A stretch of 64,000 nt of DNA. Source: Candidatus Latescibacterota bacterium (GTDB taxonomy: Bacteria; Latescibacterota; UBA2968; UBA8231). The notes below the pieces were generated by a model. It had not been told where the DNA came from and ran no database searches. It saw only the letters and a list, made by a program, of their open reading frames with translations. Positions 1 through 64,000 of the stretch are shown piece by piece. The DNA lies in assembly GCA_965223905.1 (NCBI GenBank), contig CBDCXV010000011.1, positions 1,888,001 through 1,952,000 of the forward strand. Reading direction: 5' to 3'. The position numbers and the translations under genes are program-made. How positions within the stretch are numbered: the stretch's first letter is position 1; each line of letters opens with the position of its first letter.

Positions 1-559
1 TGAAGACCTCGGCGCCGCCTCCCGGTATCGACTCCAGCCCGGCCTCCTTCAGGTCGGCGAGCACCTCTTCGAGGGGGCGCCTGGCGATGCGCTGGATCTG
101 GGCCAGCTCGATCATCGTGAAGGCCTTGAGGTGCGCCTGGGGCCTCGCCTCCTTCATCGCCCGCAGCAAATCGAGGTAGTACTCGTAGGGCAGCCTGGGA
201 TTGACCCCGCCGACCATGTGGATCTCGGTGATCGGGGCATCGGCGTACTCCCGCACCCGCGCCGCGGCCTGCTGCGGCTGCAGGACGTAGCCGCGCTCGT
301 CCTTCGGGGTGACGTAGAAGGAGCAGAACTTGCACAGCTTGTTGCAGATGTTGGTGTAATTGACGTGCTGGTTGCGAACGTAGTAGGTCGCGTCTCCGTG
401 CAGGCGCTCGCGCACGATGTTGGCGAGCCAGGCGAGGACGGGAAGGTCGTCGCAGGCGTACAGGGTCACGCCGTCGTCGAAGGTCAGGCGCTCACCCCCG
501 GCGACCTTGCGGTGGATTCCGGCCAGTCCGGCGGTCGCGACTGCTGCCTCGAAGCTCAA
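1..559 (-). CDS. mqnE: Aminofutalosine synthase MqnE (radical SAM), C-terminal part beyond window edge
   Basis: Not in ORF track. Manual translation from TTG at 559: ...ANIVRERLHGDATYYVRNQHVNYTNICNKLCKFCSFY...EIHMVGG..LKAFTMIE..IPGGGAEVF. Contains CxxxCxxC and CofH/MqnE-type motifs, and lies next to menG. Confidence 0.85.
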   Translation of the reverse strand, partial: MSFEAAVATAGLAGIHRKVAGGERLTFDDGVTLYACDDLPVLAWLANIVRERLHGDATYYVRNQHVNYTNICNKLCKFCSFYVTPKDERGYVLQPQQAAARVREYADAPITEIHMVGGVNPRLPYEYYLDLLRAMKEARPQAHLKAFTMIELAQIQRIARRPLEEVLADLKEAGLESIPGGGAEVF

Positions 560-685
560 AATCGGTCTGTCTGTGGGGAGTGAGGGCGGGGAGAGCTTCC
601 GCCGCGGTTCGAAGTGGTGTCGGCAGCGGATCGCCTGGCGGCGTCCGCAACCATCGCAAAAGTATATCCCCGGGGAGGGGGTGGG

Positions 686-1435
686 TCAATCGGATTTGCG
701 GCCCTGGTAAACGGCGCAGATACCCAGGGTCAGGGCGGTCGCCTTCGTGTCGGTGAACCCGGCCGCTTCCATCTCTTCGAGGAACCCCTTCCCCTGCGGA
801 AAGCTGCCGACCGAGCGCGGCAGGTAGGAGTAGGCCTCCCTGTTGCCGGAGATCAGCCCGCCGACGAGCGGCAGCACCCGGTGGAAGTAGAAGCCGTAGA
901 GCTGGCGAAATCCCGGCAGGGTCGGTTCGGTGAACTCGAGCACGATCACCTCGCCTCCGGGCCGCAGAACGCGCTCCGCCTCGGCGAGGCCGGCGCCGAG
1001 GCTGCCGAAGTTGCGCGCCCCGAAGGCGACGGTGACAAGGTCGAAGCAGCGGTCGCGGAAGGGCAGCATCTCCGCGTCCCCCGCCATCAGGACGGGGCCC
1101 GCGGCGCCAGCCCCACCGAGCTTCGTTCGGGCGATGCGGACCATGTCGATGGCTACGTCCACCCCGACGACGCGCCCCGGAGCGAGGCGCCCGGCGGCGC
1201 GCGCGAAATCCCCGGTGCCGGTGGCGAGGTCGAGGACGCGGGCGGGGCCGCGGCGTCGCACCGAGGCCAGTGCCCGGCGGCGCCAGTACAGGTCGACGCC
1301 ACCGCTCAGCAGGTGGTTGAGCAGATCGTAGCGCCCGGCAATGGCGTTGAACATCTGCTGAATTCGCCGCTTGCGAGCCCGTACCAATTCCGTATCGTCA
1401 GCCACGACCGCCCCGTTGAACGTGTTGAACCTCAT
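686..1435 (-). CDS. ubiE: Demethylmenaquinone methyltransferase UbiE/MenG
   Basis: MFNAIAGRYDLLNHLLSGG, VLDLATGTGD SAM motif, VAFGARN, RVLRPGG, AYSYLPRSV. Confidence 0.93.
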   Translation of the reverse strand: MRFNTFNGAVVADDTELVRARKRRIQQMFNAIAGRYDLLNHLLSGGVDLYWRRRALASVRRRGPARVLDLATGTGDFARAAGRLAPGRVVGVDVAIDMVRIARTKLGGAGAAGPVLMAGDAEMLPFRDRCFDLVTVAFGARNFGSLGAGLAEAERVLRPGGEVIVLEFTEPTLPGFRQLYGFYFHRVLPLVGGLISGNREAYSYLPRSVGSFPQGKGFLEEMEAAGFTDTKATALTLGICAVYQGRKSD

Positions 1436-1477
1436 AGAGCCGCGCGGCAACCCTATCCCGCGGCTAAAGGCCTGTCA

Positions 1478-2266
1478 ATGAACCAAAGCAGTGGGCAAGA
1501 GCCCGGCGAGGGACGCAGCGAGCGGGAGATCCTGCTCGGCGACCGGATGGCGGCCCTCGGCCGGCTCGCCGCCTCGGTCGCCCACGAGGTCCGCAACCCC
1601 CTCGGCGCCATCGACATCCAGCTGCAGCTGCTGCAGGAGGAGCTGCGGGCCGGAGGCGGCACCGCCGAACGCGCCGGCGAGCGCCTCGACACGGCGCGTG
1701 CCGAGCTGCGGCGGCTCGACAGGATCGTGCAGAACTTCCTGCGCTTCTCGCGCCCGCCGGCGCTGCTCCTCGCCCGGGTATCGCTCGCCGAGTTGCTGGC
1801 GCGGCTCCGCGAGCTGATCGAGCCGGAAGCGCGCGAGCGCGGAATCGCCCTGGGGCTGCGCCTCGACGAGAGGGGGGAGGACGCGGTCATAGACGCCGAC
1901 GAGAACCTGCTGAGCCAGGCGTTCCTCAACCTCCTGATCAACGCCCTGCAGGCCTGCGACGGCACCGACGGGGAGCGCCGCGGCAGCCCCGCGGGGGTCG
2001 AGATCGGCCTGCGCGTCCCCGACGACCGCAACGCCCTGGTGACCATCGGCGACCGCGGTTGCGGCATACCGCGAGGGGATCTGGAGAGGATCTTCGAGTA
2101 CTACTATACTACGAAGGACACGGGCACCGGACTGGGGCTCTCCATCGCCCAACGGATCGTCGACCAGCACCAGGGCAGCCTCGAAGTGGAGAGCGAGGAG
2201 GGAGCGGGAACCACGGTGTCCGTACGACTTCCCCTCGCGGTTCCAGCGGAAAAACCACTCGGATGA
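1478..2266 (+). CDS. NtrB-like histidine kinase (HisKA+HATPase only, no sensor domain)
   Basis: LGRLAASVAHEVRNPL H-box, NLLINA N-box, DRGCGI G1, FEYYYTTK..GTGLGL G2. ATG at 1478 (the longer ORF overlaps ubiE on the opposite strand). Confidence 0.9.
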   Translation: MNQSSGQEPGEGRSEREILLGDRMAALGRLAASVAHEVRNPLGAIDIQLQLLQEELRAGGGTAERAGERLDTARAELRRLDRIVQNFLRFSRPPALLLARVSLAELLARLRELIEPEARERGIALGLRLDERGEDAVIDADENLLSQAFLNLLINALQACDGTDGERRGSPAGVEIGLRVPDDRNALVTIGDRGCGIPRGDLERIFEYYYTTKDTGTGLGLSIAQRIVDQHQGSLEVESEEGAGTTVSVRLPLAVPAEKPLG

Positions 2267-3654
2267 AAGACCACGGCAGCTCGCGGGCGCGCCTCCTCAT
2301 CGCCGATGACGAGGTCTTCATCCGCGAGGGGCTGCAGGACGCCCTGCGGGAGCCGGGCCTCGACCTCCAGACCGCCGCGGACGGCCGCGAGGTGCGCCGC
2401 CGGCTGCGCAAGGGGGCCTTCGACGTCATCCTCCTCGACCTGCGCATGCCGGGGGTCTCCGGCATGGACCTGCTCGAGGAAATCCGCGAGCGACACCCGG
2501 AATCGAACGTCGTCATCCTCACCGCGCACGGCAGCGTCAACACCGCGGTCGAGGCGATGAAGAAGGGGGCCTTCGATTTCGTCACCAAGCCGGTCGACCT
2601 CACCCACGTCCGCCTCATCGTCAACCGCGCCCTCGACCGCGTCCGGCTCGTGCGCGAGAACCGCGAGCTGCACGACCGCCTCGGGCGCGGCGACAGCGAC
2701 GACCCCTTCCGGCGCATCGTGCGCCGCAGCGCCTCCATGCAGCAGGCGACGCGCACCGTCAAGCAGGTGGCCATGTCCGACGTCCCGGTGCTGCTCCGGG
2801 GTGAGACCGGGGCGGGCAAGGAGCTGATCGCGCGCACGATCCACGAGCGCAGCCGCCGGCGCGAGGGGCCGTTCGTTGCCGTCAACTGCGGCGGCTTCAC
2901 CCAGGACCTGTTCGGCAGCGAGCTGTTCGGGCACAAACGCGGGGCCTTCACGGGGGCCCACGTCGACCGGCCGGGCCGCTTCGCCGTGGCCGAGAAGGGC
3001 ACCCTGTTCCTCGACGAAGTCGGCGAGATCCCGCTGAAGAACCAGGTCGAGCTGCTGCGCGCCCTCGAGAACCGCGAGTTCCAGCCGCTCGGCGACACCA
3101 AGGTCCACAAGGCGGACGTGCGCGTCATCGCCGCCACCAACCGCCACCTCGAAACCGCGGTCAGCGAGGGCGAATTCCGCGAGGATCTCTTCTACCGCCT
3201 CAACGTCGTGCCGATCGACGTCCCCCCTCTCAGGGAGCGGCGCGAGGACATCCCGCTGCTCGTCGAGACCTTCTTCGACGAGGTCTGCCGGGCCTACGAT
3301 CAGCCCCGCAAGAAAGCCGGCAAGGAGGCTGTCGATCTCTTCGTCTCCTACCACTGGCCGGGAAACGTGCGCGAGCTGCGCAACGTCATACAGCGGCTGG
3401 TGATAACCTGCCCCGAGACCATTATCGAGCCGCAGCACCTGCGCGAGGCACTGGGCGAGGCCGCGGTCGACCAGCCAGGCCCCGGAATGGGGGAATTCAC
3501 CATCTCCCTCGGCTCCTCCATCGAGGACGTCGAAGCGGAGCTGATCCGGCAGACGCTGCAGCGGGTAACCTCCAACCGCCGCGAGGCCGCGGCGGTGCTG
3601 GGAATCAGCGTGCGCTCCCTGCAGTACAAACTCAAGCAGTACAAGCTGACCTGA
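2263..3654 (+). CDS. Sigma54-dependent response regulator (NtrC/AtoC family; REC-AAA-HTH)
   Basis: LIADDE/LLDLRMP receiver, GETGAGKE Walker A, GAFTGA, LFLDEVGE, WPGNVREL, C-terminal Fis HTH. ATGA overlap with the kinase stop. Confidence 0.95.
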   Translation: MKDHGSSRARLLIADDEVFIREGLQDALREPGLDLQTAADGREVRRRLRKGAFDVILLDLRMPGVSGMDLLEEIRERHPESNVVILTAHGSVNTAVEAMKKGAFDFVTKPVDLTHVRLIVNRALDRVRLVRENRELHDRLGRGDSDDPFRRIVRRSASMQQATRTVKQVAMSDVPVLLRGETGAGKELIARTIHERSRRREGPFVAVNCGGFTQDLFGSELFGHKRGAFTGAHVDRPGRFAVAEKGTLFLDEVGEIPLKNQVELLRALENREFQPLGDTKVHKADVRVIAATNRHLETAVSEGEFREDLFYRLNVVPIDVPPLRERREDIPLLVETFFDEVCRAYDQPRKKAGKEAVDLFVSYHWPGNVRELRNVIQRLVITCPETIIEPQHLREALGEAAVDQPGPGMGEFTISLGSSIEDVEAELIRQTLQRVTSNRREAAAVLGISVRSLQYKLKQYKLT

Positions 3655-3790
3655 TCCTCCGCCTGAATGCAATTCTTGCACCAAACTCACCCTGCCGGGT
3701 GCGCCAACGCAGAGACAGGGTCGAGGGCACCTTCCGGTAATTCGCGTAACACAAGGAAAAACAGCAAGTAAACAGTACTTTTTTCCCCCG

Positions 3791-3806
3791 TGGCACCGAG
3801 TTTGCA
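3791..3806 (+). promoter_or_regulatory. Sigma54 (-24/-12) promoter upstream of PTS-IIA/sigma70 genes
   Basis: TGGCACCGAGTTTGCA matches TGGCAC-N5-TTGCA with exact GG-N10-GC spacing. An AT-rich tract lies upstream, and the palindrome TGCAATTCTTGCA is at 3668-3680. Confidence 0.75.
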
Positions 3807-4099
3807 GCGTCCTTTCCCGGCCGGGAGATCATGCGGGCCGCTGCCGAACCAGGATCCGGAAACGACGGGCGGTCGGCCCGCCAGGCCATTGAATCCCACC
3901 GCGCCGGTTCGTTCAGCGACCAGCCCGCGGCAGCAGACCCGGAATATTCCCGATACTGCGCAAATAATGCAGCCCTTCATCGCCTGCGGCCTGATCTCCG
4001 CAGAGCCATAATAAACAACCGGTTACGATGATTTTCCGCGACGCCCTGGACAGCGACGCAGATTTTGCAGCAGACAGCCCTTCGGGGACCGTCACCGCC

Positions 4100-4639
4100 A
4101 TGCCCGGACTGCTCCAAAAGACCATGATGGTCCCCCACCTCCGCTCCGACTCCAAGATCGGCGCCATCAAACAGCTCGTCGACCGACTCTACCGCGGCGG
4201 GCTGCTCAACGACAGCCTCAGCTTCCTGCAGGCGCTTCTCGAACGGGAGAACCTCGGCAGCACGGTGATCGGAGGCACCATCGCCCTGCCCCATGCCCGC
4301 GCCCGCAGCGTCACCGGCCTGGGGATGGCGCTGGGTGTGTGCGAGGAGCCGATCTACTATCCGAGCGGCGACGACCTCTGCGCGGTGCGGGCGGTCTGCG
4401 TGATCGCCGTGCCGATGGACTCCCCAAGCCAGTATCTCGGCCTGCTCTCCCACCTCGCCGGGGCTTTCGGCGACGGCGACTTCGTGCACCGCCTTCTCGC
4501 AGCCCCCTCGGCGCAGGGGATGAGCGAGTTGATGTCGGCCCGGTTGCGCGTTGCCGGAGAGAGGACGGCGGCCAACGTCGGAGAACGCCTCCCCGCAGGT
4601 GCCGCCCTGGCGGGGGCGAACCCGGGAGCCGGCGAATAG
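4100..4639 (+). CDS. PTS IIA (fructose/mannitol/PtsN-like) domain protein
   Basis: LLERENLGSTVIGGTIALPHAR phospho-His motif. Alternative start at 4028. Confidence 0.85.
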   Translation: MPGLLQKTMMVPHLRSDSKIGAIKQLVDRLYRGGLLNDSLSFLQALLERENLGSTVIGGTIALPHARARSVTGLGMALGVCEEPIYYPSGDDLCAVRAVCVIAVPMDSPSQYLGLLSHLAGAFGDGDFVHRLLAAPSAQGMSELMSARLRVAGERTAANVGERLPAGAALAGANPGAGE

Positions 4640-5491
4640 ATGGCCTACTCGGAAGGATTCAGGGAAGAGGAGGGCTCGCTGCGCCTCTATTTCGAGGACC
4701 TCAGCGATTCGACCCCGCTGACGCGGGAACGGGAGGTCGAGCTCTCGGAGCGGATAAAGGCGGGCGACCTCCAGGCCCGGAACGAGCTGGTCCAGGCGAA
4801 TCTCCGCTTCGTCATCGACGTCGCCAAGCAGTATCAGAACCGCGGCCTCGGGTTGTCCGACCTGATCAGCGCCGGCAACCTCGGCCTGATGAAGGCCGCG
4901 GAGCGTTTCGACGGCGAGCGCGGCTTCAAGTTCATCTCCTACGCCGTCTGGTGGATCAGGCAGTCGATCCTGCAGACGATCGCCGACCACGGCCGCACCG
5001 TGCGCCTGCCGCTCAACAAGCTCGCACTGCTCAAGAACATCGGTAAAGCGTCCATGCGGCTCGGCGAGGGCCGCGATTCCGAGCCGCACATCGAGGAGAT
5101 CGCCCAAGAGCTCGAGCTGCCGGAGGAAGAGGTGCTCGACGCGATCATGAGCGCCCGCAGCGTGCGCTCGCTGGACGAGAGCTTCGAAGAGGACGGGGAG
5201 CGCGGCCTCCTGAGCGTCCTCGTCGACGAGAACCAGGTCTCCCCTGACTCCGACCTGATGGAGGACTCGTCGCGCAGCCGGATAGAGGAGATCCTCGCCA
5301 GCCTCGACGAGCGCGAGCTGCTCATCATCCGGCTCTACTACGGGTTCGGGGGAAACGAAAGGATGAGCCTGGAGAAGATCGGCGGGCGCTTGAACCTGAC
5401 CAGGGAGCGGGTCCGGCAGCTCAAGGAACGCGCCCTGAACAAGCTGCGGCATCCCAGCCGCTGCAACGCGTTGATGGCGGTCTGCGACTGA
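4640..5491 (+). CDS. RpoD/RpoS-family sigma70 factor (group 2, no region 1.1)
   Basis: LVQANLRFVIDVAKQY, DLISAGNLGLMKAAERFD, KFISYAVWWIRQSI, region 4 LTRERVRQLKERALNKLR. Confidence 0.93.
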   Translation: MAYSEGFREEEGSLRLYFEDLSDSTPLTREREVELSERIKAGDLQARNELVQANLRFVIDVAKQYQNRGLGLSDLISAGNLGLMKAAERFDGERGFKFISYAVWWIRQSILQTIADHGRTVRLPLNKLALLKNIGKASMRLGEGRDSEPHIEEIAQELELPEEEVLDAIMSARSVRSLDESFEEDGERGLLSVLVDENQVSPDSDLMEDSSRSRIEEILASLDERELLIIRLYYGFGGNERMSLEKIGGRLNLTRERVRQLKERALNKLRHPSRCNALMAVCD

Positions 5492-5532
5492 TCGCCGACT
5501 CCCGGCATAGCGCCCCGGGTCGCCGCGGCGAC

Positions 5533-5568
5533 AACGAGCCGGAATCCCGGATCCCGGCTCGTTTTTTT
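5533..5568 (+). terminator. Intrinsic terminator after sigma factor gene
   Basis: AACGAGCCGG...CCGGCTCGTT stem followed by a T run. Confidence 0.7.
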
Positions 5569-5597
5569 GGTCCCGGGGGCAGACCCCGGCAGGTGAC

Positions 5598-6167
5598 ATG
5601 AACGGAACAACCCGGAACATCTGTGTGTACTGCGGCTCGAAGTTCGGCCGCGGAGAGGAGTACCGCCGCGAAGCCGTGGAGATGGGCAGCGCCATCGCCC
5701 GCCTGGGGATGGGGCTGGTGTACGGCGGAGGAGACGTCGGGCTGATGGGGGTCGTCGCCGGGGCCGCTCTCGCCGCCGGGGGCCGCGTCGTCGGGGTGAT
5801 CCCCCGCGCCCTGCAGGAGCAGGAGCTCGCCCACGGAAAGCTGCACGAGTTGATCGTCGCCGGGGACATGCACGAGCGCAAGGCGCAGATGGCAACCCGC
5901 GCCGACGCCTTCGCGGCGTTGCCGGGCGCCTACGGCACACTGGAGGAGCTGTTCGAGGTCCTCGCCTGGTCGCAGCTCGGTTTCCACGCCAAGCCGGTGG
6001 GCCTGCTCAACACGGGAGGCTACTTCGACCACCTGATCGCCTTCCTCGACGAGGCGGTCGAACGGCAGTTCCTCAGCCCCGGGAACCGGTCGCTGCTGCG
6101 CGTCGAGACCGACCCGGTTGCCCTCGTCCGGGGGCTCGCGGCGGATGTCGACGCCGGGACCGGGTGA
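5598..6167 (+). CDS. LOG-family phosphoribohydrolase (TIGR00730-like)
   Basis: ICVYCGS, LVYGGGDVGLMG, MHERK, PGAYGTLEE (PGGxGTxxE motif). Confidence 0.92.
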   Translation: MNGTTRNICVYCGSKFGRGEEYRREAVEMGSAIARLGMGLVYGGGDVGLMGVVAGAALAAGGRVVGVIPRALQEQELAHGKLHELIVAGDMHERKAQMATRADAFAALPGAYGTLEELFEVLAWSQLGFHAKPVGLLNTGGYFDHLIAFLDEAVERQFLSPGNRSLLRVETDPVALVRGLAADVDAGTG

Positions 6168-6206
6168 GGATTCCTGTTTAGGTTTTTCCCGGGGCGGGAG
6201 GCGGAG

Positions 6207-6965
6207 CTACATCCCCTTGAGGCGGTCGCGGATGGCCGCGGCGCGCTCGAAGTCCTCGCGCTCGACCGCCTCCTGCAGGGCGCGCTTGAGCTTCTCTTCC
6301 TTGCTGAGCGGCTTTTTCTCCCGCAGCTCCTCTTCGAGCTCGTCGAGCGCCTGCAGCGAGCGTTCCTTCTCGGCGAAAAACTCCTCCGCCTCGACCTCGG
6401 GCAGGTCGTCGATCTCTTCGCGGGCACGCCCGACCAGGGCGATGGCTTCGTCGTAGTCGCCGTTGCGGGAGGCGAGCATCGCCTTGGCGGTCGCGTGGAT
6501 GCGCAGGACGTAGGGCCACCACTTCTGGAGGTTCATGCGGTCGTCTTCGTGCGAGGCGTAGCGGTGCACGAAGCGGAACAGCTCCATGTTGCGCTTCGTG
6601 TCCTTGATGACGCGGCCGTAGTCCTTGAGCTGCAGCAGGAAGACGTAGCGGCCGTACACCCGGGCCCCCTCGTCGAACAGCTCCTGGCAGCTTTCGCGGC
6701 CGAGGTTGAAGCCGTCGTCGCGCCCGGAGTTGCGGCTCCGGTAGCTCTCCAGGGCGCCGCGGTAGTGGTCGAGGGCGAAGTCGGAGTCGTGCGGCCGCTT
6801 GCCGTCGGGACGCCCGTCGAGATTCAGCTGCAGGATGCCCTGGAAGGCGCCCTGGTCGACCCGCACCTGGATCTTCTGAATGCCGTCGTCCCCGACAATC
6901 TTGCGGACGTTCGAGTCTGGATCGTACCCCCAGTTCTCCAACAGCTTGAGCAGATCCTTGTCCAT
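6207..6965 (-). CDS. Conserved protein with C-terminal UvrB/UvrC (UVR) motif
   Basis: C-terminal LQEAVEREDFERAAAIRDRL, and N-terminal IQVRVD..GILQLNLDGRPDGKRPH. ATG at 6965. Confidence 0.75.
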   Translation of the reverse strand: MDKDLLKLLENWGYDPDSNVRKIVGDDGIQKIQVRVDQGAFQGILQLNLDGRPDGKRPHDSDFALDHYRGALESYRSRNSGRDDGFNLGRESCQELFDEGARVYGRYVFLLQLKDYGRVIKDTKRNMELFRFVHRYASHEDDRMNLQKWWPYVLRIHATAKAMLASRNGDYDEAIALVGRAREEIDDLPEVEAEEFFAEKERSLQALDELEEELREKKPLSKEEKLKRALQEAVEREDFERAAAIRDRLKGM

Positions 6966-7095
6966 GGCATCACCTGCGAAATAGCAGCAGTCCTGGTCCG
7001 GCAACTGCCGTACGATATCCCGGCGCCCGGCAAAAGTCAACCGACGCCCGGGGCGGCTCCTTGACCTCCTCCGGATGCGTCCGTACCCTGGGATA

Positions 7096-7138
7096 TTACA
7101 TTTTTGTATCTTATTTTTTCGAATCGACGATTTTGTCG
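7096..7138. promoter_or_regulatory. Paired ACA-N4-TGT-like palindromes upstream of NifA-like activator (possible autoregulation)
   Basis: TTACATTTTTGTAT (7096-7109) and CGACGATTTTGTCG (7125-7138), starts 29 bp apart. The same motif pair occurs upstream of amtB and the ABC operon. Confidence 0.55.
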
Positions 7139-7183
7139 TCTCGTCAAAATCGCACCATCACCTCTACCAAAAGGTGGCCTGTC

Positions 7184-8725
<1,542 letters not shown>

Positions 8726-8853
8726 CTGACCCCCTGCCGGTACCGTGGAACCCGGTCGCCAGGGCATCCTGGACTGCATCTTCGATGCGGCAGGTGTTTG
8801 CCGGGAGGACCGGCGGTGCGGAGGCCGTAACATAGGGCGACCTTCGATATTTT

Positions 8854-8897
8854 CTACATTTATGTCGTGTAAAAATCCGATAACGACATGATTGTTT
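8854..8897. promoter_or_regulatory. Paired upstream activator sites (ACA-N4-TGT) for the amtB promoter
   Basis: CTACATTTATGTCG (8854-8867) and CGACATGATTGTTT (8884-8897), 30 bp apart and ~107-137 bp upstream of a sigma54 promoter. Confidence 0.65.
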
Positions 8898-8990
8898 CTT
8901 GATTCACACGACGTCCCCGCAGGGGTCCATCGAAGACAACCTGTTGTAAACACGCGACTTGCGCGTCCGGACCGGGAAGTTTTTCGCGCC

Positions 8991-9006
8991 TGGCATTCGG
9001 TTTGCA
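8991..9006 (+). promoter_or_regulatory. Sigma54 promoter of amtB-glnK operon
   Basis: TGGCATTCGGTTTGCA (GG-N10-GC), 75 bp upstream of the amtB ATG, which has an AGGAG RBS. Confidence 0.85.
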
Positions 9007-9081
9007 TTCGGTAATGGCTGAAATCGGTTTCTCAATACCGATCGCACCACCCATTCCAAACCGCATCGAAAGGAGTCGGGA

Positions 9082-10488
9082 ATGCGGACCCTGCTCGTTC
9101 CCCTGGCCCTGGCCGCGGCGATGGCGCCGGCCGCTGCCGCTGCCGAAACCCCGGACATCGCCACTCAGCTCTCCGGACTCGCGTCCCAGATCGACTGGTA
9201 CTGGACCTGTGTAGCCGCCTTCCTCGTGTTCTTCATGCAGGCGGGATTCGCCCTCGTCGAGTCCGGGTTCACGCGCGCCAAGAACACCGTCAACATTCTG
9301 ATGAAGAACCTGATGGACTTCTCCGTCGGGGCCATCGCCTTCTGGGCCGTCGGTTTCGGGCTGATGTTCAGCGCCACCACCGGGCTCTTCGGCTGGGGGG
9401 AATTCTTTCCCAACCCGGACGTCAACGCCTTCGGTGAAGATCCGAACTGGATGTACTCCTTTCTGATCTTCCAGACCGTGTTCGCGGCGACCGCGGCGAC
9501 CATCGTTTCGGGCGCCATGGCGGAGCGCACCCGGTTCTCCTCCTATCTCATCTACAGCGTCGCCATCACCGGGATCATCTACCCGATCACCGGTTCCTGG
9601 GCCTGGGGCGGACTCTGGCACGGCGGCGGCTGGCTCGAGGGGCTTGGGTTCGTCGACTTCGCCGGCTCCACCGTCGTCCACAGCGTCGGCGGCTGGGCCG
9701 CCCTGGCCGGGGCCATCGTTCTCGGAGCGCGCAAGGGCAAGTTCAACCCCGACGGCAGCGCCAACGCCATCGTCGGCCACAGCATGCCTCTGGCCGCCAT
9801 GGGGGTGTTCATCCTCTGGCTCGGCTGGTTCGGCTTCAACGCCGGCTCGACCACCTCGATGGACGGCGGCAACTTCGCCCGCGTCGCCTTCGTCACCAAT
9901 CTCGCCGCGGCCGGCGGGGCCCTCGGCGCCATGATCACCAGCTGGATCCGCTTCGGCAAGCCCGACGTGTCGATGGCCCTCAACGGCGCCCTGGCCGGTC
10001 TCGTCGGCATCACCGCCGGCTGCTACACGATGACCCCGATCGGGGGGCTGCTGACCGGTTTCCTCGCGGGAATCCTCGTGGTCTTCTCCGTCCTCTTTTT
10101 CGACAGGATCAAGGTCGACGATCCGGTGGGCGCCATCTCCGTGCACGGGGTATGCGGCGCCTGGGGCACCTTCGCCTGCGCCATTCCCCTCCTCTGCCGG
10201 CCCGGCGAGGCCGCCAGCGTCGCCACCCAGCTGACCGGTATCGGCGCCATCTTCCTCTTCACCTTCGCCGCCTCCCTCGCCCTGTTCTCGACGATCAAGG
10301 CGACCGTCGGCCTCAGGGTCTCTCCAGAGGACGAGGAGGAGGGCCTCGACCTCGTCGAGCACGGCATGAGCGCCTACCACGATCAGTCGCTCGACTCCCT
10401 GATAAAGGCGGCCGGAGCCGCCGAGGGCGGCAGGATCGTCATCGAGCCGGCACCGCGGGGTTCCGGCGTCAACCCAGAAACCACCTGA
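9082..10488 (+). CDS. amtB: Ammonium transporter AmtB
   Basis: FFMQAGFALVESG, DFAGSTVVH, LWLGWFGFNAGS, DDPVGAISVHG (twin His), and a signal peptide. Confidence 0.97.
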   Translation: MRTLLVPLALAAAMAPAAAAAETPDIATQLSGLASQIDWYWTCVAAFLVFFMQAGFALVESGFTRAKNTVNILMKNLMDFSVGAIAFWAVGFGLMFSATTGLFGWGEFFPNPDVNAFGEDPNWMYSFLIFQTVFAATAATIVSGAMAERTRFSSYLIYSVAITGIIYPITGSWAWGGLWHGGGWLEGLGFVDFAGSTVVHSVGGWAALAGAIVLGARKGKFNPDGSANAIVGHSMPLAAMGVFILWLGWFGFNAGSTTSMDGGNFARVAFVTNLAAAGGALGAMITSWIRFGKPDVSMALNGALAGLVGITAGCYTMTPIGGLLTGFLAGILVVFSVLFFDRIKVDDPVGAISVHGVCGAWGTFACAIPLLCRPGEAASVATQLTGIGAIFLFTFAASLALFSTIKATVGLRVSPEDEEEGLDLVEHGMSAYHDQSLDSLIKAAGAAEGGRIVIEPAPRGSGVNPETT

Positions 10489-10518
10489 AGGCCGCGGCGC
10501 CCGAAGGGAGGAGAGAGC

Positions 10519-10857
10519 ATGTACAAGATCGAAGCGTTCTTGCGTCCCAACGCCCTGGAGAAGGTCCAGGAGGGGCTCGCCGGAATCGGTATCGCGGGGA
10601 TGTCGGTGCTGGAGGTGCGGGGATTCGGCCGCCAGCGCGGCCACCGCGAGATCTACCGGGGAGCCGAGTACGCCGTCGACTTCGTCCCCAAGATCAAGAT
10701 CGAGATCGTGGTCAGGGAGAACGAGCGCGACCAGGCGGTGTCGAAGATCGCCGAGGCCGCCCAGACCGGAAACGTCGGCGACGGCAAGGTGTTCGTCGTG
10801 CCGGTCGACCAGGCCGTGCGCATCCGCACCGGGGAAACCGGGGACAGCGCCCTGTAG
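10519..10857 (+). CDS. glnK: P-II nitrogen regulatory protein GlnK/GlnB
   Basis: GFGRQRG..EIYRGAEY T-loop, PKIKIEIV, TGNVGDGKVFV, IRTGE. Lies directly after amtB. Confidence 0.96.
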   Translation: MYKIEAFLRPNALEKVQEGLAGIGIAGMSVLEVRGFGRQRGHREIYRGAEYAVDFVPKIKIEIVVRENERDQAVSKIAEAAQTGNVGDGKVFVVPVDQAVRIRTGETGDSAL

Positions 10858-10879
10858 GTCGCGACCAGGAGCCGGAGAC

Positions 10880-10960
10880 CGCCGCCGCCGCCCGCCAGAA
10901 ATCCACCTCCCGTGGGTACTCAAGGGTGCAGTACCAGGGTGGCGGCGGCGCTCTTTTTTT
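10880..10960 (+). terminator. Hairpin with large structured loop and T-tract after glnK
   Basis: CGCCGCCGCCGCCC pairs with GGGTGGCGGCGGCG around an inner GGTACT/AGTACC stem, followed by CTCTTTTTTT. Confidence 0.5.
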
Positions 10961-11061
10961 GAAGCTCCTGTCTATAAACGGATTTAAACCTTTTCATTAA
11001 GCACCAATCCCTTGAGCCCGGCACCCTGCACGGGGTGTCATACACCAACAGGAGGAGAAAG

Positions 11062-11712
11062 ATGGCAAGGAGAATTCTCACAGCAGTCTTTGCAACGGCG
11101 CTGGCCGCGGCCGTTACCGCGCCGGCGCACGCCGAGTTCGGAGTCGGGGCCGACGCGGCGACGCGCTACATCTGGCGCGGCCTCAGCCTCGACGACAGCT
11201 TCGTCATACAGCCGTACCTGTCGTACGCGACCGAGGCCGGCATCGAGATCGGGGCCTGGTCGTCCTGGTCGCTGACCTCGAGCGGCGCCAACGAGAACGA
11301 CCTGTACGTCAGCTACTCGACGGGGCCGGTCTCGATCGCCCTGACCGACTACTACTTTCCCAACGGGGAGGGAACGGAGTTCTTCACCTACGACGATGAC
11401 GCCGCGATACATCAGCTCGAAGCGATGGTCTCCTTCGCCAGCGGACCGCTGAGCGTGACCGGAGCCCTGATCTTCCTCGGGGCCGCGGGCTCGACCCCGG
11501 TCTACGCCGAGGTCGGCTACGAGTTCATGTCCGGCGACGACGTCTCCGCCGGACTGTTCGCGGGGCTGGGCTCCGAGTCGTACTACACCAGCTCCGGAGA
11601 TCTGGCGCTGATCAACGTCGGTATCGGCGTCTCGATGGGGGACTACTCCGCCCAGTACATCCTGAACCCCGATACCGAGCAGTCGTACCTGGTGTTGATG
11701 AAGGGCCTGTAG
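11062..11712 (+). CDS. TorF-like putative outer-membrane porin (TIGR02001-like)
   Basis: Signal peptide, ADAATRYIWRG, IQPYLSY, GAWSS, ENDLYVSYS. This family is typically found in amtB/glnK operons. GGAGGAG RBS. Confidence 0.7.
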   Translation: MARRILTAVFATALAAAVTAPAHAEFGVGADAATRYIWRGLSLDDSFVIQPYLSYATEAGIEIGAWSSWSLTSSGANENDLYVSYSTGPVSIALTDYYFPNGEGTEFFTYDDDAAIHQLEAMVSFASGPLSVTGALIFLGAAGSTPVYAEVGYEFMSGDDVSAGLFAGLGSESYYTSSGDLALINVGIGVSMGDYSAQYILNPDTEQSYLVLMKGL

Positions 11713-11760
11713 GGCGGCAGCGGACAGGCCGCGCGACCGCCCGCAACGGCGGTGTCCAGG

Positions 11761-11792
11761 GAAGCCCCGGGGGCCGGTTGCCCCGGGGCTTC
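11761..11792. terminator. GC-rich hairpin between porin gene and glnA
   Basis: GAAGCCCCGGGG-N8-CCCCGGGGCTTC perfect 12-bp inverted repeat. Confidence 0.5.
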
Positions 11793-11944
11793 TCGCAATG
11801 AGGCGCATTCCGGAATCGGCTGTTGCGCCCGTTTGATGCAGGTCTGACGCCCCCTATATTCACGGGCTGTTTTTTAACCGGCCGGATTCGCGATTCCAGC
11901 ACTGCGGACTGCTCACGCACCCTATACTCCACGGAGGAACACCA

Positions 11945-13441
11945 ATGGCAAAAGCCAAACCGAAAACCAAAGCTTCACCGAAGGCGAAAGCTTCACCGAA
12001 GGCGAAAGCCAAGGCGGCACCTGCCGCCACCGCTAGGTCGGTCGTCGCCAACGCCAAGGCGCAGGGCGTGCAGATGGTCGACTTCAAGTTCGTCGACTTC
12101 CCCGGCACCTGGCAGCACTTCTCGATTCCCGCCTCGACGCTGGAAGAGGATATGTTCAGCGAGGGCCTCGGATTCGATGGTTCCAGCATTCGCGGCTGGA
12201 AGTCGATCGACGAGAGCGACATGCTCGTCATGCCCGATCCGACCACCGCCTTCCGCGACCCCTTCTGCGAGGTCCCGACCCTGTCGATCATCTGCGACAT
12301 CGTCGACCCGATCACGCGCGAGGACTACGGCCGCGACCCCCGCAACGTCGCCAAGCGGGCCGAGGCCTTCCTGAAGTCCACCGGCCTCGCCGACACCGCG
12401 TACTTCGGGCCGGAAGCGGAGTTCTTCATCTTCGACAGCATCCAGTACGACCAGAACGCGCACTCCTCCTACCACTTCATCGACTCCGTCGAGGGGCGCT
12501 GGAACTCCGGCGCCGACGAGCAGCCGAACCTCGGGTACAAGCCGCCTTACAAGGGCGGATACTTCCCGGTACCCCCGCACGACACGCAGCAGGACCTGCG
12601 CTCGGAGATGGTGCTGACGATGATGGAGGCCGGCGTCGACGTCGAGGTCCACCACCACGAGGTCGGCACCGCCGGGCAGGGTGAGATCGACATCCGCTTC
12701 TGCCCGCTGGTCAGCTGCGGCGACCAGATGATGATCTACAAGTACGTCATCAAGAACGTCGCAAAAAAGCACGGCAAGACGGCGACCTTCATGCCCAAGC
12801 CGCTGTTCGAGGACAACGGCACCGGCATGCACACCCACCAGAGCCTGTGGAAGGGGGGCCGGCCGCTGTTCGCCGGCAACGGCTACGCCGGCCTCAGCGA
12901 GATGGCCCTGCACTACATCGGCGGCCTGCTCAAACACGCCCGCTCCATCCTCGCCTTCACCAACCCGACCACCAACTCGTACCGCCGCCTGGTTCCCGGG
13001 TACGAAGCGCCGGTGAACCTCGCCTACTCGCAGCGCAACCGCAGCGCCGCCTGCCGCATCCCGATGTACTCGGCCAGCCCCAAGGCCAAGCGGGTCGAGT
13101 TCCGCTGCCCGGATCCCAGCTGCAACCTGTACCTGGGGATGTCCGCCATGCTGATGGCCGGCCTCGACGGGGTGCTCAACAAGATCGACCCGGGCGACCC
13201 GATGGACACCGACATCTACGAGCTGTCGGCCGAGGAGCGCGCCTCGGTTCCGCTGACGCCGGCGTCGCTCGACGCGGCCATGGACGCCCTCGAGGCGGAT
13301 CACGACTACCTGCTCAAGGGAGACGTGTTCACCGAGGACGTGATCCAGGCCTGGATCGACTACAAGCGCGAAGAGGAGATCGACGCCATACGGCTGCGCC
13401 CGCACCCGTACGAGTTCGCCCTCTACTACGACATGGTGTAG
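11945..13441 (+). CDS. glnA: Glutamine synthetase type I with Lys/Ala-rich N-terminal extension
   Basis: [69 protein letters not shown] adenylylation-site Tyr. Confidence 0.98.
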
Positions 13442-13496
13442 GTCTGCAAGGCGACTCTGCGGCCGGCGTCGAAGCAGGGCGCCGTCCACCTGGAAA

Positions 13497-13534
13497 GAAG
13501 GCAGGCCGTCCCGGCGACGGCCTGCCTCTTTTTT
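13497..13534 (+). terminator. Intrinsic terminator of glnA
   Basis: AGGCAGGCCGTC-CCGGC-GACGGCCTGCCT followed by CTTTTTT. Confidence 0.8.
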
Positions 13535-13601
13535 GCCTTGCCCGGGAGCCTCGTGCCGTGACCCCCGAACCCGGACCCCCTGCCGAGCGCCGCATTCCCT
13601 C

Positions 13602-14627
13602 GTGGCCGTGGAGCGCTGCGGCGGCGTCTCGAGACTGACCCGCTGCCGCTCCGTCGCCCCGCTCGAGCTGCTCAACCCGCGCGCCGCGGAAGGGTACTGC
13701 CCGGTGATCCTCTCCTCCTGCGGCGGCGGCCTGGTCGAGGGGGATGCCGTCGACCTCGAGGTGCGCTGCGGACCGCGGGCCGCCCTGTTCCTCGGCACCC
13801 AGGCCCTGGGCAAGGTGTACAGGTGCCCGGCGGGCAGCGGCTGCCGCCAGGAGCTGCGCGGCGCCGTCGCCGACGGCGCAACCGCGGTGGTCATGCCGGA
13901 TCCGGTGGTGCCATTCGCCGGCAGCATCTACCGCCAGCGCCAGCATTGGAGCCTGCAGGGGGACGCCGTGCTCCTGCTCGTGGACGGCCACACCGCCGGC
14001 AGGGTCCTGCGCGGCGAGCGCTTCGCCTACCGCGAGTACCGCTCGGACATCGACATCCTCGTCGACGGCAGCACCATCCTCCTGGAGCGCTATTGCTCGC
14101 GGCCCGACGAGCTGCCCCCCGACTCGGCCGGGGCCTTCGGCCGCGGCACCGCCCTCCTCAACGCCTGCGCCGTCGGCGGCGCCGACAGCCGCCGTTTCCG
14201 CTCCCTGACAGAACGGCTGGAAGAGAGCATCCCCCCTGCCGTTGCGGCCGGCCCCGCGGCGTCGAGGGAGGCCGGCTGTCTCGTAGCCCACTCGCGGCCG
14301 CGCGGGGAGGTCTGGGTGCTGCGGGCCCTGGCGGACCGGTGCGAATCCCTCGATCCCCTGCGCCGGCTCCTCGGGGAAGCGGCCGGCATCCTGCTCGGAG
14401 GCAACCCGGTCGAAAGGCTGCTCGGCCGGCCCCCCTCCTGCCTTGAACGACAATTATGTCCTTACGAGAATTTCCGGCTACAAAAATGTCGATCCACTTC
14501 ACCGACTGCCGTCCCCCCCGGTAGACTCGAGCCTCCGCCGAAAAAACCACCTCGGTTCCAACCCTATCCCCGACAAACAGTTGCGCCGGTTGCTCCTACC
14601 GCTTCCGGGAGCGGGTCCGCGGTCTGA
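13602..14627 (+). CDS. ureD: Urease accessory protein UreD (start uncertain; true end probably ~14446)
   Basis: GGGLVEGDAVDLEV, GTQALGKVY, PDPVVPFAGS.YRQ, GRVLRGERFAY. The C-terminal ~60 aa look non-coding and overlap regulatory sites. Confidence 0.8.
   Translation: MAVERCGGVSRLTRCRSVAPLELLNPRAAEGYCPVILSSCGGGLVEGDAVDLEVRCGPRAALFLGTQALGKVYRCPAGSGCRQELRGAVADGATAVVMPDPVVPFAGSIYRQRQHWSLQGDAVLLLVDGHTAGRVLRGERFAYREYRSDIDILVDGSTILLERYCSRPDELPPDSAGAFGRGTALLNACAVGGADSRRFRSLTERLEESIPPAVAAGPAASREAGCLVAHSRPRGEVWVLRALADRCESLDPLRRLLGEAAGILLGGNPVERLLGRPPSCLERQLCPYENFRLQKCRSTSPTAVPPGRLEPPPKKPPRFQPYPRQTVAPVAPTASGSGSAV
14448..14491. promoter_or_regulatory. Paired ACA-N4-TGT sites upstream of ABC/guanidinase/urease operon
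   Basis: CGACAATTATGTCC (14448-14461) and CTACAAAAATGTCG (14478-14491), 30 bp apart. A degenerate sigma54 box TGACCCCTGATTTGCA is at 14625-14640. Confidence 0.65.
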
Positions 14628-14703
14628 CCCCTGATTTGCAAGCGGTGCCGCGTCCCAACGACACGCCTGTTCCGCGCTGCGGATTCAACCCAAGGAGGAT
14701 TTC

Positions 14704-15708
14704 ATGGCACGCACCCGGCTCTGGCGGACGGCCCTGCTGACCGCCGGCTTCATCGTCACCACGGCCGCCACCGGCCTCGACGCCAAGCTCAAGATCGGCT
14801 ACAGCGACTGGCCCGGCTGGGTCGCCTGGGAAATCGGCATTCAGAAGGGCTGGTTCGCCGAAGCGGGGGTCGACGCGGAGTTCATCTGGTTCGAGTACGT
14901 CCCTTCGATGGACGCCTTCGCCGCCGGCCAGGTCGACGCGGTGGCGATGACCAACGGGGACGCCATGGTCATCGGCTCGGCCGGCAAGGCCTGCAAGGGA
15001 ATCATCCTCAACGACTACAGCAACGGCAACGACATGGTCGTTGCGCGGCCGGGGATCGGCGCGGTTGCGGAGCTGAAGGGGATGAAGGTCGGCGTCGAGC
15101 TCGGCTTCGTCTCCCACCTGCTGCTGCTGACGGCGCTCGAAGCCAACGGCATGCAGGAAAGCGACGTCGAGCTGAAGAACATGCCGACCCACGAGACCCC
15201 GCAGGCGCTCGCCTCCAAGGGGGTCGACGCCATCGTCGCCTGGCAGCCCAACTCGGGGCAGGCCCTCAACCTGGTCGCCGGCTCGAAGCCGGTCTTCACC
15301 AGCGCCAACGCCCCGGGCATCATCTACGACCTGCTCTACGTCAGCAGCGAGAGCCTGGCGGCAAACCGCGGCGACTGGAAGAAGGTGGCCGGGGTCTGGT
15401 ACCGGATCGTCGACTACCTCGCCGACGAGTCGAACCGCGAGGAAGCCCTGGGGATCATGAGCGCCCGGGTCGGCCTCACCCCGGAGCAGTACGCCCCCTT
15501 CACCGAGGGAACCTACATCCTCTCCCTCGAAGAGTCGGTCGAACGCTTCGCCAAGGCGGAGGGCCTCGGCTCGGTCTACGGATCGAGCGAGGTCGCCGAC
15601 CGCTTCAACCTCGCCAACAAGGTGTACGACAAGGCGCAGGCCGTCGACTCCTATCTCGACCCCTCGCTGGTCATGGAGTACGCCGGAAAACTGGCGAAGA
15701 AGGAGTAA
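14704..15708 (+). CDS. NitT/TauT-family ABC substrate-binding protein (guanidine/urea-associated type)
   Basis: Signal peptide, [53 protein letters not shown]. Confidence 0.88.
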
Positions 15709-15764
15709 GGCGCCTGACAACCCGGTAGCCGCCGCACGAACCACCAACCCAGGAGGAACCGAAG

Positions 15765-16936
15765 TTGCCGTTCTACCAGAACCACGCCCCGGGATTGCGC
15801 GGCCACGAGCGCCCCGTCCCCGACCTCTCCCACCTGCGGGGGTGGAAGGCCCAGGACGCCGAGGCCGGGCTCGGCGACGAGCAGTGGGCGCGCCGAGGCG
15901 GCGAGGGGGCTCGAGCTCGGCCTCGAGGCGGCCGCCTCGATCGAGGACCGCGAGGAGATCAGCTGCTTCCAGCGCGGCGAGCTGCCCCACTGGTCGGGGA
16001 TCAACACCTTCCTCAAGTGCCCGTTCCTCGAGGACGTTCCCCGCGTCGGCGAGTACGACGTCGCCTTCCTCGGCGCCCCCTTCGACATCGGCACCACCTA
16101 CCGCTCCGGGACCCGCTTCGGGCCCCAGGGCATGCGGCGCATATCCTCCCTCTACACGCCGTACAACTTCGAGATGGGGATCGACCTGAGGGAGTCGCTG
16201 AAGATGTGCGACCTCGGGGACGTCTTCTGCCCCGCCAACATCACCAAGAGCCACGACCAGATCGCCAAGGCGGTCGCCCATGATCATCGGCAGCGACACC
16301 CTGCCGATGATCATGGGAGGGGACCACTCGATCGGCTACCCCTGCGCCCGCGGGGTCGCCGAGTGCGTCGAGGGCAACATCGGCATCATCCACCTCGACC
16401 GGCACGTCGACACCCAGGAGCGGGACATGGACGAGATCATGCACACCTGCCCCTGGTTCCACGCCACCAGCATCCCCAACTGCCCGCCCGCCAACCTCGT
16501 GCAGCTGGGGATCGGCGGCTGGCAGGTGCCGCGCGCCGGGGTGCGCCACGGCCGCTCGATGCGCTCGACGGTGCTGACCATCGACGACATCGAGACCCTC
16601 GGGATCGACAAGACCCTGGAGATCGCACTCGAGGTCGCCTGGAAGGGGGCCAGCGCCGTGTACCTCTCCTTCGACATCGACTCCGTCGACGCCGGGTACG
16701 TGCCCGGCACCGGCTGGCCCGAACCGGGCGGGTTCCTGCCGCGGGAGGCGCTGGCGCTGCTGCGCGGCATCGCCGCCGAGGGGATCGCCGCCATGGAGGT
16801 GGTCGAGGTCGCTCCCCCCTACGACGTCTCCGACATCACCGCCCTGCTCGGGGTGCGCGCCATGATGGACGTGCTGGCGGCGATGGTGGGCAACGGCCGC
16901 ATAGGCGGCAAGCTCGCGGCAGGGGCAAAGGGATGA
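15765..16936 (+). CDS. gdmH: Guanidine hydrolase (GdmH-like arginase/agmatinase family), two apparent +1 frameshifts (~15893, ~16278)
   Basis: Joined frames give RGELPHWSGINTFLKCP, GTTYRSGTRFGPQGMRRISSLYTPYNFEMG, GGDHSIGYP, HLDRHVDTQE..DEIMHTCPWFHAT, LVQLGIGGWQVPR, SFDIDSVDAG.VPGTGWPEPGG. These match the Synechocystis Sll1077/GdmH motifs as I recall them. Confidence 0.8.
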
Positions 16937-17977
16937 GCGAGGCCGCGGCAGCACCCCCCGCCCCCGCGCCGCAGGAGTCCACCGCGGCCGGTCCGGCCTT
17001 CGTCATCGCCGGGGACGCGGGCACCGCGGGCGACCGCGGTCTCACCGGAACGGTGGCGGCCGGCGCCTCCAAGGCGCTCGGCTTCGACGCCCCCCTGTTC
17101 GGCGCGGCGATGGCCGAGGCGGGACCTTTCGGCGCCGGCCCCGGGGACTGCGGCCTCGACCCGGTGCTGGAGCGCTGTATCGAACAGGGACACGACGAGC
17201 TCTTCCTGCTGCCGTTCACCTCGGGGTTCGACCTCTTCCGCAGGCAGGCGTTCGCCGAGAGCATCGCCCGCGCCCGCAGGCGCTCCGGAAACGCCCGCAT
17301 CTTCTGCGACGAGCCCGACCTGTGCGAGCCGCTGCCGGTGCGGGCCTTCGCCGACTCCGCCCTGGCGGCGCTGGACCGGGCCGGGGTGCCTCCAGGCGAG
17401 GCGCACCTCGTCGTCGTCTCCGGCGGCCAGGGGGACGCCGCGGACCGCGCCCGCGTCTACCGCCTCATGCGCCTGATCTGGGAGGAGGTGGGAGCGAAGA
17501 AGGGGGACGCAGCCTTCCTGTACTGCGATACTCCCCGGCTGGAGGCCGCCCTCGAGGAAGGGGAAGGGCCCCGCCTGCTGGTTCCCCGTCATCGTCGCCG
17601 AGGCCGGGGCGCGCAAGCTGTTCCTGCGACGGGTGCGGGCTAGGGCCGCGGGCCAACCCCCCGGGGCGCCCTGCCTGGTCGGGGACTTCGCCGACGGCCA
17701 TCCGAACATCGCTTCCTGGCTGCAGGCGCGCCTGCTCAGGTTGTGGAACTCGCACCGCTCCCGCGCCGCGGCGCGCCTGCCCAACGCCCGCGGCGCCGGC
17801 GGCAGGCAACGCTCCGTCCTCTCCGGGCCCGGCCGCCGGCTCGCGGTCGCCGACCTCGGAGACCGCATCCCCGAAGACATCGCCTACGGCCCCGGAGTGG
17901 TGGCGAGGATCTTCGATACCGAAAGCCTGGAGAAGCTCCTCGACCGCTTCGGCATCCGCGGCGACCCGGTCTTCGTC
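16933..17977 (+). CDS. Degenerate CbiX/SirB-like chelatase-fold protein (frameshift ~17585), running in-frame into permease fragment
   Basis: ATGA overlap with gdmH stop. [43 protein letters not shown] and GHP.I patterns resemble two-domain CbiX, but the His ligands are missing. Confidence 0.5.
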
Positions 17978-18510
17978 ATCCTGTGCGGCACCTTCCACTT
18001 CTTCGCCCGCCTCACCGAGCCGTTCGTCGACTTCATCCGCTACATGCCGGCGCCCGCCTTCGGCGCCCTCGTCGTCGCCTTCGTCGGCATCAACGACGCC
18101 CCCAAGGTCGCCATCATCTTCGTCGGCACCTTCTTCCAGATGGTGCTCGTCGTCGGCAACACCACCCGCCTGCTCGAGACCTCCCTGATCGAGGCGGCGC
18201 AGACCCTGGGGACGCGGCGCAAGCAGCTGATCCTGCACGTGATCGTCCCGGGGATCCTGCCCAACCTCTACCGCGACCTGCGTATCCTGCTCGGCTGGGC
18301 CTGGACCTACCTGATCGTCGCCGAGCTGATCGGGGCCAGCTCCGGGATCAGCTACTTCATAAACCAGCAGGCGAAGTACCGGAACTACGACAACGTCTTC
18401 GCCGCCATCGTCATGATCGGCATCATCGGGCTGACCACCGACCAGGTCCTCGGGCTCATCGAGCGCTTCCTGTTTCCCTGGGAACGCGGCAGCCGCGGGC
18501 TGTCTTCCTC

Positions 18511-18514
<4 letters not shown>
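17978..18514 (+). CDS. NitT/TauT ABC permease, N-terminally truncated and fused in-frame to upstream ORF
   Basis: [34 protein letters not shown] (EAA motif), [19 protein letters not shown]. Has no own start or first TM segments. Confidence 0.8.
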
Positions 18515-19413
<899 letters not shown>

Positions 19414-19418
19414 AGCGC

Positions 19419-20186
<768 letters not shown>

Positions 20187-20204
20187 CACCGGGAGAACGA
20201 CCGC

Positions 20205-21918
20205 ATGGCACGAACACTGGACCGGCGCGCCTACGCCGACATGTACGGACCGACCACCGGGGACCGGGTCCGCCTCGGCGACACCGCGCTCGAGGTGGTT
20301 GTCGAGGAGGACGCCAACCTCTACGGGGAGGAGTGCAAGTTCGGCGGCGGCAAGGTGCTGCGCGACGGCATGGGGCAGGCCGCCGGGGCGACCGGGGCGG
20401 AGGCCCTCGACCTGCTGATCACCAACGCCCTCGTCATCGACCACGGCGGCATCCGCAAGGCCGACGTCGGCATCAAGGGGGGCCGCATCCTCGGGGTCGG
20501 CAAGGCCGGCAACCCCGACATCATGCCGGCCGTCGATGCCGGGATGGTCGCCGGGGTGACCACGGAGGTGATCGCCGGAGAGGGGCTGATCCTGACCGCG
20601 GGGGCGCTCGACGTCCACGTCCACTTCATCTGCCCGCAGCAGGTGGAGGAAGCGGTCGCCTCCGGGATCACGACGATGATCGGCGGCGGCACCGGTCCGG
20701 CCACCGGCACCAACGCCACCACCTGCACCCCGGGGGCCTTCCACATCGAGACCATGCTCAGGGCGAGCGACGCCTGGCCCCTGAACTTCGGCTTCCTCGG
20801 CAAGGGGAACTCCTCCTTCCCGGAGGGGCTGCGCGGGCAGGTCCGGGCCGGGGCCTGCGGTCTCAAGCTGCACGAGGACTGGGGCACCACCCCCGCGGCG
20901 ATCGACACCTGCCTCGCCGTGGCCGAGGAGGAGGACATCCAGGTCGCCATCCACACCGACACCCTCAACGAGTCCGGCTTCGTCGAGCAGTCGCGGCAGG
21001 CGTTCAGGGGCCGCACCATCCACACCTACCACACGGAAGGGGCCGGCGGCGGCCACGCCCCCGACATCATACGGCTGTGCGGGGAACAGAACGTGCTCCC
21101 CTCCTCGACCAATCCGACGCGGCCGTTCACGGTCAACACCATCGACGAGCACCTCGACATGCTGATGGTCTGCCACCACCTCGACAGGAACATCCCGGAG
21201 GACGTCGCCTTCGCCGAAAGCCGCATCCGCAAAGAGACCATCGCCGCCGAGGACATCCTCCACGACATCGGGGCGTTCTCCATCATCGCCTCGGACAGCC
21301 AGGCGATGGGACGGGTAGGCGAGGTCGTCTGCCGGACCTGGCAGACCGCCCACAAGATGAAGCTGCAGCGCGGCCCCCTTCCCGGGGACCGGGGGACCGG
21401 CGCCGACAACCTCAGGGTGAGGCGCTACATCGCCAAGTACACCATCAACCCGGCGATCGCCCACGGCGTCAGCCGCCACGTCGGCTCGGTCGAGGCGGGC
21501 AAGCTCGCCGACCTCGTGCTCTGGAAGCCGGCCTGCTTCGGCTCGCGGCCGGAAATGGTCGTCAAGGGCGGGGTCATCGCCTGGTCCCAGATGGGGGGAT
21601 GCCAACGCCTCCATACCGACCCCCGAGCCGGTCATTCCCCGGCCGATGTTCGGCGCCTTCGGGAACGCCATAGGTCGGACGTCCCTGAGCTTCGTCTCGC
21701 GGAACGGAGCCGAGGCCGCGGCCGGGTACGGCCTGGCGAAGGCGGTCGCCCCGGTCGAGTCCTGCCGGGGGCTGGGGAAGAGGGACATGATCCTCAACGA
21801 CCTCACCCCTGAGATCGAGGTCGACCCGGAGACCTACAAGGTGCGCGCCGACGGAGAGGTGCTGACCTGCGAGCCCGCGGCCAAGCTGCCCCTCGCCCAG
21901 CTCTACAACCTCTTCTGA
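20205..21918 (+). CDS. ureC: Urease alpha subunit (one +1 G in homopolymer at 21593-21598)
   Basis: [52 protein letters not shown]. After removing one G it continues [14 protein letters not shown]...[10 protein letters not shown]. Confidence 0.95.
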
Positions 21919-21942
21919 GCGGCAGCCGGTCCTGTTGGACGT

Positions 21943-22215
21943 GCAGCGCCCCGGCGCGAGGATGGAAACCGGTTGCTGAAGGGCCAGACTCCATGAGAAC
22001 GGACTCCACCATCGAGACGGGCCGTGGGGCCGTGGCCGGGATGGACCGACGGAACTTGCAGCGCCTCACCCCAGGGATGAGATCGGTTGATGAAGGCCAG
22101 ACTCCATGAGGCAGAATCCGGCTGTCGAGGCGGGGGCGTGGCCGTTGCCACGGATGGATCGGCCGAACCACCGCCAGCGACCATGACACAGGACCCTGCC
22201 ATCGAGGCAGAACCC
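21943..22215 (+). repeat. Degenerate ~115-bp tandem duplication between ureC and ureF
   Basis: Copies start ~21943 and ~22058 and share GCAGCGCC..AGGGATG..CGGTTG.TGAAGG(G)CCAGACTCCATGAG..TCGAG..GGATGGA. A partial third copy runs into the ureF start. Confidence 0.6.
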
Positions 22216-22920
22216 GGAACCGTCTCCGGTGCCGTCAAAAGCGGCGATCCCCTGCTGCTGCTGTTGCAGCTCGGAGACGCGGCGCTGCCGACCGGGGGCT
22301 ACGCCTTTTCCGGGGGCCTGGAGGCGGCACGGCAGCTCGGCCTGGTCGCCGACGGGGCCGGTCTGCACCAGTTCGCGCGCCAGGCGCTGCGCACCGCGGG
22401 CACCTGCGAGCTCCCCTTCCTGCGCGCGGCCTGGCGGCTGGCGCGGCCGCCGGGGACATGCCTCGTGGAGCTGGGGCAGCGCTACGACGCCTTGCAGACC
22501 GCGGCCTGCGGGCGCCAGGCGAGCCTGAAGACCGGGCGCGGCTGGCTGCGCCTGTTCGCGCGGCTGTTTCCCGGTCCCGGCCAGCGCCGCATCGCGCGCC
22601 TCTTCTCAACCGGGGGGACCCCCCCGCACGGCTGCATCCTTTTCGGGGCCTGTCTCGGCGCCGCCGGCGTCGGCGAGGAGGAGGCCGCCGCCCTGTTCCT
22701 GCACCAGCAGCTGCGCGACCAGCTCGGGGCCGCGGTCCGCCTCGGCATCGTCGGCCCGCTCGAGGCGGTGGAGCGCCACGCCGCCCTGCGCCCCGAGTGC
22801 GCCAGGGCTGCCGGGGCCTCGCGCCTGATCCCCTGCGATGAGGCAAGCCGAGGCGCGCCCCAGCTCGACCTGGCGCAGGCCGCGCACGGACACCTGTACT
22901 CGCGGCTGTTTCAGAGCTGA
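22183..22920 (+). CDS. ureF: Urease accessory protein UreF
   Basis: LLQLGDAALPTGGYAFSGGLEAA, AAVRLGIVGP, C-terminal HGHLYSRLFQS. Confidence 0.92.
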   Translation: MTQDPAIEAEPGTVSGAVKSGDPLLLLLQLGDAALPTGGYAFSGGLEAARQLGLVADGAGLHQFARQALRTAGTCELPFLRAAWRLARPPGTCLVELGQRYDALQTAACGRQASLKTGRGWLRLFARLFPGPGQRRIARLFSTGGTPPHGCILFGACLGAAGVGEEEAAALFLHQQLRDQLGAAVRLGIVGPLEAVERHAALRPECARAAGASRLIPCDEASRGAPQLDLAQAAHGHLYSRLFQS

Positions 22921-23033
22921 TCCGCTGTCAACGAGATCACCATGCCCGCTCACAGCTACGATATCACCGGCCGCCAGGGACACCTGAAATCACCCTTGTT
23001 CCATAAGCTGACCTGCCGCCTGCGGAGACCGAC

Positions 23034-23756
23034 ATGCACACCCACAGCCACGATACCGAAAACGGGCACGGCCACAGCCACGCCGACGATCCGGGATCCT
23101 TCGCCGCCCGGGAGGGGATGGCCAGGGGCAGGGACTTCGAAAGCCGCGCCTTCACCGCCGGCATCGGCGGACCGGTCGGCAGCGGCAAGACCGCGCTCGT
23201 GAAGGCCCTTTGCGAAAGGCTGCGCTCCGGCTGCGAGCTCGGGGTGGTGACCAACGACATCTTCACCCGCGAGGACGCCGACTTCCTCGTCCGCCACGAC
23301 GCCCTGCCCGGTGACCGCATCATCGGGGTGGAAACCGGCGGCTGCCCGCACGCGGCAATCCGCGAGGACATCGGCCTCAACCTCGACGCCCTCGATACCC
23401 TGATGGAGCGCTGCCGCCCCGGTCTGCTCCTGCTCGAAAGCGGCGGCGACAATCTCGCCGCGCACTTCAGCAGGGAGCTCGTCGACTACGCCATCTACGT
23501 GATCGACGTCTCCGGCGGCGACAAGATTCCGCGCAAGGGAGGGCCGGGGATCACCCAGTCCGATCTGCTGGTGGTGAACAAGATCGACCTCGCGGGCTTC
23601 GTCGGAGCCGACCTCGAGGTGATGGCCCGCGACGCGCGCAAGATGAGAGGGGAGGGCCCCACGGTCTTCACCTGCATCGCCGACGGCACCGGCGTCGACA
23701 GGGTGATCGCCCACCTGATGGCCGCCCGCGAGCAGGCCGCGGGCGTTCTTCTGTAG
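23034..23756 (+). CDS. ureG: Urease accessory GTPase UreG with His-rich N-terminus
   Basis: [54 protein letters not shown]. Confidence 0.97.
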
Positions 23757-24079
23757 TCGGTCGCTGGAATAGCCGACCCGGGCTGCGGCCGGCCCGTCGC
23801 GGTCGCGATCCCCAGCAGTTCGTGTCAGAAACCTGGCCGTTCCCTGGCGCTCTCCAGAGCCTTCCGAAGGCTGGCGTTGCCTTCCTCCCGAATCCCAGGC
23901 GATTCGATTCGATCCCGCTCCCTGTCTTCCATCGCGCCATGACCCGGCCCCGCCTGGAGAGCCATTGTACCGACAAGGCTGTAAAGCCCTTGATCGGTCT
24001 GTTGATCGGTCCGGGGCCGCTTCTATATTCGGGCGACCCACGTCCCCCCTTTCCCTTCGGCAGAATCCCCCCGTCACCA

Positions 24080-25084
24080 ATGCCCCCAGACCGGCATTCC
24101 CTCACCGTAGGCACCCGCGGCAGCAGGCTCGCCCTCGCCCAGGCGGAGCGCGTCTGCTCGCTGCTGCGGGAAACGGCCGGCGACAGCCTGGAGTTGCGCC
24201 TCGATATCGTCCGCACCGAGGGGGACCGTTCCCGCGGCCCCCTCTCCGAGATCGGCGGGCAGGGGGTGTTCACCGCCGAGCTTGAAACGGCGCTGCGGGA
24301 CGGGCGGATCGACCTCGCCGTCCACAGCCTCAAGGATTTGCCGACCGCGGTCCCCGCAGATGTCGAGCTGGTCGCCGCACCGGCCCGCGCCGACGTGCGC
24401 GACGTGCTGGTCACCGCGGGAGACCGCGGCCTCGAGGAGCTGCCTGAGGGAGCCCTCCTCGGCACCGGCAGCCCCCGGCGCCGCGCCCAGTTGCTGGCCC
24501 TCCGCCCCGACCTGCGGTTCGACGAAATCCGCGGCAACGTCGACACCCGGATCGGCAAGGTCGGCGCCGGCGGCCTCGACGGCGTCGTGCTGGCCGCCGC
24601 GGGCTTGCAGCGGCTCGGCCTGCTGAGCCGCATCAGCTCCTACATCGACATCGACCAGGTGCTTCCCGCCCCCGGACAGGGAGTGCTCGGCCTGCAGATG
24701 CGCCGCGGCGACCCCCGCCGCGGCCTGGTTGCCGCCCTGAACCACGGACCGACCCGGGCCGGCGCCGCGGCCGAACGCAGCCTGCTTCACGCACTCGGCG
24801 GCGGCTGCCGCGCCCCGGTGGCCGCCTGGGGGCGCGAGATCAGCGGCGAGCTGCTCCTCGACGGCCTGGTCGCCTCCGCGGACGGCCGCGAGCTGTTGAG
24901 GCGCACCGACGAGGGCCTTCCCGACGCCGCGGATCAGCTCGGCCGCGAGCTGTTGAGGCGCACCGACGAGGGCCTTCCCGACGCCGCGGATCAGCTCGGC
25001 CGCGACCAGGCCGCCGAGCTGATCCGCGCCGGAGCCGGCCGCCTGCTGGAACGGGCCGGCCCCAGGGAAACGAGCTCTCCATGA
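24080..25084 (+). CDS. hemC: Hydroxymethylbilane synthase (porphobilinogen deaminase)
   Basis: VGTRGSRLALAQ, DLAVHSLKDLP, GTGSPRR, IRGNVDTR, PAPGQG, GGGCRAP. Contains a 19-aa duplication. Confidence 0.95.
   Translation: MPPDRHSLTVGTRGSRLALAQAERVCSLLRETAGDSLELRLDIVRTEGDRSRGPLSEIGGQGVFTAELETALRDGRIDLAVHSLKDLPTAVPADVELVAAPARADVRDVLVTAGDRGLEELPEGALLGTGSPRRRAQLLALRPDLRFDEIRGNVDTRIGKVGAGGLDGVVLAAAGLQRLGLLSRISSYIDIDQVLPAPGQGVLGLQMRRGDPRRGLVAALNHGPTRAGAAAERSLLHALGGGCRAPVAAWGREISGELLLDGLVASADGRELLRRTDEGLPDAADQLGRELLRRTDEGLPDAADQLGRDQAAELIRAGAGRLLERAGPRETSSP
24883..25005 (+). repeat. Exact 57-bp in-frame tandem duplication inside hemC
   Basis: Unit starts at 24883 and 24940. CGGCCGCGA recurs at 24883, 24940 and 24997. 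Protein shows GRELLRRTDEGLPDAADQL twice. Confidence 0.95.
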
Positions 25085-26634
25085 ACTTCCCGCCGGCAGC
25101 GCCGGGAATCGTCTACATCGTCGGGGGCGGCCCGGGAGACCCGGGCCTGCTGACCCTCAAGGGGGCCCACCTGGTCTCCGAGGCGGACGTGATCCTCTTC
25201 GACGACCTGCTCGACCGGCGCCTCCTCGGGCTCGCCCGCGGGGACTGCGAACAGGTGTACGTCGGCCATCGCGGCGGCGGCAGCAGCGGCGGCGGGCGGA
25301 AACAGGAGGAGGTCAACGGGCTGCTAATTCAATTGGCGCGCGCGGGCCGCCGGGTGGTGCGCCTGAAGGGGGGGGATCCCTACATCTTCGGCCGCGGCGG
25401 CGAGGAGGCGGTGGCGCTCGCCGAAGCCGGGGTGCCGTTCGAGGTGGTCTCCGGAGTGAGCGCGGCCTCCGGGGTCCCGGCGTACGCCGGCATCCCGCTG
25501 ACCCACCGCAACGTCTCCGCGGCCGCGGTCCTCGTAACCGGACACGAGGACCCTGCGCGCGGCGCCCCGGGGGTCGACTGGGAGTTGCTGGCCCGGCTCG
25601 ACAGCACCCTCGTCGTCTTCATGGGGTCGCGCAAGCTCGGAGAGATCGCCGCGACGCTGACCCGGCACGGGCGCTCTCCCGAAACCCCCGCCGCGGCCAT
25701 CGAGCGGGGGACGTGGCCGCACCAGCGCACCGTGGTCTCGACCCTGGGACAGGTCGCCGATGCGGCCAGGGACGCGGCCCTGGAGTCGCCGACCCTCGTC
25801 CTCGTGGGGGAGGTGGTCGCCCTGCGCGAGCAGCTCAACTGGTTCGAGGGGAAGCCGCTGTTCGGCCGCCGCATCCTCGTCACCCGCAGCCGCGAGCAGG
25901 CCGGCCACCTGCAGCTGATGCTCGAGGCGGAAGGGGCCGAGGTCTCGGCGCTGCCGCTGCTGGAGATCGGGCCGCCCGCGGACTGGGGCGATCTCGACGA
26001 CGCCCTGGGCCGCCTGCCGGAGTTCACCTGGATCCTGTTCACCAGCCCCAACAGCGTCAGCTATTTCTTCGACCGCCTCGCGGCCCTGGGAAAGGACGCC
26101 CGCGCCCTCGGAGGCTGCTCCATCGCCGCGGTCGGAATGTCGACGGCGCAGCACCTGCGCCGCCGCGGACTGGTGCCCGACCTCGTCCCGCGGGAGCAGT
26201 CCCAGAAAGGGCTCGCTACGGCCTTCGAGGAGGTCGCGGTCGCCGGGGCCAGCTTCCTTGTGCCTGCCTCTTCCATCGGCCGCACCGGTCTCGACGAGGC
26301 GCTCGCCCGCAGGGGGGGCCGCGTCCACCGGGTCGTCGCCTACGAGAACCGCCCCCCCGACCCGGAAACCGTCGAGCTGCCCGCGGCCCTGGTCGAAAAC
26401 CGGCTCGACATGATCGTCTTCGCCAGCCCTTCCTCGGTGCGCAACTTCCTCACCGTCTGCGGCCATGAAAAGGGGAAGGAGCACCTGGCCGCAGCGGCCC
26501 TCGCCTGCATCGGCCCGACCACGGCGCAGGCGGTCCGCGACCTCGGGTTCGAGGCCGCCCTGCAGCCGGCAGAGAGCAGCATTCCCACCCTCGTGCAGGC
26601 GATCTGCGCCCACTACGCCGGGGAGCGCCCGTGA
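25081..26634 (+). CDS. cobA: Uroporphyrinogen-III C-methyltransferase / uroporphyrinogen-III synthase fusion (CobA-HemD)
   Basis: VGGGPGDPGLLTLKG, VVRLKGGDPYIFGRGGEE, AGIPLTHR, then PLFGRRILVTRS, LFTSPNSV, FASPSSV, CIGPTTA. Confidence 0.95.
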   Translation: MNFPPAAPGIVYIVGGGPGDPGLLTLKGAHLVSEADVILFDDLLDRRLLGLARGDCEQVYVGHRGGGSSGGGRKQEEVNGLLIQLARAGRRVVRLKGGDPYIFGRGGEEAVALAEAGVPFEVVSGVSAASGVPAYAGIPLTHRNVSAAAVLVTGHEDPARGAPGVDWELLARLDSTLVVFMGSRKLGEIAATLTRHGRSPETPAAAIERGTWPHQRTVVSTLGQVADAARDAALESPTLVLVGEVVALREQLNWFEGKPLFGRRILVTRSREQAGHLQLMLEAEGAEVSALPLLEIGPPADWGDLDDALGRLPEFTWILFTSPNSVSYFFDRLAALGKDARALGGCSIAAVGMSTAQHLRRRGLVPDLVPREQSQKGLATAFEEVAVAGASFLVPASSIGRTGLDEALARRGGRVHRVVAYENRPPDPETVELPAALVENRLDMIVFASPSSVRNFLTVCGHEKGKEHLAAAALACIGPTTAQAVRDLGFEAALQPAESSIPTLVQAICAHYAGERP

Positions 26635-27653
26635 GTCCGGAGCGCTACCCCGCCGGCAAGCTCCCCGCGGAGCTGCTCGAGCGCATGCTCTCCCGCTACG
26701 CCGCCGGGGAGGACGAGCGTCTGCTGGTTCCCCCCGGCATCGGCGAGGACGCCGCGGTCATCCGCTTCGGGGACCGCTGCGTGGTCGCCAAGACCGACCC
26801 CATCACCTTCGCCACCGACGAGGCCGGCTGGTACGCCGTCCACGTCAACGCCAACGACGTCGCCGCCATGGGAGCGACCCCCCGTTTCTTCCTCGCCTCC
26901 GTCATCCTCCCGGAAGAGCAGGCGACCGAAGCCGTGATCGAATCGGTGTTCCGCTCGATCGACGAGGCGGCGCGGCAGTTGGGGATCGCCGTCTGCGGCG
27001 GCCACACCGAGATCACCCGCGGCATCGACCGGCCCATCGTCGTCGGGCAGATGCTCGGGGACGTCGACTGCGACAAGGTGGTGCGCTCCTCCGGACTGGT
27101 GCCGGGAGACGCCGTGCTGCTCACCAAGGGAATGGCGGTCGAGGCCACCGCCATCATTGCGCGGGAGAAGCGGGAGGAGCTGGAGGGCCGCGGTTTCGAC
27201 GCCGGCTTCCTCGACCGCTGCGCCGGGTACCTGCGGGACCCCGGGATCAGCGTGGTGCGGGACGCCGCGATCGCGACCGCGGCCGGCAAGGTGCACGCCA
27301 TGCACGACCCGACCGAAGGCGGGGTCGCCACCGGGCTGCGGGAGATCGCCGCGGCCTCCGGGGTCGGCCTCGAGGTGTTCGGGGAAAGCCTGCGCTGCAG
27401 CGACGAATCGCGGCTCCTGTGCGCGGAGTACGGCCTCGACCCGTTCGGGGCGATTTCATCGGGAGCCCTGCTGATCGGCTGTCCGCAGGAGGCGGCGGAG
27501 GCCATCCTGGCCGCCCTGGCCGAAGCGGGGATCGGCGCCGAGGTGGTCGCCCAGGTGGTCGACAGGTCCGCCGGCCTGCAGCTGCGCCGCAGGGGCCGCC
27601 TCGAGCCCCTGCCAAGCTACGAGGTCGACGAGATCACCCGCCTGTTCGCCTGA
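26631..27653 (+). CDS. AIR synthase-related (PurM/HypE-like) protein
   Basis: GKLP, PGIGEDAAV, KTDPITF, VNANDVAAMGA, GGHTEIT, AMHDPTEGG, ISSGALL. Confidence 0.85.
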   Translation: MSPERYPAGKLPAELLERMLSRYAAGEDERLLVPPGIGEDAAVIRFGDRCVVAKTDPITFATDEAGWYAVHVNANDVAAMGATPRFFLASVILPEEQATEAVIESVFRSIDEAARQLGIAVCGGHTEITRGIDRPIVVGQMLGDVDCDKVVRSSGLVPGDAVLLTKGMAVEATAIIAREKREELEGRGFDAGFLDRCAGYLRDPGISVVRDAAIATAAGKVHAMHDPTEGGVATGLREIAAASGVGLEVFGESLRCSDESRLLCAEYGLDPFGAISSGALLIGCPQEAAEAILAALAEAGIGAEVVAQVVDRSAGLQLRRRGRLEPLPSYEVDEITRLFA

Positions 27654-27727
27654 ACCTGGGTATGGATGGCTCCCGGTACAGCCCCCTCTACTTACAATTC
27701 CACCGGCAAGTTCCAAAGAGAAGAGGG

Positions 27728-28636
27728 ATGAAATCTTCGCGGATCAAGAGACGATATTGCGCGGCCCTGTGCCTGCTCCTCTGGCTGGCAATCCCTGCAG
27801 GTGCCCACAGCGGTAACCGCCTTTACCCGATTTCCTGTCTCAGCGACGAGATGGTTGACCAGATCCAGCTGCACGACGCCAGTATTGACGAGTGGATCGA
27901 GCTGCTCGGAGAGCCTGCCATGATCTCGCTTGATTTCACCCACACCATGGGGGGATCCCCGCCTGATCCGTCCGACCTCGACTTTCGGATCTGGCTGGCC
28001 TGGCACGAGGACCCTGCCCGCATCTATGTGGCCTTCGTAGCCAGCGACGACGTCTACTAGAACACCCACGACCACGGAGGCATGATTGGGGATGACAGCA
28101 TCTCCCTGGCGATCGATGGAGATCATAGCGGCGGTGAGGGCTGTTTCAACGATTGCGATTTGCAGCAGGTTCACAGTGAAACTCAGTACTACGAGGCCAT
28201 CGCGCGCGCAATCAGCGGTTCGACCTTGGACAGTCCCTTCCTCTCTGACTCTGATGCGTTCGCCTGGACGGCCTTGCCTCCTTTTGGTGAAGGGGGCGGA
28301 GGCGTAGCGGGAGAAGTGCCTTTCATCAGCGTGATCGAGCTGTACGTTACGCCGTTTGACCACTTGGTGGTTAATGACATCAACGGGAGCGTGGCCCGCG
28401 ATCTATCGCCGGGAAAGGTCATCGGCTTTGCAATAATGGTGAATGACTCGGACGAGTTTGGCTCATGGCTGCCCTGGACGCCCGAAGCCATGCAGAGAGA
28501 TGAATCCTATGCGGAAGCAGGGATTTTGTCTCTTGTCGACGGAATTCTGCTGTCTTCCGTTTCGACAGAACAAGAAGACAGCGCCGTCGAGTCGGTCTCC
28601 TGGGGACGAATCAAGGCTGCCTTGGACATGAAGTAG
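27728..28636 (+). pseudogene. Secreted DOMON/CBM9-like protein with C-terminal SWGRIK motif, interrupted by in-frame TAG at 28058-28060
   Basis: Signal peptide, DPSDLDFRIWLAW, ASDDVY*NTH (same frame continues), IDGDHSGG, ends SAVESVSWGRIKAALDMK. Paralog at 58900-59826. Confidence 0.65.
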
Positions 28637-28819
28637 CCGCACTGCCATCCCCGGCTCAGACTTCAAATCCCTCATACCACTCAAGCTGCAGCGCGCAGAC
28701 CCCGCCGCGTGATCCCCGCGCCCTGATCGGCTGCCTTTCTTGACAGCCCCGGGGGCGGACGCGAATTTCTCCCGCCCCATCGCGTCAGACAGTTCTAACC
28801 CTATCAGACAGAGAGACTT

Positions 28820-29977
28820 ATGGCCTTTCAGGATATCCTCGAATTCCGCAGCCCGACGCGGTTGCTGCACGGTCCCGGGGCGATCTCCCGGCTGCCCGAA
28901 CTGCTGCCTTCCGGCACCCGGGTCCTCGTCGTCACTGACAATGGGCTGCGCGAGGCCGGGGTGATAGACCAGGTCGCCGCGGTCCTCGAGCAGGCGGAGA
29001 TCGACCACGCCGTGTTCTCCGATGTGCTCCCGAACCCGCCGGCGAGCTGCGTCGAGGAGGGGGCCCGCTTCTTCGCCGAACAGGAGTGCGGGGCCCTGCT
29101 GGGCGTGGGGGGCGGCAGCCCCATGGACGTCGCCAAGATGATCGGCGTCCTCGTCTCCCACGGGGGCCGCATCGAGGAGTACCTGATGGCGCCGGGGAAG
29201 ATCACCGTCGACATCCCGCCCCTGGTCTGCGTGCCGACGACCTACGGCACCGGCAGCGAGGTCACCCCGTTCGCCGTGCTGACCAACCCGGAATCCCGCA
29301 ACAAGGACCCGGTCATCAGCTGGAGGATCGCCCCGCGCGCCGGCATCCTCGATGCCGCCCTGTGCACGGCCCTTCCCGCCGCGGTCGGCGGCCCCACCGG
29401 GATGGACGCCCTGACCCACGCCATCGAGTCGTACACCAACCTGATGGCCTCCCCGATCAGCGACGCCATCGCGCTCGAAGCGATGCGCCTGATCGGGGAG
29501 AACCTGCGCCTCGCCTGCGCCAACGACCACGAAACCGAAGCGACCCGAAACATGCTGCTGGCCAGCGCCATGGCCGGGATCGCCTTCTCGCAGACCCGGC
29601 TCGGAAACGTGCACGCCATGTCGCACCCGGTCGGGGCCCAGTTCGGCGTTCACCACGGTCTCGCCAACGCCGTGCTGCTGCCCTATGTGATGGATTTCAA
29701 CTTGGTGTCGCGGACCGGCAAGTTCGCCGACGTCGCCGAGGCGCTGGGGGGAGATACCGAAGGGCTGGGCGACCAGGAGGCCGCCCGCCTCGCCGTGAAG
29801 CTTGTGCGGCAGCTCAACGAAGACCTGGGGATCCCGGAGAAGCTGGGAACTCTCGGTGTCGAGGAGAGCGGCATCGACGACCTGGCCGAAGCGACCATGC
29901 AGAGCGGCAACGTCGCGGTCAATCCGCGCAAGACCACGCGCCGGGACGTCGAGGAGATCTTCAGGCAGGCGATCTAG
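28820..29977 (+). CDS. Iron-containing alcohol dehydrogenase
   Basis: GGGSPMDVAK, VPTTYGTGSEVT, GMDALTHAIE, GNVHAMSH, HHGLANA. Confidence 0.95.
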   Translation: MAFQDILEFRSPTRLLHGPGAISRLPELLPSGTRVLVVTDNGLREAGVIDQVAAVLEQAEIDHAVFSDVLPNPPASCVEEGARFFAEQECGALLGVGGGSPMDVAKMIGVLVSHGGRIEEYLMAPGKITVDIPPLVCVPTTYGTGSEVTPFAVLTNPESRNKDPVISWRIAPRAGILDAALCTALPAAVGGPTGMDALTHAIESYTNLMASPISDAIALEAMRLIGENLRLACANDHETEATRNMLLASAMAGIAFSQTRLGNVHAMSHPVGAQFGVHHGLANAVLLPYVMDFNLVSRTGKFADVAEALGGDTEGLGDQEAARLAVKLVRQLNEDLGIPEKLGTLGVEESGIDDLAEATMQSGNVAVNPRKTTRRDVEEIFRQAI

Positions 29978-30032
29978 AAAAAATGGATCTGCTTTTCACT
30001 AGATAAAATTCGGATTCAGAAAAGAACGCGAA

Positions 30033-30608
30033 ATGGCGAGCGAAGCGTACGACCCCCTCGATTATGATAACTTGGCACATAGTATCGTCCATGCCCTATT
30101 GGATAGGAGTCCCGTCACCCTTCCACCGACTGAAAGTTTCCCTGGATGCGGCGTATATGCTCTTTATTACACAGGCCCCCTGGAATTTTATTCCCATGTT
30201 TCCTCAATGGACTTTTGTATTCCCATATACGTTGGAAAAGCAGTGCCGAGAGGTGCAAGAAAGGGGAGTGAGAAGGGTGACTCGGAAGCAGGCACCCCGC
30301 TGTACAGCCGCCTGCGCCAGCATGCCAACTCAATCAAAGAGGTAAACAACCTCCACCAAGTGGAGTTTAAATGCCGTTACCTAGTTTTGGTTCCTGTATG
30401 GATCACACTTGCGGAACGATTTCTGATCGGCCACTTCAAACCCGTGTGGAATACCGTGATCGACGGTTTTGGCAACCACGCTCCGGGTAAAGGCCGCAGC
30501 AATATGCGCCGCCCTCGTTGGGACGTCCTGCATCCGGGACGACCATGGGCGGAACCGTTGACGGCCGAAGAAACTGCTGATCAAATAATTGCACTCCTGG
30601 ATCCATAA
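30033..30608 (+). CDS. Eco29kI-family GIY-YIG restriction endonuclease
   Basis: YDPL, GVYALYY..PIYVGKAVP.G.RKG, LYSRLRQH, WITLAE..LI, PVWN..IDGFGNHAPGKGR, WDVLHPGR.WA. Lower GC than flanks. Confidence 0.88.
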   Translation: MASEAYDPLDYDNLAHSIVHALLDRSPVTLPPTESFPGCGVYALYYTGPLEFYSHVSSMDFCIPIYVGKAVPRGARKGSEKGDSEAGTPLYSRLRQHANSIKEVNNLHQVEFKCRYLVLVPVWITLAERFLIGHFKPVWNTVIDGFGNHAPGKGRSNMRRPRWDVLHPGRPWAEPLTAEETADQIIALLDP

Positions 30609-30613
30609 ACGAC

Positions 30614-32176
30614 TCAGGGAACTCGAAGCTCGACGGCTGTTTCGTACAGCCTCGTCGGTTGTTTAACCGTACCAATACGAACGGACGAGTTGACGATGCT
30701 GTTGCCGGTGCGTTTGCTGCGCACCTCGTGCAGATCGACAATTTCGAATCCCTCCGTCTCCGCGATCTCAGCAAACAACCTGTCCGTACGGAACTCAATC
30801 CCTTGGAGAATGTTGTTTCCGATGACCACAACGACCTTGCCGCCGGACCTCATGCGGCTCAGCGTAAGCGCACAGAACCGCTGGCAGTCGTTGAAGTACG
30901 TCGCGGCGTAGTTCGCCCATCCAGGTCCGCCATAGGCTCCCTTTTCCGCATTCCGCTCCCTTAGATCCTTCAACTGCGCGGCCAGGTGCGGAAGAGGGGG
31001 ACGCAACGGGATCTCCGGCCCTGTCCGTACCGTCTGCCAGAACTGCCCGAAGCTTTTGTGCTCGATCTCTTTCAGATCCTTCGAATCCTGCACCATTCCC
31101 AGCCAGAACATGTGCGGTCTGGTATTTCGGATGTAGTGGTAGTTATTGAGGTAGGGCGGCGAAGTGACGACCACGTCGATGCTGTGCGGCTCGACTCTGC
31201 CGGCATCGTCGAAATAGGAGGATGGATGGATGGTTGAACGTGGTAGCCGCTTGAACTGGGACATCCAGCACTGAAAGGTGGCGATGTCTTCGCACATTTC
31301 CCGCAGCTTGCGCTTGACGACGCTAAACACGTCCGCGTAATCGATTTCGGCCTTTCCGGCTGCCGCCCTGGTTCCCAGGCTCGGTTCGTAGGAATAGTTG
31401 GAAAAGCCGACCATCACGGCCCCGAACGCCACCTGGAATAGATCCTTGAGCCAGCCTGCCGTTTCCTCGGCGATGAAATCCTGGCATGCCAGCGCCTGCC
31501 GCTCCACCGCCGGACTAAAAAACGGGACCCGGCTTCTGAACCCCGCAGGGGGAAGAGATGCCGTTCCCCCGTCCATCCACAGTTTTTCTTCGGCGAACTC
31601 CTCGAAACGGTCGAGCAAAGTCTTGAGCATCTCGACGTCGTAGTGCGCAGCACCTGTCTTGGCTTTGCAGGCGAGCGCTGCCCATGGGTTTATTTCGAAT
31701 CCGATGGCATCGTCCCCATGCTTGAGAGCCTCGACGAGGGTCGTGCCGACCCCTACAAACGGATCTAGCACGCGAAGCCGCCGTCGCCCGCGTCTCGAAT
31801 CGTCGAGCACGCCGGCGACAAACGAACTGGAGAACCCCGCGATCCAGGGAACCCAGCGGTGGAGGGTGCGGTCGTGATTTTCTGAAAAGGCGGTGTCCCG
31901 AAATCCCGAGAGCTGCAGCTCGTACTGTGCCTCGGGCTCTGGGGCAGCGGGTCCGGGGCCTCCAGGGCCCCCCAACTGCCCGTCAATGCCAAGGTCGGCC
32001 TTCCCGGCAAGCCAAGCTTCGATCGCGCTGCGCAGAAATCGCCACTCGCGGCCTACCTTTTGCGAGGGGACGCGCCGGGTCCGTGCCATTTCCCCGAGCG
32101 TCTTCTCACTTACCCTGATGATCCCTGCCGCTTCGGAAAGCGTGAGGATTTCTGGAAATTCCGTATCTTCTTTCAT
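30614..32176 (-). CDS. Amino-DNA methyltransferase (SPPY, probable m4C) with N-terminal excisionase-like HTH
   Basis: ILTLSEAA..IRVSEKTL...KVGREWRF (HTH_17-like), HRWVPWIAGFS, VLDPFVGVGTT (motif I), VVTSPPYLN (motif IV). Convergent with the endonuclease. Confidence 0.85.
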   Translation of the reverse strand: MKEDTEFPEILTLSEAAGIIRVSEKTLGEMARTRRVPSQKVGREWRFLRSAIEAWLAGKADLGIDGQLGGPGGPGPAAPEPEAQYELQLSGFRDTAFSENHDRTLHRWVPWIAGFSSSFVAGVLDDSRRGRRRLRVLDPFVGVGTTLVEALKHGDDAIGFEINPWAALACKAKTGAAHYDVEMLKTLLDRFEEFAEEKLWMDGGTASLPPAGFRSRVPFFSPAVERQALACQDFIAEETAGWLKDLFQVAFGAVMVGFSNYSYEPSLGTRAAAGKAEIDYADVFSVVKRKLREMCEDIATFQCWMSQFKRLPRSTIHPSSYFDDAGRVEPHSIDVVVTSPPYLNNYHYIRNTRPHMFWLGMVQDSKDLKEIEHKSFGQFWQTVRTGPEIPLRPPLPHLAAQLKDLRERNAEKGAYGGPGWANYAATYFNDCQRFCALTLSRMRSGGKVVVVIGNNILQGIEFRTDRLFAEIAETEGFEIVDLHEVRSKRTGNSIVNSSVRIGTVKQPTRLYETAVELRVP

Positions 32177-32522
32177 CTTCCCTTGCCTTCCTGTAAAGGC
32201 TTGTAAAGTAGCTTAATTTTGCGAACGGAAGAATGTCAAGCCTTTTTGGCCTGAGAGGCTCGGTTCCCGGGCAGGTAGCGAGGGTAAACCGGTTGTCGGC
32301 CTTTCCGTCCGAGTCGATGAACACAGGCCCTGGGCTTCCGCTCTCGCTTAGCCGAAGGCCTGCCGGGGAGCGGGATTCCCCCGGGCGACTCTTCCCTATC
32401 CGGCTTACGAATGTGAGGCCCCGGTTTCCGGCTTCCAGCCAGCCGTGACCGGCCTCCGGAATTGCCTACATTTTGTCGCCACTACACCGGAACTCGAAAC
32501 ACCAAACAAGCAGGAGCGGATC

Positions 32523-33782
32523 ATGCAACTTCCCAGGATGATGCGGGTCAAACAGCGTTTCGACGGACCTGCCCTCGAAGACATTCCCGGCGCCGTGCGC
32601 GAGGAGATCGCAAAGCAGAACCTCTCGGGCAAGGTCGCCAAGGGGGACAGCGTCGCCATCAGCGTCGGCAGCCGCGGCATCGCCAACATCGCCCTGATCA
32701 CCAGGACCGCAATCGAGGAGCTGCAGGCCCTGGGGGCGGAGCCGTTCGTGGTCCCGGCGATGGGCAGCCACGGCGGCGGCAGGGCCGAGGGGCAGCGCGA
32801 AATCATCGAGAGCTACGGCGTCACCGAGGAGTACATCGGGGCGCCGATCCGGTCGTCGATGGAGGTGGTGCAGGTCGGCGAGACCGGTGACGGGGTGCCG
32901 GTCTTCTTCGACAAGTACGCGTACGAGGCGGACCACGTGGTCGTCGCCGGGCGCGTCAAGCCGCATACAGGATTCGTCGGCGAGATCGAGAGCGGCCTGC
33001 ACAAGATGATGCTGATCGGCCTCGGCAAGCACAAAGGGGCCGCCCTCTACCACCAGGCCATCGTCCATTACAGCTTCGACCGCATCGTGCGCGCGGTCGG
33101 CCAGACCGTGATCGACAAGTGCGGGGTGCTGTTCGGCCTCGGCATCGTCGAGAACCAGTACGACAGGACGGCCCTGGTGCGGGCGGTGGAACCGGAGAAC
33201 TTCGTCGAGGGGGAGAAGGAGCTGCTGCTCCTCGCCAAGAAGTGGATGCCCTCGCTGCCGTTCGACCAGATCGACGTGCTCGTCGTCGAGGAGATGGGCA
33301 AGAACATCAGCGGCGCCGGCATGGACACCAACGTCATCGGCCGCAAGTACTACGACCACAAGGCGGCAGAGAAGGAGTACCCCAAGGTCACCCGCATCGC
33401 CGTGCGCAGCCTGACCGAGGAGACCCACGGCAACGCCTCCGGCATCGGCATGGCCGACTACATCCACTCGCGCATCCTCGACCAGATCGACCTCGAGGCG
33501 ACCGCCATCAACACCATGACCGGCAACCACCCGTCCGCCGGGGCGGTGCCGATCTGCTTCGACAGCGACCGCAAGGTGCTCGAAGCGGCGCTGTCGACCT
33601 GCGGTCTGGTGGAGCCGCCCGACGCCAGGGTGATGCGCATCCGCAACACCCTCGACGTCGAGGAGATCCTGGTTTCGGAGGCCTGCGAGAAGGAGGTCGC
33701 GCGCCGCGAGGAGCTCAGCGTCGTCGAGCCGCCGCAGGAGATGCAGTTCGACGCCAACGACGACCTGCTCCCCTTCGAGTGA
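32523..33782 (+). CDS. LarA/DUF2088-like (lactate racemase domain) protein
   Basis: VAISVGSRGIANI, PFVVPAMGSHGG, RVKPHT.F...ESGL.KM..IGLGK, GKNISGAGMDTNVIGR, HGNASGIG, RIRNTL. Confidence 0.7.
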   Translation: MQLPRMMRVKQRFDGPALEDIPGAVREEIAKQNLSGKVAKGDSVAISVGSRGIANIALITRTAIEELQALGAEPFVVPAMGSHGGGRAEGQREIIESYGVTEEYIGAPIRSSMEVVQVGETGDGVPVFFDKYAYEADHVVVAGRVKPHTGFVGEIESGLHKMMLIGLGKHKGAALYHQAIVHYSFDRIVRAVGQTVIDKCGVLFGLGIVENQYDRTALVRAVEPENFVEGEKELLLLAKKWMPSLPFDQIDVLVVEEMGKNISGAGMDTNVIGRKYYDHKAAEKEYPKVTRIAVRSLTEETHGNASGIGMADYIHSRILDQIDLEATAINTMTGNHPSAGAVPICFDSDRKVLEAALSTCGLVEPPDARVMRIRNTLDVEEILVSEACEKEVARREELSVVEPPQEMQFDANDDLLPFE

Positions 33783-33807
33783 CCCGCTTCCGGCAAGGGG
33801 AGGAGCC

Positions 33808-34923
33808 ATGGCGATTCAAGCGGCGGTGATGACGGAACCCGGCGCGGTCGAGGTGCGGGAGTTCCCGCGCCCGGATATCGCCGCGGACGAGCTGCTGCTC
33901 GAGATCGAGAGCACCGGCATCTGCGGCAGCGACAAGCACATCTACGCCGGCCACATGCCGTTGCAGTTCCCCCTCGTTCCCGGACACGAGCTGGTCGGCA
34001 GGATCGCCGAGCTCGGGTCGCGCGCCGCCGCGGAGATGGCCGTCGTCGGGGGACCCCTCGCCGAAGGGGACCGCGTCACCACCACCCCGAGCTCGACCGC
34101 CTGCGGCCGCTGCCACTACTGCCTCCACATGCCGCAGCGCCCCACACTCTGCACCGGGCGCTACGTGCACGGGTTCGTTTCCTGCGACCTGCCGCCGGCA
34201 CCGCGCGGCGGCTTCGCCGAGCAGATGCACCTGGGGCCGCGCTCCTGGATCTTCAAGATCCCAGACGAGCTGAGCTCGGACCGCGCCGTGCTCACCGAGC
34301 CGGCCGCGGTCGCCACCCGCGCCGTCGAGCGCGCCCTCGGCCCCGGCATCCCCCACATCGGAGAGGGTCTCGGCATGGACAAGTCCGTGCTCGTGCTCGG
34401 GGCCGGGCCGATCGGCCAGCTCGTCATCGCCGTCCTCGCCCACATAGGCACCGACCTGATCATCGCCTCCGACCTCAGCGCCTCCCGCCTGGAGATGGCC
34501 GCGGCGATGGGGGCGCACCGGGTCGTCGACGCCGCCGCCGATCTCGACGAGCGGCAGCAGGAGGTGCAGGAGCTGACCGGGGGGATCGGCCCCGACATCG
34601 TCATCGAGACGGCGGGGGTGCCCGTCGTCTTCAAGGAGTCCCTCGACCTGGTGAAGCGGGGCGGCATCGTCGTCGAGGTCGGCCACTTCACCGACCCGGG
34701 CGGCGTCGACATTCGTCCCAACACCATCTGCTTCAAGGACCTCGACATCCGCGGCATGTGGGCCTACCCGGCGATGCAGTTCAAGACGGCGCTGAGCTTC
34801 CTCAAGAACTCCGCCGCCCCCCTCGACCGCTTCATCACCCACCGGGTGACGCTCGCCGATACCGAGGAAGGTATCCGCCTCACCGGCAGCGAGGGTTCGA
34901 TGAAGGTGGTCGTCGAGCCCTGA
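33808..34923 (+). CDS. Zinc-dependent alcohol/sugar dehydrogenase (MDR family)
   Basis: GICGSD, PGHELVG, CGRCHYC...C structural Zn, LTEP, VLGAGPIG. Confidence 0.93.
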   Translation: MAIQAAVMTEPGAVEVREFPRPDIAADELLLEIESTGICGSDKHIYAGHMPLQFPLVPGHELVGRIAELGSRAAAEMAVVGGPLAEGDRVTTTPSSTACGRCHYCLHMPQRPTLCTGRYVHGFVSCDLPPAPRGGFAEQMHLGPRSWIFKIPDELSSDRAVLTEPAAVATRAVERALGPGIPHIGEGLGMDKSVLVLGAGPIGQLVIAVLAHIGTDLIIASDLSASRLEMAAAMGAHRVVDAAADLDERQQEVQELTGGIGPDIVIETAGVPVVFKESLDLVKRGGIVVEVGHFTDPGGVDIRPNTICFKDLDIRGMWAYPAMQFKTALSFLKNSAAPLDRFITHRVTLADTEEGIRLTGSEGSMKVVVEP

Positions 34924-35196
34924 TCCCCGGCCGCGGCGCGGCTGACTGCCATCTTCGCCGGGTGAACGCGGTTTCGCGGAGAAGGCGCGCCGCGACCTCC
35001 GTCCCTACATCATCGAAGCCTTGTCGATTCCCCGGACGACCCTTTCCTCGCGAAGGAAGGGTGACCACGACCGGATTCGACGCCATGATGGCCGACGCCT
35101 AACCGTGACTCATTGGACCGTTAGGCCCCCCGGCACTGGGAATTACCGATATTCCAAAGAGTAACTTCACTCTCGGATTTGAACCGGAATGGCGGC

Positions 35197-36840
35197 ATGC
35201 CCGGCCAACTGTTTACCCATTACTTCCTCACCGACGGCATAAAGACCACACCCGAGTGGCAAGTCTCGGTTGACCACCCCGAGGCGTTCGCCGCTTTCAG
35301 GAAGGACGTTGCCCGGCGGTACGAGACCCTCAGCCGTTCCGCGGACCCCAACGAAGCGGTCACCGAGCAAGACCTGATCCGGCCGATCCTCGAGTTGCTC
35401 GGATGGACCGATTATCTGCCACAGCAGGGAACGGCGGGCAGGGAGGACATTCCCGACCACCTGCTCTTTGCCGACGCCGGTTCCAAGGAGCGGGCCGCCG
35501 CGGAGCGAAAGCCAAGCGCCCGCGCTGGGCACGCGATCGCTGTAGAGGAGAGCAAGCGATTCGGCCTGTCTCTGGACGAGCGCGACTGGGCGGCCGGATT
35601 CCACGCCCGGTCCCCCCACAGCCAGATCCTCCGCTACCTGGCGACGGCCGAGATCGAGTCGGAGAGCCGCGTCCGCTGGGGCATCCTCACCAACGGCCGG
35701 GTCTGGCGTCTGTACGACTACCGCTCCCGCCCACGTGCCAGCGGCTACTTCGAGGCGAACCTGCCGGACCTGCTCGAACCCCCCGGGGAGGAGGACCTGC
35801 GCGTCTTCCATCTGCTCTTCCGCCGGGAATCCTTCACGCCGCAGGAAGGCGCCGCCGTGTCCTTCCTCGAAGCGGCCCTGGCCGAGGGCCTCCGCTACGA
35901 AGAGCAGGTCGCCCAGGATCTCTCCGGCGTGGTCTTCGAGAGCGTCTTCCCCGCGCTCGTCCAGGCGCTCGCCGACGCGGCGCAGAAGGGAGGCACCGAC
36001 GCCGGCCTGCCGGAGATCCACAAGGCAGCCCTGATCGTCCTCTACCGCCTGCTCTTCGTGCTCTACGCCGAGGACCGGGGCCTGCTGCCGGTCAACGACT
36101 CCCGCTACGACGACTACGGTCTGCGCAAGCGCATGCGCGACGACATCGCCCGTAGGATGGCAGAAGGGGACACCTATTCCGCGGTGGCCACCAACTACTA
36201 CGATCGCCTCCTCAATCTCTTCCGCATTATCGACCGGGGAGACCCGTCCATCGGCCTGCCACCCTACAACGGAGGGCTGTTCGCGTCGCAAGCCGCGCCG
36301 CTGCTGGAAACGGTGCGCCTCCCCGACGCCGAAGTTGCCCCGGTGATCTACGACCTCAGCCACGCAAAGGACCCGGAAGGAAACCGCCGCTTCGTCAACT
36401 ACCGCGACATGTCGGTGCAGCAGCTCGGCTCGATCTACGAGCGCCTCCTCGAACGCCAGCCGGTCCGCGAAAACGGGCGAATCGCCATCCGCCCCAACCC
36501 GTACGCCCGCAAGGACAGCGGCAGCTTCTTCACGCCCCAGGAACTGGTCGACCTGATCGTCGAGCGCACCCTCAAGCCGCTCGCGGAAGAGCGTCTCAAG
36601 GCATTCGAAGAGAAGGCCGCCGCACTCAAGAGGGACCGCCGGCCCAAGACCCAGCGCCAGGCCGAGTTGCTAAAGCTCGATCCAGCCGAGGAGGTACTGA
36701 ACCTCAAGGTCCTGGACCCTGCTATGGGCAGCGGTCACTTTCTGGTCACCGCGGTCGACTTCCTGTCCGACAAAGTCGCCGAACTGATCGAAACCGTCCC
36801 CTCGGTGCCGGGTAGTAGGGAACGGCTGCAACCAAACTGA
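35197..36840 (+). pseudogene. Truncated type IIG (Eco57I-like) restriction-modification enzyme
   Basis: N-terminal PD..EESK nuclease, WGILTNGRVWRLY, YRLLFVLYAEDR, YNGGLF, LGSIYERLL, RKDSGSFFTP, VLDPAMGSGHFL. Stops ~40 aa later with no NPPY motif IV or target-recognition domain. Confidence 0.8.
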
Positions 36841-36986
36841 CGGCCTTTCTTCGCTGGGCCAAAATGGCCAATCTTACAACAAACCAGGTAGATTTCGTGC
36901 TCCGGAAGGAGATCCCCTGGGATGATTAAAGTACCGGTGATCGAGTTTATAGACACGAACCCTCCCTTGCGGACTTTGTGATCATT

Positions 36987-37331
36987 ATGAATACCATTGA
37001 ATCCCCTGTCGACAAAGCCATTATCCAAACCGTGGCGCAACTGATTGCAGAACAGTTTGGTCCGGAAAAGATTATCCTTTTTGGCAGCCATGCTCGTGGG
37101 CAGGCTGGTATGCACAGCGATATAGATCTGTTGGTCGTGATGCGTGATGATGAAGGCCGGAAACACCCTGGAAATCCGATTCGCAGGGCGATTGCCGAGC
37201 GGTTCGTGCTTCCTGTCGACGTGATAATCAGCTCTCCGGAAGTCTTTGCCAAGCAGCGAACCAATCCATATTCGTTGATCCACAAGGCCCTGGAAGAAGG
37301 AGAACTGTTGTATGAGCGACCAACGGCCTGA
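36987..37331 (+). CDS. Minimal nucleotidyltransferase (MNT) antitoxin
   Basis: PEKIILFGSHARG..HSDIDLLVV, PVDVII. Low GC. Confidence 0.88.
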   Translation: MNTIESPVDKAIIQTVAQLIAEQFGPEKIILFGSHARGQAGMHSDIDLLVVMRDDEGRKHPGNPIRRAIAERFVLPVDVIISSPEVFAKQRTNPYSLIHKALEEGELLYERPTA

Positions 37332-37696
37332 ACAGGACTGGTTCCGAAAAGGAGATCAGGATCTGGAGATGGCTCGTCGGGCGCTGGGGCCGGGAAACCC
37401 CCTTGCCCGGGATGGCATGCTATCACTCCCAGCAATGCGCAGAAAAATACCTGAAAGGCTATCTGGTTGCTCACTCGGTCCCCTTTCGCTACGTGCACGA
37501 TCTTGTTTACCTCACGCAGCTTTGCACAGAAGGGAACCCAGTCTTTAAGGAGTTGATGCAGGCTGCTGAAATTCTAAATGAATATGGAACGGCAGTACGG
37601 TATCCGAGTGAGAGCTCAGTAGAACCTGACCTCAATGCGGCCGAAGAGGCGGTTCGTCTGGCCGAGAAGGTCGCCGCCCTGATAGCTCAGAATTAA
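37312..37696 (+). CDS. HEPN domain protein (MNT-HEPN pair; +1 C in run at 37398-37402)
   Basis: Joined frames: WFRKGDQDLEMARR..CYHSQQCAEKYLKGYL...RYVHDLVYL...RYP. Confidence 0.82.
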
Positions 37697-37766
37697 CCCC
37701 GACAGTTCGCTCAGTACCTCGCGAAAGACCCGGTACGGCGCGCCTTCGCCAGGCCGGCCACTGCCC

Positions 37767-39911
37767 TCATACCCAGGCGAACACCCAGTTTTCAGTGTGC
37801 CCGGTGAAGTAGTCGATGGTGAGCCAGAGGCCCATGGTCAGCATCTGACCGGCGATCATCCCCAGGAACACCCCCTGAGTGCGGCGGTAGAGGTTGACGC
37901 CTCCGTAACGGAGGACGATGACCTTGATGAGCCAGGCGACGAACACGCTGGTGATGGTGTAGTACATCAGGTCCACGGCCGCGATCGGGAAGCCGATCGG
38001 GTGCAGGGGCCACCACGGCAGGCGCTGGCGAGCCAGGTACAGCAGGGCCATGATGCCGCCGCCGCCGAACAGGAAGCCGATGCCCGGCCAGTAGATGCCG
38101 GCGGGCTCCAGGTTGCGCACGGCGCTGTCGTAGGCTTTGGCCGGTCCCAGGTTGAAGAACCAGATATCGAGGTTTACGCCTCCGTAGCGGTAGGCGACGT
38201 GGAAGATCATCCAGAAGGAGCCCAGGGTCCCGATCATCAGGGCCAGGATGAGAGCCAGGAAGACCAGCCGCCGGCTGCGCGCATCCATGTCCTCGATCAG
38301 CTTGAGGGCGTTCGTGCAGGTCGCCATGGCGAAGCAGCGGACCCCCTGGTTGGCCCAGATGTAGGCCATGGACAGGTTGAACACGCCGGTGGGACCCACG
38401 AGAGATGAACCGAGACCCATGACGACGAAGTCGGGGGCGTTGACGGGCGTCCGCAGCGTCGCCAGCCCGGCTTCGGCGATGATCCGGGTGATGCCGATGA
38501 AGATCGCCATGGCCAGGACGATGAAGAAGAGGGAGACCCACAGCGGTGTGCCCATGGTCCACAGCCACAGGGTCATTACCGCGATCCCCCCGAAGGCGCC
38601 GATCACGGCGCCGCGGTAGGAGAGGATCTCGTCCCGGTCGTCGACGCGGGGCGCCCGGCCCAGGGCCTTGAGCCAGACCGCCCTCAAGTGTTCGCGGGCC
38701 GTCCACAGCACCACCGCGACCAGCACCAGCAGGGCGCCCAGCCCCTCGTAGCCGACCAGGGGGGCGTCGTGCACGCCCTGCAGCACCTGCTCCGATTTGA
38801 TCCCGGCGGTGGCCAGCAGGCTCTTCTGGATCCTGCCGAGCAGGTAGAACACCCACAGGCTGCCGGATATCCTCGTGTCGATGAGGTAGGCGAAGCCGGT
38901 CAGGGCGAAGTCGACCTTGCCGGACGCGTACGGTATCGGCAGGCGCATGGACACCATGGGAATGGAGGAGTCGTAGTTCGACATCGCCCTCAGGCTGCCG
39001 GCGATGAACGGGACGGCCATGCCGATCCACACCGACGGACGCTTGAAAAAGCCGTTCACCAGACCCTTCTCCTCCTCGCCGCGGATCATGGCCAGACCGG
39101 CCTGGGCGATCGGATAGCTCAGGCGTTCCCGCTCCATCCACTGGCGCCGCAGGATCACGGCGATCGAGATCATGCAGACGTACAGCGCCAGCAGGAAGAC
39201 GGCCCACCACATCAGCGGCTCGACCCAGGCGCCGTAGGGGATGCTCTGGCCGGACTTGGAGATACCCTCGTAGAACAGGGCGTTCCCGGCGCCGTCGTCG
39301 ACCAGGATATTGTGCTCGGGAAAGTGGGGGAAGAGTTTCTCCCGCCACTGGTTCTCTGGCGAGGCGTAGTAGAAGATGGCGGTGAGAGAGGGCAGGATCA
39401 GCTCGGTCAGGCCCATCGTGCACACGGCCGAGACCATCGCCAGCATGGCATAGACCATGATCAGGTCCGCCCGGTTGAGGGCCAGGCTGCGACCGGACCA
39501 CGCCAGCGGCACGTTGGCGAGGGCGCAGATCAGCGCGAAGGTGGAGAAGATCAGCCCGGGCGAATGCGCATCGACATCGCTCAGAGGCCAGTAGGCGTAG
39601 AGCCAGGCAGCTCCCAGGGCGACGGCGAAGGCGAGCGCAGCCCCCTTGCTGCGCGCCGCCAGCTTGAAGGCCAGGTTGAGGATCCCGATCAGCACGACGA
39701 AGACGAAGATGGCCCCCGGGGTGCTGATGTCCGCGGCCACGTAGGCACCCTTGATGACCATGTTGCTGTAGGGGGCGCAAATGGCGAGGAAGAAGCTCAG
39801 GAAGCTCCCCACGCAGAACCCCCGCCACGTCAGGCGGTGGCGCGATTCGAGGAGGGGCTCGGAGCGCGAGCGCAGGTGCCGGCGGTAGATCGGGGGGACT
39901 TCCTTTTTCAC
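37767..39911 (-). CDS. Polytopic membrane protein, DUF6785/DUF6784-like putative peptide transporter
   Basis: GTG at 39911. IPYGAWVEPL..W, ILRRQWMERERLSYPIAQ, DEILSYR.A, RIIAEAG, WWPLHPIG, KVIVLRYGG..LYRR. Many TM segments. Confidence 0.7.
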   Translation of the reverse strand: MKKEVPPIYRRHLRSRSEPLLESRHRLTWRGFCVGSFLSFFLAICAPYSNMVIKGAYVAADISTPGAIFVFVVLIGILNLAFKLAARSKGAALAFAVALGAAWLYAYWPLSDVDAHSPGLIFSTFALICALANVPLAWSGRSLALNRADLIMVYAMLAMVSAVCTMGLTELILPSLTAIFYYASPENQWREKLFPHFPEHNILVDDGAGNALFYEGISKSGQSIPYGAWVEPLMWWAVFLLALYVCMISIAVILRRQWMERERLSYPIAQAGLAMIRGEEEKGLVNGFFKRPSVWIGMAVPFIAGSLRAMSNYDSSIPMVSMRLPIPYASGKVDFALTGFAYLIDTRISGSLWVFYLLGRIQKSLLATAGIKSEQVLQGVHDAPLVGYEGLGALLVLVAVVLWTAREHLRAVWLKALGRAPRVDDRDEILSYRGAVIGAFGGIAVMTLWLWTMGTPLWVSLFFIVLAMAIFIGITRIIAEAGLATLRTPVNAPDFVVMGLGSSLVGPTGVFNLSMAYIWANQGVRCFAMATCTNALKLIEDMDARSRRLVFLALILALMIGTLGSFWMIFHVAYRYGGVNLDIWFFNLGPAKAYDSAVRNLEPAGIYWPGIGFLFGGGGIMALLYLARQRLPWWPLHPIGFPIAAVDLMYYTITSVFVAWLIKVIVLRYGGVNLYRRTQGVFLGMIAGQMLTMGLWLTIDYFTGHTENWVFAWV

Positions 39912-40117
39912 GCGAGGCGCTTCAGCAGGTGAGGGTGGAGACGGCCTTGCTGACCATTGGCAGGGCGGCGCAGCGCGTGGCACTCCGATGTCGGCCCGGG
40001 CGCCCACCAGAACGGGAGAATCCCGGACACGCCGAACTGCCCGGCCTCGGGCGAGCACACGAAATACTGCCGCCACCGCAAATCGAGGAAGGCGCCCTCC
40101 TCTTCAGCCAATCGATC

Positions 40118-43100
40118 TCAACCTTCCCCCACGTCGGCCGCGGACGCGCTTTCCGCCAGCATCCCCTCGGCTGCCTGCCGGTGATGGGCCTTGGCCTCTT
40201 CGGTGAATGTGTGCCACAGCAGGAACTGCTTGCGCAGGGTGTTCATGAAGCGCGGGTTGAGCCGCCGCCAGGAGGCGGTCTCGCCGCTGACCCGCTCGAT
40301 GAAGACCTCCACCCGGTAGATGCTGGCCACGGGCGACGGCGTGAAGTCCAGCTGCAGGTACTGGCTTACCCCCATGTCGAAGGGCGCCAGCCAGGTCAGC
40401 ATTTGCAGGGAATACTCGCCGGCTCCGGCGCCCTCGGCGCCGGTGATGAGGCGGACCTTCTCGGCGTAGAAATGGCCGACCGAATCCTCGTTGTAGGACT
40501 CGAAGTAGCCGGCCAGGAATCCGCTCAGTCCCCGGACCTCGGGGGCACCGACCGTGAAGGGGAAATCGAACTCCCAGCGGTCGCCGTCCGGCGCGGGCGG
40601 TACCCAGCGTCGCACCGTGTCCGGCACCGCGATGCTGGCGGCGACCCGCGCCGGGTAGAGCGTCGACAGCAGCACCACGGCCATGACCATGAGGGCCGCG
40701 GAGATGGCCGCCGTCGAGGAGTAGTTCAAGTCCATGCCCTGGATGAGGCCGGCGCTCAGCAGCAGCTTGCCCATCCCCTGCCCCAGGATGTAGCCGAGGG
40801 TGACGCCGACGACGGCGTACACGCAGGCCTCGGCCACGAACAGCAGGGCGATGTGCATGGGCGCCAGCCCAACAGAGGAGTACACGCCGATCTCACGCCA
40901 GCGCTCGTACACGGCGCCCAGCATGGTGTTGAGGACGATGAGGGCGGCGATGAGCATGGGTACGAGCAGCGCCCCGAGACCTTCGATCGCGGTCAGGCCG
41001 ACGGACGTGAAGGAGGAAACCTCGACCTCACCGGTGTCGGGGTCGCGGATGGCGGCGAACAGGGTCACGGCCACGCGCGTCAGGAAGTCCTCCAGCAGCG
41101 GCCGGCCGTCGACGTCCTCGTCGAAGCGGACGCCGATGGAGCGCAGGGTGCCGCCTGCCACCCACACGGTTCCGTATGGCATGATCAGCACGTTGTCCGC
41201 CGGCACGTGCACGAACGGCTTGATCTGGTCCGGCGGCCCTTCTTCCTCGACCTCCATCGACACCTGCGTCCGACCGCCGAGCGTCCGGATGTCGGCGCTC
41301 TGGAAGTCAGCCGGGGTGAGCGGTTCCGCGTCCAGATCGCGGATGGCGGCCAGCTCGCGGGCGTCGAAGATGCCGCGGACGACGAGGTCCTTGCCGAACA
41401 CGCGCACGGTAGCCCGGCCCACATCCCCGACGCCGACGCCGGCAGCCGCGGCCATCTTCTCAGGAAGCAGGCACGTGCTCTCGTCGTCCCTTTCGAAGAA
41501 ACTGCCGGCGACCAGGGTTTCGTCGATACCGGTGACCTGCGTCTCCTGCGGCGAAAGTCCCAGCAGACCGCCGGCCAGAGTCGTGCCGGCCTTCCCCCGG
41601 ATTTCGATGTAGCTCTTCATTCCCTCCGCCTCGGAAACCAGCCAGTTGCGCGGGCTGACGACACCATGGGGGGCGAAGTGGGAGCGGGCGTAGTTCAGGG
41701 TCGGCAGCGACAGCTCCTTCCAGCCACGGTCGCGGATCAGCGTGCCCTCGTAGCGGGCCTCGTGCACGGTCGGAAAGGCGAGGAAGGCGAGCTGTTGGCG
41801 GAACGAGGTGAACGAGAGCACGGTGAACGTCAGCAGTGTCAACGTCACCAGGGTCAGAATCGTGCGCAGTTTGCGGCGCCGCATGTTGGATATGCCCAGC
41901 ATGAAGGCGGCGTAGGAGGCGCTGGCGCGGTTGATGTCGGCCCGGGGTATCCGGGAGGCGCGGGCCTGGAACTCCTGCAGGTAGTTGTTGAAGCGCGAGT
42001 GGATCATCGCGAACACGAAGGCGGCCATCGCCATGACGGCGAAGGCCAGCAGGATGACGGCCGGATGCGCGATGGCGAAGGCAGGATGCACCTGGGAGAT
42101 CAGCGCCCAGAGGATGGCCAGGATCAGGGCGAAACCGGACAGCTGCCAGCGGATGTCCGAGGCGGCAAAAACCAGACGCTCGCCGAAGAACGCGGCCGGC
42201 AGCACCAGCGCCAGGAAGAACACGAGCCCTTTGATGACATCATTCAAGGTGGCCATCACGTCCGGGTACGCCCGAGAGGTGATCCCCCTGGCCGCCCGCA
42301 CGTTGGCCATGAAGGCGTCCCACTCCTTCCTGTCGGCCGCTGCGGTTGCCCGGTCGATCAGCTCGCGGCCATACGCGTGCAACTCCGCCAGCCGCGGATT
42401 ATCGATGGCGTGCTCGCGCATGGTTGCCAGGCGCTCGTCGTTGAGCCGCCACATGTCCTGCACCGCCAGGTATTCGGTGCGCTCGAGCGGATCCCTGCCG
42501 ACGACGTAACCGGTGCCGCGCGCCTCGGAGCGGCTGTTGGTGAGGATCATGCTGTCCGACATCAGGTACACGAGGCTGTCGTCGGCAGCGGCGAACGCCA
42601 ACGCCACCGGCTCCAGGATTCCGACCCCCTTCGCCAGGCCGTATTCCTTGGGGGCGACGCCCGCGTGGGTCTGGATCCTGATGTCTTTCACGGCCGTGAG
42701 CGCTCGGGGGTCGATCAGGCCGAAAAACGGCCGCGACGTGCAGGGGAAGAGGACGAGTGTCTTGTGCGCGCTGGCGAAGCGGATGGCCTGGGCCATCTTG
42801 CCCTGCACCTTCTGCGCGCGCGCGCTGTTGTCGGGGCCGTAGAGGATGTCGCCGGTCTGCGGATCCACCACGTAGGCGCTGACCGGTACGGCCCCCAGGG
42901 GCAGGCCGGGAATGACGGCGCCCCCGCTTTCGTCAGTCAATTGGAAATGGAAGGCGCGCACCCCCTTGTGAGGTTTGTGGCCCAGACCGGCTTCGAGGCG
43001 GGCGGCGCCGGCACCCAGCGCCACGATGGCGCCCTCGATGACCCGGTCGGGCACCTGGCTGCGGCGCGGGAAGGCGCGCACGTCCACCATCAAGGTGCGC

Positions 43101-44554
43101 AGCTCGTCCTTGAGGACCGGGCCGAAGTCCTCCAGGTCGGAGAGCAGCCGGGGATCGTTGAAGCCGCTGGTGAGAATCTCGTTGAGGAAGGCGCTCTGCC
43201 GGGCCAGGTTGTCGAAGTCGACCGACTGCGGCCGGTCCAGGGGCGTGTCGACGGCGAAGCGGGCATCGCCGATGGTGACGAACGACAGGGCCACGAGTCC
43301 CGCCCCCATCGCCACCTGCCCGTCGACGGTGACACCGCCCGGCACGTAAGTCGACCAGTCGAGGCCCTTGATCGGGCTGATGCCGTTGACGAGGGCGCGC
43401 TCCGCCACCCGCCCCAGGCGCGGCGCCGCGGCCTCGGCGTAGGCGGTAAAGGCGCGACCGAAGGGGACGTAGAACCGCTTGATGTCGTAACGGTTGGTGT
43501 TGTTCCAGATGCCGAGCTGGTCGCCGCCGCTGCTAAGATCCAGGCTGATGAAGAGGTCCGGGTGCAGCGGTTTCTCCATCAGTGCGGCGTATTTCTCATG
43601 GGTGCGGGCGTGGCGGTCGAGGAAGTCGACGATCCCCCGCTGGGCGAGGAAGTGGGCGCTGGTGGCCACCAGCACCACGGTGCGCGCCGGCGGATGGCGC
43701 TGCAGGTGCCGGGCAAGCTCCAGCAGCGCGGCGATGCTGCCGGCGGTTTCCGCCGAGGGCGCGCGTGCCGGCACGACCGAGATGCCGTCGTAATAGGCCT
43801 GAACGACGATGGTTTCGTTCTCGAGCTCGGGGTCGTTGCCGGGGACCACGCCCCAGACGTTGCGGCCCGTTCGCGAGACCCAGTCCATGCGGCTCTTCAG
43901 GCGCGCCTCGAGCTGTCCGTCACCCACCAACGCCCTGAGGCGGGTGCCGTCGTCGGCATCAATCCAGAACCTGGGTATGTCGAGGGGTACGGAAACGAAC
44001 TTCGTGTTCGCCTCGCGCCAGGAGGTGGCCTCCGGCTCGATGAAGACGATGGCCCGGGCGCCGAGCGAGGCGACCTCCAGCCAGCGGTTTCCGGTGTTGA
44101 ACTCGAGCAGCACGATGCTGCCGGTCAACTCCTTGCCGTTGTATTCGGCCAGATGCCCCTGGCCACCGTAGATGAGGGGAGCGGAGATCCCGGGAGCTTG
44201 TACGGTGGGGGTACGCACATGGTTGGGCCACAGTCCGTCGAGGCGAAAGCGCTCTTCAGTCGCGGTGAGGGAGAGCTCGCCGCCGCGGTCCAGCGGCACC
44301 GTGAGTGGGTACTCCTCGCGGGTGACCTCCTGGACGCCGGCGGCCGCCAAGGCGTCCGCCACGTAGTCGGCGGCACGGTCGCTGCCAGGGTAACCGCTGA
44401 TCCGCGAGCCGACGGAGGCCATGAACTCCACCGTGGCGCGGATGCCCTCGACGTCCGCCCGGGCGGCAGTGCACAGCAACGGCAGCGCCGTCAGCCAGGC
44501 GATGCGAGCCAGGAGGCCGGGCACTGAGATGGGGGGAATGGAGAGGGAGAACAT
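40118..44554 (-). CDS. Large fusion: degenerate M28-peptidase-like domain + FtsX/MacB-like permease
   Basis: Signal peptide, SRISGYPG, NVWGVVPG..ETIVVQAYYD, IAALLELAR, LGISNMRRRKLRTILT, IVLNTMLGAVYERWREIGVYSSVGLAP (FtsX), STLYPA. Confidence 0.75.
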   Translation of the reverse strand: MFSLSIPPISVPGLLARIAWLTALPLLCTAARADVEGIRATVEFMASVGSRISGYPGSDRAADYVADALAAAGVQEVTREEYPLTVPLDRGGELSLTATEERFRLDGLWPNHVRTPTVQAPGISAPLIYGGQGHLAEYNGKELTGSIVLLEFNTGNRWLEVASLGARAIVFIEPEATSWREANTKFVSVPLDIPRFWIDADDGTRLRALVGDGQLEARLKSRMDWVSRTGRNVWGVVPGNDPELENETIVVQAYYDGISVVPARAPSAETAGSIAALLELARHLQRHPPARTVVLVATSAHFLAQRGIVDFLDRHARTHEKYAALMEKPLHPDLFISLDLSSGGDQLGIWNNTNRYDIKRFYVPFGRAFTAYAEAAAPRLGRVAERALVNGISPIKGLDWSTYVPGGVTVDGQVAMGAGLVALSFVTIGDARFAVDTPLDRPQSVDFDNLARQSAFLNEILTSGFNDPRLLSDLEDFGPVLKDELRTLMVDVRAFPRRSQVPDRVIEGAIVALGAGAARLEAGLGHKPHKGVRAFHFQLTDESGGAVIPGLPLGAVPVSAYVVDPQTGDILYGPDNSARAQKVQGKMAQAIRFASAHKTLVLFPCTSRPFFGLIDPRALTAVKDIRIQTHAGVAPKEYGLAKGVGILEPVALAFAAADDSLVYLMSDSMILTNSRSEARGTGYVVGRDPLERTEYLAVQDMWRLNDERLATMREHAIDNPRLAELHAYGRELIDRATAAADRKEWDAFMANVRAARGITSRAYPDVMATLNDVIKGLVFFLALVLPAAFFGERLVFAASDIRWQLSGFALILAILWALISQVHPAFAIAHPAVILLAFAVMAMAAFVFAMIHSRFNNYLQEFQARASRIPRADINRASASYAAFMLGISNMRRRKLRTILTLVTLTLLTFTVLSFTSFRQQLAFLAFPTVHEARYEGTLIRDRGWKELSLPTLNYARSHFAPHGVVSPRNWLVSEAEGMKSYIEIRGKAGTTLAGGLLGLSPQETQVTGIDETLVAGSFFERDDESTCLLPEKMAAAAGVGVGDVGRATVRVFGKDLVVRGIFDARELAAIRDLDAEPLTPADFQSADIRTLGGRTQVSMEVEEEGPPDQIKPFVHVPADNVLIMPYGTVWVAGGTLRSIGVRFDEDVDGRPLLEDFLTRVAVTLFAAIRDPDTGEVEVSSFTSVGLTAIEGLGALLVPMLIAALIVLNTMLGAVYERWREIGVYSSVGLAPMHIALLFVAEACVYAVVGVTLGYILGQGMGKLLLSAGLIQGMDLNYSSTAAISAALMVMAVVLLSTLYPARVAASIAVPDTVRRWVPPAPDGDRWEFDFPFTVGAPEVRGLSGFLAGYFESYNEDSVGHFYAEKVRLITGAEGAGAGEYSLQMLTWLAPFDMGVSQYLQLDFTPSPVASIYRVEVFIERVSGETASWRRLNPRFMNTLRKQFLLWHTFTEEAKAHHRQAAEGMLAESASAADVGEG

Positions 44555-44593
44555 CGGCCCGGCTGGCAGGCGACGCCGGCGCTGCACAGCCGC

Positions 44594-46300
44594 TCAGCTG
44601 CTATCCTGTTGTACGAAGGCTCTCATGTTCTCTTCGTGGACCTTGACCTCGTGCTCGTACTGTTGCCGCAATTTGCCCAGGAACCGGAAGAAGGCCGCAT
44701 CGCGCTTCCGGCGCAGGACCAGGGCCCGGGCTCGAGTCGCGACCTCGGCGAAGGGCTTGGGGCTGGCTCCGAGGTTCGACTCAACGACCCTGAACACGGA
44801 ATGGAAGCGGTCTTCTGACGCCGCACCGGCGGGGGGCACGAAGTGGCGGTCCGGCACCTCCACTTCGATGGGACCCAACAGGTCGCCCGGCGCGGCTCCC
44901 CGTGCGGCTTCGAACAGGGCCTCGTGCGCTTCTCTCTGGTACCCATGGAGGTGGAATCTCCCGCTGTCTGGCATGGCCAGGTGCCGCAGGGTGTGCTCCT
45001 GTGCCAGGACCCGAAGATCCTCACCGCGCTCAATCCGGTCGCGGAGCGCTACCGCTTCTTCGCGTGTCGCGACCAGGATTTCGTCCAGCGTCAGATTCTC
45101 GTGGGGGACGAACAGCCGCGGATTCTCGTCATAGAAGCGCCGAGCCTCGGCGTCGTCCACCGGGACGTCGTGGGTCACCTTCTTCCTGATGACCGCCAGC
45201 AGGCGTTCCTCTTCTCTGGCCTGGCGCCAGGCGACCATCTTCGACTCGCGGTCGATTCCGGCATTGCGAGCGGCCTGCACGACCAGCGCGCGGGGAACCA
45301 GGACGGACTCCGCAAACCACCGCAACTGCCCTCGCACATCTCCCGAAAATTCCCGGTAGTTCTCCCGGGCCGAGTCGACGAACTCCCCCACCGTGATGGT
45401 GCCGCCGTCGAACTCGTAGAGCACCGAGCCGCGCTCCACCTCGGAGAACGAGTCTCCCTCACTCTCCAGACGCGTGGCGAGAAGCTCGAAACCGTCTTCT
45501 CGGGGACGCGCGTCCAGAGCATCCCGCAGTTCCCGGCCGAGCTCCATGGACCGAACGCGGGCCTGCTCCCGGTGGAGCTCGGCTTCCACCAGACGCCGCA
45601 CCCGTTCGAGGGGAAGAGGAACCTCGTCCACGACCTGGAACACGCCGTAGGAGCGGCCCGGCAGGGGTATGGGTTCGGAGATCTGACCCTTCTCGAGCGG
45701 ATAGACCTTTTCCTGCATGATGGGCAGGGGCATCTGGTCCTTGGTGACGTACCCGGTGTACAGGCCGCCCTGCGCCGCCGTCGGACGGTGGATCGAGCGC
45801 TGCCGCGCCAACTCCCCGAATTCGGCGCCGCCCTCCAACAGGCGCACGATCTCCTCGGCCTCTTCCCTGCTCTCGACGTCGATCCTGCCACACCTGACCG
45901 CGCGGTTTCGTCCGGTCTTCAGGTAGTGGTCGTGGATTTCCTGCTCTTCGAGCGTGATCTTCGCGTCCACTTCCCGGGAAATGAACCCCTGCACCAGCCG
46001 TTTGGTCCATTCGCGCTCCAGCTTGCGGCGCATGTCGTGGTCGCGGTCCCATCCCCGCGCTGACGCTTCCCGAATGAGGATCTCCTTGTCGATCAGGGCC
46101 TGCAGATGCTGCCGTCGGCCTGCGATGCCCGCCTCCCTGGACCTCAGGCTTTCGGCCAGGCGCTCCTCGAAGCGGCGCAGCTCGGATGCGTGGATGCGGG
46201 AGTCTCCCACCTCGGCCAGCACCGGGCCATGGGCATCTTCCCCACAACACGACAGGACCGCCCCCACAGCCAGGACCAGCACCGATGTGGCAGGTCCCAT
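44594..46300 (-). CDS. PpiC/SurA-type peptidyl-prolyl isomerase lipoprotein (two rotamase-like domains)
   Basis: Lipobox-like VLSCC, EEAEEI...G.EFGELARQRS..QGG, GQISEPI, second ILVATREEA..LRDRI..GEDL..LAQEH. TGATG coupling to the upstream gene. Confidence 0.75.
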   Translation of the reverse strand: MGPATSVLVLAVGAVLSCCGEDAHGPVLAEVGDSRIHASELRRFEERLAESLRSREAGIAGRRQHLQALIDKEILIREASARGWDRDHDMRRKLEREWTKRLVQGFISREVDAKITLEEQEIHDHYLKTGRNRAVRCGRIDVESREEAEEIVRLLEGGAEFGELARQRSIHRPTAAQGGLYTGYVTKDQMPLPIMQEKVYPLEKGQISEPIPLPGRSYGVFQVVDEVPLPLERVRRLVEAELHREQARVRSMELGRELRDALDARPREDGFELLATRLESEGDSFSEVERGSVLYEFDGGTITVGEFVDSARENYREFSGDVRGQLRWFAESVLVPRALVVQAARNAGIDRESKMVAWRQAREEERLLAVIRKKVTHDVPVDDAEARRFYDENPRLFVPHENLTLDEILVATREEAVALRDRIERGEDLRVLAQEHTLRHLAMPDSGRFHLHGYQREAHEALFEAARGAAPGDLLGPIEVEVPDRHFVPPAGAASEDRFHSVFRVVESNLGASPKPFAEVATRARALVLRRKRDAAFFRFLGKLRQQYEHEVKVHEENMRAFVQQDSS

Positions 46301-49206
46301 CACTCTCGCAATCCGCCGTATACGGTGAAATAGGACAGACCGCTGGTCTCCGAACGGTCTTTGTCGGCGAAGGTGTCGATCTTCCGCCTGTCCACACGAA
46401 TCCCCATGGTGGCCATCAGTCTGTATCCCAGGTAAGTGCTCGCATTGGCCAGCTGCAGGGCGAGGGACAGCTCATTGAAGTCCCCCGTGGGATCGCCCGG
46501 ATTCAGGCCCGCTACGGGATCCTCATCGAAGGCCACCTCCCGCTGGGCGAAGTCGCGGAAGATGACCTGCTCCAGGCCGACGATCACCGTGCTGTGGCTC
46601 AGCACCGGGATGTCCAGCCGCAGGGAGGCCATGCCGGCCCACTCCTTGCGCTCGAATACCCGGTCGTTCAGGAGCCACTCCGTGTTGAACGGCGTATCGT
46701 CCAGGAACAGCTCCTGCTTTACGCGCGGAAGGAGTTGGATTCCGTTGCCCACCGTATAAAGCCCACCCAGCTTGTTGATCACACCGAGCCGCCGGGTGTG
46801 CTTCGAGATCTTCCGGCCCGTCCGGTCCACGGTGTGCTTCTGCCGCTGCCGCAGCACCTCATGGATCAGCCTGTTCCCGGAGTTGATGCCGGCACTGCCC
46901 GGGCGCTCGAAGGCCAACGACAGCTTGTTGACCCAGGTATCCGGCATGCCCAGCGGATCCGGGATCGGGGTCATGCCCGCGTCCTGGAATCTTCCGTGCA
47001 GCCATTGGAAGAGGTCGTCCGCGATGCCGTCCTCGACCCGCTTCAACATGTTGTAGACCGTCAGCTCGCCCACGCCGGGATAGCTGCGCTCGAACGCGAA
47101 GAGGGCATAGCTGCTCACGTTGGTCTCGCCGGTCGAGGGACGGCGCACCCGCTGGTGGCCCGCGGTGACCTTGGCGCCCGGCATGATCCGCGCACCGCCG
47201 TACACGTTGTAGCCGCGGCGGTCACGCTTGTACGGGTAGTCGGGTTCGTTGTCGTTCTCGAAACGGTCCCCCCAGCCGTTGTTGTTCATGTCGATGCCGA
47301 AGAGATACTCGGGCCGGTCCACGCTGTAGCGCAGGAAGGGCTCGGCGTAGTCGGGCACACTGTTGGGCCGCACCCGGGTGTTGTTCTGGTTGAAATCGGA
47401 GATGAAATCGTTGTTCTCGTCGAGGCCGGGAAAAACCGCCTCGTCCGCGTACCCCTCGGACCCGCGCCGGATGCCGGTGCCGCGTTCCTCTTCCGTGCGG
47501 CCGTCGCCGAATAAGCGCTGCTGGTCGTTCTTGCGGTCGTTGTCGTCGTTGTCGTCGACAAAGTCGTAGAGGTAGCCGGAATTGGCCAGAGGCGTCTCCG
47601 CGTAGTTGACCCGGCCCGCCGAGTCCAGGAACCGCATGCTGGTCGAGTATTCGGCGTCCATGCTGAACGCCTCGCCGAAGACGTAGTACGGATGGAAATC
47701 CCTGGCCACGTTGACCATCCACGCTTCGGCGGAGGGATTTCCCCGAATACCCGACGAGGTGGTGTGGGTGGTCCGGCTCACGTCGGGGTACTTGCGGTAC
47801 TGGTGGTTCACGTTGAACTCGCCGTAGAGCCTGAACCCGGCCAGATCGTCGGCCTCCACCGTAAAGCCGAGGACCTGGGTGGCGGTGGGCAGTCCATAGT
47901 CGAACACCACGGCGCCCAGGTTGGAATGGTCCTTCACATTCCCCTCAGCCCGCACCATGGTCCTGAACACCGGGAGCGGTTCGAAGCGGGCGTTGTCGGT
48001 CTGCTGGTCGGAAGTGACTTCGACCATGTAGTCGTTGCTCAGGACCATCCGGAACCGGACCTTGCTGATGTTGTTGACCACATCGGCCAGGGGCACCGCC
48101 GTTTCCAGATCGTCGAGGACCGCCGGGTCCGGATCCGCCAGGACGTAGTCCAGTCGGATCCGCCCCAGGTCGCCATCGCCTTCGGCTGTCAGGAAGCCAT
48201 CCCGGGGGACGCCTCCCGAAATCCTCGGATAGAAGCCGATCCGGCTGCCCACCAGCACCGTGTCCCGCTCTCCTACCCGGGTCGTGATCTCGATCTCGTG
48301 GGCGAAGAGGGCGGGACCTCCCTCGCCGTCTTCCGGGGAATCGTCGGTGATCCGCACGGTGATCCGGTTGATGCGCGCGCCCGATTGGTGGGAGCTCAGC
48401 CTTCCGGTGAATGGACTCCCGTCGAAGGGCTCGGTCGAGCTCCGCGCGTTGTGCGCGTTCACGAAGGTTCCGCCGATGCGCACGAAGTCGGCCACGTTCC
48501 CGACGGCCCGGAGACCGACGAGATTGGTCAACTCGTCGATGAAACTGCGCCCCGGCTGGACCAGAGGGACACTGATTCTGGACATGAGGGCAGTGGCCGA
48601 GCCGCGATCCGACATATAGTCGAATTGGACCCCGTTGAAGGCCGTCTTCCGCAAGGTCATGGGCGTCAGGGTCGTTCTGATCTCGTCGCCGATGCTCACC
48701 CGGAAATGGTGCTGCCCCTTGGCGTCCGAAGAGACCACGAGGGAGCCGAGCAGGTCTTTGTACCGTTCGGTCTTGTGGAGCAGGTTCCCGTCAGACGTCC
48801 GGGGCCGGCTCTGCCGCCAGTCGCTGACCAGCCAACCTCGGATCAGGAGCCTGCCGTAGAGATCGTAGTGGTAGTCGCCCTCCTGATTGGTGGCCAGGTA
48901 ACGCCAGTAGCGCTCGCGGGCGTAGTTGGTCCCGTCCCACCGCCAGCGGTATTGGTTGGCGGCCTCCTGGGGCAGGTACCATTTCTTGAGGGATGGAACG
49001 AAGGCGTCCGGGCGCAGGCTGGGAGCCGCCGGGTAGTAGATCGCCCGGCCGCTCTCGCGGATTCCGAGGCGATTCCCGTAGTCCGACTGGGGCGCGCCGG
49101 GCTCGACGCCCAGCGTCACTGCGAGCCCGACGAGGATGAGGAGGATTCGGGACCGGCAGGCGGGCTGTCCGGACCGCACGGTGCGCGCTTCGGGGGGCTC
49201 GTCCAT
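46300..49206 (-). CDS. Large secreted hypothetical protein, probable outer-membrane beta-barrel with Asp/Asn-rich segment (paralog 2)
   Basis: Signal peptide. Shares LKKWY.PQE, IRT.LTP.T, DDSPEDG, YGLPTA, FPG.DENNDF.SDFNQN, DRFEND..DYPY with the neighbour. Ends YFTVYGGLRE. Confidence 0.7.
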   Translation of the reverse strand: MDEPPEARTVRSGQPACRSRILLILVGLAVTLGVEPGAPQSDYGNRLGIRESGRAIYYPAAPSLRPDAFVPSLKKWYLPQEAANQYRWRWDGTNYARERYWRYLATNQEGDYHYDLYGRLLIRGWLVSDWRQSRPRTSDGNLLHKTERYKDLLGSLVVSSDAKGQHHFRVSIGDEIRTTLTPMTLRKTAFNGVQFDYMSDRGSATALMSRISVPLVQPGRSFIDELTNLVGLRAVGNVADFVRIGGTFVNAHNARSSTEPFDGSPFTGRLSSHQSGARINRITVRITDDSPEDGEGGPALFAHEIEITTRVGERDTVLVGSRIGFYPRISGGVPRDGFLTAEGDGDLGRIRLDYVLADPDPAVLDDLETAVPLADVVNNISKVRFRMVLSNDYMVEVTSDQQTDNARFEPLPVFRTMVRAEGNVKDHSNLGAVVFDYGLPTATQVLGFTVEADDLAGFRLYGEFNVNHQYRKYPDVSRTTHTTSSGIRGNPSAEAWMVNVARDFHPYYVFGEAFSMDAEYSTSMRFLDSAGRVNYAETPLANSGYLYDFVDDNDDNDRKNDQQRLFGDGRTEEERGTGIRRGSEGYADEAVFPGLDENNDFISDFNQNNTRVRPNSVPDYAEPFLRYSVDRPEYLFGIDMNNNGWGDRFENDNEPDYPYKRDRRGYNVYGGARIMPGAKVTAGHQRVRRPSTGETNVSSYALFAFERSYPGVGELTVYNMLKRVEDGIADDLFQWLHGRFQDAGMTPIPDPLGMPDTWVNKLSLAFERPGSAGINSGNRLIHEVLRQRQKHTVDRTGRKISKHTRRLGVINKLGGLYTVGNGIQLLPRVKQELFLDDTPFNTEWLLNDRVFERKEWAGMASLRLDIPVLSHSTVIVGLEQVIFRDFAQREVAFDEDPVAGLNPGDPTGDFNELSLALQLANASTYLGYRLMATMGIRVDRRKIDTFADKDRSETSGLSYFTVYGGLRE

Positions 49207-52001
49207 CACAGTCCGGCATATACGGTTATGAATGTGGTGCTCAATTCGCGGCCCCGGTCCTCCTTCACCGACTCTCCCAGGTCACCGGCGGCGATGAACT
49301 CGTCCCGGACACGGGTGTACATGATGCCGAACTGGGTGGTCAGGACGTAACCCAGGTATTGCCGGACGTTGGACCACTGGGCGGCCAGCACCAGGCTGCG
49401 GGAATCACCCGTGGCCCCCACCCGGTTGGCGGCGAGGGCCTCCTTCTCGTCCAGCGTCAGATCCGCAACCCGGCGGTATTCCAGCCCGGCTTCGATAGAC
49501 GACGAGCTCAACATGGGATGCCGCAGCAGCAGGATGCCTGTTCCCGTCCACTCCTGACGCTCGTCGCCGCCCAGGATGAACGGCGTCTGGTTCAGGTACT
49601 CGCTCTTGATCTTGGGTTGGACCTCCAGGCCGCCGACGCGGCAGGTGAAATCCGCTTGGTTGATGAGCCCGAAGAAGTTGGTGCGATCCTCGAGTACGGG
49701 ACCGACGCCCCGCTCGTAGGCATCTCCCTGCTGGGCATACAGGTCGTACTTGATCTTGGTCTGCGTCTGAACCTCGCCGACCGGGCGATCCAGCTCCAGG
49801 TAGGCCGAGTTCACCCAGGTGTCGCGGGCCGGGAGCAGGTCCTCGATGTTGGCCAGGTTGGCGGTGGCGAGACCGACGTAAGGAGTCATCTCCCGGCGGT
49901 CGTCGGGTATGGTGTCCCGGGTCCGCTTGAGCATGTCGTAGACCCGAACCGCGCCGAACCGGGAATCGTCGTGCGTGAAGGTGACCAGCCCGTAGGTCGT
50001 GTGGTTCTTCCGATCGGAAGACAACGAGCGGACCCGCATGCGCCCCAGCGTGGCCCTGACGCCGGGCGTCACGAAAGCGCCACCGTATACGTTGTACCCC
50101 CGCTGGTCCGTCCTGTAGGGGTAGTCGGCCAGATCGTCGTTCTCGAAGCGGTCGACCCAGTTGTTGTTGTTCAGGTCGATGCCGAAGAGGAACTCGGGCC
50201 GGTCCGCATGGTAGCGGAAGAAGGGCTCCTCGTAGTCGGGGATGCGATTCGACAGAATGAGGTTGTCGTTCTGGTTGAAGTCCGACACGAAGTCGTTGTT
50301 CTCGTCCCATCCGGGGAACACGTTGGCATCACCGGAGCCTTGCTGCCACCGGGTCCAGTCGGGGAACCGGTCCTGGTCGTCATTGTCCTCGACGAACTCG
50401 TAGAGGTGCCGGGTCGAATGGTCGTAGAGGACGTCCCCTTCGCCGTCTACGAGGTACGCCGTGGTGGAGTAGTCGGGATCCAGGCTGAAGGCCTCTCCGA
50501 AGGCGAAGAACGGATAGGCCACCTTCGACACATTGACCATCAATGCCTCTGCCTCCCTGGAATGGCTGGACAGGGCGCGGTCTGCCTGGGCCAGGCTGGG
50601 GTTGGGGAACTGGTGGTAGGACCGGCTGATGGCCAGTTCGGCGTAGGCATCAAAACCCATCACATCCTTGACGTCCATGGTGAATCCATAGACCATGTTC
50701 GCCGTGGGCAGGCCGTATTCGAAGACGAGCCGGGTCTGGTTCGAGTTGTCCGACACATTGCCCTCCGCCCGGGCCACTTCGAAGAGCGCCGGCGCGAGCT
50801 CGTCGATATCTTCGCCGCTGAGCGGCAGGTTGGGCGTGGGGCGCAATCCGGTCTGACGGTCTGACCAGACCTGGATGCGGTAGTCGTTGGCCACCACCAG
50901 GTCGAAGGTGATCTCCGTGATCGTGCTCGGACGCGGCCCGGTGTAGGAGATGTCGGTGAGGTCGTAACTGATGACGATCTTTTCTTCCCCGTCCGCGCTC
51001 TGGAAACCCTCGTGGTGGAATCCGCCGCTGACCACGGGCCACCTGGCCGGATCGGTCACCATCGCCCGCTGGCGGATCTCCTCCCGCCTCCCGGTGGCCG
51101 GATCCTCCGTGGTTATGATGATCTCGTGCGAGAACAGGGCCGCGCCGGCCACGCCGTCCTCCGGTGAATCGTCGCTCAGAACAAGGGCCAGGCCGCGAAC
51201 CGGGACCGCCCCCTGGTTGGCAGCCAGCGCTCCTTTGAGCGGGTTCCGCTCGAAAGCGTCCTCGAAGGTCTGGGAGTTGTGGGCGTTGACCAGAGTCGCT
51301 CCCACTTCCACGAAGTCCCCGACCTCGGCGACGACCCGCCCCCCCATCAGGTTGGTGGCATTGGTCACCGTCGTGGGCACCTTCAAGGACGTGGTACCTG
51401 CGACCGGAGAGCTGATCCGCGAGAACAGGAGCGTGCCGCGGTACTCGTCCGTGGCGAAGTCCATCTGTATGCCGTTGAAGATGGGCTTCGAGAAGGTGAG
51501 CGGCGTCAACGCCGTTCGGATCTGATTCCCGGCCGTTATGGCATAGTGAAACTGGCCTTTGGAATCCGAGCTCACCAAAACTCTGCTGAACCAGCCGGCG
51601 AACCTGGGATCCTTGTAGAGCGAGGAACCGAACTGCCCGGGCTGGCTCTGGTTCCAGTCCCAGATCAGCCACCCCCGGGTCAGGTAGTTGCCGTAGAGAT
51701 CGTAGAAGGGGTCGCCCTCGCGGTCGGTGCCCACGTAGCGCTGGTACTGTGAGCGGGCATAGTTGGAATACTCCCACTGCTGCCAGCCGTACAGCTCGTA
51801 AAGCTCCTGTGGCACGTACCATTTCTTGAGGGCCGGATCCAGGGCGTCGAAGATGACCCCGGGGCCCCTGGGTTCATAGGTTATCTCCCCCCCTCGCCGC
51901 TCTCCGAGACCCCGGTCGGACTGACCGAACACATCGGATGCCTGCATCGTGGCGATGAGCACGAACACGCTCAGCACTCCCGCCGCCTTGCCGGTCAACA
52001 T
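49206..52001 (-). CDS. Large secreted hypothetical protein, probable outer-membrane beta-barrel with Asp/Asn-rich segment (paralog 1)
   Basis: ATG at 52001 with signal peptide MLTGKAAGVLSVFVLIA. Same motif series as paralog 2. Ends TFITVYAGL. Confidence 0.7.
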   Translation of the reverse strand: MLTGKAAGVLSVFVLIATMQASDVFGQSDRGLGERRGGEITYEPRGPGVIFDALDPALKKWYVPQELYELYGWQQWEYSNYARSQYQRYVGTDREGDPFYDLYGNYLTRGWLIWDWNQSQPGQFGSSLYKDPRFAGWFSRVLVSSDSKGQFHYAITAGNQIRTALTPLTFSKPIFNGIQMDFATDEYRGTLLFSRISSPVAGTTSLKVPTTVTNATNLMGGRVVAEVGDFVEVGATLVNAHNSQTFEDAFERNPLKGALAANQGAVPVRGLALVLSDDSPEDGVAGAALFSHEIIITTEDPATGRREEIRQRAMVTDPARWPVVSGGFHHEGFQSADGEEKIVISYDLTDISYTGPRPSTITEITFDLVVANDYRIQVWSDRQTGLRPTPNLPLSGEDIDELAPALFEVARAEGNVSDNSNQTRLVFEYGLPTANMVYGFTMDVKDVMGFDAYAELAISRSYHQFPNPSLAQADRALSSHSREAEALMVNVSKVAYPFFAFGEAFSLDPDYSTTAYLVDGEGDVLYDHSTRHLYEFVEDNDDQDRFPDWTRWQQGSGDANVFPGWDENNDFVSDFNQNDNLILSNRIPDYEEPFFRYHADRPEFLFGIDLNNNNWVDRFENDDLADYPYRTDQRGYNVYGGAFVTPGVRATLGRMRVRSLSSDRKNHTTYGLVTFTHDDSRFGAVRVYDMLKRTRDTIPDDRREMTPYVGLATANLANIEDLLPARDTWVNSAYLELDRPVGEVQTQTKIKYDLYAQQGDAYERGVGPVLEDRTNFFGLINQADFTCRVGGLEVQPKIKSEYLNQTPFILGGDERQEWTGTGILLLRHPMLSSSSIEAGLEYRRVADLTLDEKEALAANRVGATGDSRSLVLAAQWSNVRQYLGYVLTTQFGIMYTRVRDEFIAAGDLGESVKEDRGRELSTTFITVYAGL

Positions 52002-52036
52002 CGGGGCCCTCTCTCTGTGAAATCGCCGTATCAAAT

Positions 52037-54214
52037 TCAGTACGCCACTTCGACCACGGTGGCGACCGTCTCGGCGCTGGCCGCGCTGTGCACCTCTACG
52101 TGAGCCAGATAGATTCCCGGCGGCACGAACTCGCCGCTGCCGCTGGTTCCATCCCATGGGATCGACCAGTGACCGCCTTCCTGCTCGCCGGAGAAGAGGC
52201 GGCGAACCAGGTGGCCGGACAGATTGAACACCTTCACCTCAACGGGCACGGGACCGATCACGCGCGACAGGTCGTAGGAGATGCGGGTCCGGTCGTTGAT
52301 CCCGTCGCCGTTGGGGCTGAAGGGCCGCGGTACGGCCCGGGTATTGATCAGGACGTCGCCGCCCGCAAGGGGCACGTCCACCGACAGCATCCGCGGATCC
52401 GCCGTTGCCACCGGGGGAAAAGTGGCGTCCCCGGGGCCGAGATGGGCCGCGTTTCCGGCGAGAATCTTCTGACCGATGGACCCGGTCCCGGTAGTGCCGG
52501 CCCAACCTGGAAAAGTCGTCCCGTATCTGAGGACGCGGCAGCGAAAGCGGATCTGCAGGACGGCGGTCTCGTCGGCCTCCAGGTCGCTGACCGTTATGGG
52601 CGGGAAGCGTACCCGGAACCGCCGGTCCTCCACCGCCTCGATGCCGAAGTCGGCGGCCGGATCGGTGGGCAACGCGGACGGGCTCAGATCCTGACCGGAG
52701 AAATCCGCCGCCTCGGTGCGGCCGTCGTGGAAGAGGACCTGGATCGATTCGATCGCTTCGACCCGGACCGGCGTGGCGATCTCGAATGTGTCGAAGCCGC
52801 TGTCCCTGCCCGGACGTATCCGGGTCGGCATGACCGCGTAGGTGAAGGTTTCCAGAACGGCCAGCTCGGCCTGACGGGGGTAGATCTCTCCGACGATCCG
52901 CTCGGCCGCCGGCGGAAACACCGTGAAGGCCAGCTGCCCGACCCCGGTCGCTGCCTCCAGGTCCCGGCTCACCAGTTCGACCCGGACCTGAAAAAAGCGC
53001 CGTGGGCCCGGAGTGGTGACGAGTGTCCCGAGTTGCTCGTCATCGATGTTCTCGGCCGTGATGCCGCTGGTGCCTTCCGGCCCATAGGGAGCCGACCACG
53101 GCGTCCAGGCGTCTGGATCGTCCCGGATCTCGCCCGGTGGGTTCAGGCCGAGATAGTCCTCCAGGCTCAGAGCTACCCGGTTCTTCTCTGCCAGCGGCAG
53201 CGCCCGGTAGGCTCGCAGCGCATCGAGCGGCTCCAGATCGTCCAGCGCAACCTCCGTTCCCTCGGCCGTGGTGGCGACCGCGCCCTGCTTCCAGGGCAAA
53301 TTCACCGAACCCCCGGGACTCGGGCGGGTAAATTCCAGAGGGGTATCGTCGTGCCCGGCACGGGTCGTAATGCGGGCCTGCGCCAGCCCTTCGTGACCCA
53401 GGGTTTCCTCGATCCACCGGATCTTGCCCCACACGCCCCAGCGGAGCCCCAGATCGAATACATTGGAGATGTATCGGGCCTCGGGCACGAACCCCGCTCC
53501 GAATACCTGAAACTCGGCGATTTCGAAGCCGACGACCGTCTGCGACTTCAGTCGCAGGAAGCGCAGGTACTGGGGGGGAATCCGCAGGTCGACCACGGGC
53601 CGATCGTTCTGCAGTTCCAGCTTGAAAGTGGTCAGCACCGGCCTGCCGGACTCGTCTCTGGAATTCTCGCTGCCGTCGTTGAATAGAAGCTCGTACGCGC
53701 GCAGATAATCGTTCTGGAACGGAAAGTCGGGAGCCTCGAAACCTGGAGCGTTCCTCGGAAAGAACTGGATCCGGTTCACCCCGAAGCGCGCGCCCAGGTC
53801 GACGTCGACCATGGCCCCGAAGGCGAGGACCTGCGGCCCCCCTGCTTCGCCCTTCTGGGTGAAAGCCGTCTCGAGATCGCCGTCCACCATCAGGAGCAGT
53901 TCCTCGGCGATACCGCTCGTCAAGATGTTCGGCGAGGTCAGGGTGGCCTCGGCCGCGATATTCCTGGTGGAGTCGGCTTTCTGGGGAAAGATCCAGCCCG
54001 GTCTGCCGGGAAAGTCGAAGTCCACCACACCGCCCGGAGTGTTGGTGATCGCGGCCTCGTCGACGCTGGTCTCCACCGCGGCCGGGATCTCTCCGCCGCC
54101 GCCGTTCCAGGGTCGATCGCTGGCGCCGCCCAGCACCCGGCTTTCGGCAGCCAGATTCTGGGCCACCAGGCAGAATGTCGCGAGCATGGCCAGGCTGAGG
54201 CTGATCCGCTGCAT
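52037..54214 (-). CDS. Secreted protein with discoidin-like domain and C-terminal FlgD-Ig/CHU_C-like domain
   Basis: Signal peptide, VDGDLET, DVDLGARFGVNRIQFFPR, IAEFQVFGAGF, FSPNGDGIND...VFNLSGHLVRRL..WDG..G.FVPPGIY...EVAY. Confidence 0.75.
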   Translation of the reverse strand: MQRISLSLAMLATFCLVAQNLAAESRVLGGASDRPWNGGGGEIPAAVETSVDEAAITNTPGGVVDFDFPGRPGWIFPQKADSTRNIAAEATLTSPNILTSGIAEELLLMVDGDLETAFTQKGEAGGPQVLAFGAMVDVDLGARFGVNRIQFFPRNAPGFEAPDFPFQNDYLRAYELLFNDGSENSRDESGRPVLTTFKLELQNDRPVVDLRIPPQYLRFLRLKSQTVVGFEIAEFQVFGAGFVPEARYISNVFDLGLRWGVWGKIRWIEETLGHEGLAQARITTRAGHDDTPLEFTRPSPGGSVNLPWKQGAVATTAEGTEVALDDLEPLDALRAYRALPLAEKNRVALSLEDYLGLNPPGEIRDDPDAWTPWSAPYGPEGTSGITAENIDDEQLGTLVTTPGPRRFFQVRVELVSRDLEAATGVGQLAFTVFPPAAERIVGEIYPRQAELAVLETFTYAVMPTRIRPGRDSGFDTFEIATPVRVEAIESIQVLFHDGRTEAADFSGQDLSPSALPTDPAADFGIEAVEDRRFRVRFPPITVSDLEADETAVLQIRFRCRVLRYGTTFPGWAGTTGTGSIGQKILAGNAAHLGPGDATFPPVATADPRMLSVDVPLAGGDVLINTRAVPRPFSPNGDGINDRTRISYDLSRVIGPVPVEVKVFNLSGHLVRRLFSGEQEGGHWSIPWDGTSGSGEFVPPGIYLAHVEVHSAASAETVATVVEVAY

Positions 54215-54229
54215 TCTGGCTCGATAGCC

Positions 54230-56755
54230 TCAATACGCTACGTGGACCACGCGGTGCGCCTTGCGGCCCGACACGTCCGCGTCCGCATCCACCTCGATCT
54301 CCAGCAGGTAGGTCCCGGGAGGCACCAGCCGGCCGCTCTGGTCGTTGCCGGACCAGCGGACCGTGTAGGATCCGCTCACGAGGGGACGCCGCTCCTCCCA
54401 CTCCCGCACCAGGCCGCCGCCCAGATCGTAGAGGCGGGTCTTCACCGCGCGCTGCCCGCCGAGTCGGAGCACCGAGAACTCGAACCGCGTTTCGTCGTTG
54501 ATGCCATCCCTGTTCGGGGTCAGGACCGGAGCACTGATCGTCAACGGGCCCATCACCCGCCCGTCTTCCAACGGCCCTCGCAACAGCATCCCCTGACTCG
54601 AGGCCAGGGCAGTCGCGTCGCCGGGATCCACCCGTTGCCATCGATTGGCCTCGGACGAATTTCCCAGTTCCGCCTGCAGGACAGCTCCGGGGCGGAACAA
54701 GGTCGTCGTGAACCGCACTTCGATCAGGTCGACCTCGGAGCCCACCACCGAATCCAGGCGCACCCACAGCGAGTCCGATCCGGCCGGGACCAGCTCCAGA
54801 TCGGATGGTCCCAGTTCGGCCACCGGGCCGGCCTCCCACTGCGACTCCCGGCCCATGCGGAGGAGCTTGAAACCCAGGTCCACCCCGGGGGCGTATAGGC
54901 GAATCTGGTCCATTCCCGGGCCGCTCCGCAGGAACTGGGCCTTGACGAACAGGGACAGGGTGTCGATGGCACCCAACTCGGATACCGTGGCCGGCTCGAG
55001 CTCGGCCCGGACCTGCCGGGCCAGGGGATCGAGGAAGTTCAGTCGAATCGACTGCAGGGAGGCCGCCTGGTGCGGATCATCAGTCGTCAGCCAGGCCTGG
55101 AGCATGAGGTACTCCCGTGGGCTCGGCGACGTGATGGGGGCCCCGGAGACTTCGTATTCTTCACTCCAGTAGCTCCAGTCACCCCCAGCCACCTGCTCGG
55201 TCACGATCTCGATTTCCTTCTTTGCGAATTTGTTCAGCTTGTTGTACTGCTCCTCCGTTATCTCGCTGCCGTCCTGCTCGAAGTAGCGGAGGACATCGGC
55301 GAGCTGGTTGCCGGTCCGACTGCGCAGCGCAATGGAGGTCCCGGGGGGCGTGTCCGCTTCCCACTCGATCGAGTCCAACGTCCGGGCGCCGCCCAGCGTG
55401 ATCAGGGGGGACGTGAGTGAAACGCGAGGCTGGTATCCCTCACCGTAGAATTGCATCTCCCGCGTGTCCGCCTGGCCTGCCGCCATGCCGCCGGAATAGG
55501 GAACGCTGATGTAGCGGGCGACCGTGGGTTCGAACACCTTGGCGTGGTAATCCATGCCGTCCCGACCCCCGAGTGCCTGGCTGGTCCAGGCCAGTGTTCC
55601 CTCGGGTGTCAGGCTCCCGTCCGAGGTCCTGATTTCGTACTCGGTGATGGGTCCCTGAAAGCCCTTGTTCTGGAAGAACATCTGCACTCGATCCACCCAG
55701 AAAAAGGCGCCCAGGTCGAAGAAGAAGAAGCGCAGGGCGGGCGTGCGCACAGTGGTCACGACCGTCGTTTCATACAGGCCGTCCACCAGGCCGGTGACTG
55801 CGGTGGTATCAGTCTCGATCTTCTGCGCCACCCCCCGGCGGGCCGTCAACCCCAAGGCGATGTTCTCGCCTATCGTCCGCACTTCCATCTCGGCCAGACG
55901 AGGACGCTCGCGGCGGAAGTACCGGACCTCCCCGCGCAATCGGGCGTCGATCGCCTCGTAGACCTCCTGCTCGACCCGGATGCTCCCATCGGCCACCTTC
56001 TTGTAGTAGTCCACCGTCCCCCGGCGGGCCGGCTCCAGGGCGTCGTAGACTTCGCGGGATACTTCGGCGCCTCGCACCGAGTCGCTTTCCGTCACCACGA
56101 GCTGGACGTACCGGATCTCGTCCCCCCGCCACTCGGGATCGCGGGCGTCTCCCGAAGGTTTCAGCTCGATATCGAAGACACGTCGGCTCTTGTTCGCGTC
56201 CGGGGTCGCGTAGGCGACGACGAAGCTCTTGACGTCCCGCAGGCCTTGCTCGGGACGCTCGCCGTCCGAGGTCAGAAGGGTATACTGGAGAAAGGGATCT
56301 CCGAGATCCTCGTCCACGAAGGTCAGGAGGATGCGGGTCGCGGACACGACCCGCCCCAGATCCAACTCGAACCACCAGTCGCGCAGTGGTTGGTCCGGGT
56401 CGGGCTGCCAGTACGAGGTCAGGTCCCCGTCAAAGAGGTTGGCTACCCCGGCCGCGTTGGTGCCGGCACTCACCGCGTGCATGAAGTCGACGTCTTCGGC
56501 ATCGACTCCTCCGGGCGGGTTCCGTCTCAGGTGCTCGACGACGTCCCGGGTCGCGTCGGAATCCTTGGCCACAAAGTTCGGTCTGGCCGTGTGCGCCGGG
56601 GCGGCGAACTCCACCGTGCCGGCCGCAAAGTCCCAGGTTTTCAGGTGGCGGCCCAGTACCACGATCTGGTTGCCGCTGATGGCGTACCCCTGGCCCCAGA
56701 CCGCACTGCCACACAAGACCCAGAGCGCCAGCGCCGACCTGATCCTGCGGTTCAT
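54230..56755 (-). CDS. Secreted protein with two discoidin-like domains and C-terminal FlgD-Ig/CHU_C-like domain
   Basis: Signal peptide, LFDGDLTSYW..WWFELDLGR, FFDLGAFFWVDRV, LTPNRDGIND...LYDLGGGLVR..WSGND.SGRLVPPGTY...HVAY. Confidence 0.75.
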   Translation of the reverse strand: MNRRIRSALALWVLCGSAVWGQGYAISGNQIVVLGRHLKTWDFAAGTVEFAAPAHTARPNFVAKDSDATRDVVEHLRRNPPGGVDAEDVDFMHAVSAGTNAAGVANLFDGDLTSYWQPDPDQPLRDWWFELDLGRVVSATRILLTFVDEDLGDPFLQYTLLTSDGERPEQGLRDVKSFVVAYATPDANKSRRVFDIELKPSGDARDPEWRGDEIRYVQLVVTESDSVRGAEVSREVYDALEPARRGTVDYYKKVADGSIRVEQEVYEAIDARLRGEVRYFRRERPRLAEMEVRTIGENIALGLTARRGVAQKIETDTTAVTGLVDGLYETTVVTTVRTPALRFFFFDLGAFFWVDRVQMFFQNKGFQGPITEYEIRTSDGSLTPEGTLAWTSQALGGRDGMDYHAKVFEPTVARYISVPYSGGMAAGQADTREMQFYGEGYQPRVSLTSPLITLGGARTLDSIEWEADTPPGTSIALRSRTGNQLADVLRYFEQDGSEITEEQYNKLNKFAKKEIEIVTEQVAGGDWSYWSEEYEVSGAPITSPSPREYLMLQAWLTTDDPHQAASLQSIRLNFLDPLARQVRAELEPATVSELGAIDTLSLFVKAQFLRSGPGMDQIRLYAPGVDLGFKLLRMGRESQWEAGPVAELGPSDLELVPAGSDSLWVRLDSVVGSEVDLIEVRFTTTLFRPGAVLQAELGNSSEANRWQRVDPGDATALASSQGMLLRGPLEDGRVMGPLTISAPVLTPNRDGINDETRFEFSVLRLGGQRAVKTRLYDLGGGLVREWEERRPLVSGSYTVRWSGNDQSGRLVPPGTYLLEIEVDADADVSGRKAHRVVHVAY

Positions 56756-56765
56756 GCTGCGCGCC

Positions 56766-58733
56766 TCAGTACGCCACCGCGATCAGGCGGGTGCCGCTGT
56801 CGCGGCCCCCTTCGCGATCGACCGCGACCCGGCACACGTAGAGCCCCGGCGGCACCAGCCGGCCGCCGCTGTCCCGCCCGTCCCAGGGCTGGATGTACTG
56901 ACCCGAGCGGTCCAGGCCCACGTATACCTCCCGCACCAGCCGGCCCGACAGATCCCACACCCCCACCTCCACCCGCCGGTCCTCGGTCAGCTTCAGCAGG
57001 TCGTACTGGATAGCCACCGCGTCGTTGATTCCGTCCCCGTTGGGCGTAAACGCAGCCGGCTCGACCTGCAGCCCCCCTACAATCGACGCTTCCAGCGACA
57101 GCGTCTCCACCGACAGACGGTTGCCGTCCAGCGAATTGGTCGCATCGCCGCCCCGCACCGGTTGCCAGACCTCCGCCGGCGCCTGGCTGTCGAAAATGCG
57201 ACCCTGGAAGGTCGCCGCATACCGATACACCTCGCCCCGCAGCCGAACCTGCAGCAACTCACCGCTCTGGTTCACCTCCAGCCGCGGAAAGCTCACCACC
57301 ACCCGGTCCTCGGTGCGCAGGCTGTCCGCCTCGGTGAAGACCACCGCCGCTCCCGCCACCTCGACCCCGACCACCTCCGCCACCCGGCCCCCCTGAAAGC
57401 GCAACTCCAGGCTGTCGAAACCCCGATCCCGCAGCGACAAGGTGGGCCGCACCGCGTAGGTGAACTCGGTAAGCTCAGAAGCCTCGGCCTGCCACGGATC
57501 CACCTCCCCCACCAGATCCGTCGCCGCCGGCGGCGACGATACCGCGAATTCCAGGTAATTCACCTGCCCCCCGTCCAGAAAATCACTGGCGAAGTCAATC
57601 GAAAACTGCACGTAGTGGCGCGGCCGCGGCGCCACCATCGGCACCCCCAGACTGTCGCCGAACGAATACGGCGCCGACCACAGGTCCCAGTTTGCCGCGT
57701 CGTGCGTGATGCGGCCTTTCTCTTTTTGCTTCAGCTTGTCATACTGCGCCCGGGTCAGGGGCGATCCGTCCGGCCCATAGGGCACCTCTTCGTCGGCCCG
57801 GAAGGTCCGCCGCCAGTACCGGGACGGATCCGGATCGTCGCCGCCACGGCTGCGGATCGATACCCGGGCCGACTCGTCTTGCCGGCCCGACCAGCGCACC
57901 CAGCCCAGACTGGAGGGGGCGCCCAGCGGAATGGTGTTCGAGGTATAGCCGGCGAACGGTACATATCCCTCGGCGAACACCTCCATCTCCGCAATCTCCC
58001 ACGCCTCCCGCTGAAACGGGTCCACCCACAGCGCCAGCTGTCGCACCGGCGTCCGGTCCAGGGGGATCTCCACCACCGGGCTCTTGTTCTGCGTTATCTC
58101 CGCCACCAGATCGAAGTCGAACGGCGTTTCGCGGACGAGCTTTCTGTGGAATTCCAGGTGAGACCGGTTCGGCGTTCCCCCGTGAGGTTCGCCACTGCCG
58201 GTGGCGATGGCGATGTGCTCGATGTAGTGCGGCGAGCCGGGACGCGGCGACACCCGCACCCGGTTCACCGGGAACAGGCCGCCCAGATCGAAGTACAGGG
58301 TGAAGCCGGTGGTACCGGCAGTAGGACTGTAATCCGACACCGACGCAATGTGCTCCAGGACGAAGGTGGTGAAGTCCCCATCCGCGACCACGTCCAGGGC
58401 CGGATCGTGGCCATAGCCCGTGTAACGCTCGGTCCTCAGGAAGCCGCCCCGCTCCCCCGCCGTGCCCAGGATGTTCTCGTCGTTGCCGTGGTAGAAAGGA
58501 GCCAGCGCTCCATCCAGGTTCACGTTGTCGAAGTCGCCGGCCCGGGCGGGATCCACGTCGGTCCAGCTCAACTGCTCGAACTCGGCGCTGCCGTCCGCTA
58601 CCTCGGGCGGCAGGGGGAGGCTCGCGTAGTCCTCGCCGCCCAGCCGATAGATCGTCAGCGCGTCTGCGGGGCGCAACATCCCCGCGCTCGCCGCCAGGCA
58701 CAAGAGCAGGCCTGCCAATCGCGCTCTTGTCAA
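56766..58733 (-). CDS. Secreted protein with discoidin-like domain and C-terminal FlgD-Ig/CHU_C-like domain
   Basis: Signal peptide then IYRLGG, YFDLGGLFPVNRVRVSPR, WEIAEMEVFAEGYVP, FTPNGDGIND...WDLSGRLVR..WDGRD.GGRLVPPGLY...AVAY. Confidence 0.75.
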   Translation of the reverse strand: MTRARLAGLLLCLAASAGMLRPADALTIYRLGGEDYASLPLPPEVADGSAEFEQLSWTDVDPARAGDFDNVNLDGALAPFYHGNDENILGTAGERGGFLRTERYTGYGHDPALDVVADGDFTTFVLEHIASVSDYSPTAGTTGFTLYFDLGGLFPVNRVRVSPRPGSPHYIEHIAIATGSGEPHGGTPNRSHLEFHRKLVRETPFDFDLVAEITQNKSPVVEIPLDRTPVRQLALWVDPFQREAWEIAEMEVFAEGYVPFAGYTSNTIPLGAPSSLGWVRWSGRQDESARVSIRSRGGDDPDPSRYWRRTFRADEEVPYGPDGSPLTRAQYDKLKQKEKGRITHDAANWDLWSAPYSFGDSLGVPMVAPRPRHYVQFSIDFASDFLDGGQVNYLEFAVSSPPAATDLVGEVDPWQAEASELTEFTYAVRPTLSLRDRGFDSLELRFQGGRVAEVVGVEVAGAAVVFTEADSLRTEDRVVVSFPRLEVNQSGELLQVRLRGEVYRYAATFQGRIFDSQAPAEVWQPVRGGDATNSLDGNRLSVETLSLEASIVGGLQVEPAAFTPNGDGINDAVAIQYDLLKLTEDRRVEVGVWDLSGRLVREVYVGLDRSGQYIQPWDGRDSGGRLVPPGLYVCRVAVDREGGRDSGTRLIAVAY

Positions 58734-58791
58734 GTTGTCACCCTCTTGTCGTGTGTGGGCCCAACCCGCTCTGCACCGTGGGGCTTATTCT

Positions 58792-58833
58792 CAGGGAAGG
58801 GGGGGCTGTGAGACCACATCCCCCCCTTCCCTG
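58792..58833. terminator. Long hairpin after first gene of the minus-strand cluster (attenuator/stabiliser)
   Basis: CAGGGAAGGGGGGG-C-TGTG-AGAC-CACA-T-CCCCCCCTTCCCTG, ~18-bp stem with no clear T-tract. Confidence 0.55.
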
Positions 58834-58899
58834 TGTCTTATGGAGCTTGAGGCGCTAGCGCCGAACCTGCTCGCCGCCAGCTACTGCGTGAGAACGTCC

Positions 58900-59826
58900 T
58901 TACTGCGTGAACGCGGCCTTGACGCGGCCCCAGCTCTCGGCTTCGACCGCCGTAGAACCGTCCTCCGGCGGAGCCAGCAGGAAGTCGGTGGCTACCGACG
59001 AGGTCTGCCATATGGTTGCCTGGCCATTCAGGAGCCAATCTTCGCTCGTGTTATCATCCAGGTTGTCATAGTCGGAGATCTGCCAGTTCATACCGATGAT
59101 CTCACCTTCTACCATGTCGTGCATCGCACTGGCGTCCGGGTCATCCCACTGCAGGTTGTCCCACACCGTGAACATCCACTCTGCCTGGGCGTTGACGTCG
59201 GGGGCGTTGGGCTCGACGGCATCCGACGTATACCCACTGGTGGCCCACGGCAGGTTGCCGGTCCAGGTAGCCTGACTCTGCCAGTACCAGGCCCACGCCG
59301 TCGCCTCCTCGTTCACGTTCTGCGACGTCGGATCCAAATCCGGGATGCGGAAGTGGATATTCTGGGCCCAGCGCGAGCCGTTCTCCGGCTCTGCTGCCGG
59401 GTCGAACCAGGAGTCTTCGCCGCCGTGGTCCCCGTCAACCTGTATCTCGAAGGTGTCGGGCAGGTTGGGTTCGTCACCAAATGTGCCCTCCACCGGTGGG
59501 AGATTAGCGAAGTCCCGCTTGCGGAAGTCGTCGAAATACTCGTGGTGTATATACAGACGGTCGGTGCTTGCGCTGTAACCGACGATGACCTTGCTGTTCA
59601 GATCGGACAGGTCTGTCCACTGCGATCCGTCCGGGGCCGTGTAATACTCCGGCCCGATCCAGTAGTCCGGGGGAACTGCGGCCCACTCGGACAGATCCCC
59701 GTCCAGGGTCGGCTCGGCGCCCGCCGGGAACTGGTAGGCGAGCAGAACCTGGCCCTCCGGAACGTGACCCCAGGCGGAAAAGGCGAGGCCCGCGGTCAGG
59801 CAGAGGGCGAGAAAGGCTTTCTTCAT
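58900..59826 (-). CDS. Secreted acidic DOMON/CBM9-like protein with C-terminal TAVEAESWGRVK motif
   Basis: Signal peptide, PTLDGDLSEW, DTFEIQVDGDHGG, IIGMNWQISDYD, ends TAVEAESWGRVKAAFTQ. GGAGG RBS. Confidence 0.75.
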   Translation of the reverse strand: MKKAFLALCLTAGLAFSAWGHVPEGQVLLAYQFPAGAEPTLDGDLSEWAAVPPDYWIGPEYYTAPDGSQWTDLSDLNSKVIVGYSASTDRLYIHHEYFDDFRKRDFANLPPVEGTFGDEPNLPDTFEIQVDGDHGGEDSWFDPAAEPENGSRWAQNIHFRIPDLDPTSQNVNEEATAWAWYWQSQATWTGNLPWATSGYTSDAVEPNAPDVNAQAEWMFTVWDNLQWDDPDASAMHDMVEGEIIGMNWQISDYDNLDDNTSEDWLLNGQATIWQTSSVATDFLLAPPEDGSTAVEAESWGRVKAAFTQ

Positions 59827-60017
59827 TTGTGCTTAACCTCCATGATGCTGATTCCCAGATCCCAGGCTCTCGGGGACCGAAGGAATCGGGTTGAGATGCG
59901 GTAACATCGTGAGTTGGTGCGTACCGACTTGATGTGTGCGTGTGTGTTGCCCGCCTCACCTCCTTCCGCGCGATTGACACACGACTCAGGCAAGCTCAAA
60001 GGCTTTGTGGTTGCGAA

Positions 60018-60185
60018 CTAGTGTCCTGTCCCATCAATATCTTGCAATTCTTCCGCCGATCCATCCCGGCTCGCGGCGTTGCCTTCGCTCGCCGTACACC
60101 CTCGGTACGACTCGCTCAGGCGCCTTGCGAGCCGGGTGCCTCGGCGGCCGAATTTTGGCAATCTATTTCCGGGACAGGACACTAG
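60018..60185. mobile_element. 168-bp MITE-like element with terminal inverted repeats and CTAG ends
   Basis: CTAGTGTCCTGTCCC (60018-60032) is the exact reverse complement of GGGACAGGACACTAG (60171-60185). Internal CCCGGCTCGC/GCGAGCCGGG inverted repeat. No transposase. Confidence 0.8.
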
Positions 60186-60250
60186 ACTGCGGTTCAATGT
60201 ATTACGCGGCCCTTGGGGGAATCAAGAATTATCGAAACCGACCACACTCG

Positions 60251-61789
60251 CTAAGGCGCAAGCTGCGCAATACGCGCCTCGATCGCTGCGAGCTGGCGGG
60301 CATCTTCCCGCCAGTGAACCATCGCCGATCGATAGGCCCGCTCGGCCGCATCCGCGTTCCCCAGCTTCTCGCAGGCTTCGCCCAGAGCGAGGTAGGCTCT
60401 CGCGTCGGTTGAATCCAGCCGGAGTGCCGTCTGCAACATCTCGATCGCCTGGTCGTAGTCCCGCCGGCGGAGGTAGCACTGTCCGAGGCTCAGGCGAGGA
60501 TCGACCCAATCCGGTCGGTGGCGGATCGCGGCCCTGTAGGACTGCTCCGCCTCCCCCAGGCGCCCCTGAAGCAGCCCCACGTTGCCCAGGGCGTGGTGCG
60601 CCTTGGCATAGGTCGTGTCCAGCTCCAGCGCCTGCTCAAAAGACCGCCGGGCCTGGTCCAGGCGCCCGCTCTGGACGGCGACGTAGCCGATGGTGAAATG
60701 GGCCCCGCAGGCCTCATGCTGGTCCGGGGTCAGGGCCGTGACCTGGCGGGCCAGCGCCACCGCTTCGTCCAGGTTCTGCTGGTTCAGGTGGGCATGGCTC
60801 AAGCCCGCGAGGGCCCTGACATGCCCAGGCTGGCGCTCCAGGACTGCCCGGTACATGCCGATAGCCTGCTCCCATCGGCCGAGCTCGCCGTAGGAGCGCC
60901 CCGCCGCCAGATAGGAGTCCAGGTCGCCGGCGGCCTGGCTCACCCGTTTCTCCAGGGCTCGCACCTGGGCGGTGCGCCGGTTCAGCTCGGCAAAGCGGTC
61001 GAGCAGTATCCGGGCCTGCTCCACGCGCCCCTGGGCGGAGTGGAGATTAGCCAGGCTGTGGTATGCCTCGGGATAGTCCGGGTCGATCTCACGAGCCCGG
61101 CGCAGCATTCCCTCTGCCTCCTCGTAGCGCTCCTCGTAGGCGTAGAGCACCCCGAGTTCCCGGTGGGCCTCCTTGTTGCCGGGATCGAATCTGACAGCGC
61201 GCGTAAACATCTCCTCGGATTCCGCCAGGCGCCCCTGCAGCCTGAGGAGCCGGCCCAGGGTCCACAGTGCCGCAGCGTCGGCCGAGTCGGCCGCCACGGC
61301 CCGCACCAAGGCCGCCTCAGCCCGGTCGTACGCCCCCTGTTCCTGGTGCAGACCGGCCAGAAGACGGTACGAGGGAGCCGTGCCCGGATCGATGCGCACG
61401 GCCTCTTCCAGCAGGGCGACCGCCTCCCGGTGGCGTCCTGCCTCTCCGTAGGCCACGGCCAGGTTGTGGTAGGCGAGACCGAGGCTGGAATCAAGGCGAA
61501 TGGCGGCCAGATAGGCGGTCTCGGCGGAATCCCTGTGGCCCAGCTTCATGTAGGCCGTGGCCAGATGGCAGTGGGTTTTGGCAGACAGGCAGTCGAGGGC
61601 CACCGCCTGCTGATACGCGGCCAGCGCGTCGCGGTACCGGGCCTGGTGGAAATAGGTGGTCCCGAGAGCGCGTAGCCGGTCACTCTCCGGGTCCGGCGCC
61701 GGCGATTCGGGTGCCTGGCATGCGCCCAGCCAGATCGTCATCAGGACAGCGGCGGTGGGGTGAGCCAGAGCAGCGTACGTCGGATGCAT
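60251..61789 (-). CDS. Tetratricopeptide-repeat lipoprotein
   Basis: Lipobox LGAC and many 34-aa repeats (AY.NLA..Y...G...EA...L..A..IDP). Confidence 0.88.
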   Translation of the reverse strand: MHPTYAALAHPTAAVLMTIWLGACQAPESPAPDPESDRLRALGTTYFHQARYRDALAAYQQAVALDCLSAKTHCHLATAYMKLGHRDSAETAYLAAIRLDSSLGLAYHNLAVAYGEAGRHREAVALLEEAVRIDPGTAPSYRLLAGLHQEQGAYDRAEAALVRAVAADSADAAALWTLGRLLRLQGRLAESEEMFTRAVRFDPGNKEAHRELGVLYAYEERYEEAEGMLRRAREIDPDYPEAYHSLANLHSAQGRVEQARILLDRFAELNRRTAQVRALEKRVSQAAGDLDSYLAAGRSYGELGRWEQAIGMYRAVLERQPGHVRALAGLSHAHLNQQNLDEAVALARQVTALTPDQHEACGAHFTIGYVAVQSGRLDQARRSFEQALELDTTYAKAHHALGNVGLLQGRLGEAEQSYRAAIRHRPDWVDPRLSLGQCYLRRRDYDQAIEMLQTALRLDSTDARAYLALGEACEKLGNADAAERAYRSAMVHWREDARQLAAIEARIAQLAP

Positions 61790-62000
61790 CGCGCAGTCTT
61801 CCGTTGAGTCACGCGGTTGACCGGGGGCGAGGCGGCTGCGGAACCCGCGGACAGAGTGGCGCGCCCGGCGGCGACGCCCGGCGGCGATTTCTAGTAGTAT
61901 AGGTATCAGCGCCCCGCGCGGTGCACTCGGCGGCGGCCCGATGTGTCATGCGGAAAGCGATGACGGCATCCAATGGACGACAAAGGGGGCTTGAAGCGGC

Positions 62001-62909
62001 ATGGCCGCCACGATCGGACTGAGCGGCGGCTCCTTCAGGTGCCTCCTCTTTGACAACGAGGCGAACGCCGACCGCCAGGGGAGCGGCTTAAACCCCCTGT
62101 GCCATCTGAGCCACCCGGACCACAACCTCTTCCGGGACGATGCCGTCGGCCTCAACTTCGAGCACGTCATGAACGGCGCCGCGGCCGACGCCGCCCACTC
62201 GATGTTCACCCCCCGGAAGGACCGCTGCCTCCTCATCTCCCACTCTCCCTGCGAAGCGTCGGTCCGCCACCCGGTCGCCGACTCCTCCTGGGGGATCGAG
62301 AGCGCGATGCGCTATCGCCTCGGGCCGGACTGCGTCGACATGGAGTTCACCGCCCGCCTGACCGACGAAGCATGCGCCCCGCTCGGATACCTCGCCTTCA
62401 TGTGGGCCTCCTACATGAACCGCACCTGCGGCCGGGCGATCCATTTCTACGGGACCTGCGAAGGCGAGGAGGGCTGGCTCCGCTTCGGCGAAGACCTTCC
62501 GGACGGCCGCTTCGAGACCGGCACCATCGCCCACGCCTCGGTCGATCCCCTCCCGTACGAAGACGGGGCCGAGACCCTCAACATCGTCGAAGATCCCCGC
62601 AAACGCTTCCTCCTGCCTTTCTATTACGGTCTGGCGGACGGCGACGGCGACCTGTCGAGCGCGGACGACCGAATGGCCTACGTGATGATGTTCGATCAGG
62701 AGACGCCGATCCGCTTCGCCCTCTGGAACTTCATCCAGGACGCCAGCGGACGGCCGGATCCGCACAGCCCGGCCTGGGACTGGCAGTATGTCATCCGCGC
62801 CCCGGAGATCGGCCGGACCTACCGCTACCGGGCGCGGCTCCTGTACCGGCCGTTCGTCGATCGGGAAGCGGTGCGGCGGGCGTATGAGGAATGGACCGCC
62901 GAACTATAG
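62001..62909 (+). CDS. Conserved hypothetical protein (possibly galactose-mutarotase-like beta-sandwich)
   Basis: High-GC codon pattern. GLNFEH, FMWASYM, PFYYG, PAWDWQYVI motifs. Confidence 0.6.
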   Translation: MAATIGLSGGSFRCLLFDNEANADRQGSGLNPLCHLSHPDHNLFRDDAVGLNFEHVMNGAAADAAHSMFTPRKDRCLLISHSPCEASVRHPVADSSWGIESAMRYRLGPDCVDMEFTARLTDEACAPLGYLAFMWASYMNRTCGRAIHFYGTCEGEEGWLRFGEDLPDGRFETGTIAHASVDPLPYEDGAETLNIVEDPRKRFLLPFYYGLADGDGDLSSADDRMAYVMMFDQETPIRFALWNFIQDASGRPDPHSPAWDWQYVIRAPEIGRTYRYRARLLYRPFVDREAVRRAYEEWTAEL

Positions 62910-62967
62910 CGCGGGTGGCCGCCATGCAGGTCCGCCAGCTCGTCCAGCAGCGGGTCCTTGGCAGGCC

Positions 62968-64000
62968 TCACCACGGCGGGGCCAGACTCGGCTCGTGGAC
63001 GAAGCGCTTCATGCCCAGCTCGAGTCGGGCTTGGGTGCAAGGCGGCAGAGCCACCGCGAGCGTCTTGCCGCTCACCCGAACGCGCTGGGACGCCCCGTCG
63101 ATCTCGACCTCGGTGATCTCGTGTTCCCCCATGCCCCCCGCCTGGATCAGCACCTCCCGGCGCTCCGTCGGGCTCAGGTTCACCACGGTCAGTTCGGCCC
63201 GGTCGTCGCTCAGCCCCGAGACCAGTGCGGCCACGTCGGGCGGAAGCCCTGGACGACGGCGCTGAGCGTCGAAGTGACGCAGTCTCGTGACCAGCAGGCC
63301 CCCATTGTAGTGCGGTAGAGGAGCGCCCATGGTGAGCTGCACCAGGCCTTCACAGGTGACCGGATTCCGTTGCTGGAAATAGGCGTCGCCATAGGTGGCC
63401 GGATCCTGGTCGTCCTGCGCCATGAAGTCGAGACGCGCCCGCACCTGGTCCAGATTGTGTTGCAAGATCCGCTCCGGATACTCGGGAAACTCTCCGTGCA
63501 GGTAGGCCATCCAGCCCCAGTCGTGCCCGCCCTGGTCTTTGGTGTGGTGCCAGGAGTTGATGTCGAAGGGATCACCCGACCTCTTGCGGGTCCGCTCGAA
63601 TCGTCGTGAATCGTCCCGGGCCATCGACATGCACCACAGATGGGCGATATCGGACGGGTAGATGGGCATGAACTCGAACCAGCCGTCCTCCTGGAGAGCG
63701 GTGCCATCCTCCTTCCGGATCGGGTACATCATCCACACGCCGGGCTCGTAGTCGACCCGCCCGGGATCATCGTACTTGTGGGGCACGTAGAGCTGATCGT
63801 CGCGCTCGATCCCGCGGGAGATGAGGACGTCGATCTGCGACCTTGGAAAATCCATGTAGTCCAGCCGGCGCGTCAGCAGGGCGCAGTTCTGGGCTGCGAC
63901 CCCCACGGCCTGCCCGACGCTGTGCCAACCGTGGGGCCAGGCCCAGCCGTAGCTCGACCCGTACCACTTGCCGTTGGTGTGTTCGCCCACGACGCCGGAG
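62968..64000 (-). CDS. Conserved hypothetical protein, N-terminus outside window
   Basis: Open frame to the edge. WYGSSYGWAWPHG, GEFPEYPE.IL, NPVTCEGLVQLTMG, RRPGLPPDVAALV, QAGGMGEH motifs. Confidence 0.7.
   Translation of the reverse strand, partial: SGVVGEHTNGKWYGSSYGWAWPHGWHSVGQAVGVAAQNCALLTRRLDYMDFPRSQIDVLISRGIERDDQLYVPHKYDDPGRVDYEPGVWMMYPIRKEDGTALQEDGWFEFMPIYPSDIAHLWCMSMARDDSRRFERTRKRSGDPFDINSWHHTKDQGGHDWGWMAYLHGEFPEYPERILQHNLDQVRARLDFMAQDDQDPATYGDAYFQQRNPVTCEGLVQLTMGAPLPHYNGGLLVTRLRHFDAQRRRPGLPPDVAALVSGLSDDRAELTVVNLSPTERREVLIQAGGMGEHEITEVEIDGASQRVRVSGKTLAVALPPCTQARLELGMKRFVHEPSLAPPW

Follow-up and report, generated by a model that had tools for sequence, protein, structure and literature searches.

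Does the bacterial lineage sampled here possess a working route from guanidine to glutamine? The window, i.e., the entire stretch of 64,000 nucleotides that was analysed, was preliminarily described as carrying a complete nitrogen-scavenging supercluster, in which an ABC importer, a GdmH-like guanidine hydrolase, and a full urease accompany genes for ammonium uptake and glutamine synthesis. The region is very probably a genuine nitrogen-assimilation neighbourhood in which the guanidine pathway has decayed to a relic in this genome.

Profile searches with Pfam and NCBIfam placed all the listed components on the plus strand between positions 9082 and 23756, confirming the co-orientation reported earlier. 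Their order is amtB-glnK-porin-glnA-ureD-(binding protein-gdmH-accessory::permease-ATPase)-ureAB-ureC-ureF-ureG, with the guanidine block nested within the urease operon. Upstream, on the same strand, lies the gene of a NifA-like sigma-54 activator of 513 aa (7184–8725; Pfam GAF, AAA+, and HTH_8), scoring 511.6 bits against the NCBIfam nifA model TIGR01817, slightly below its cut-off of 528.85; the exact protein is present in the collection, and its length is the same in 14 of the 15 listed cluster members. The genes amtB, glnK, and glnA are intact in this genome. The ammonium transporter AmtB (9082–10488; PF00909, E 1.6e-118) has 468 aa, as in 14 of 15 listed cluster members (467 aa in the other), and the P-II protein GlnK (10519–10857; PF00543) has 112 aa, as in all 15 listed. 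The 'porin' is a putative outer-membrane barrel of the TorF/Gcw_chp family (11035–11712; PF09694, E 2e-7; under the cut-off of NCBIfam TIGR02001), and glnA encodes a type I glutamine synthetase in an open frame (11945–13441; Gln-synt_C, E 1.7e-134, plus Gln-synt_N).

The urease operon starts with ureD (13602–14627; positions 2–200 of 201 of Pfam UreD), which bears a lesion at its 3' end. Next comes the intact gene of a GimA-like periplasmic binding protein of the NMT1/SsuA type (14704–15708; Pfam NMT1_2/NMT1), 334 aa long as in 14 of 15 listed cluster members; its top NCBIfam match, TIGR03427 ('urea-carboxylase-associated' ABC binding protein), was under the cut-off. The gdmH pseudogene, spread over three frames (15765–16936), was delimited by tblastn with P0004 and P0007 and by PDB matches. 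Its stop codon overlaps (ATGA) the start of an accessory-gene remnant, the N-terminal chelatase-like part of approximately 343 of some 600 codons (16933–17977; tblastn), fused in frame to the C-terminal 172 codons of a gimB-like ABC permease gene (17978–18514; Pfam BPD_transp_1). The block ends with an intact gimC-like ATPase gene (18511–19413; Pfam ABC_tran; 300 aa, as in 12 of 15 listed cluster members). The urease genes then resume with ureA-ureB, coding for the gamma and beta subunits fused in a single frame (19419–20186; Pfam Urease_gamma and Urease_beta; 255 aa, as in 13 of 15 listed cluster members), ureC (20205–21918; located by tblastn with the L012 UreC; 570 codons on read-through), ureF (22183–22920; 245 aa; positions 1–149 of 151 of Pfam UreF; exact protein present in the collection), and intact ureG (23034–23756; 240 aa, as in five of six cluster members), whose product has a His-rich N-terminus and exceeds the cut-off of TIGR00101 with 279.6 bits.

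The arginase-family gene in the guanidine block is, judged by its sequence, an orthologue of the true Ni-dependent guanidine hydrolase GdmH. In a PDB search its C-terminal piece reached 269.2 bits against 9FEK and 262.9 bits against 7ESR/7OI1, the next family scoring at most 105.5; its N-terminal piece reached 188.6 and 181.3 bits against the guanidinases and at most 65.1 against other families, the comparison covering agmatinase, guanidinobutyrase, guanidinopropionase, arginase, and metformin hydrolase. In the available text of PMC11410670, 9FEK is the guanidinase of Nitrospira inopinata and 7OI1/7ESR is GdmH of Synechocystis, and the active-site Trp is Trp313 in the former and Trp305 in the latter. 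The phylogenetic tree places the gene from the window beside Latescibacterota GdmH as its sister (support 100/98). The pieces in the window contain this Trp, within GTGWPEPGG, as well as GGDHS, DRHVD, and SFDIDxxD, presumably the metal-site motifs of ureohydrolases. Database entries do call the protein 'agmatinase' or 'agmatinase family protein', and the only NCBIfam matches, all sub-threshold, are to agmatinases; an original activity as agmatinase or guanidino-acid hydrolase is nonetheless scarcely credible, given that the matches to the two biochemically characterised guanidinases exceed those to any other solved family member by 160 bits or more and that the neighbours of the gene are a GimABC-type transporter and urease. 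The preliminary assignment to the GdmH type, and not to agmatinase or guanidinobutyrase, is thereby upheld, both halves matching the two characterised guanidinases far better.

The same cannot be said of the completeness of the cluster. Two 1-base insertions, an extra G in tggg at 15885–15888 and an extra base at 16282/16283, deprive gdmH of a single uninterrupted frame of about 385 codons. When read through with X at both breaks, the product is identical to the intact P0372 at 373 of 390 positions (96%) and retains all the conserved motifs, so any inactivation of GdmH would be recent. Downstream, a deletion of approximately 1.35 kb joins the first ~343 accessory codons to permease codon ~148, with the junction between 17977 and 17978. 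The first ~147 permease codons are missing, the permease of L002 aligning from residue 148 at 85% identity, and the 618-aa accessory protein of L002 aligns in tblastn with residues 12–186 in one frame and 251–343 in the next. This chimera is frameshifted in a C run at 17584–17587, for which P0244 shows the unshifted reading. The ABC importer is thus of the GimABC/NitT-TauT type, as proposed, but it is incomplete, consisting of an intact binding protein and ATPase and a permease without its N-terminal residues. Nor is the urease full: ureAB, ureF, and ureG are intact, but no ureE was found in the operon with Pfam, ureC has a +1 frameshift in a six-G run at 21593–21598, and ureD has lost its stop codon. 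Residues 1–466 of the L012 UreC match one frame and residues 466–572 another (tblastn); UreC has 570 aa in 9 of 15 listed relatives. In ureD, the C run at 14430–14435 has one base too few for the frame seen in a 99% identical relative; the protein, as read, ends differently, with its final three residues exchanged for others and a tail of 63 residues that extends into the intergenic region. P0517, a UreD of 296 aa, is identical to the window sequence at 277 of 278 positions and then terminates with ..GRPPLLP.

The frameshifts noticed earlier are truly present in the sequence. A GC-position hidden Markov model detected four same-strand, stop-free frame switches (15887/8, 16280/1, 17558/9, and 21593/4) and no other same-strand switch elsewhere in the 64 kb. 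All four fall within some 8.1 kb out of roughly 55.5 kb of coding sequence, an outcome with a probability of about 4.5e-4 if switches were evenly spread. Of the four frameshifts, three lie in G or C runs, as does the ureD indel; such runs are also typical sites of long-read assembly errors.

Should the small frameshifts be assembly errors, gdmH, ureC, and ureD would be intact, only the permease and the accessory gene would be lost, and guanidine hydrolysis would work through another uptake system and chaperone-independent Ni loading. Besides the homopolymer positions, the well-preserved read-through GdmH speaks for this reading, and so does the comammox guanidinase, which is active with neither a known chaperone nor an ABC importer, its Ni loading being called unclear in the available text of PMC11410670; because of this precedent, the loss of the permease and the accessory gene alone would not prove the loss of guanidine use. 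Such an explanation is nevertheless improbable, as the frame switches are confined to one short part of the window, one gdmH insertion lies outside any homopolymer, and relatives sharing the deletion have these genes damaged in other ways. The identical junction (11 residues) occurs in six proteins from six contigs, the window included, the others being P0244, P0376, P0374, P0375, and P0392 from five other assemblies; P0245, 97% identical over the common part, is still a normal permease in the stretch preceding the junction. P0374 and P0375 have another frameshift in common, P0392 has an additional in-frame deletion of 46 residues, and P0244 and P0376 lack a conserved stretch of nine residues that the window retains. 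P0371 is a fusion of the binding protein with GdmH through a deletion of ~710 nt. In P0383 the ureC shift of the window recurs, and the His of AIHTDTLNE is missing as well. On three other large chimera-bearing contigs, six control genes (those for UreG, CobA/HemD, Fe-ADH, Zn-ADH, a 725-aa protein, and an 841-aa protein) are full length in every one of the 17 instances listed. Because assemblies with the same junction differ in their secondary lesions while the control genes are full length, the decay is taken to be real and not a sequencing error; the possibility, raised in the preliminary description, that the frameshifts are both real and inactivating is most probably the case. The ureC shift common to two assemblies may have arisen as a systematic error in the six-G run, and the short GdmH cluster members on contigs of 14–16 kb may have been truncated by contig ends or by the start calls.

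In a close relative the gene order is apparently undisturbed. On its contig of 18,241 bp the accession numbers run consecutively from the regulator through AmtB, P-II, ..., the binding protein, and GdmH to the ATPase and urease gamma, and the two numbers between GdmH and the ATPase (genes 416 and 417) are places where a separate accessory gene and permease would fit. In two chimera carriers, P0244 and P0376, the chimeric ORF of 517 aa is uninterrupted, which speaks for a function of the chimera. Selection for a functional fusion protein is, however, a very unlikely alternative to a pseudogene: the chimera lacks the N-terminal helices of the permease and all of the conserved C-terminal domain found in the accessory protein, a further frameshift or deletion is present in four of the six chimeras, and the nine residues missing from the two uninterrupted ones span near-invariant positions of the family.

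The decay into a pseudogene array is best explained as follows. The urease operon received a guanidine module, which comprised genes for a binding protein (GimA-like), GdmH, the accessory protein of ~600 aa, a permease (GimB-like), and an ATPase (GimC-like). Going by the characterised homologues, imported guanidine would have been hydrolysed by GdmH to urea and ammonium, urease would have split the urea, and glutamine synthetase would have assimilated the nitrogen. In this genome the deletion removed the accessory C-terminal domain and the start of the permease and left the chimeric ORF. The small lesions came later: the two gdmH insertions, a frameshift each in the chimera and in ureC, and the loss of the ureD stop. 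The guanidine route and probably also the urease are therefore taken to be non-functional here, and the use of guanidine as a nitrogen source, originally suggested for this organism, is unlikely for this genome.

The proposed sigma-54/NifA-like control is borne out only in part. The activator gene is located upstream, and a -24/-12-like element, TGGCAT-N5-TTGCA, is present at 8991–9006 (plus strand), 76 nt 5' of the amtB start; the activator and this promoter would drive amtB-glnK. Two matches with at most one mismatch were found in the window against 1.2 expected by chance, so the amtB promoter is argued from its position and not from the count. An inverted repeat with 13-nt arms separated by 14 nt (8856–8895, plus strand) is a possible binding site for the activator. 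The motif search revealed no GG-N10-GC element before glnA or ureD, and the only match before the guanidine block (14625–14640) has GA in place of GG. After glnA there is a strong intrinsic-terminator-like hairpin (13499–13527, plus strand; 12 pairs, nine of them G-C, and a T run), which would serve glnA as a terminator of its own. The reported absence of a guanidine riboswitch was confirmed with Rfam, no match being found in the window at the gathering score or between 8600 and 24,000 at E<=5, and none in the nine partner-type related loci scanned, while the positive control L073 gave 80.7 bits. Likewise, no HypA/HypB-like gene was found in the region, where only UreG matches the cobW/HypB/UreG domain (Pfam, NCBIfam).

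In these respects the locus departs from both characterised systems. The gdmH locus of Synechocystis was reportedly first described in 2022. The gdmH-ghaA-ghaB/gimABC locus of Synechocystis sp. PCC 6803 (sll1077–sll1082), as far as it is presented in the available text of PMC12704784, resembles the window in its GdmH, about 60% identical over the aligned parts, in the NitT/TauT-type ABC importer adjoining gdmH, in the transfer of urea to urease, and in its link to nitrogen-limitation genes. By comparison, the window lacks the guanidine-I riboswitch, has the chelatase-like and DUF362-like accessory gene instead of the HypA/HypB-like GhaA/GhaB, has its module inside a urease operon beside amtB-glnK-glnA, has a sigma-54 activator and not NtcA as the nearby regulator, and is a pseudogene array. 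The comammox N. inopinata provides the top PDB match for the gdmH C-terminal piece (9FEK, 269 bits); according to the available text of PMC11410670, its locus, like the window, has no HypA/HypB-type chaperone, but it possesses a guanidine-I riboswitch and an APC-family permease in place of an ABC importer. Closer counterparts are the gdmH-urease clusters of Bryobacterales and other Acidobacteriota (e.g., L009, L010, L012–L015, and L021–L023), in which the binding protein, ATPase, gdmH, and ~600-aa accessory gene are followed directly by ureF-ureD-ureAB-ureC-ureG. There, however, the guanidine block precedes the urease operon instead of interrupting it, most loci have intact genes, and amtB, glnK, and glnA are not adjacent. 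UreC is found inside the locus in 15 of 80 related loci.

The accessory protein of approximately 600 aa combines an N-terminal class II chelatase (CbiX/SirB-like) domain with a DUF362-like domain, and no published description of it was found. The chelatase fold of the N-terminal ~255 residues is indicated by Foldseek (E 8.5e-10, target TM 0.75) and by a profile match (E 2e-4); the L002 protein matches Pfam CbiX with E 3.9e-10. The class II chelatases SirB/CbiX (PDB 5ZT7–5ZTA, 6JV6) share this fold but not the extra DUF362-like domain of ~330 residues, and their context is tetrapyrrole synthesis instead of a guanidine hydrolase. Their GHGS-type motif, whose His is taken here to be catalytic, is not conserved in the accessory family, in which the sequences aligned with GHGS/GRGS include SGHGD, GGQGD, DGQGE, and SGEDD and the His position is occupied by H, Q, E, T, or A across 23 members. 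In 61 of 68 informative related loci, from at least six phyla, the gene directly after gdmH is the accessory gene, and it is absent from all four loci, out of 80, with a HypB-like gene near gdmH. In Singulisphaera acidiphila the two genes form a two-gene unit, with no transporter or urease found nearby. Tentatively, and with a probability well below even, the accessory protein may be a previously undescribed, dedicated GdmH maturation factor (a nickel insertase) that replaces GhaA/GhaB in the major non-cyanobacterial clade; the window lineage would then represent a natural series of losses, from the accessory/permease deletion to the decay of gdmH and urease. There is about an even chance that the protein is not the nickel loader of GdmH and has another guanidine-linked role, in a second enzymatic step, as a sensor, or in protection from guanidine. 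The degenerate chelatase motif and a C-terminal domain for which no solved structural relative was found favour such a role, whereas the conserved position after gdmH, the absence from the four loci with a HypB-like gene, the pairing with gdmH alone in S. acidiphila, and the chelatase fold with invariant His and Cys residues speak against it. The earlier idea that UreG is shared for Ni loading is unnecessary, since the relatives carry the conserved accessory gene after gdmH and a remnant of it persists in the window.

As a nitrogen route, the hydrolysis of guanidine by GdmH has been recognised only recently, and it has so far been characterised in one cyanobacterium and one comammox Nitrospira. 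A large soil and sediment clade of GdmH, found in Acidobacteriota, Planctomycetota, Myxococcota, Verrucomicrobiota, Latescibacterota, and Poribacteria, is organised differently: it has neither the riboswitch nor HypA/HypB-type loaders, is often joined to urease, and has a conserved two-domain partner next to it. This partner is a concrete candidate for answering the question, posed in the available text of PMC11410670, of how nickel is delivered to a guanidinase without a known chaperone. As the guanidine module is a relic in the window lineage, annotation-based metabolic predictions would be wrong for it; gene presence alone overstates metabolic capacity.

With a G+C content of 57–74% across the window, genes were located by third-position GC and then checked against Pfam and NCBIfam, and all components listed in the preliminary description were found, on the + strand. 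A gene for a NifA-like sigma-54 activator (7184–8725; GAF, AAA+, and HTH_8 domains; 511.6 bits with TIGR01817, cut-off 528.85) is followed by amtB (9082–10488), glnK (10519–10857), a TorF/Gcw-type barrel gene (11035–11712), glnA (11945–13441) with a 12-bp terminator hairpin at its 3′ side, and ureD (13602–14627). Then come genes for an NMT1/SsuA-type binding protein (14704–15708) and an arginase-family enzyme (gdmH, 15765–16936), an ORF without a Pfam match from 16933 that continues into a BPD_transp_1 permease ending at 18514, and an ABC ATPase (18511–19413). The remaining genes are ureAB (19419–20186), fused to encode a single 255-aa gamma-beta protein, ureC (20205–21918), ureF (22183–22920), and ureG (23034–23756), whose product has a His-rich N-terminus; no ureE was detected in the region with Pfam or NCBIfam. 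The ureA-ureB fusion is stable among relatives, with 255 aa in 13 of the 15 listed cluster members. The parts had been described as lying in one co-oriented region; the orientation holds, but the guanidine block is embedded in the urease operon, with ureD on one side and ureAB on the other.

A second nitrogen-regulation block is located at 584–5488. It comprises a histidine kinase gene (HisKA and HATPase_c, ending at 2266), a gene for an NtrC-type response regulator/sigma-54 activator (about 2270–3651), a perfect −24/−12 element, TGGCAC-N5-TTGCA (3791–3806), preceding a PTS EIIA-2 (PtsN-like) gene (3995–4636), and a gene for a sigma-70-family factor (4640–5488). At 32445–34923, a protein adjoining a Zn-dependent alcohol dehydrogenase contains a LarA N-terminal-like domain (PF09861, E 2.9e-11); this adds another nickel-linked family to the window, at 10 kb from urease. 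The stretch 29980–32505 is of low GC (57% vs. ~67%) and was scored as non-coding by the composition model; it includes a 519-aa ORF on the − strand (30614–32173) encoding an HTH_17 domain and part of a DNA methylase, and may be foreign or mobile DNA. The − strand of 37767–58784 carries a series of very large genes (655–1489 aa), mostly without Pfam matches, among them those for a DUF6785/DUF6784 protein and a 1489-aa FtsX-like permease protein; some of the products end in FlgD_ig/CHU_C-type sorting domains, and the series fits an FCB-group bacterium.

The assignment of the arginase-family gene as GdmH-like is borne out by its scores. The C-terminal piece (16202–16933) gave 269.2 bits against PDB 9FEK and 262.9 bits against 7ESR/7OI1, the next-best family being 3-guanidinopropionase at 105.5 bits; for the N-terminal piece (15889–16281) the values were 188.6 and 181.3 bits, respectively, and 65.1 bits for guanidinobutyrase. 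In the available text of PMC11410670, 9FEK is the guanidinase of Nitrospira inopinata and 7OI1/7ESR are Synechocystis GdmH. The motifs GGDHS, DRHVD, SFDIDSVD, and GTGWPEPGG are all found in the window gene. In a maximum-likelihood tree of 78 related-locus rows and the window read-through, which excludes L001, L005, and L026 for want of a single 340-residue match free of interruptions, it groups as the sister of three Latescibacterota genes (100/98 support). By these sequence comparisons the gene is classified as a GdmH orthologue and not an agmatinase.

The related loci came from a search in which at least 592 stretches matched; 512 of those listed encode relatives, of which the 80 closest in sequence were retained, so that all locus counts describe the best 80 of at least 512 relatives, a biased subset. 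Within these 80, the binding protein and ATPase are both encoded inside the locus in 44, and UreC in 15. Where at least 2 kb follow gdmH (68 loci), both domains of a ~600-aa accessory protein, one chelatase-like and one DUF362-like, are encoded directly downstream in 61, the N-terminal part only in one, and neither in six. Four of the 80 (L075, L077, L078, and L079) have a HypB-like gene in the vicinity of gdmH, and none of the four has the accessory gene. All 62 partner-linked GdmH rows fall into one clade with 100/100 support in the tree built from the best 80; the clade also contains the window and five rows for which no partner was detected, the downstream sequence being shorter than 900 nt in three of these. 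In L051, from the cultured Singulisphaera acidiphila DSM 18658, gdmH (9565–10719) and the partner gene (10734–12551) make up a two-gene unit among unrelated neighbours. L075, a HypB-like-type locus of marine Planctomycetota, carries directly after gdmH a second, divergent GdmH paralogue (10821–11846) that is 58–62% identical to the window pieces.

The AlphaFold model of the accessory protein has a mean pLDDT of 87.2. Its first ~255 residues resemble the SirB/CbiX class II chelatases both by fold (Foldseek E 8.5e-10, target TM 0.75) and by profile (E 2e-4). The C-terminal ~330 residues, modelled alone (pLDDT 90.8, pTM 0.92), have no relative in the PDB, either by fold (no match at E ≤ 0.001) or by profile (best E 0.87). 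Pfam DUF362 matches this domain below threshold only, in six of 23 members, and residues 320–622 of the accessory protein P0126 align with a DUF362 cluster in an Atlas structure search (TM 0.88 by that row). DUF362 and DUF2088, the latter used for LarA homologues, both belong to Pfam clan CL0471 in the available text of PMC11770544. The invariant His and Cys positions of the family, in an alignment of 23 rows that leaves out L035, L024, and L042, fall within CCD and two occurrences of WHG; the alignment shows no conservation of the GHGS-type motif of chelatases. At E ≤ 0.001, the C-terminal-domain profile matches 233 representative proteins out of 1.84 billion, some of them stand-alone forms of ~300 aa. 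The accessory protein is not covered by any NCBIfam model, and database entries call it 'hypothetical protein', 'CbiX/SirB N-terminal domain-containing protein', or 'sirohydrochlorin ferrochelatase'. Prediction of a complex of GdmH residues 10–385 with the full accessory protein (score 0.00, mark 0.32) argues neither for nor against binding.

As had been described, no guanidine riboswitch is present in the window according to an Rfam scan. Among 15 related loci scanned, a guanidine-I aptamer lies directly upstream of gdmH only in the Bacillota locus L073 (80.7 bits), and in none of the nine scanned loci with the accessory gene. Control by a sigma-54/NifA-like system, proposed earlier for the whole cluster, is plausible for amtB-glnK, judging by a −24/−12 element, TGGCAT-N5-TTGCA, 76 nt upstream of amtB, with an inverted repeat ~100 nt upstream of the element. 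No support for it was found at the guanidine or urease genes: the 250-nt spacer upstream of the binding-protein gene holds a single match, at 14625–14640, which was ruled out as a promoter for the guanidine block, having GA in the required GG position. The two-mismatch sigma-54 pattern has 14 matches against 19.3 expected by chance, so the count by itself is uninformative. An Rfam match to 5_ureB_sRNA antisense in ureC (20358–20652, − strand, 47.7 bits, above the gathering cut-off) was discounted as a coding-conservation effect, since the model also matches ureC of the unrelated Acidobacteriota locus L012 (14592–14895, 100.7 bits); what the model seems to pick up is the conserved coding sequence of urease alpha.

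In the available text on the Synechocystis system, GimABC is the guanidine importer (GimA Kd 97 nM), GhaA/GhaB are the maturases, and control is by NtcA and a guanidine-I riboswitch (PMC12704784). In comparison, the window arrangement lacks a riboswitch and HypA/HypB-type loaders, places the guanidine module inside a urease operon adjoining amtB-glnK-glnA, and includes the chelatase-like/DUF362-like partner. Comammox loci are described as devoid of Ni chaperones, with Ni loading unclear there (PMC11410670, available text). 'CbiX' is absent from the available text of both papers; no paper linking CbiX with guanidine was found by title or abstract start, and no DUF362 paper on guanidine by title among the matches listed. 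The observation reported in the preliminary description is real and its enzyme assignment correct, and the arrangement, combining all of these features, is new for GdmH.

Contrary to what had been claimed, the cluster is not complete. When P0004, a close relative, and P0007 serve as tblastn queries, gdmH reads in three frames, owing to an additional G in tggg (15885–15888) and an additional base at 16282/16283, outside any homopolymer. The ORF after gdmH matches residues 12–186 of the 618-aa accessory protein of the related locus L002 and, following a frame change in a C run (17584–17587), residues 251–343; the same frame then runs straight on into the L002 permease from residue 148, with 85% identity. 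Relative to L002, ~1.35 kb is missing, namely the last ~275 accessory codons and the first ~147 permease codons together with the spacer between the two genes. The frame of ureC changes within a six-G run (21593–21598). UreD is identical to P0517 at 277 of 278 residues as far as ..GRPP, three residues before P0517 stops, and runs on for 63 codons past that end because the C run 14430–14435 is one base short. A GC-position hidden Markov model independently recovers the four frame switches and none elsewhere in the window. Split tblastn matches in gdmH, ureC, or ureG also occur in L001 (9693–10714) and in the urease genes of L022, L023, and L066, all large-contig assemblies, so frame breaks are not unique to the lineage of the window.

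A close relative shows the same gene order on a contig of 18,241 bp with consecutive accessions MCY3761408–419: a sigma-54 regulator (408), AmtB (409), P-II (410), the binding protein (414), GdmH (415), the ATPase (418), and a partial urease gamma (419). Two genes lie between gdmH and the ATPase gene, and from position alone we infer that 416 and 417 are a separate accessory gene and permease.

Whether the lesions reflect decay or sequencing error can be judged from relatives. The chimera of accessory remnant and permease, with its junction at 17977|17978, has an identical junction peptide in six sequences from six contigs, the window included, and in P0245, 97% identical across the shared part, what precedes the junction is still the normal sequence of the permease. 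It follows that the deletion is real and that close relatives are polymorphic for it. The chimera is uninterrupted at 517 aa in P0244 and P0376, shares another frameshift at ..YMPAP| in P0374 and P0375, and has an additional 46-residue in-frame deletion in P0392. Only two of the 10 members of the GdmH 90%-identity cluster are uninterrupted (P0372, 389 aa; P0004, 366 aa, with a later start). The C-terminus of P0367 diverges, and in P0371 a ~710-nt deletion fuses binding-protein residues 1–156 to GdmH; six members are N-terminally short (206–299 aa), some of which, on 14–16 kb contigs, are possibly artefacts of contig ends or start calls. UreC has 570 aa in nine of 15 listed members (19 in total); in P0383 the G run carries the shift seen in the window, and the His of AIHTDTLNE is missing as well, and P0382 is truncated at another place. 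As controls, all 17 listed instances of six genes (for UreG, CobA/HemD, Fe-ADH, Zn-ADH, and proteins of 725 and 841 aa) on three other large chimera-bearing contigs are full length, and AmtB, GlnK, the regulator, the ATPase, and UreAB are of uniform length across relatives. Lesions limited to the guanidine and urease genes, differing from one relative to another and including large deletions, point to relaxed selection; the pattern reads as its signature and not as random error. The window's own small indels are assembly-level observations. Judged from these gene sequences, the guanidine pathway is a relic in this genome.
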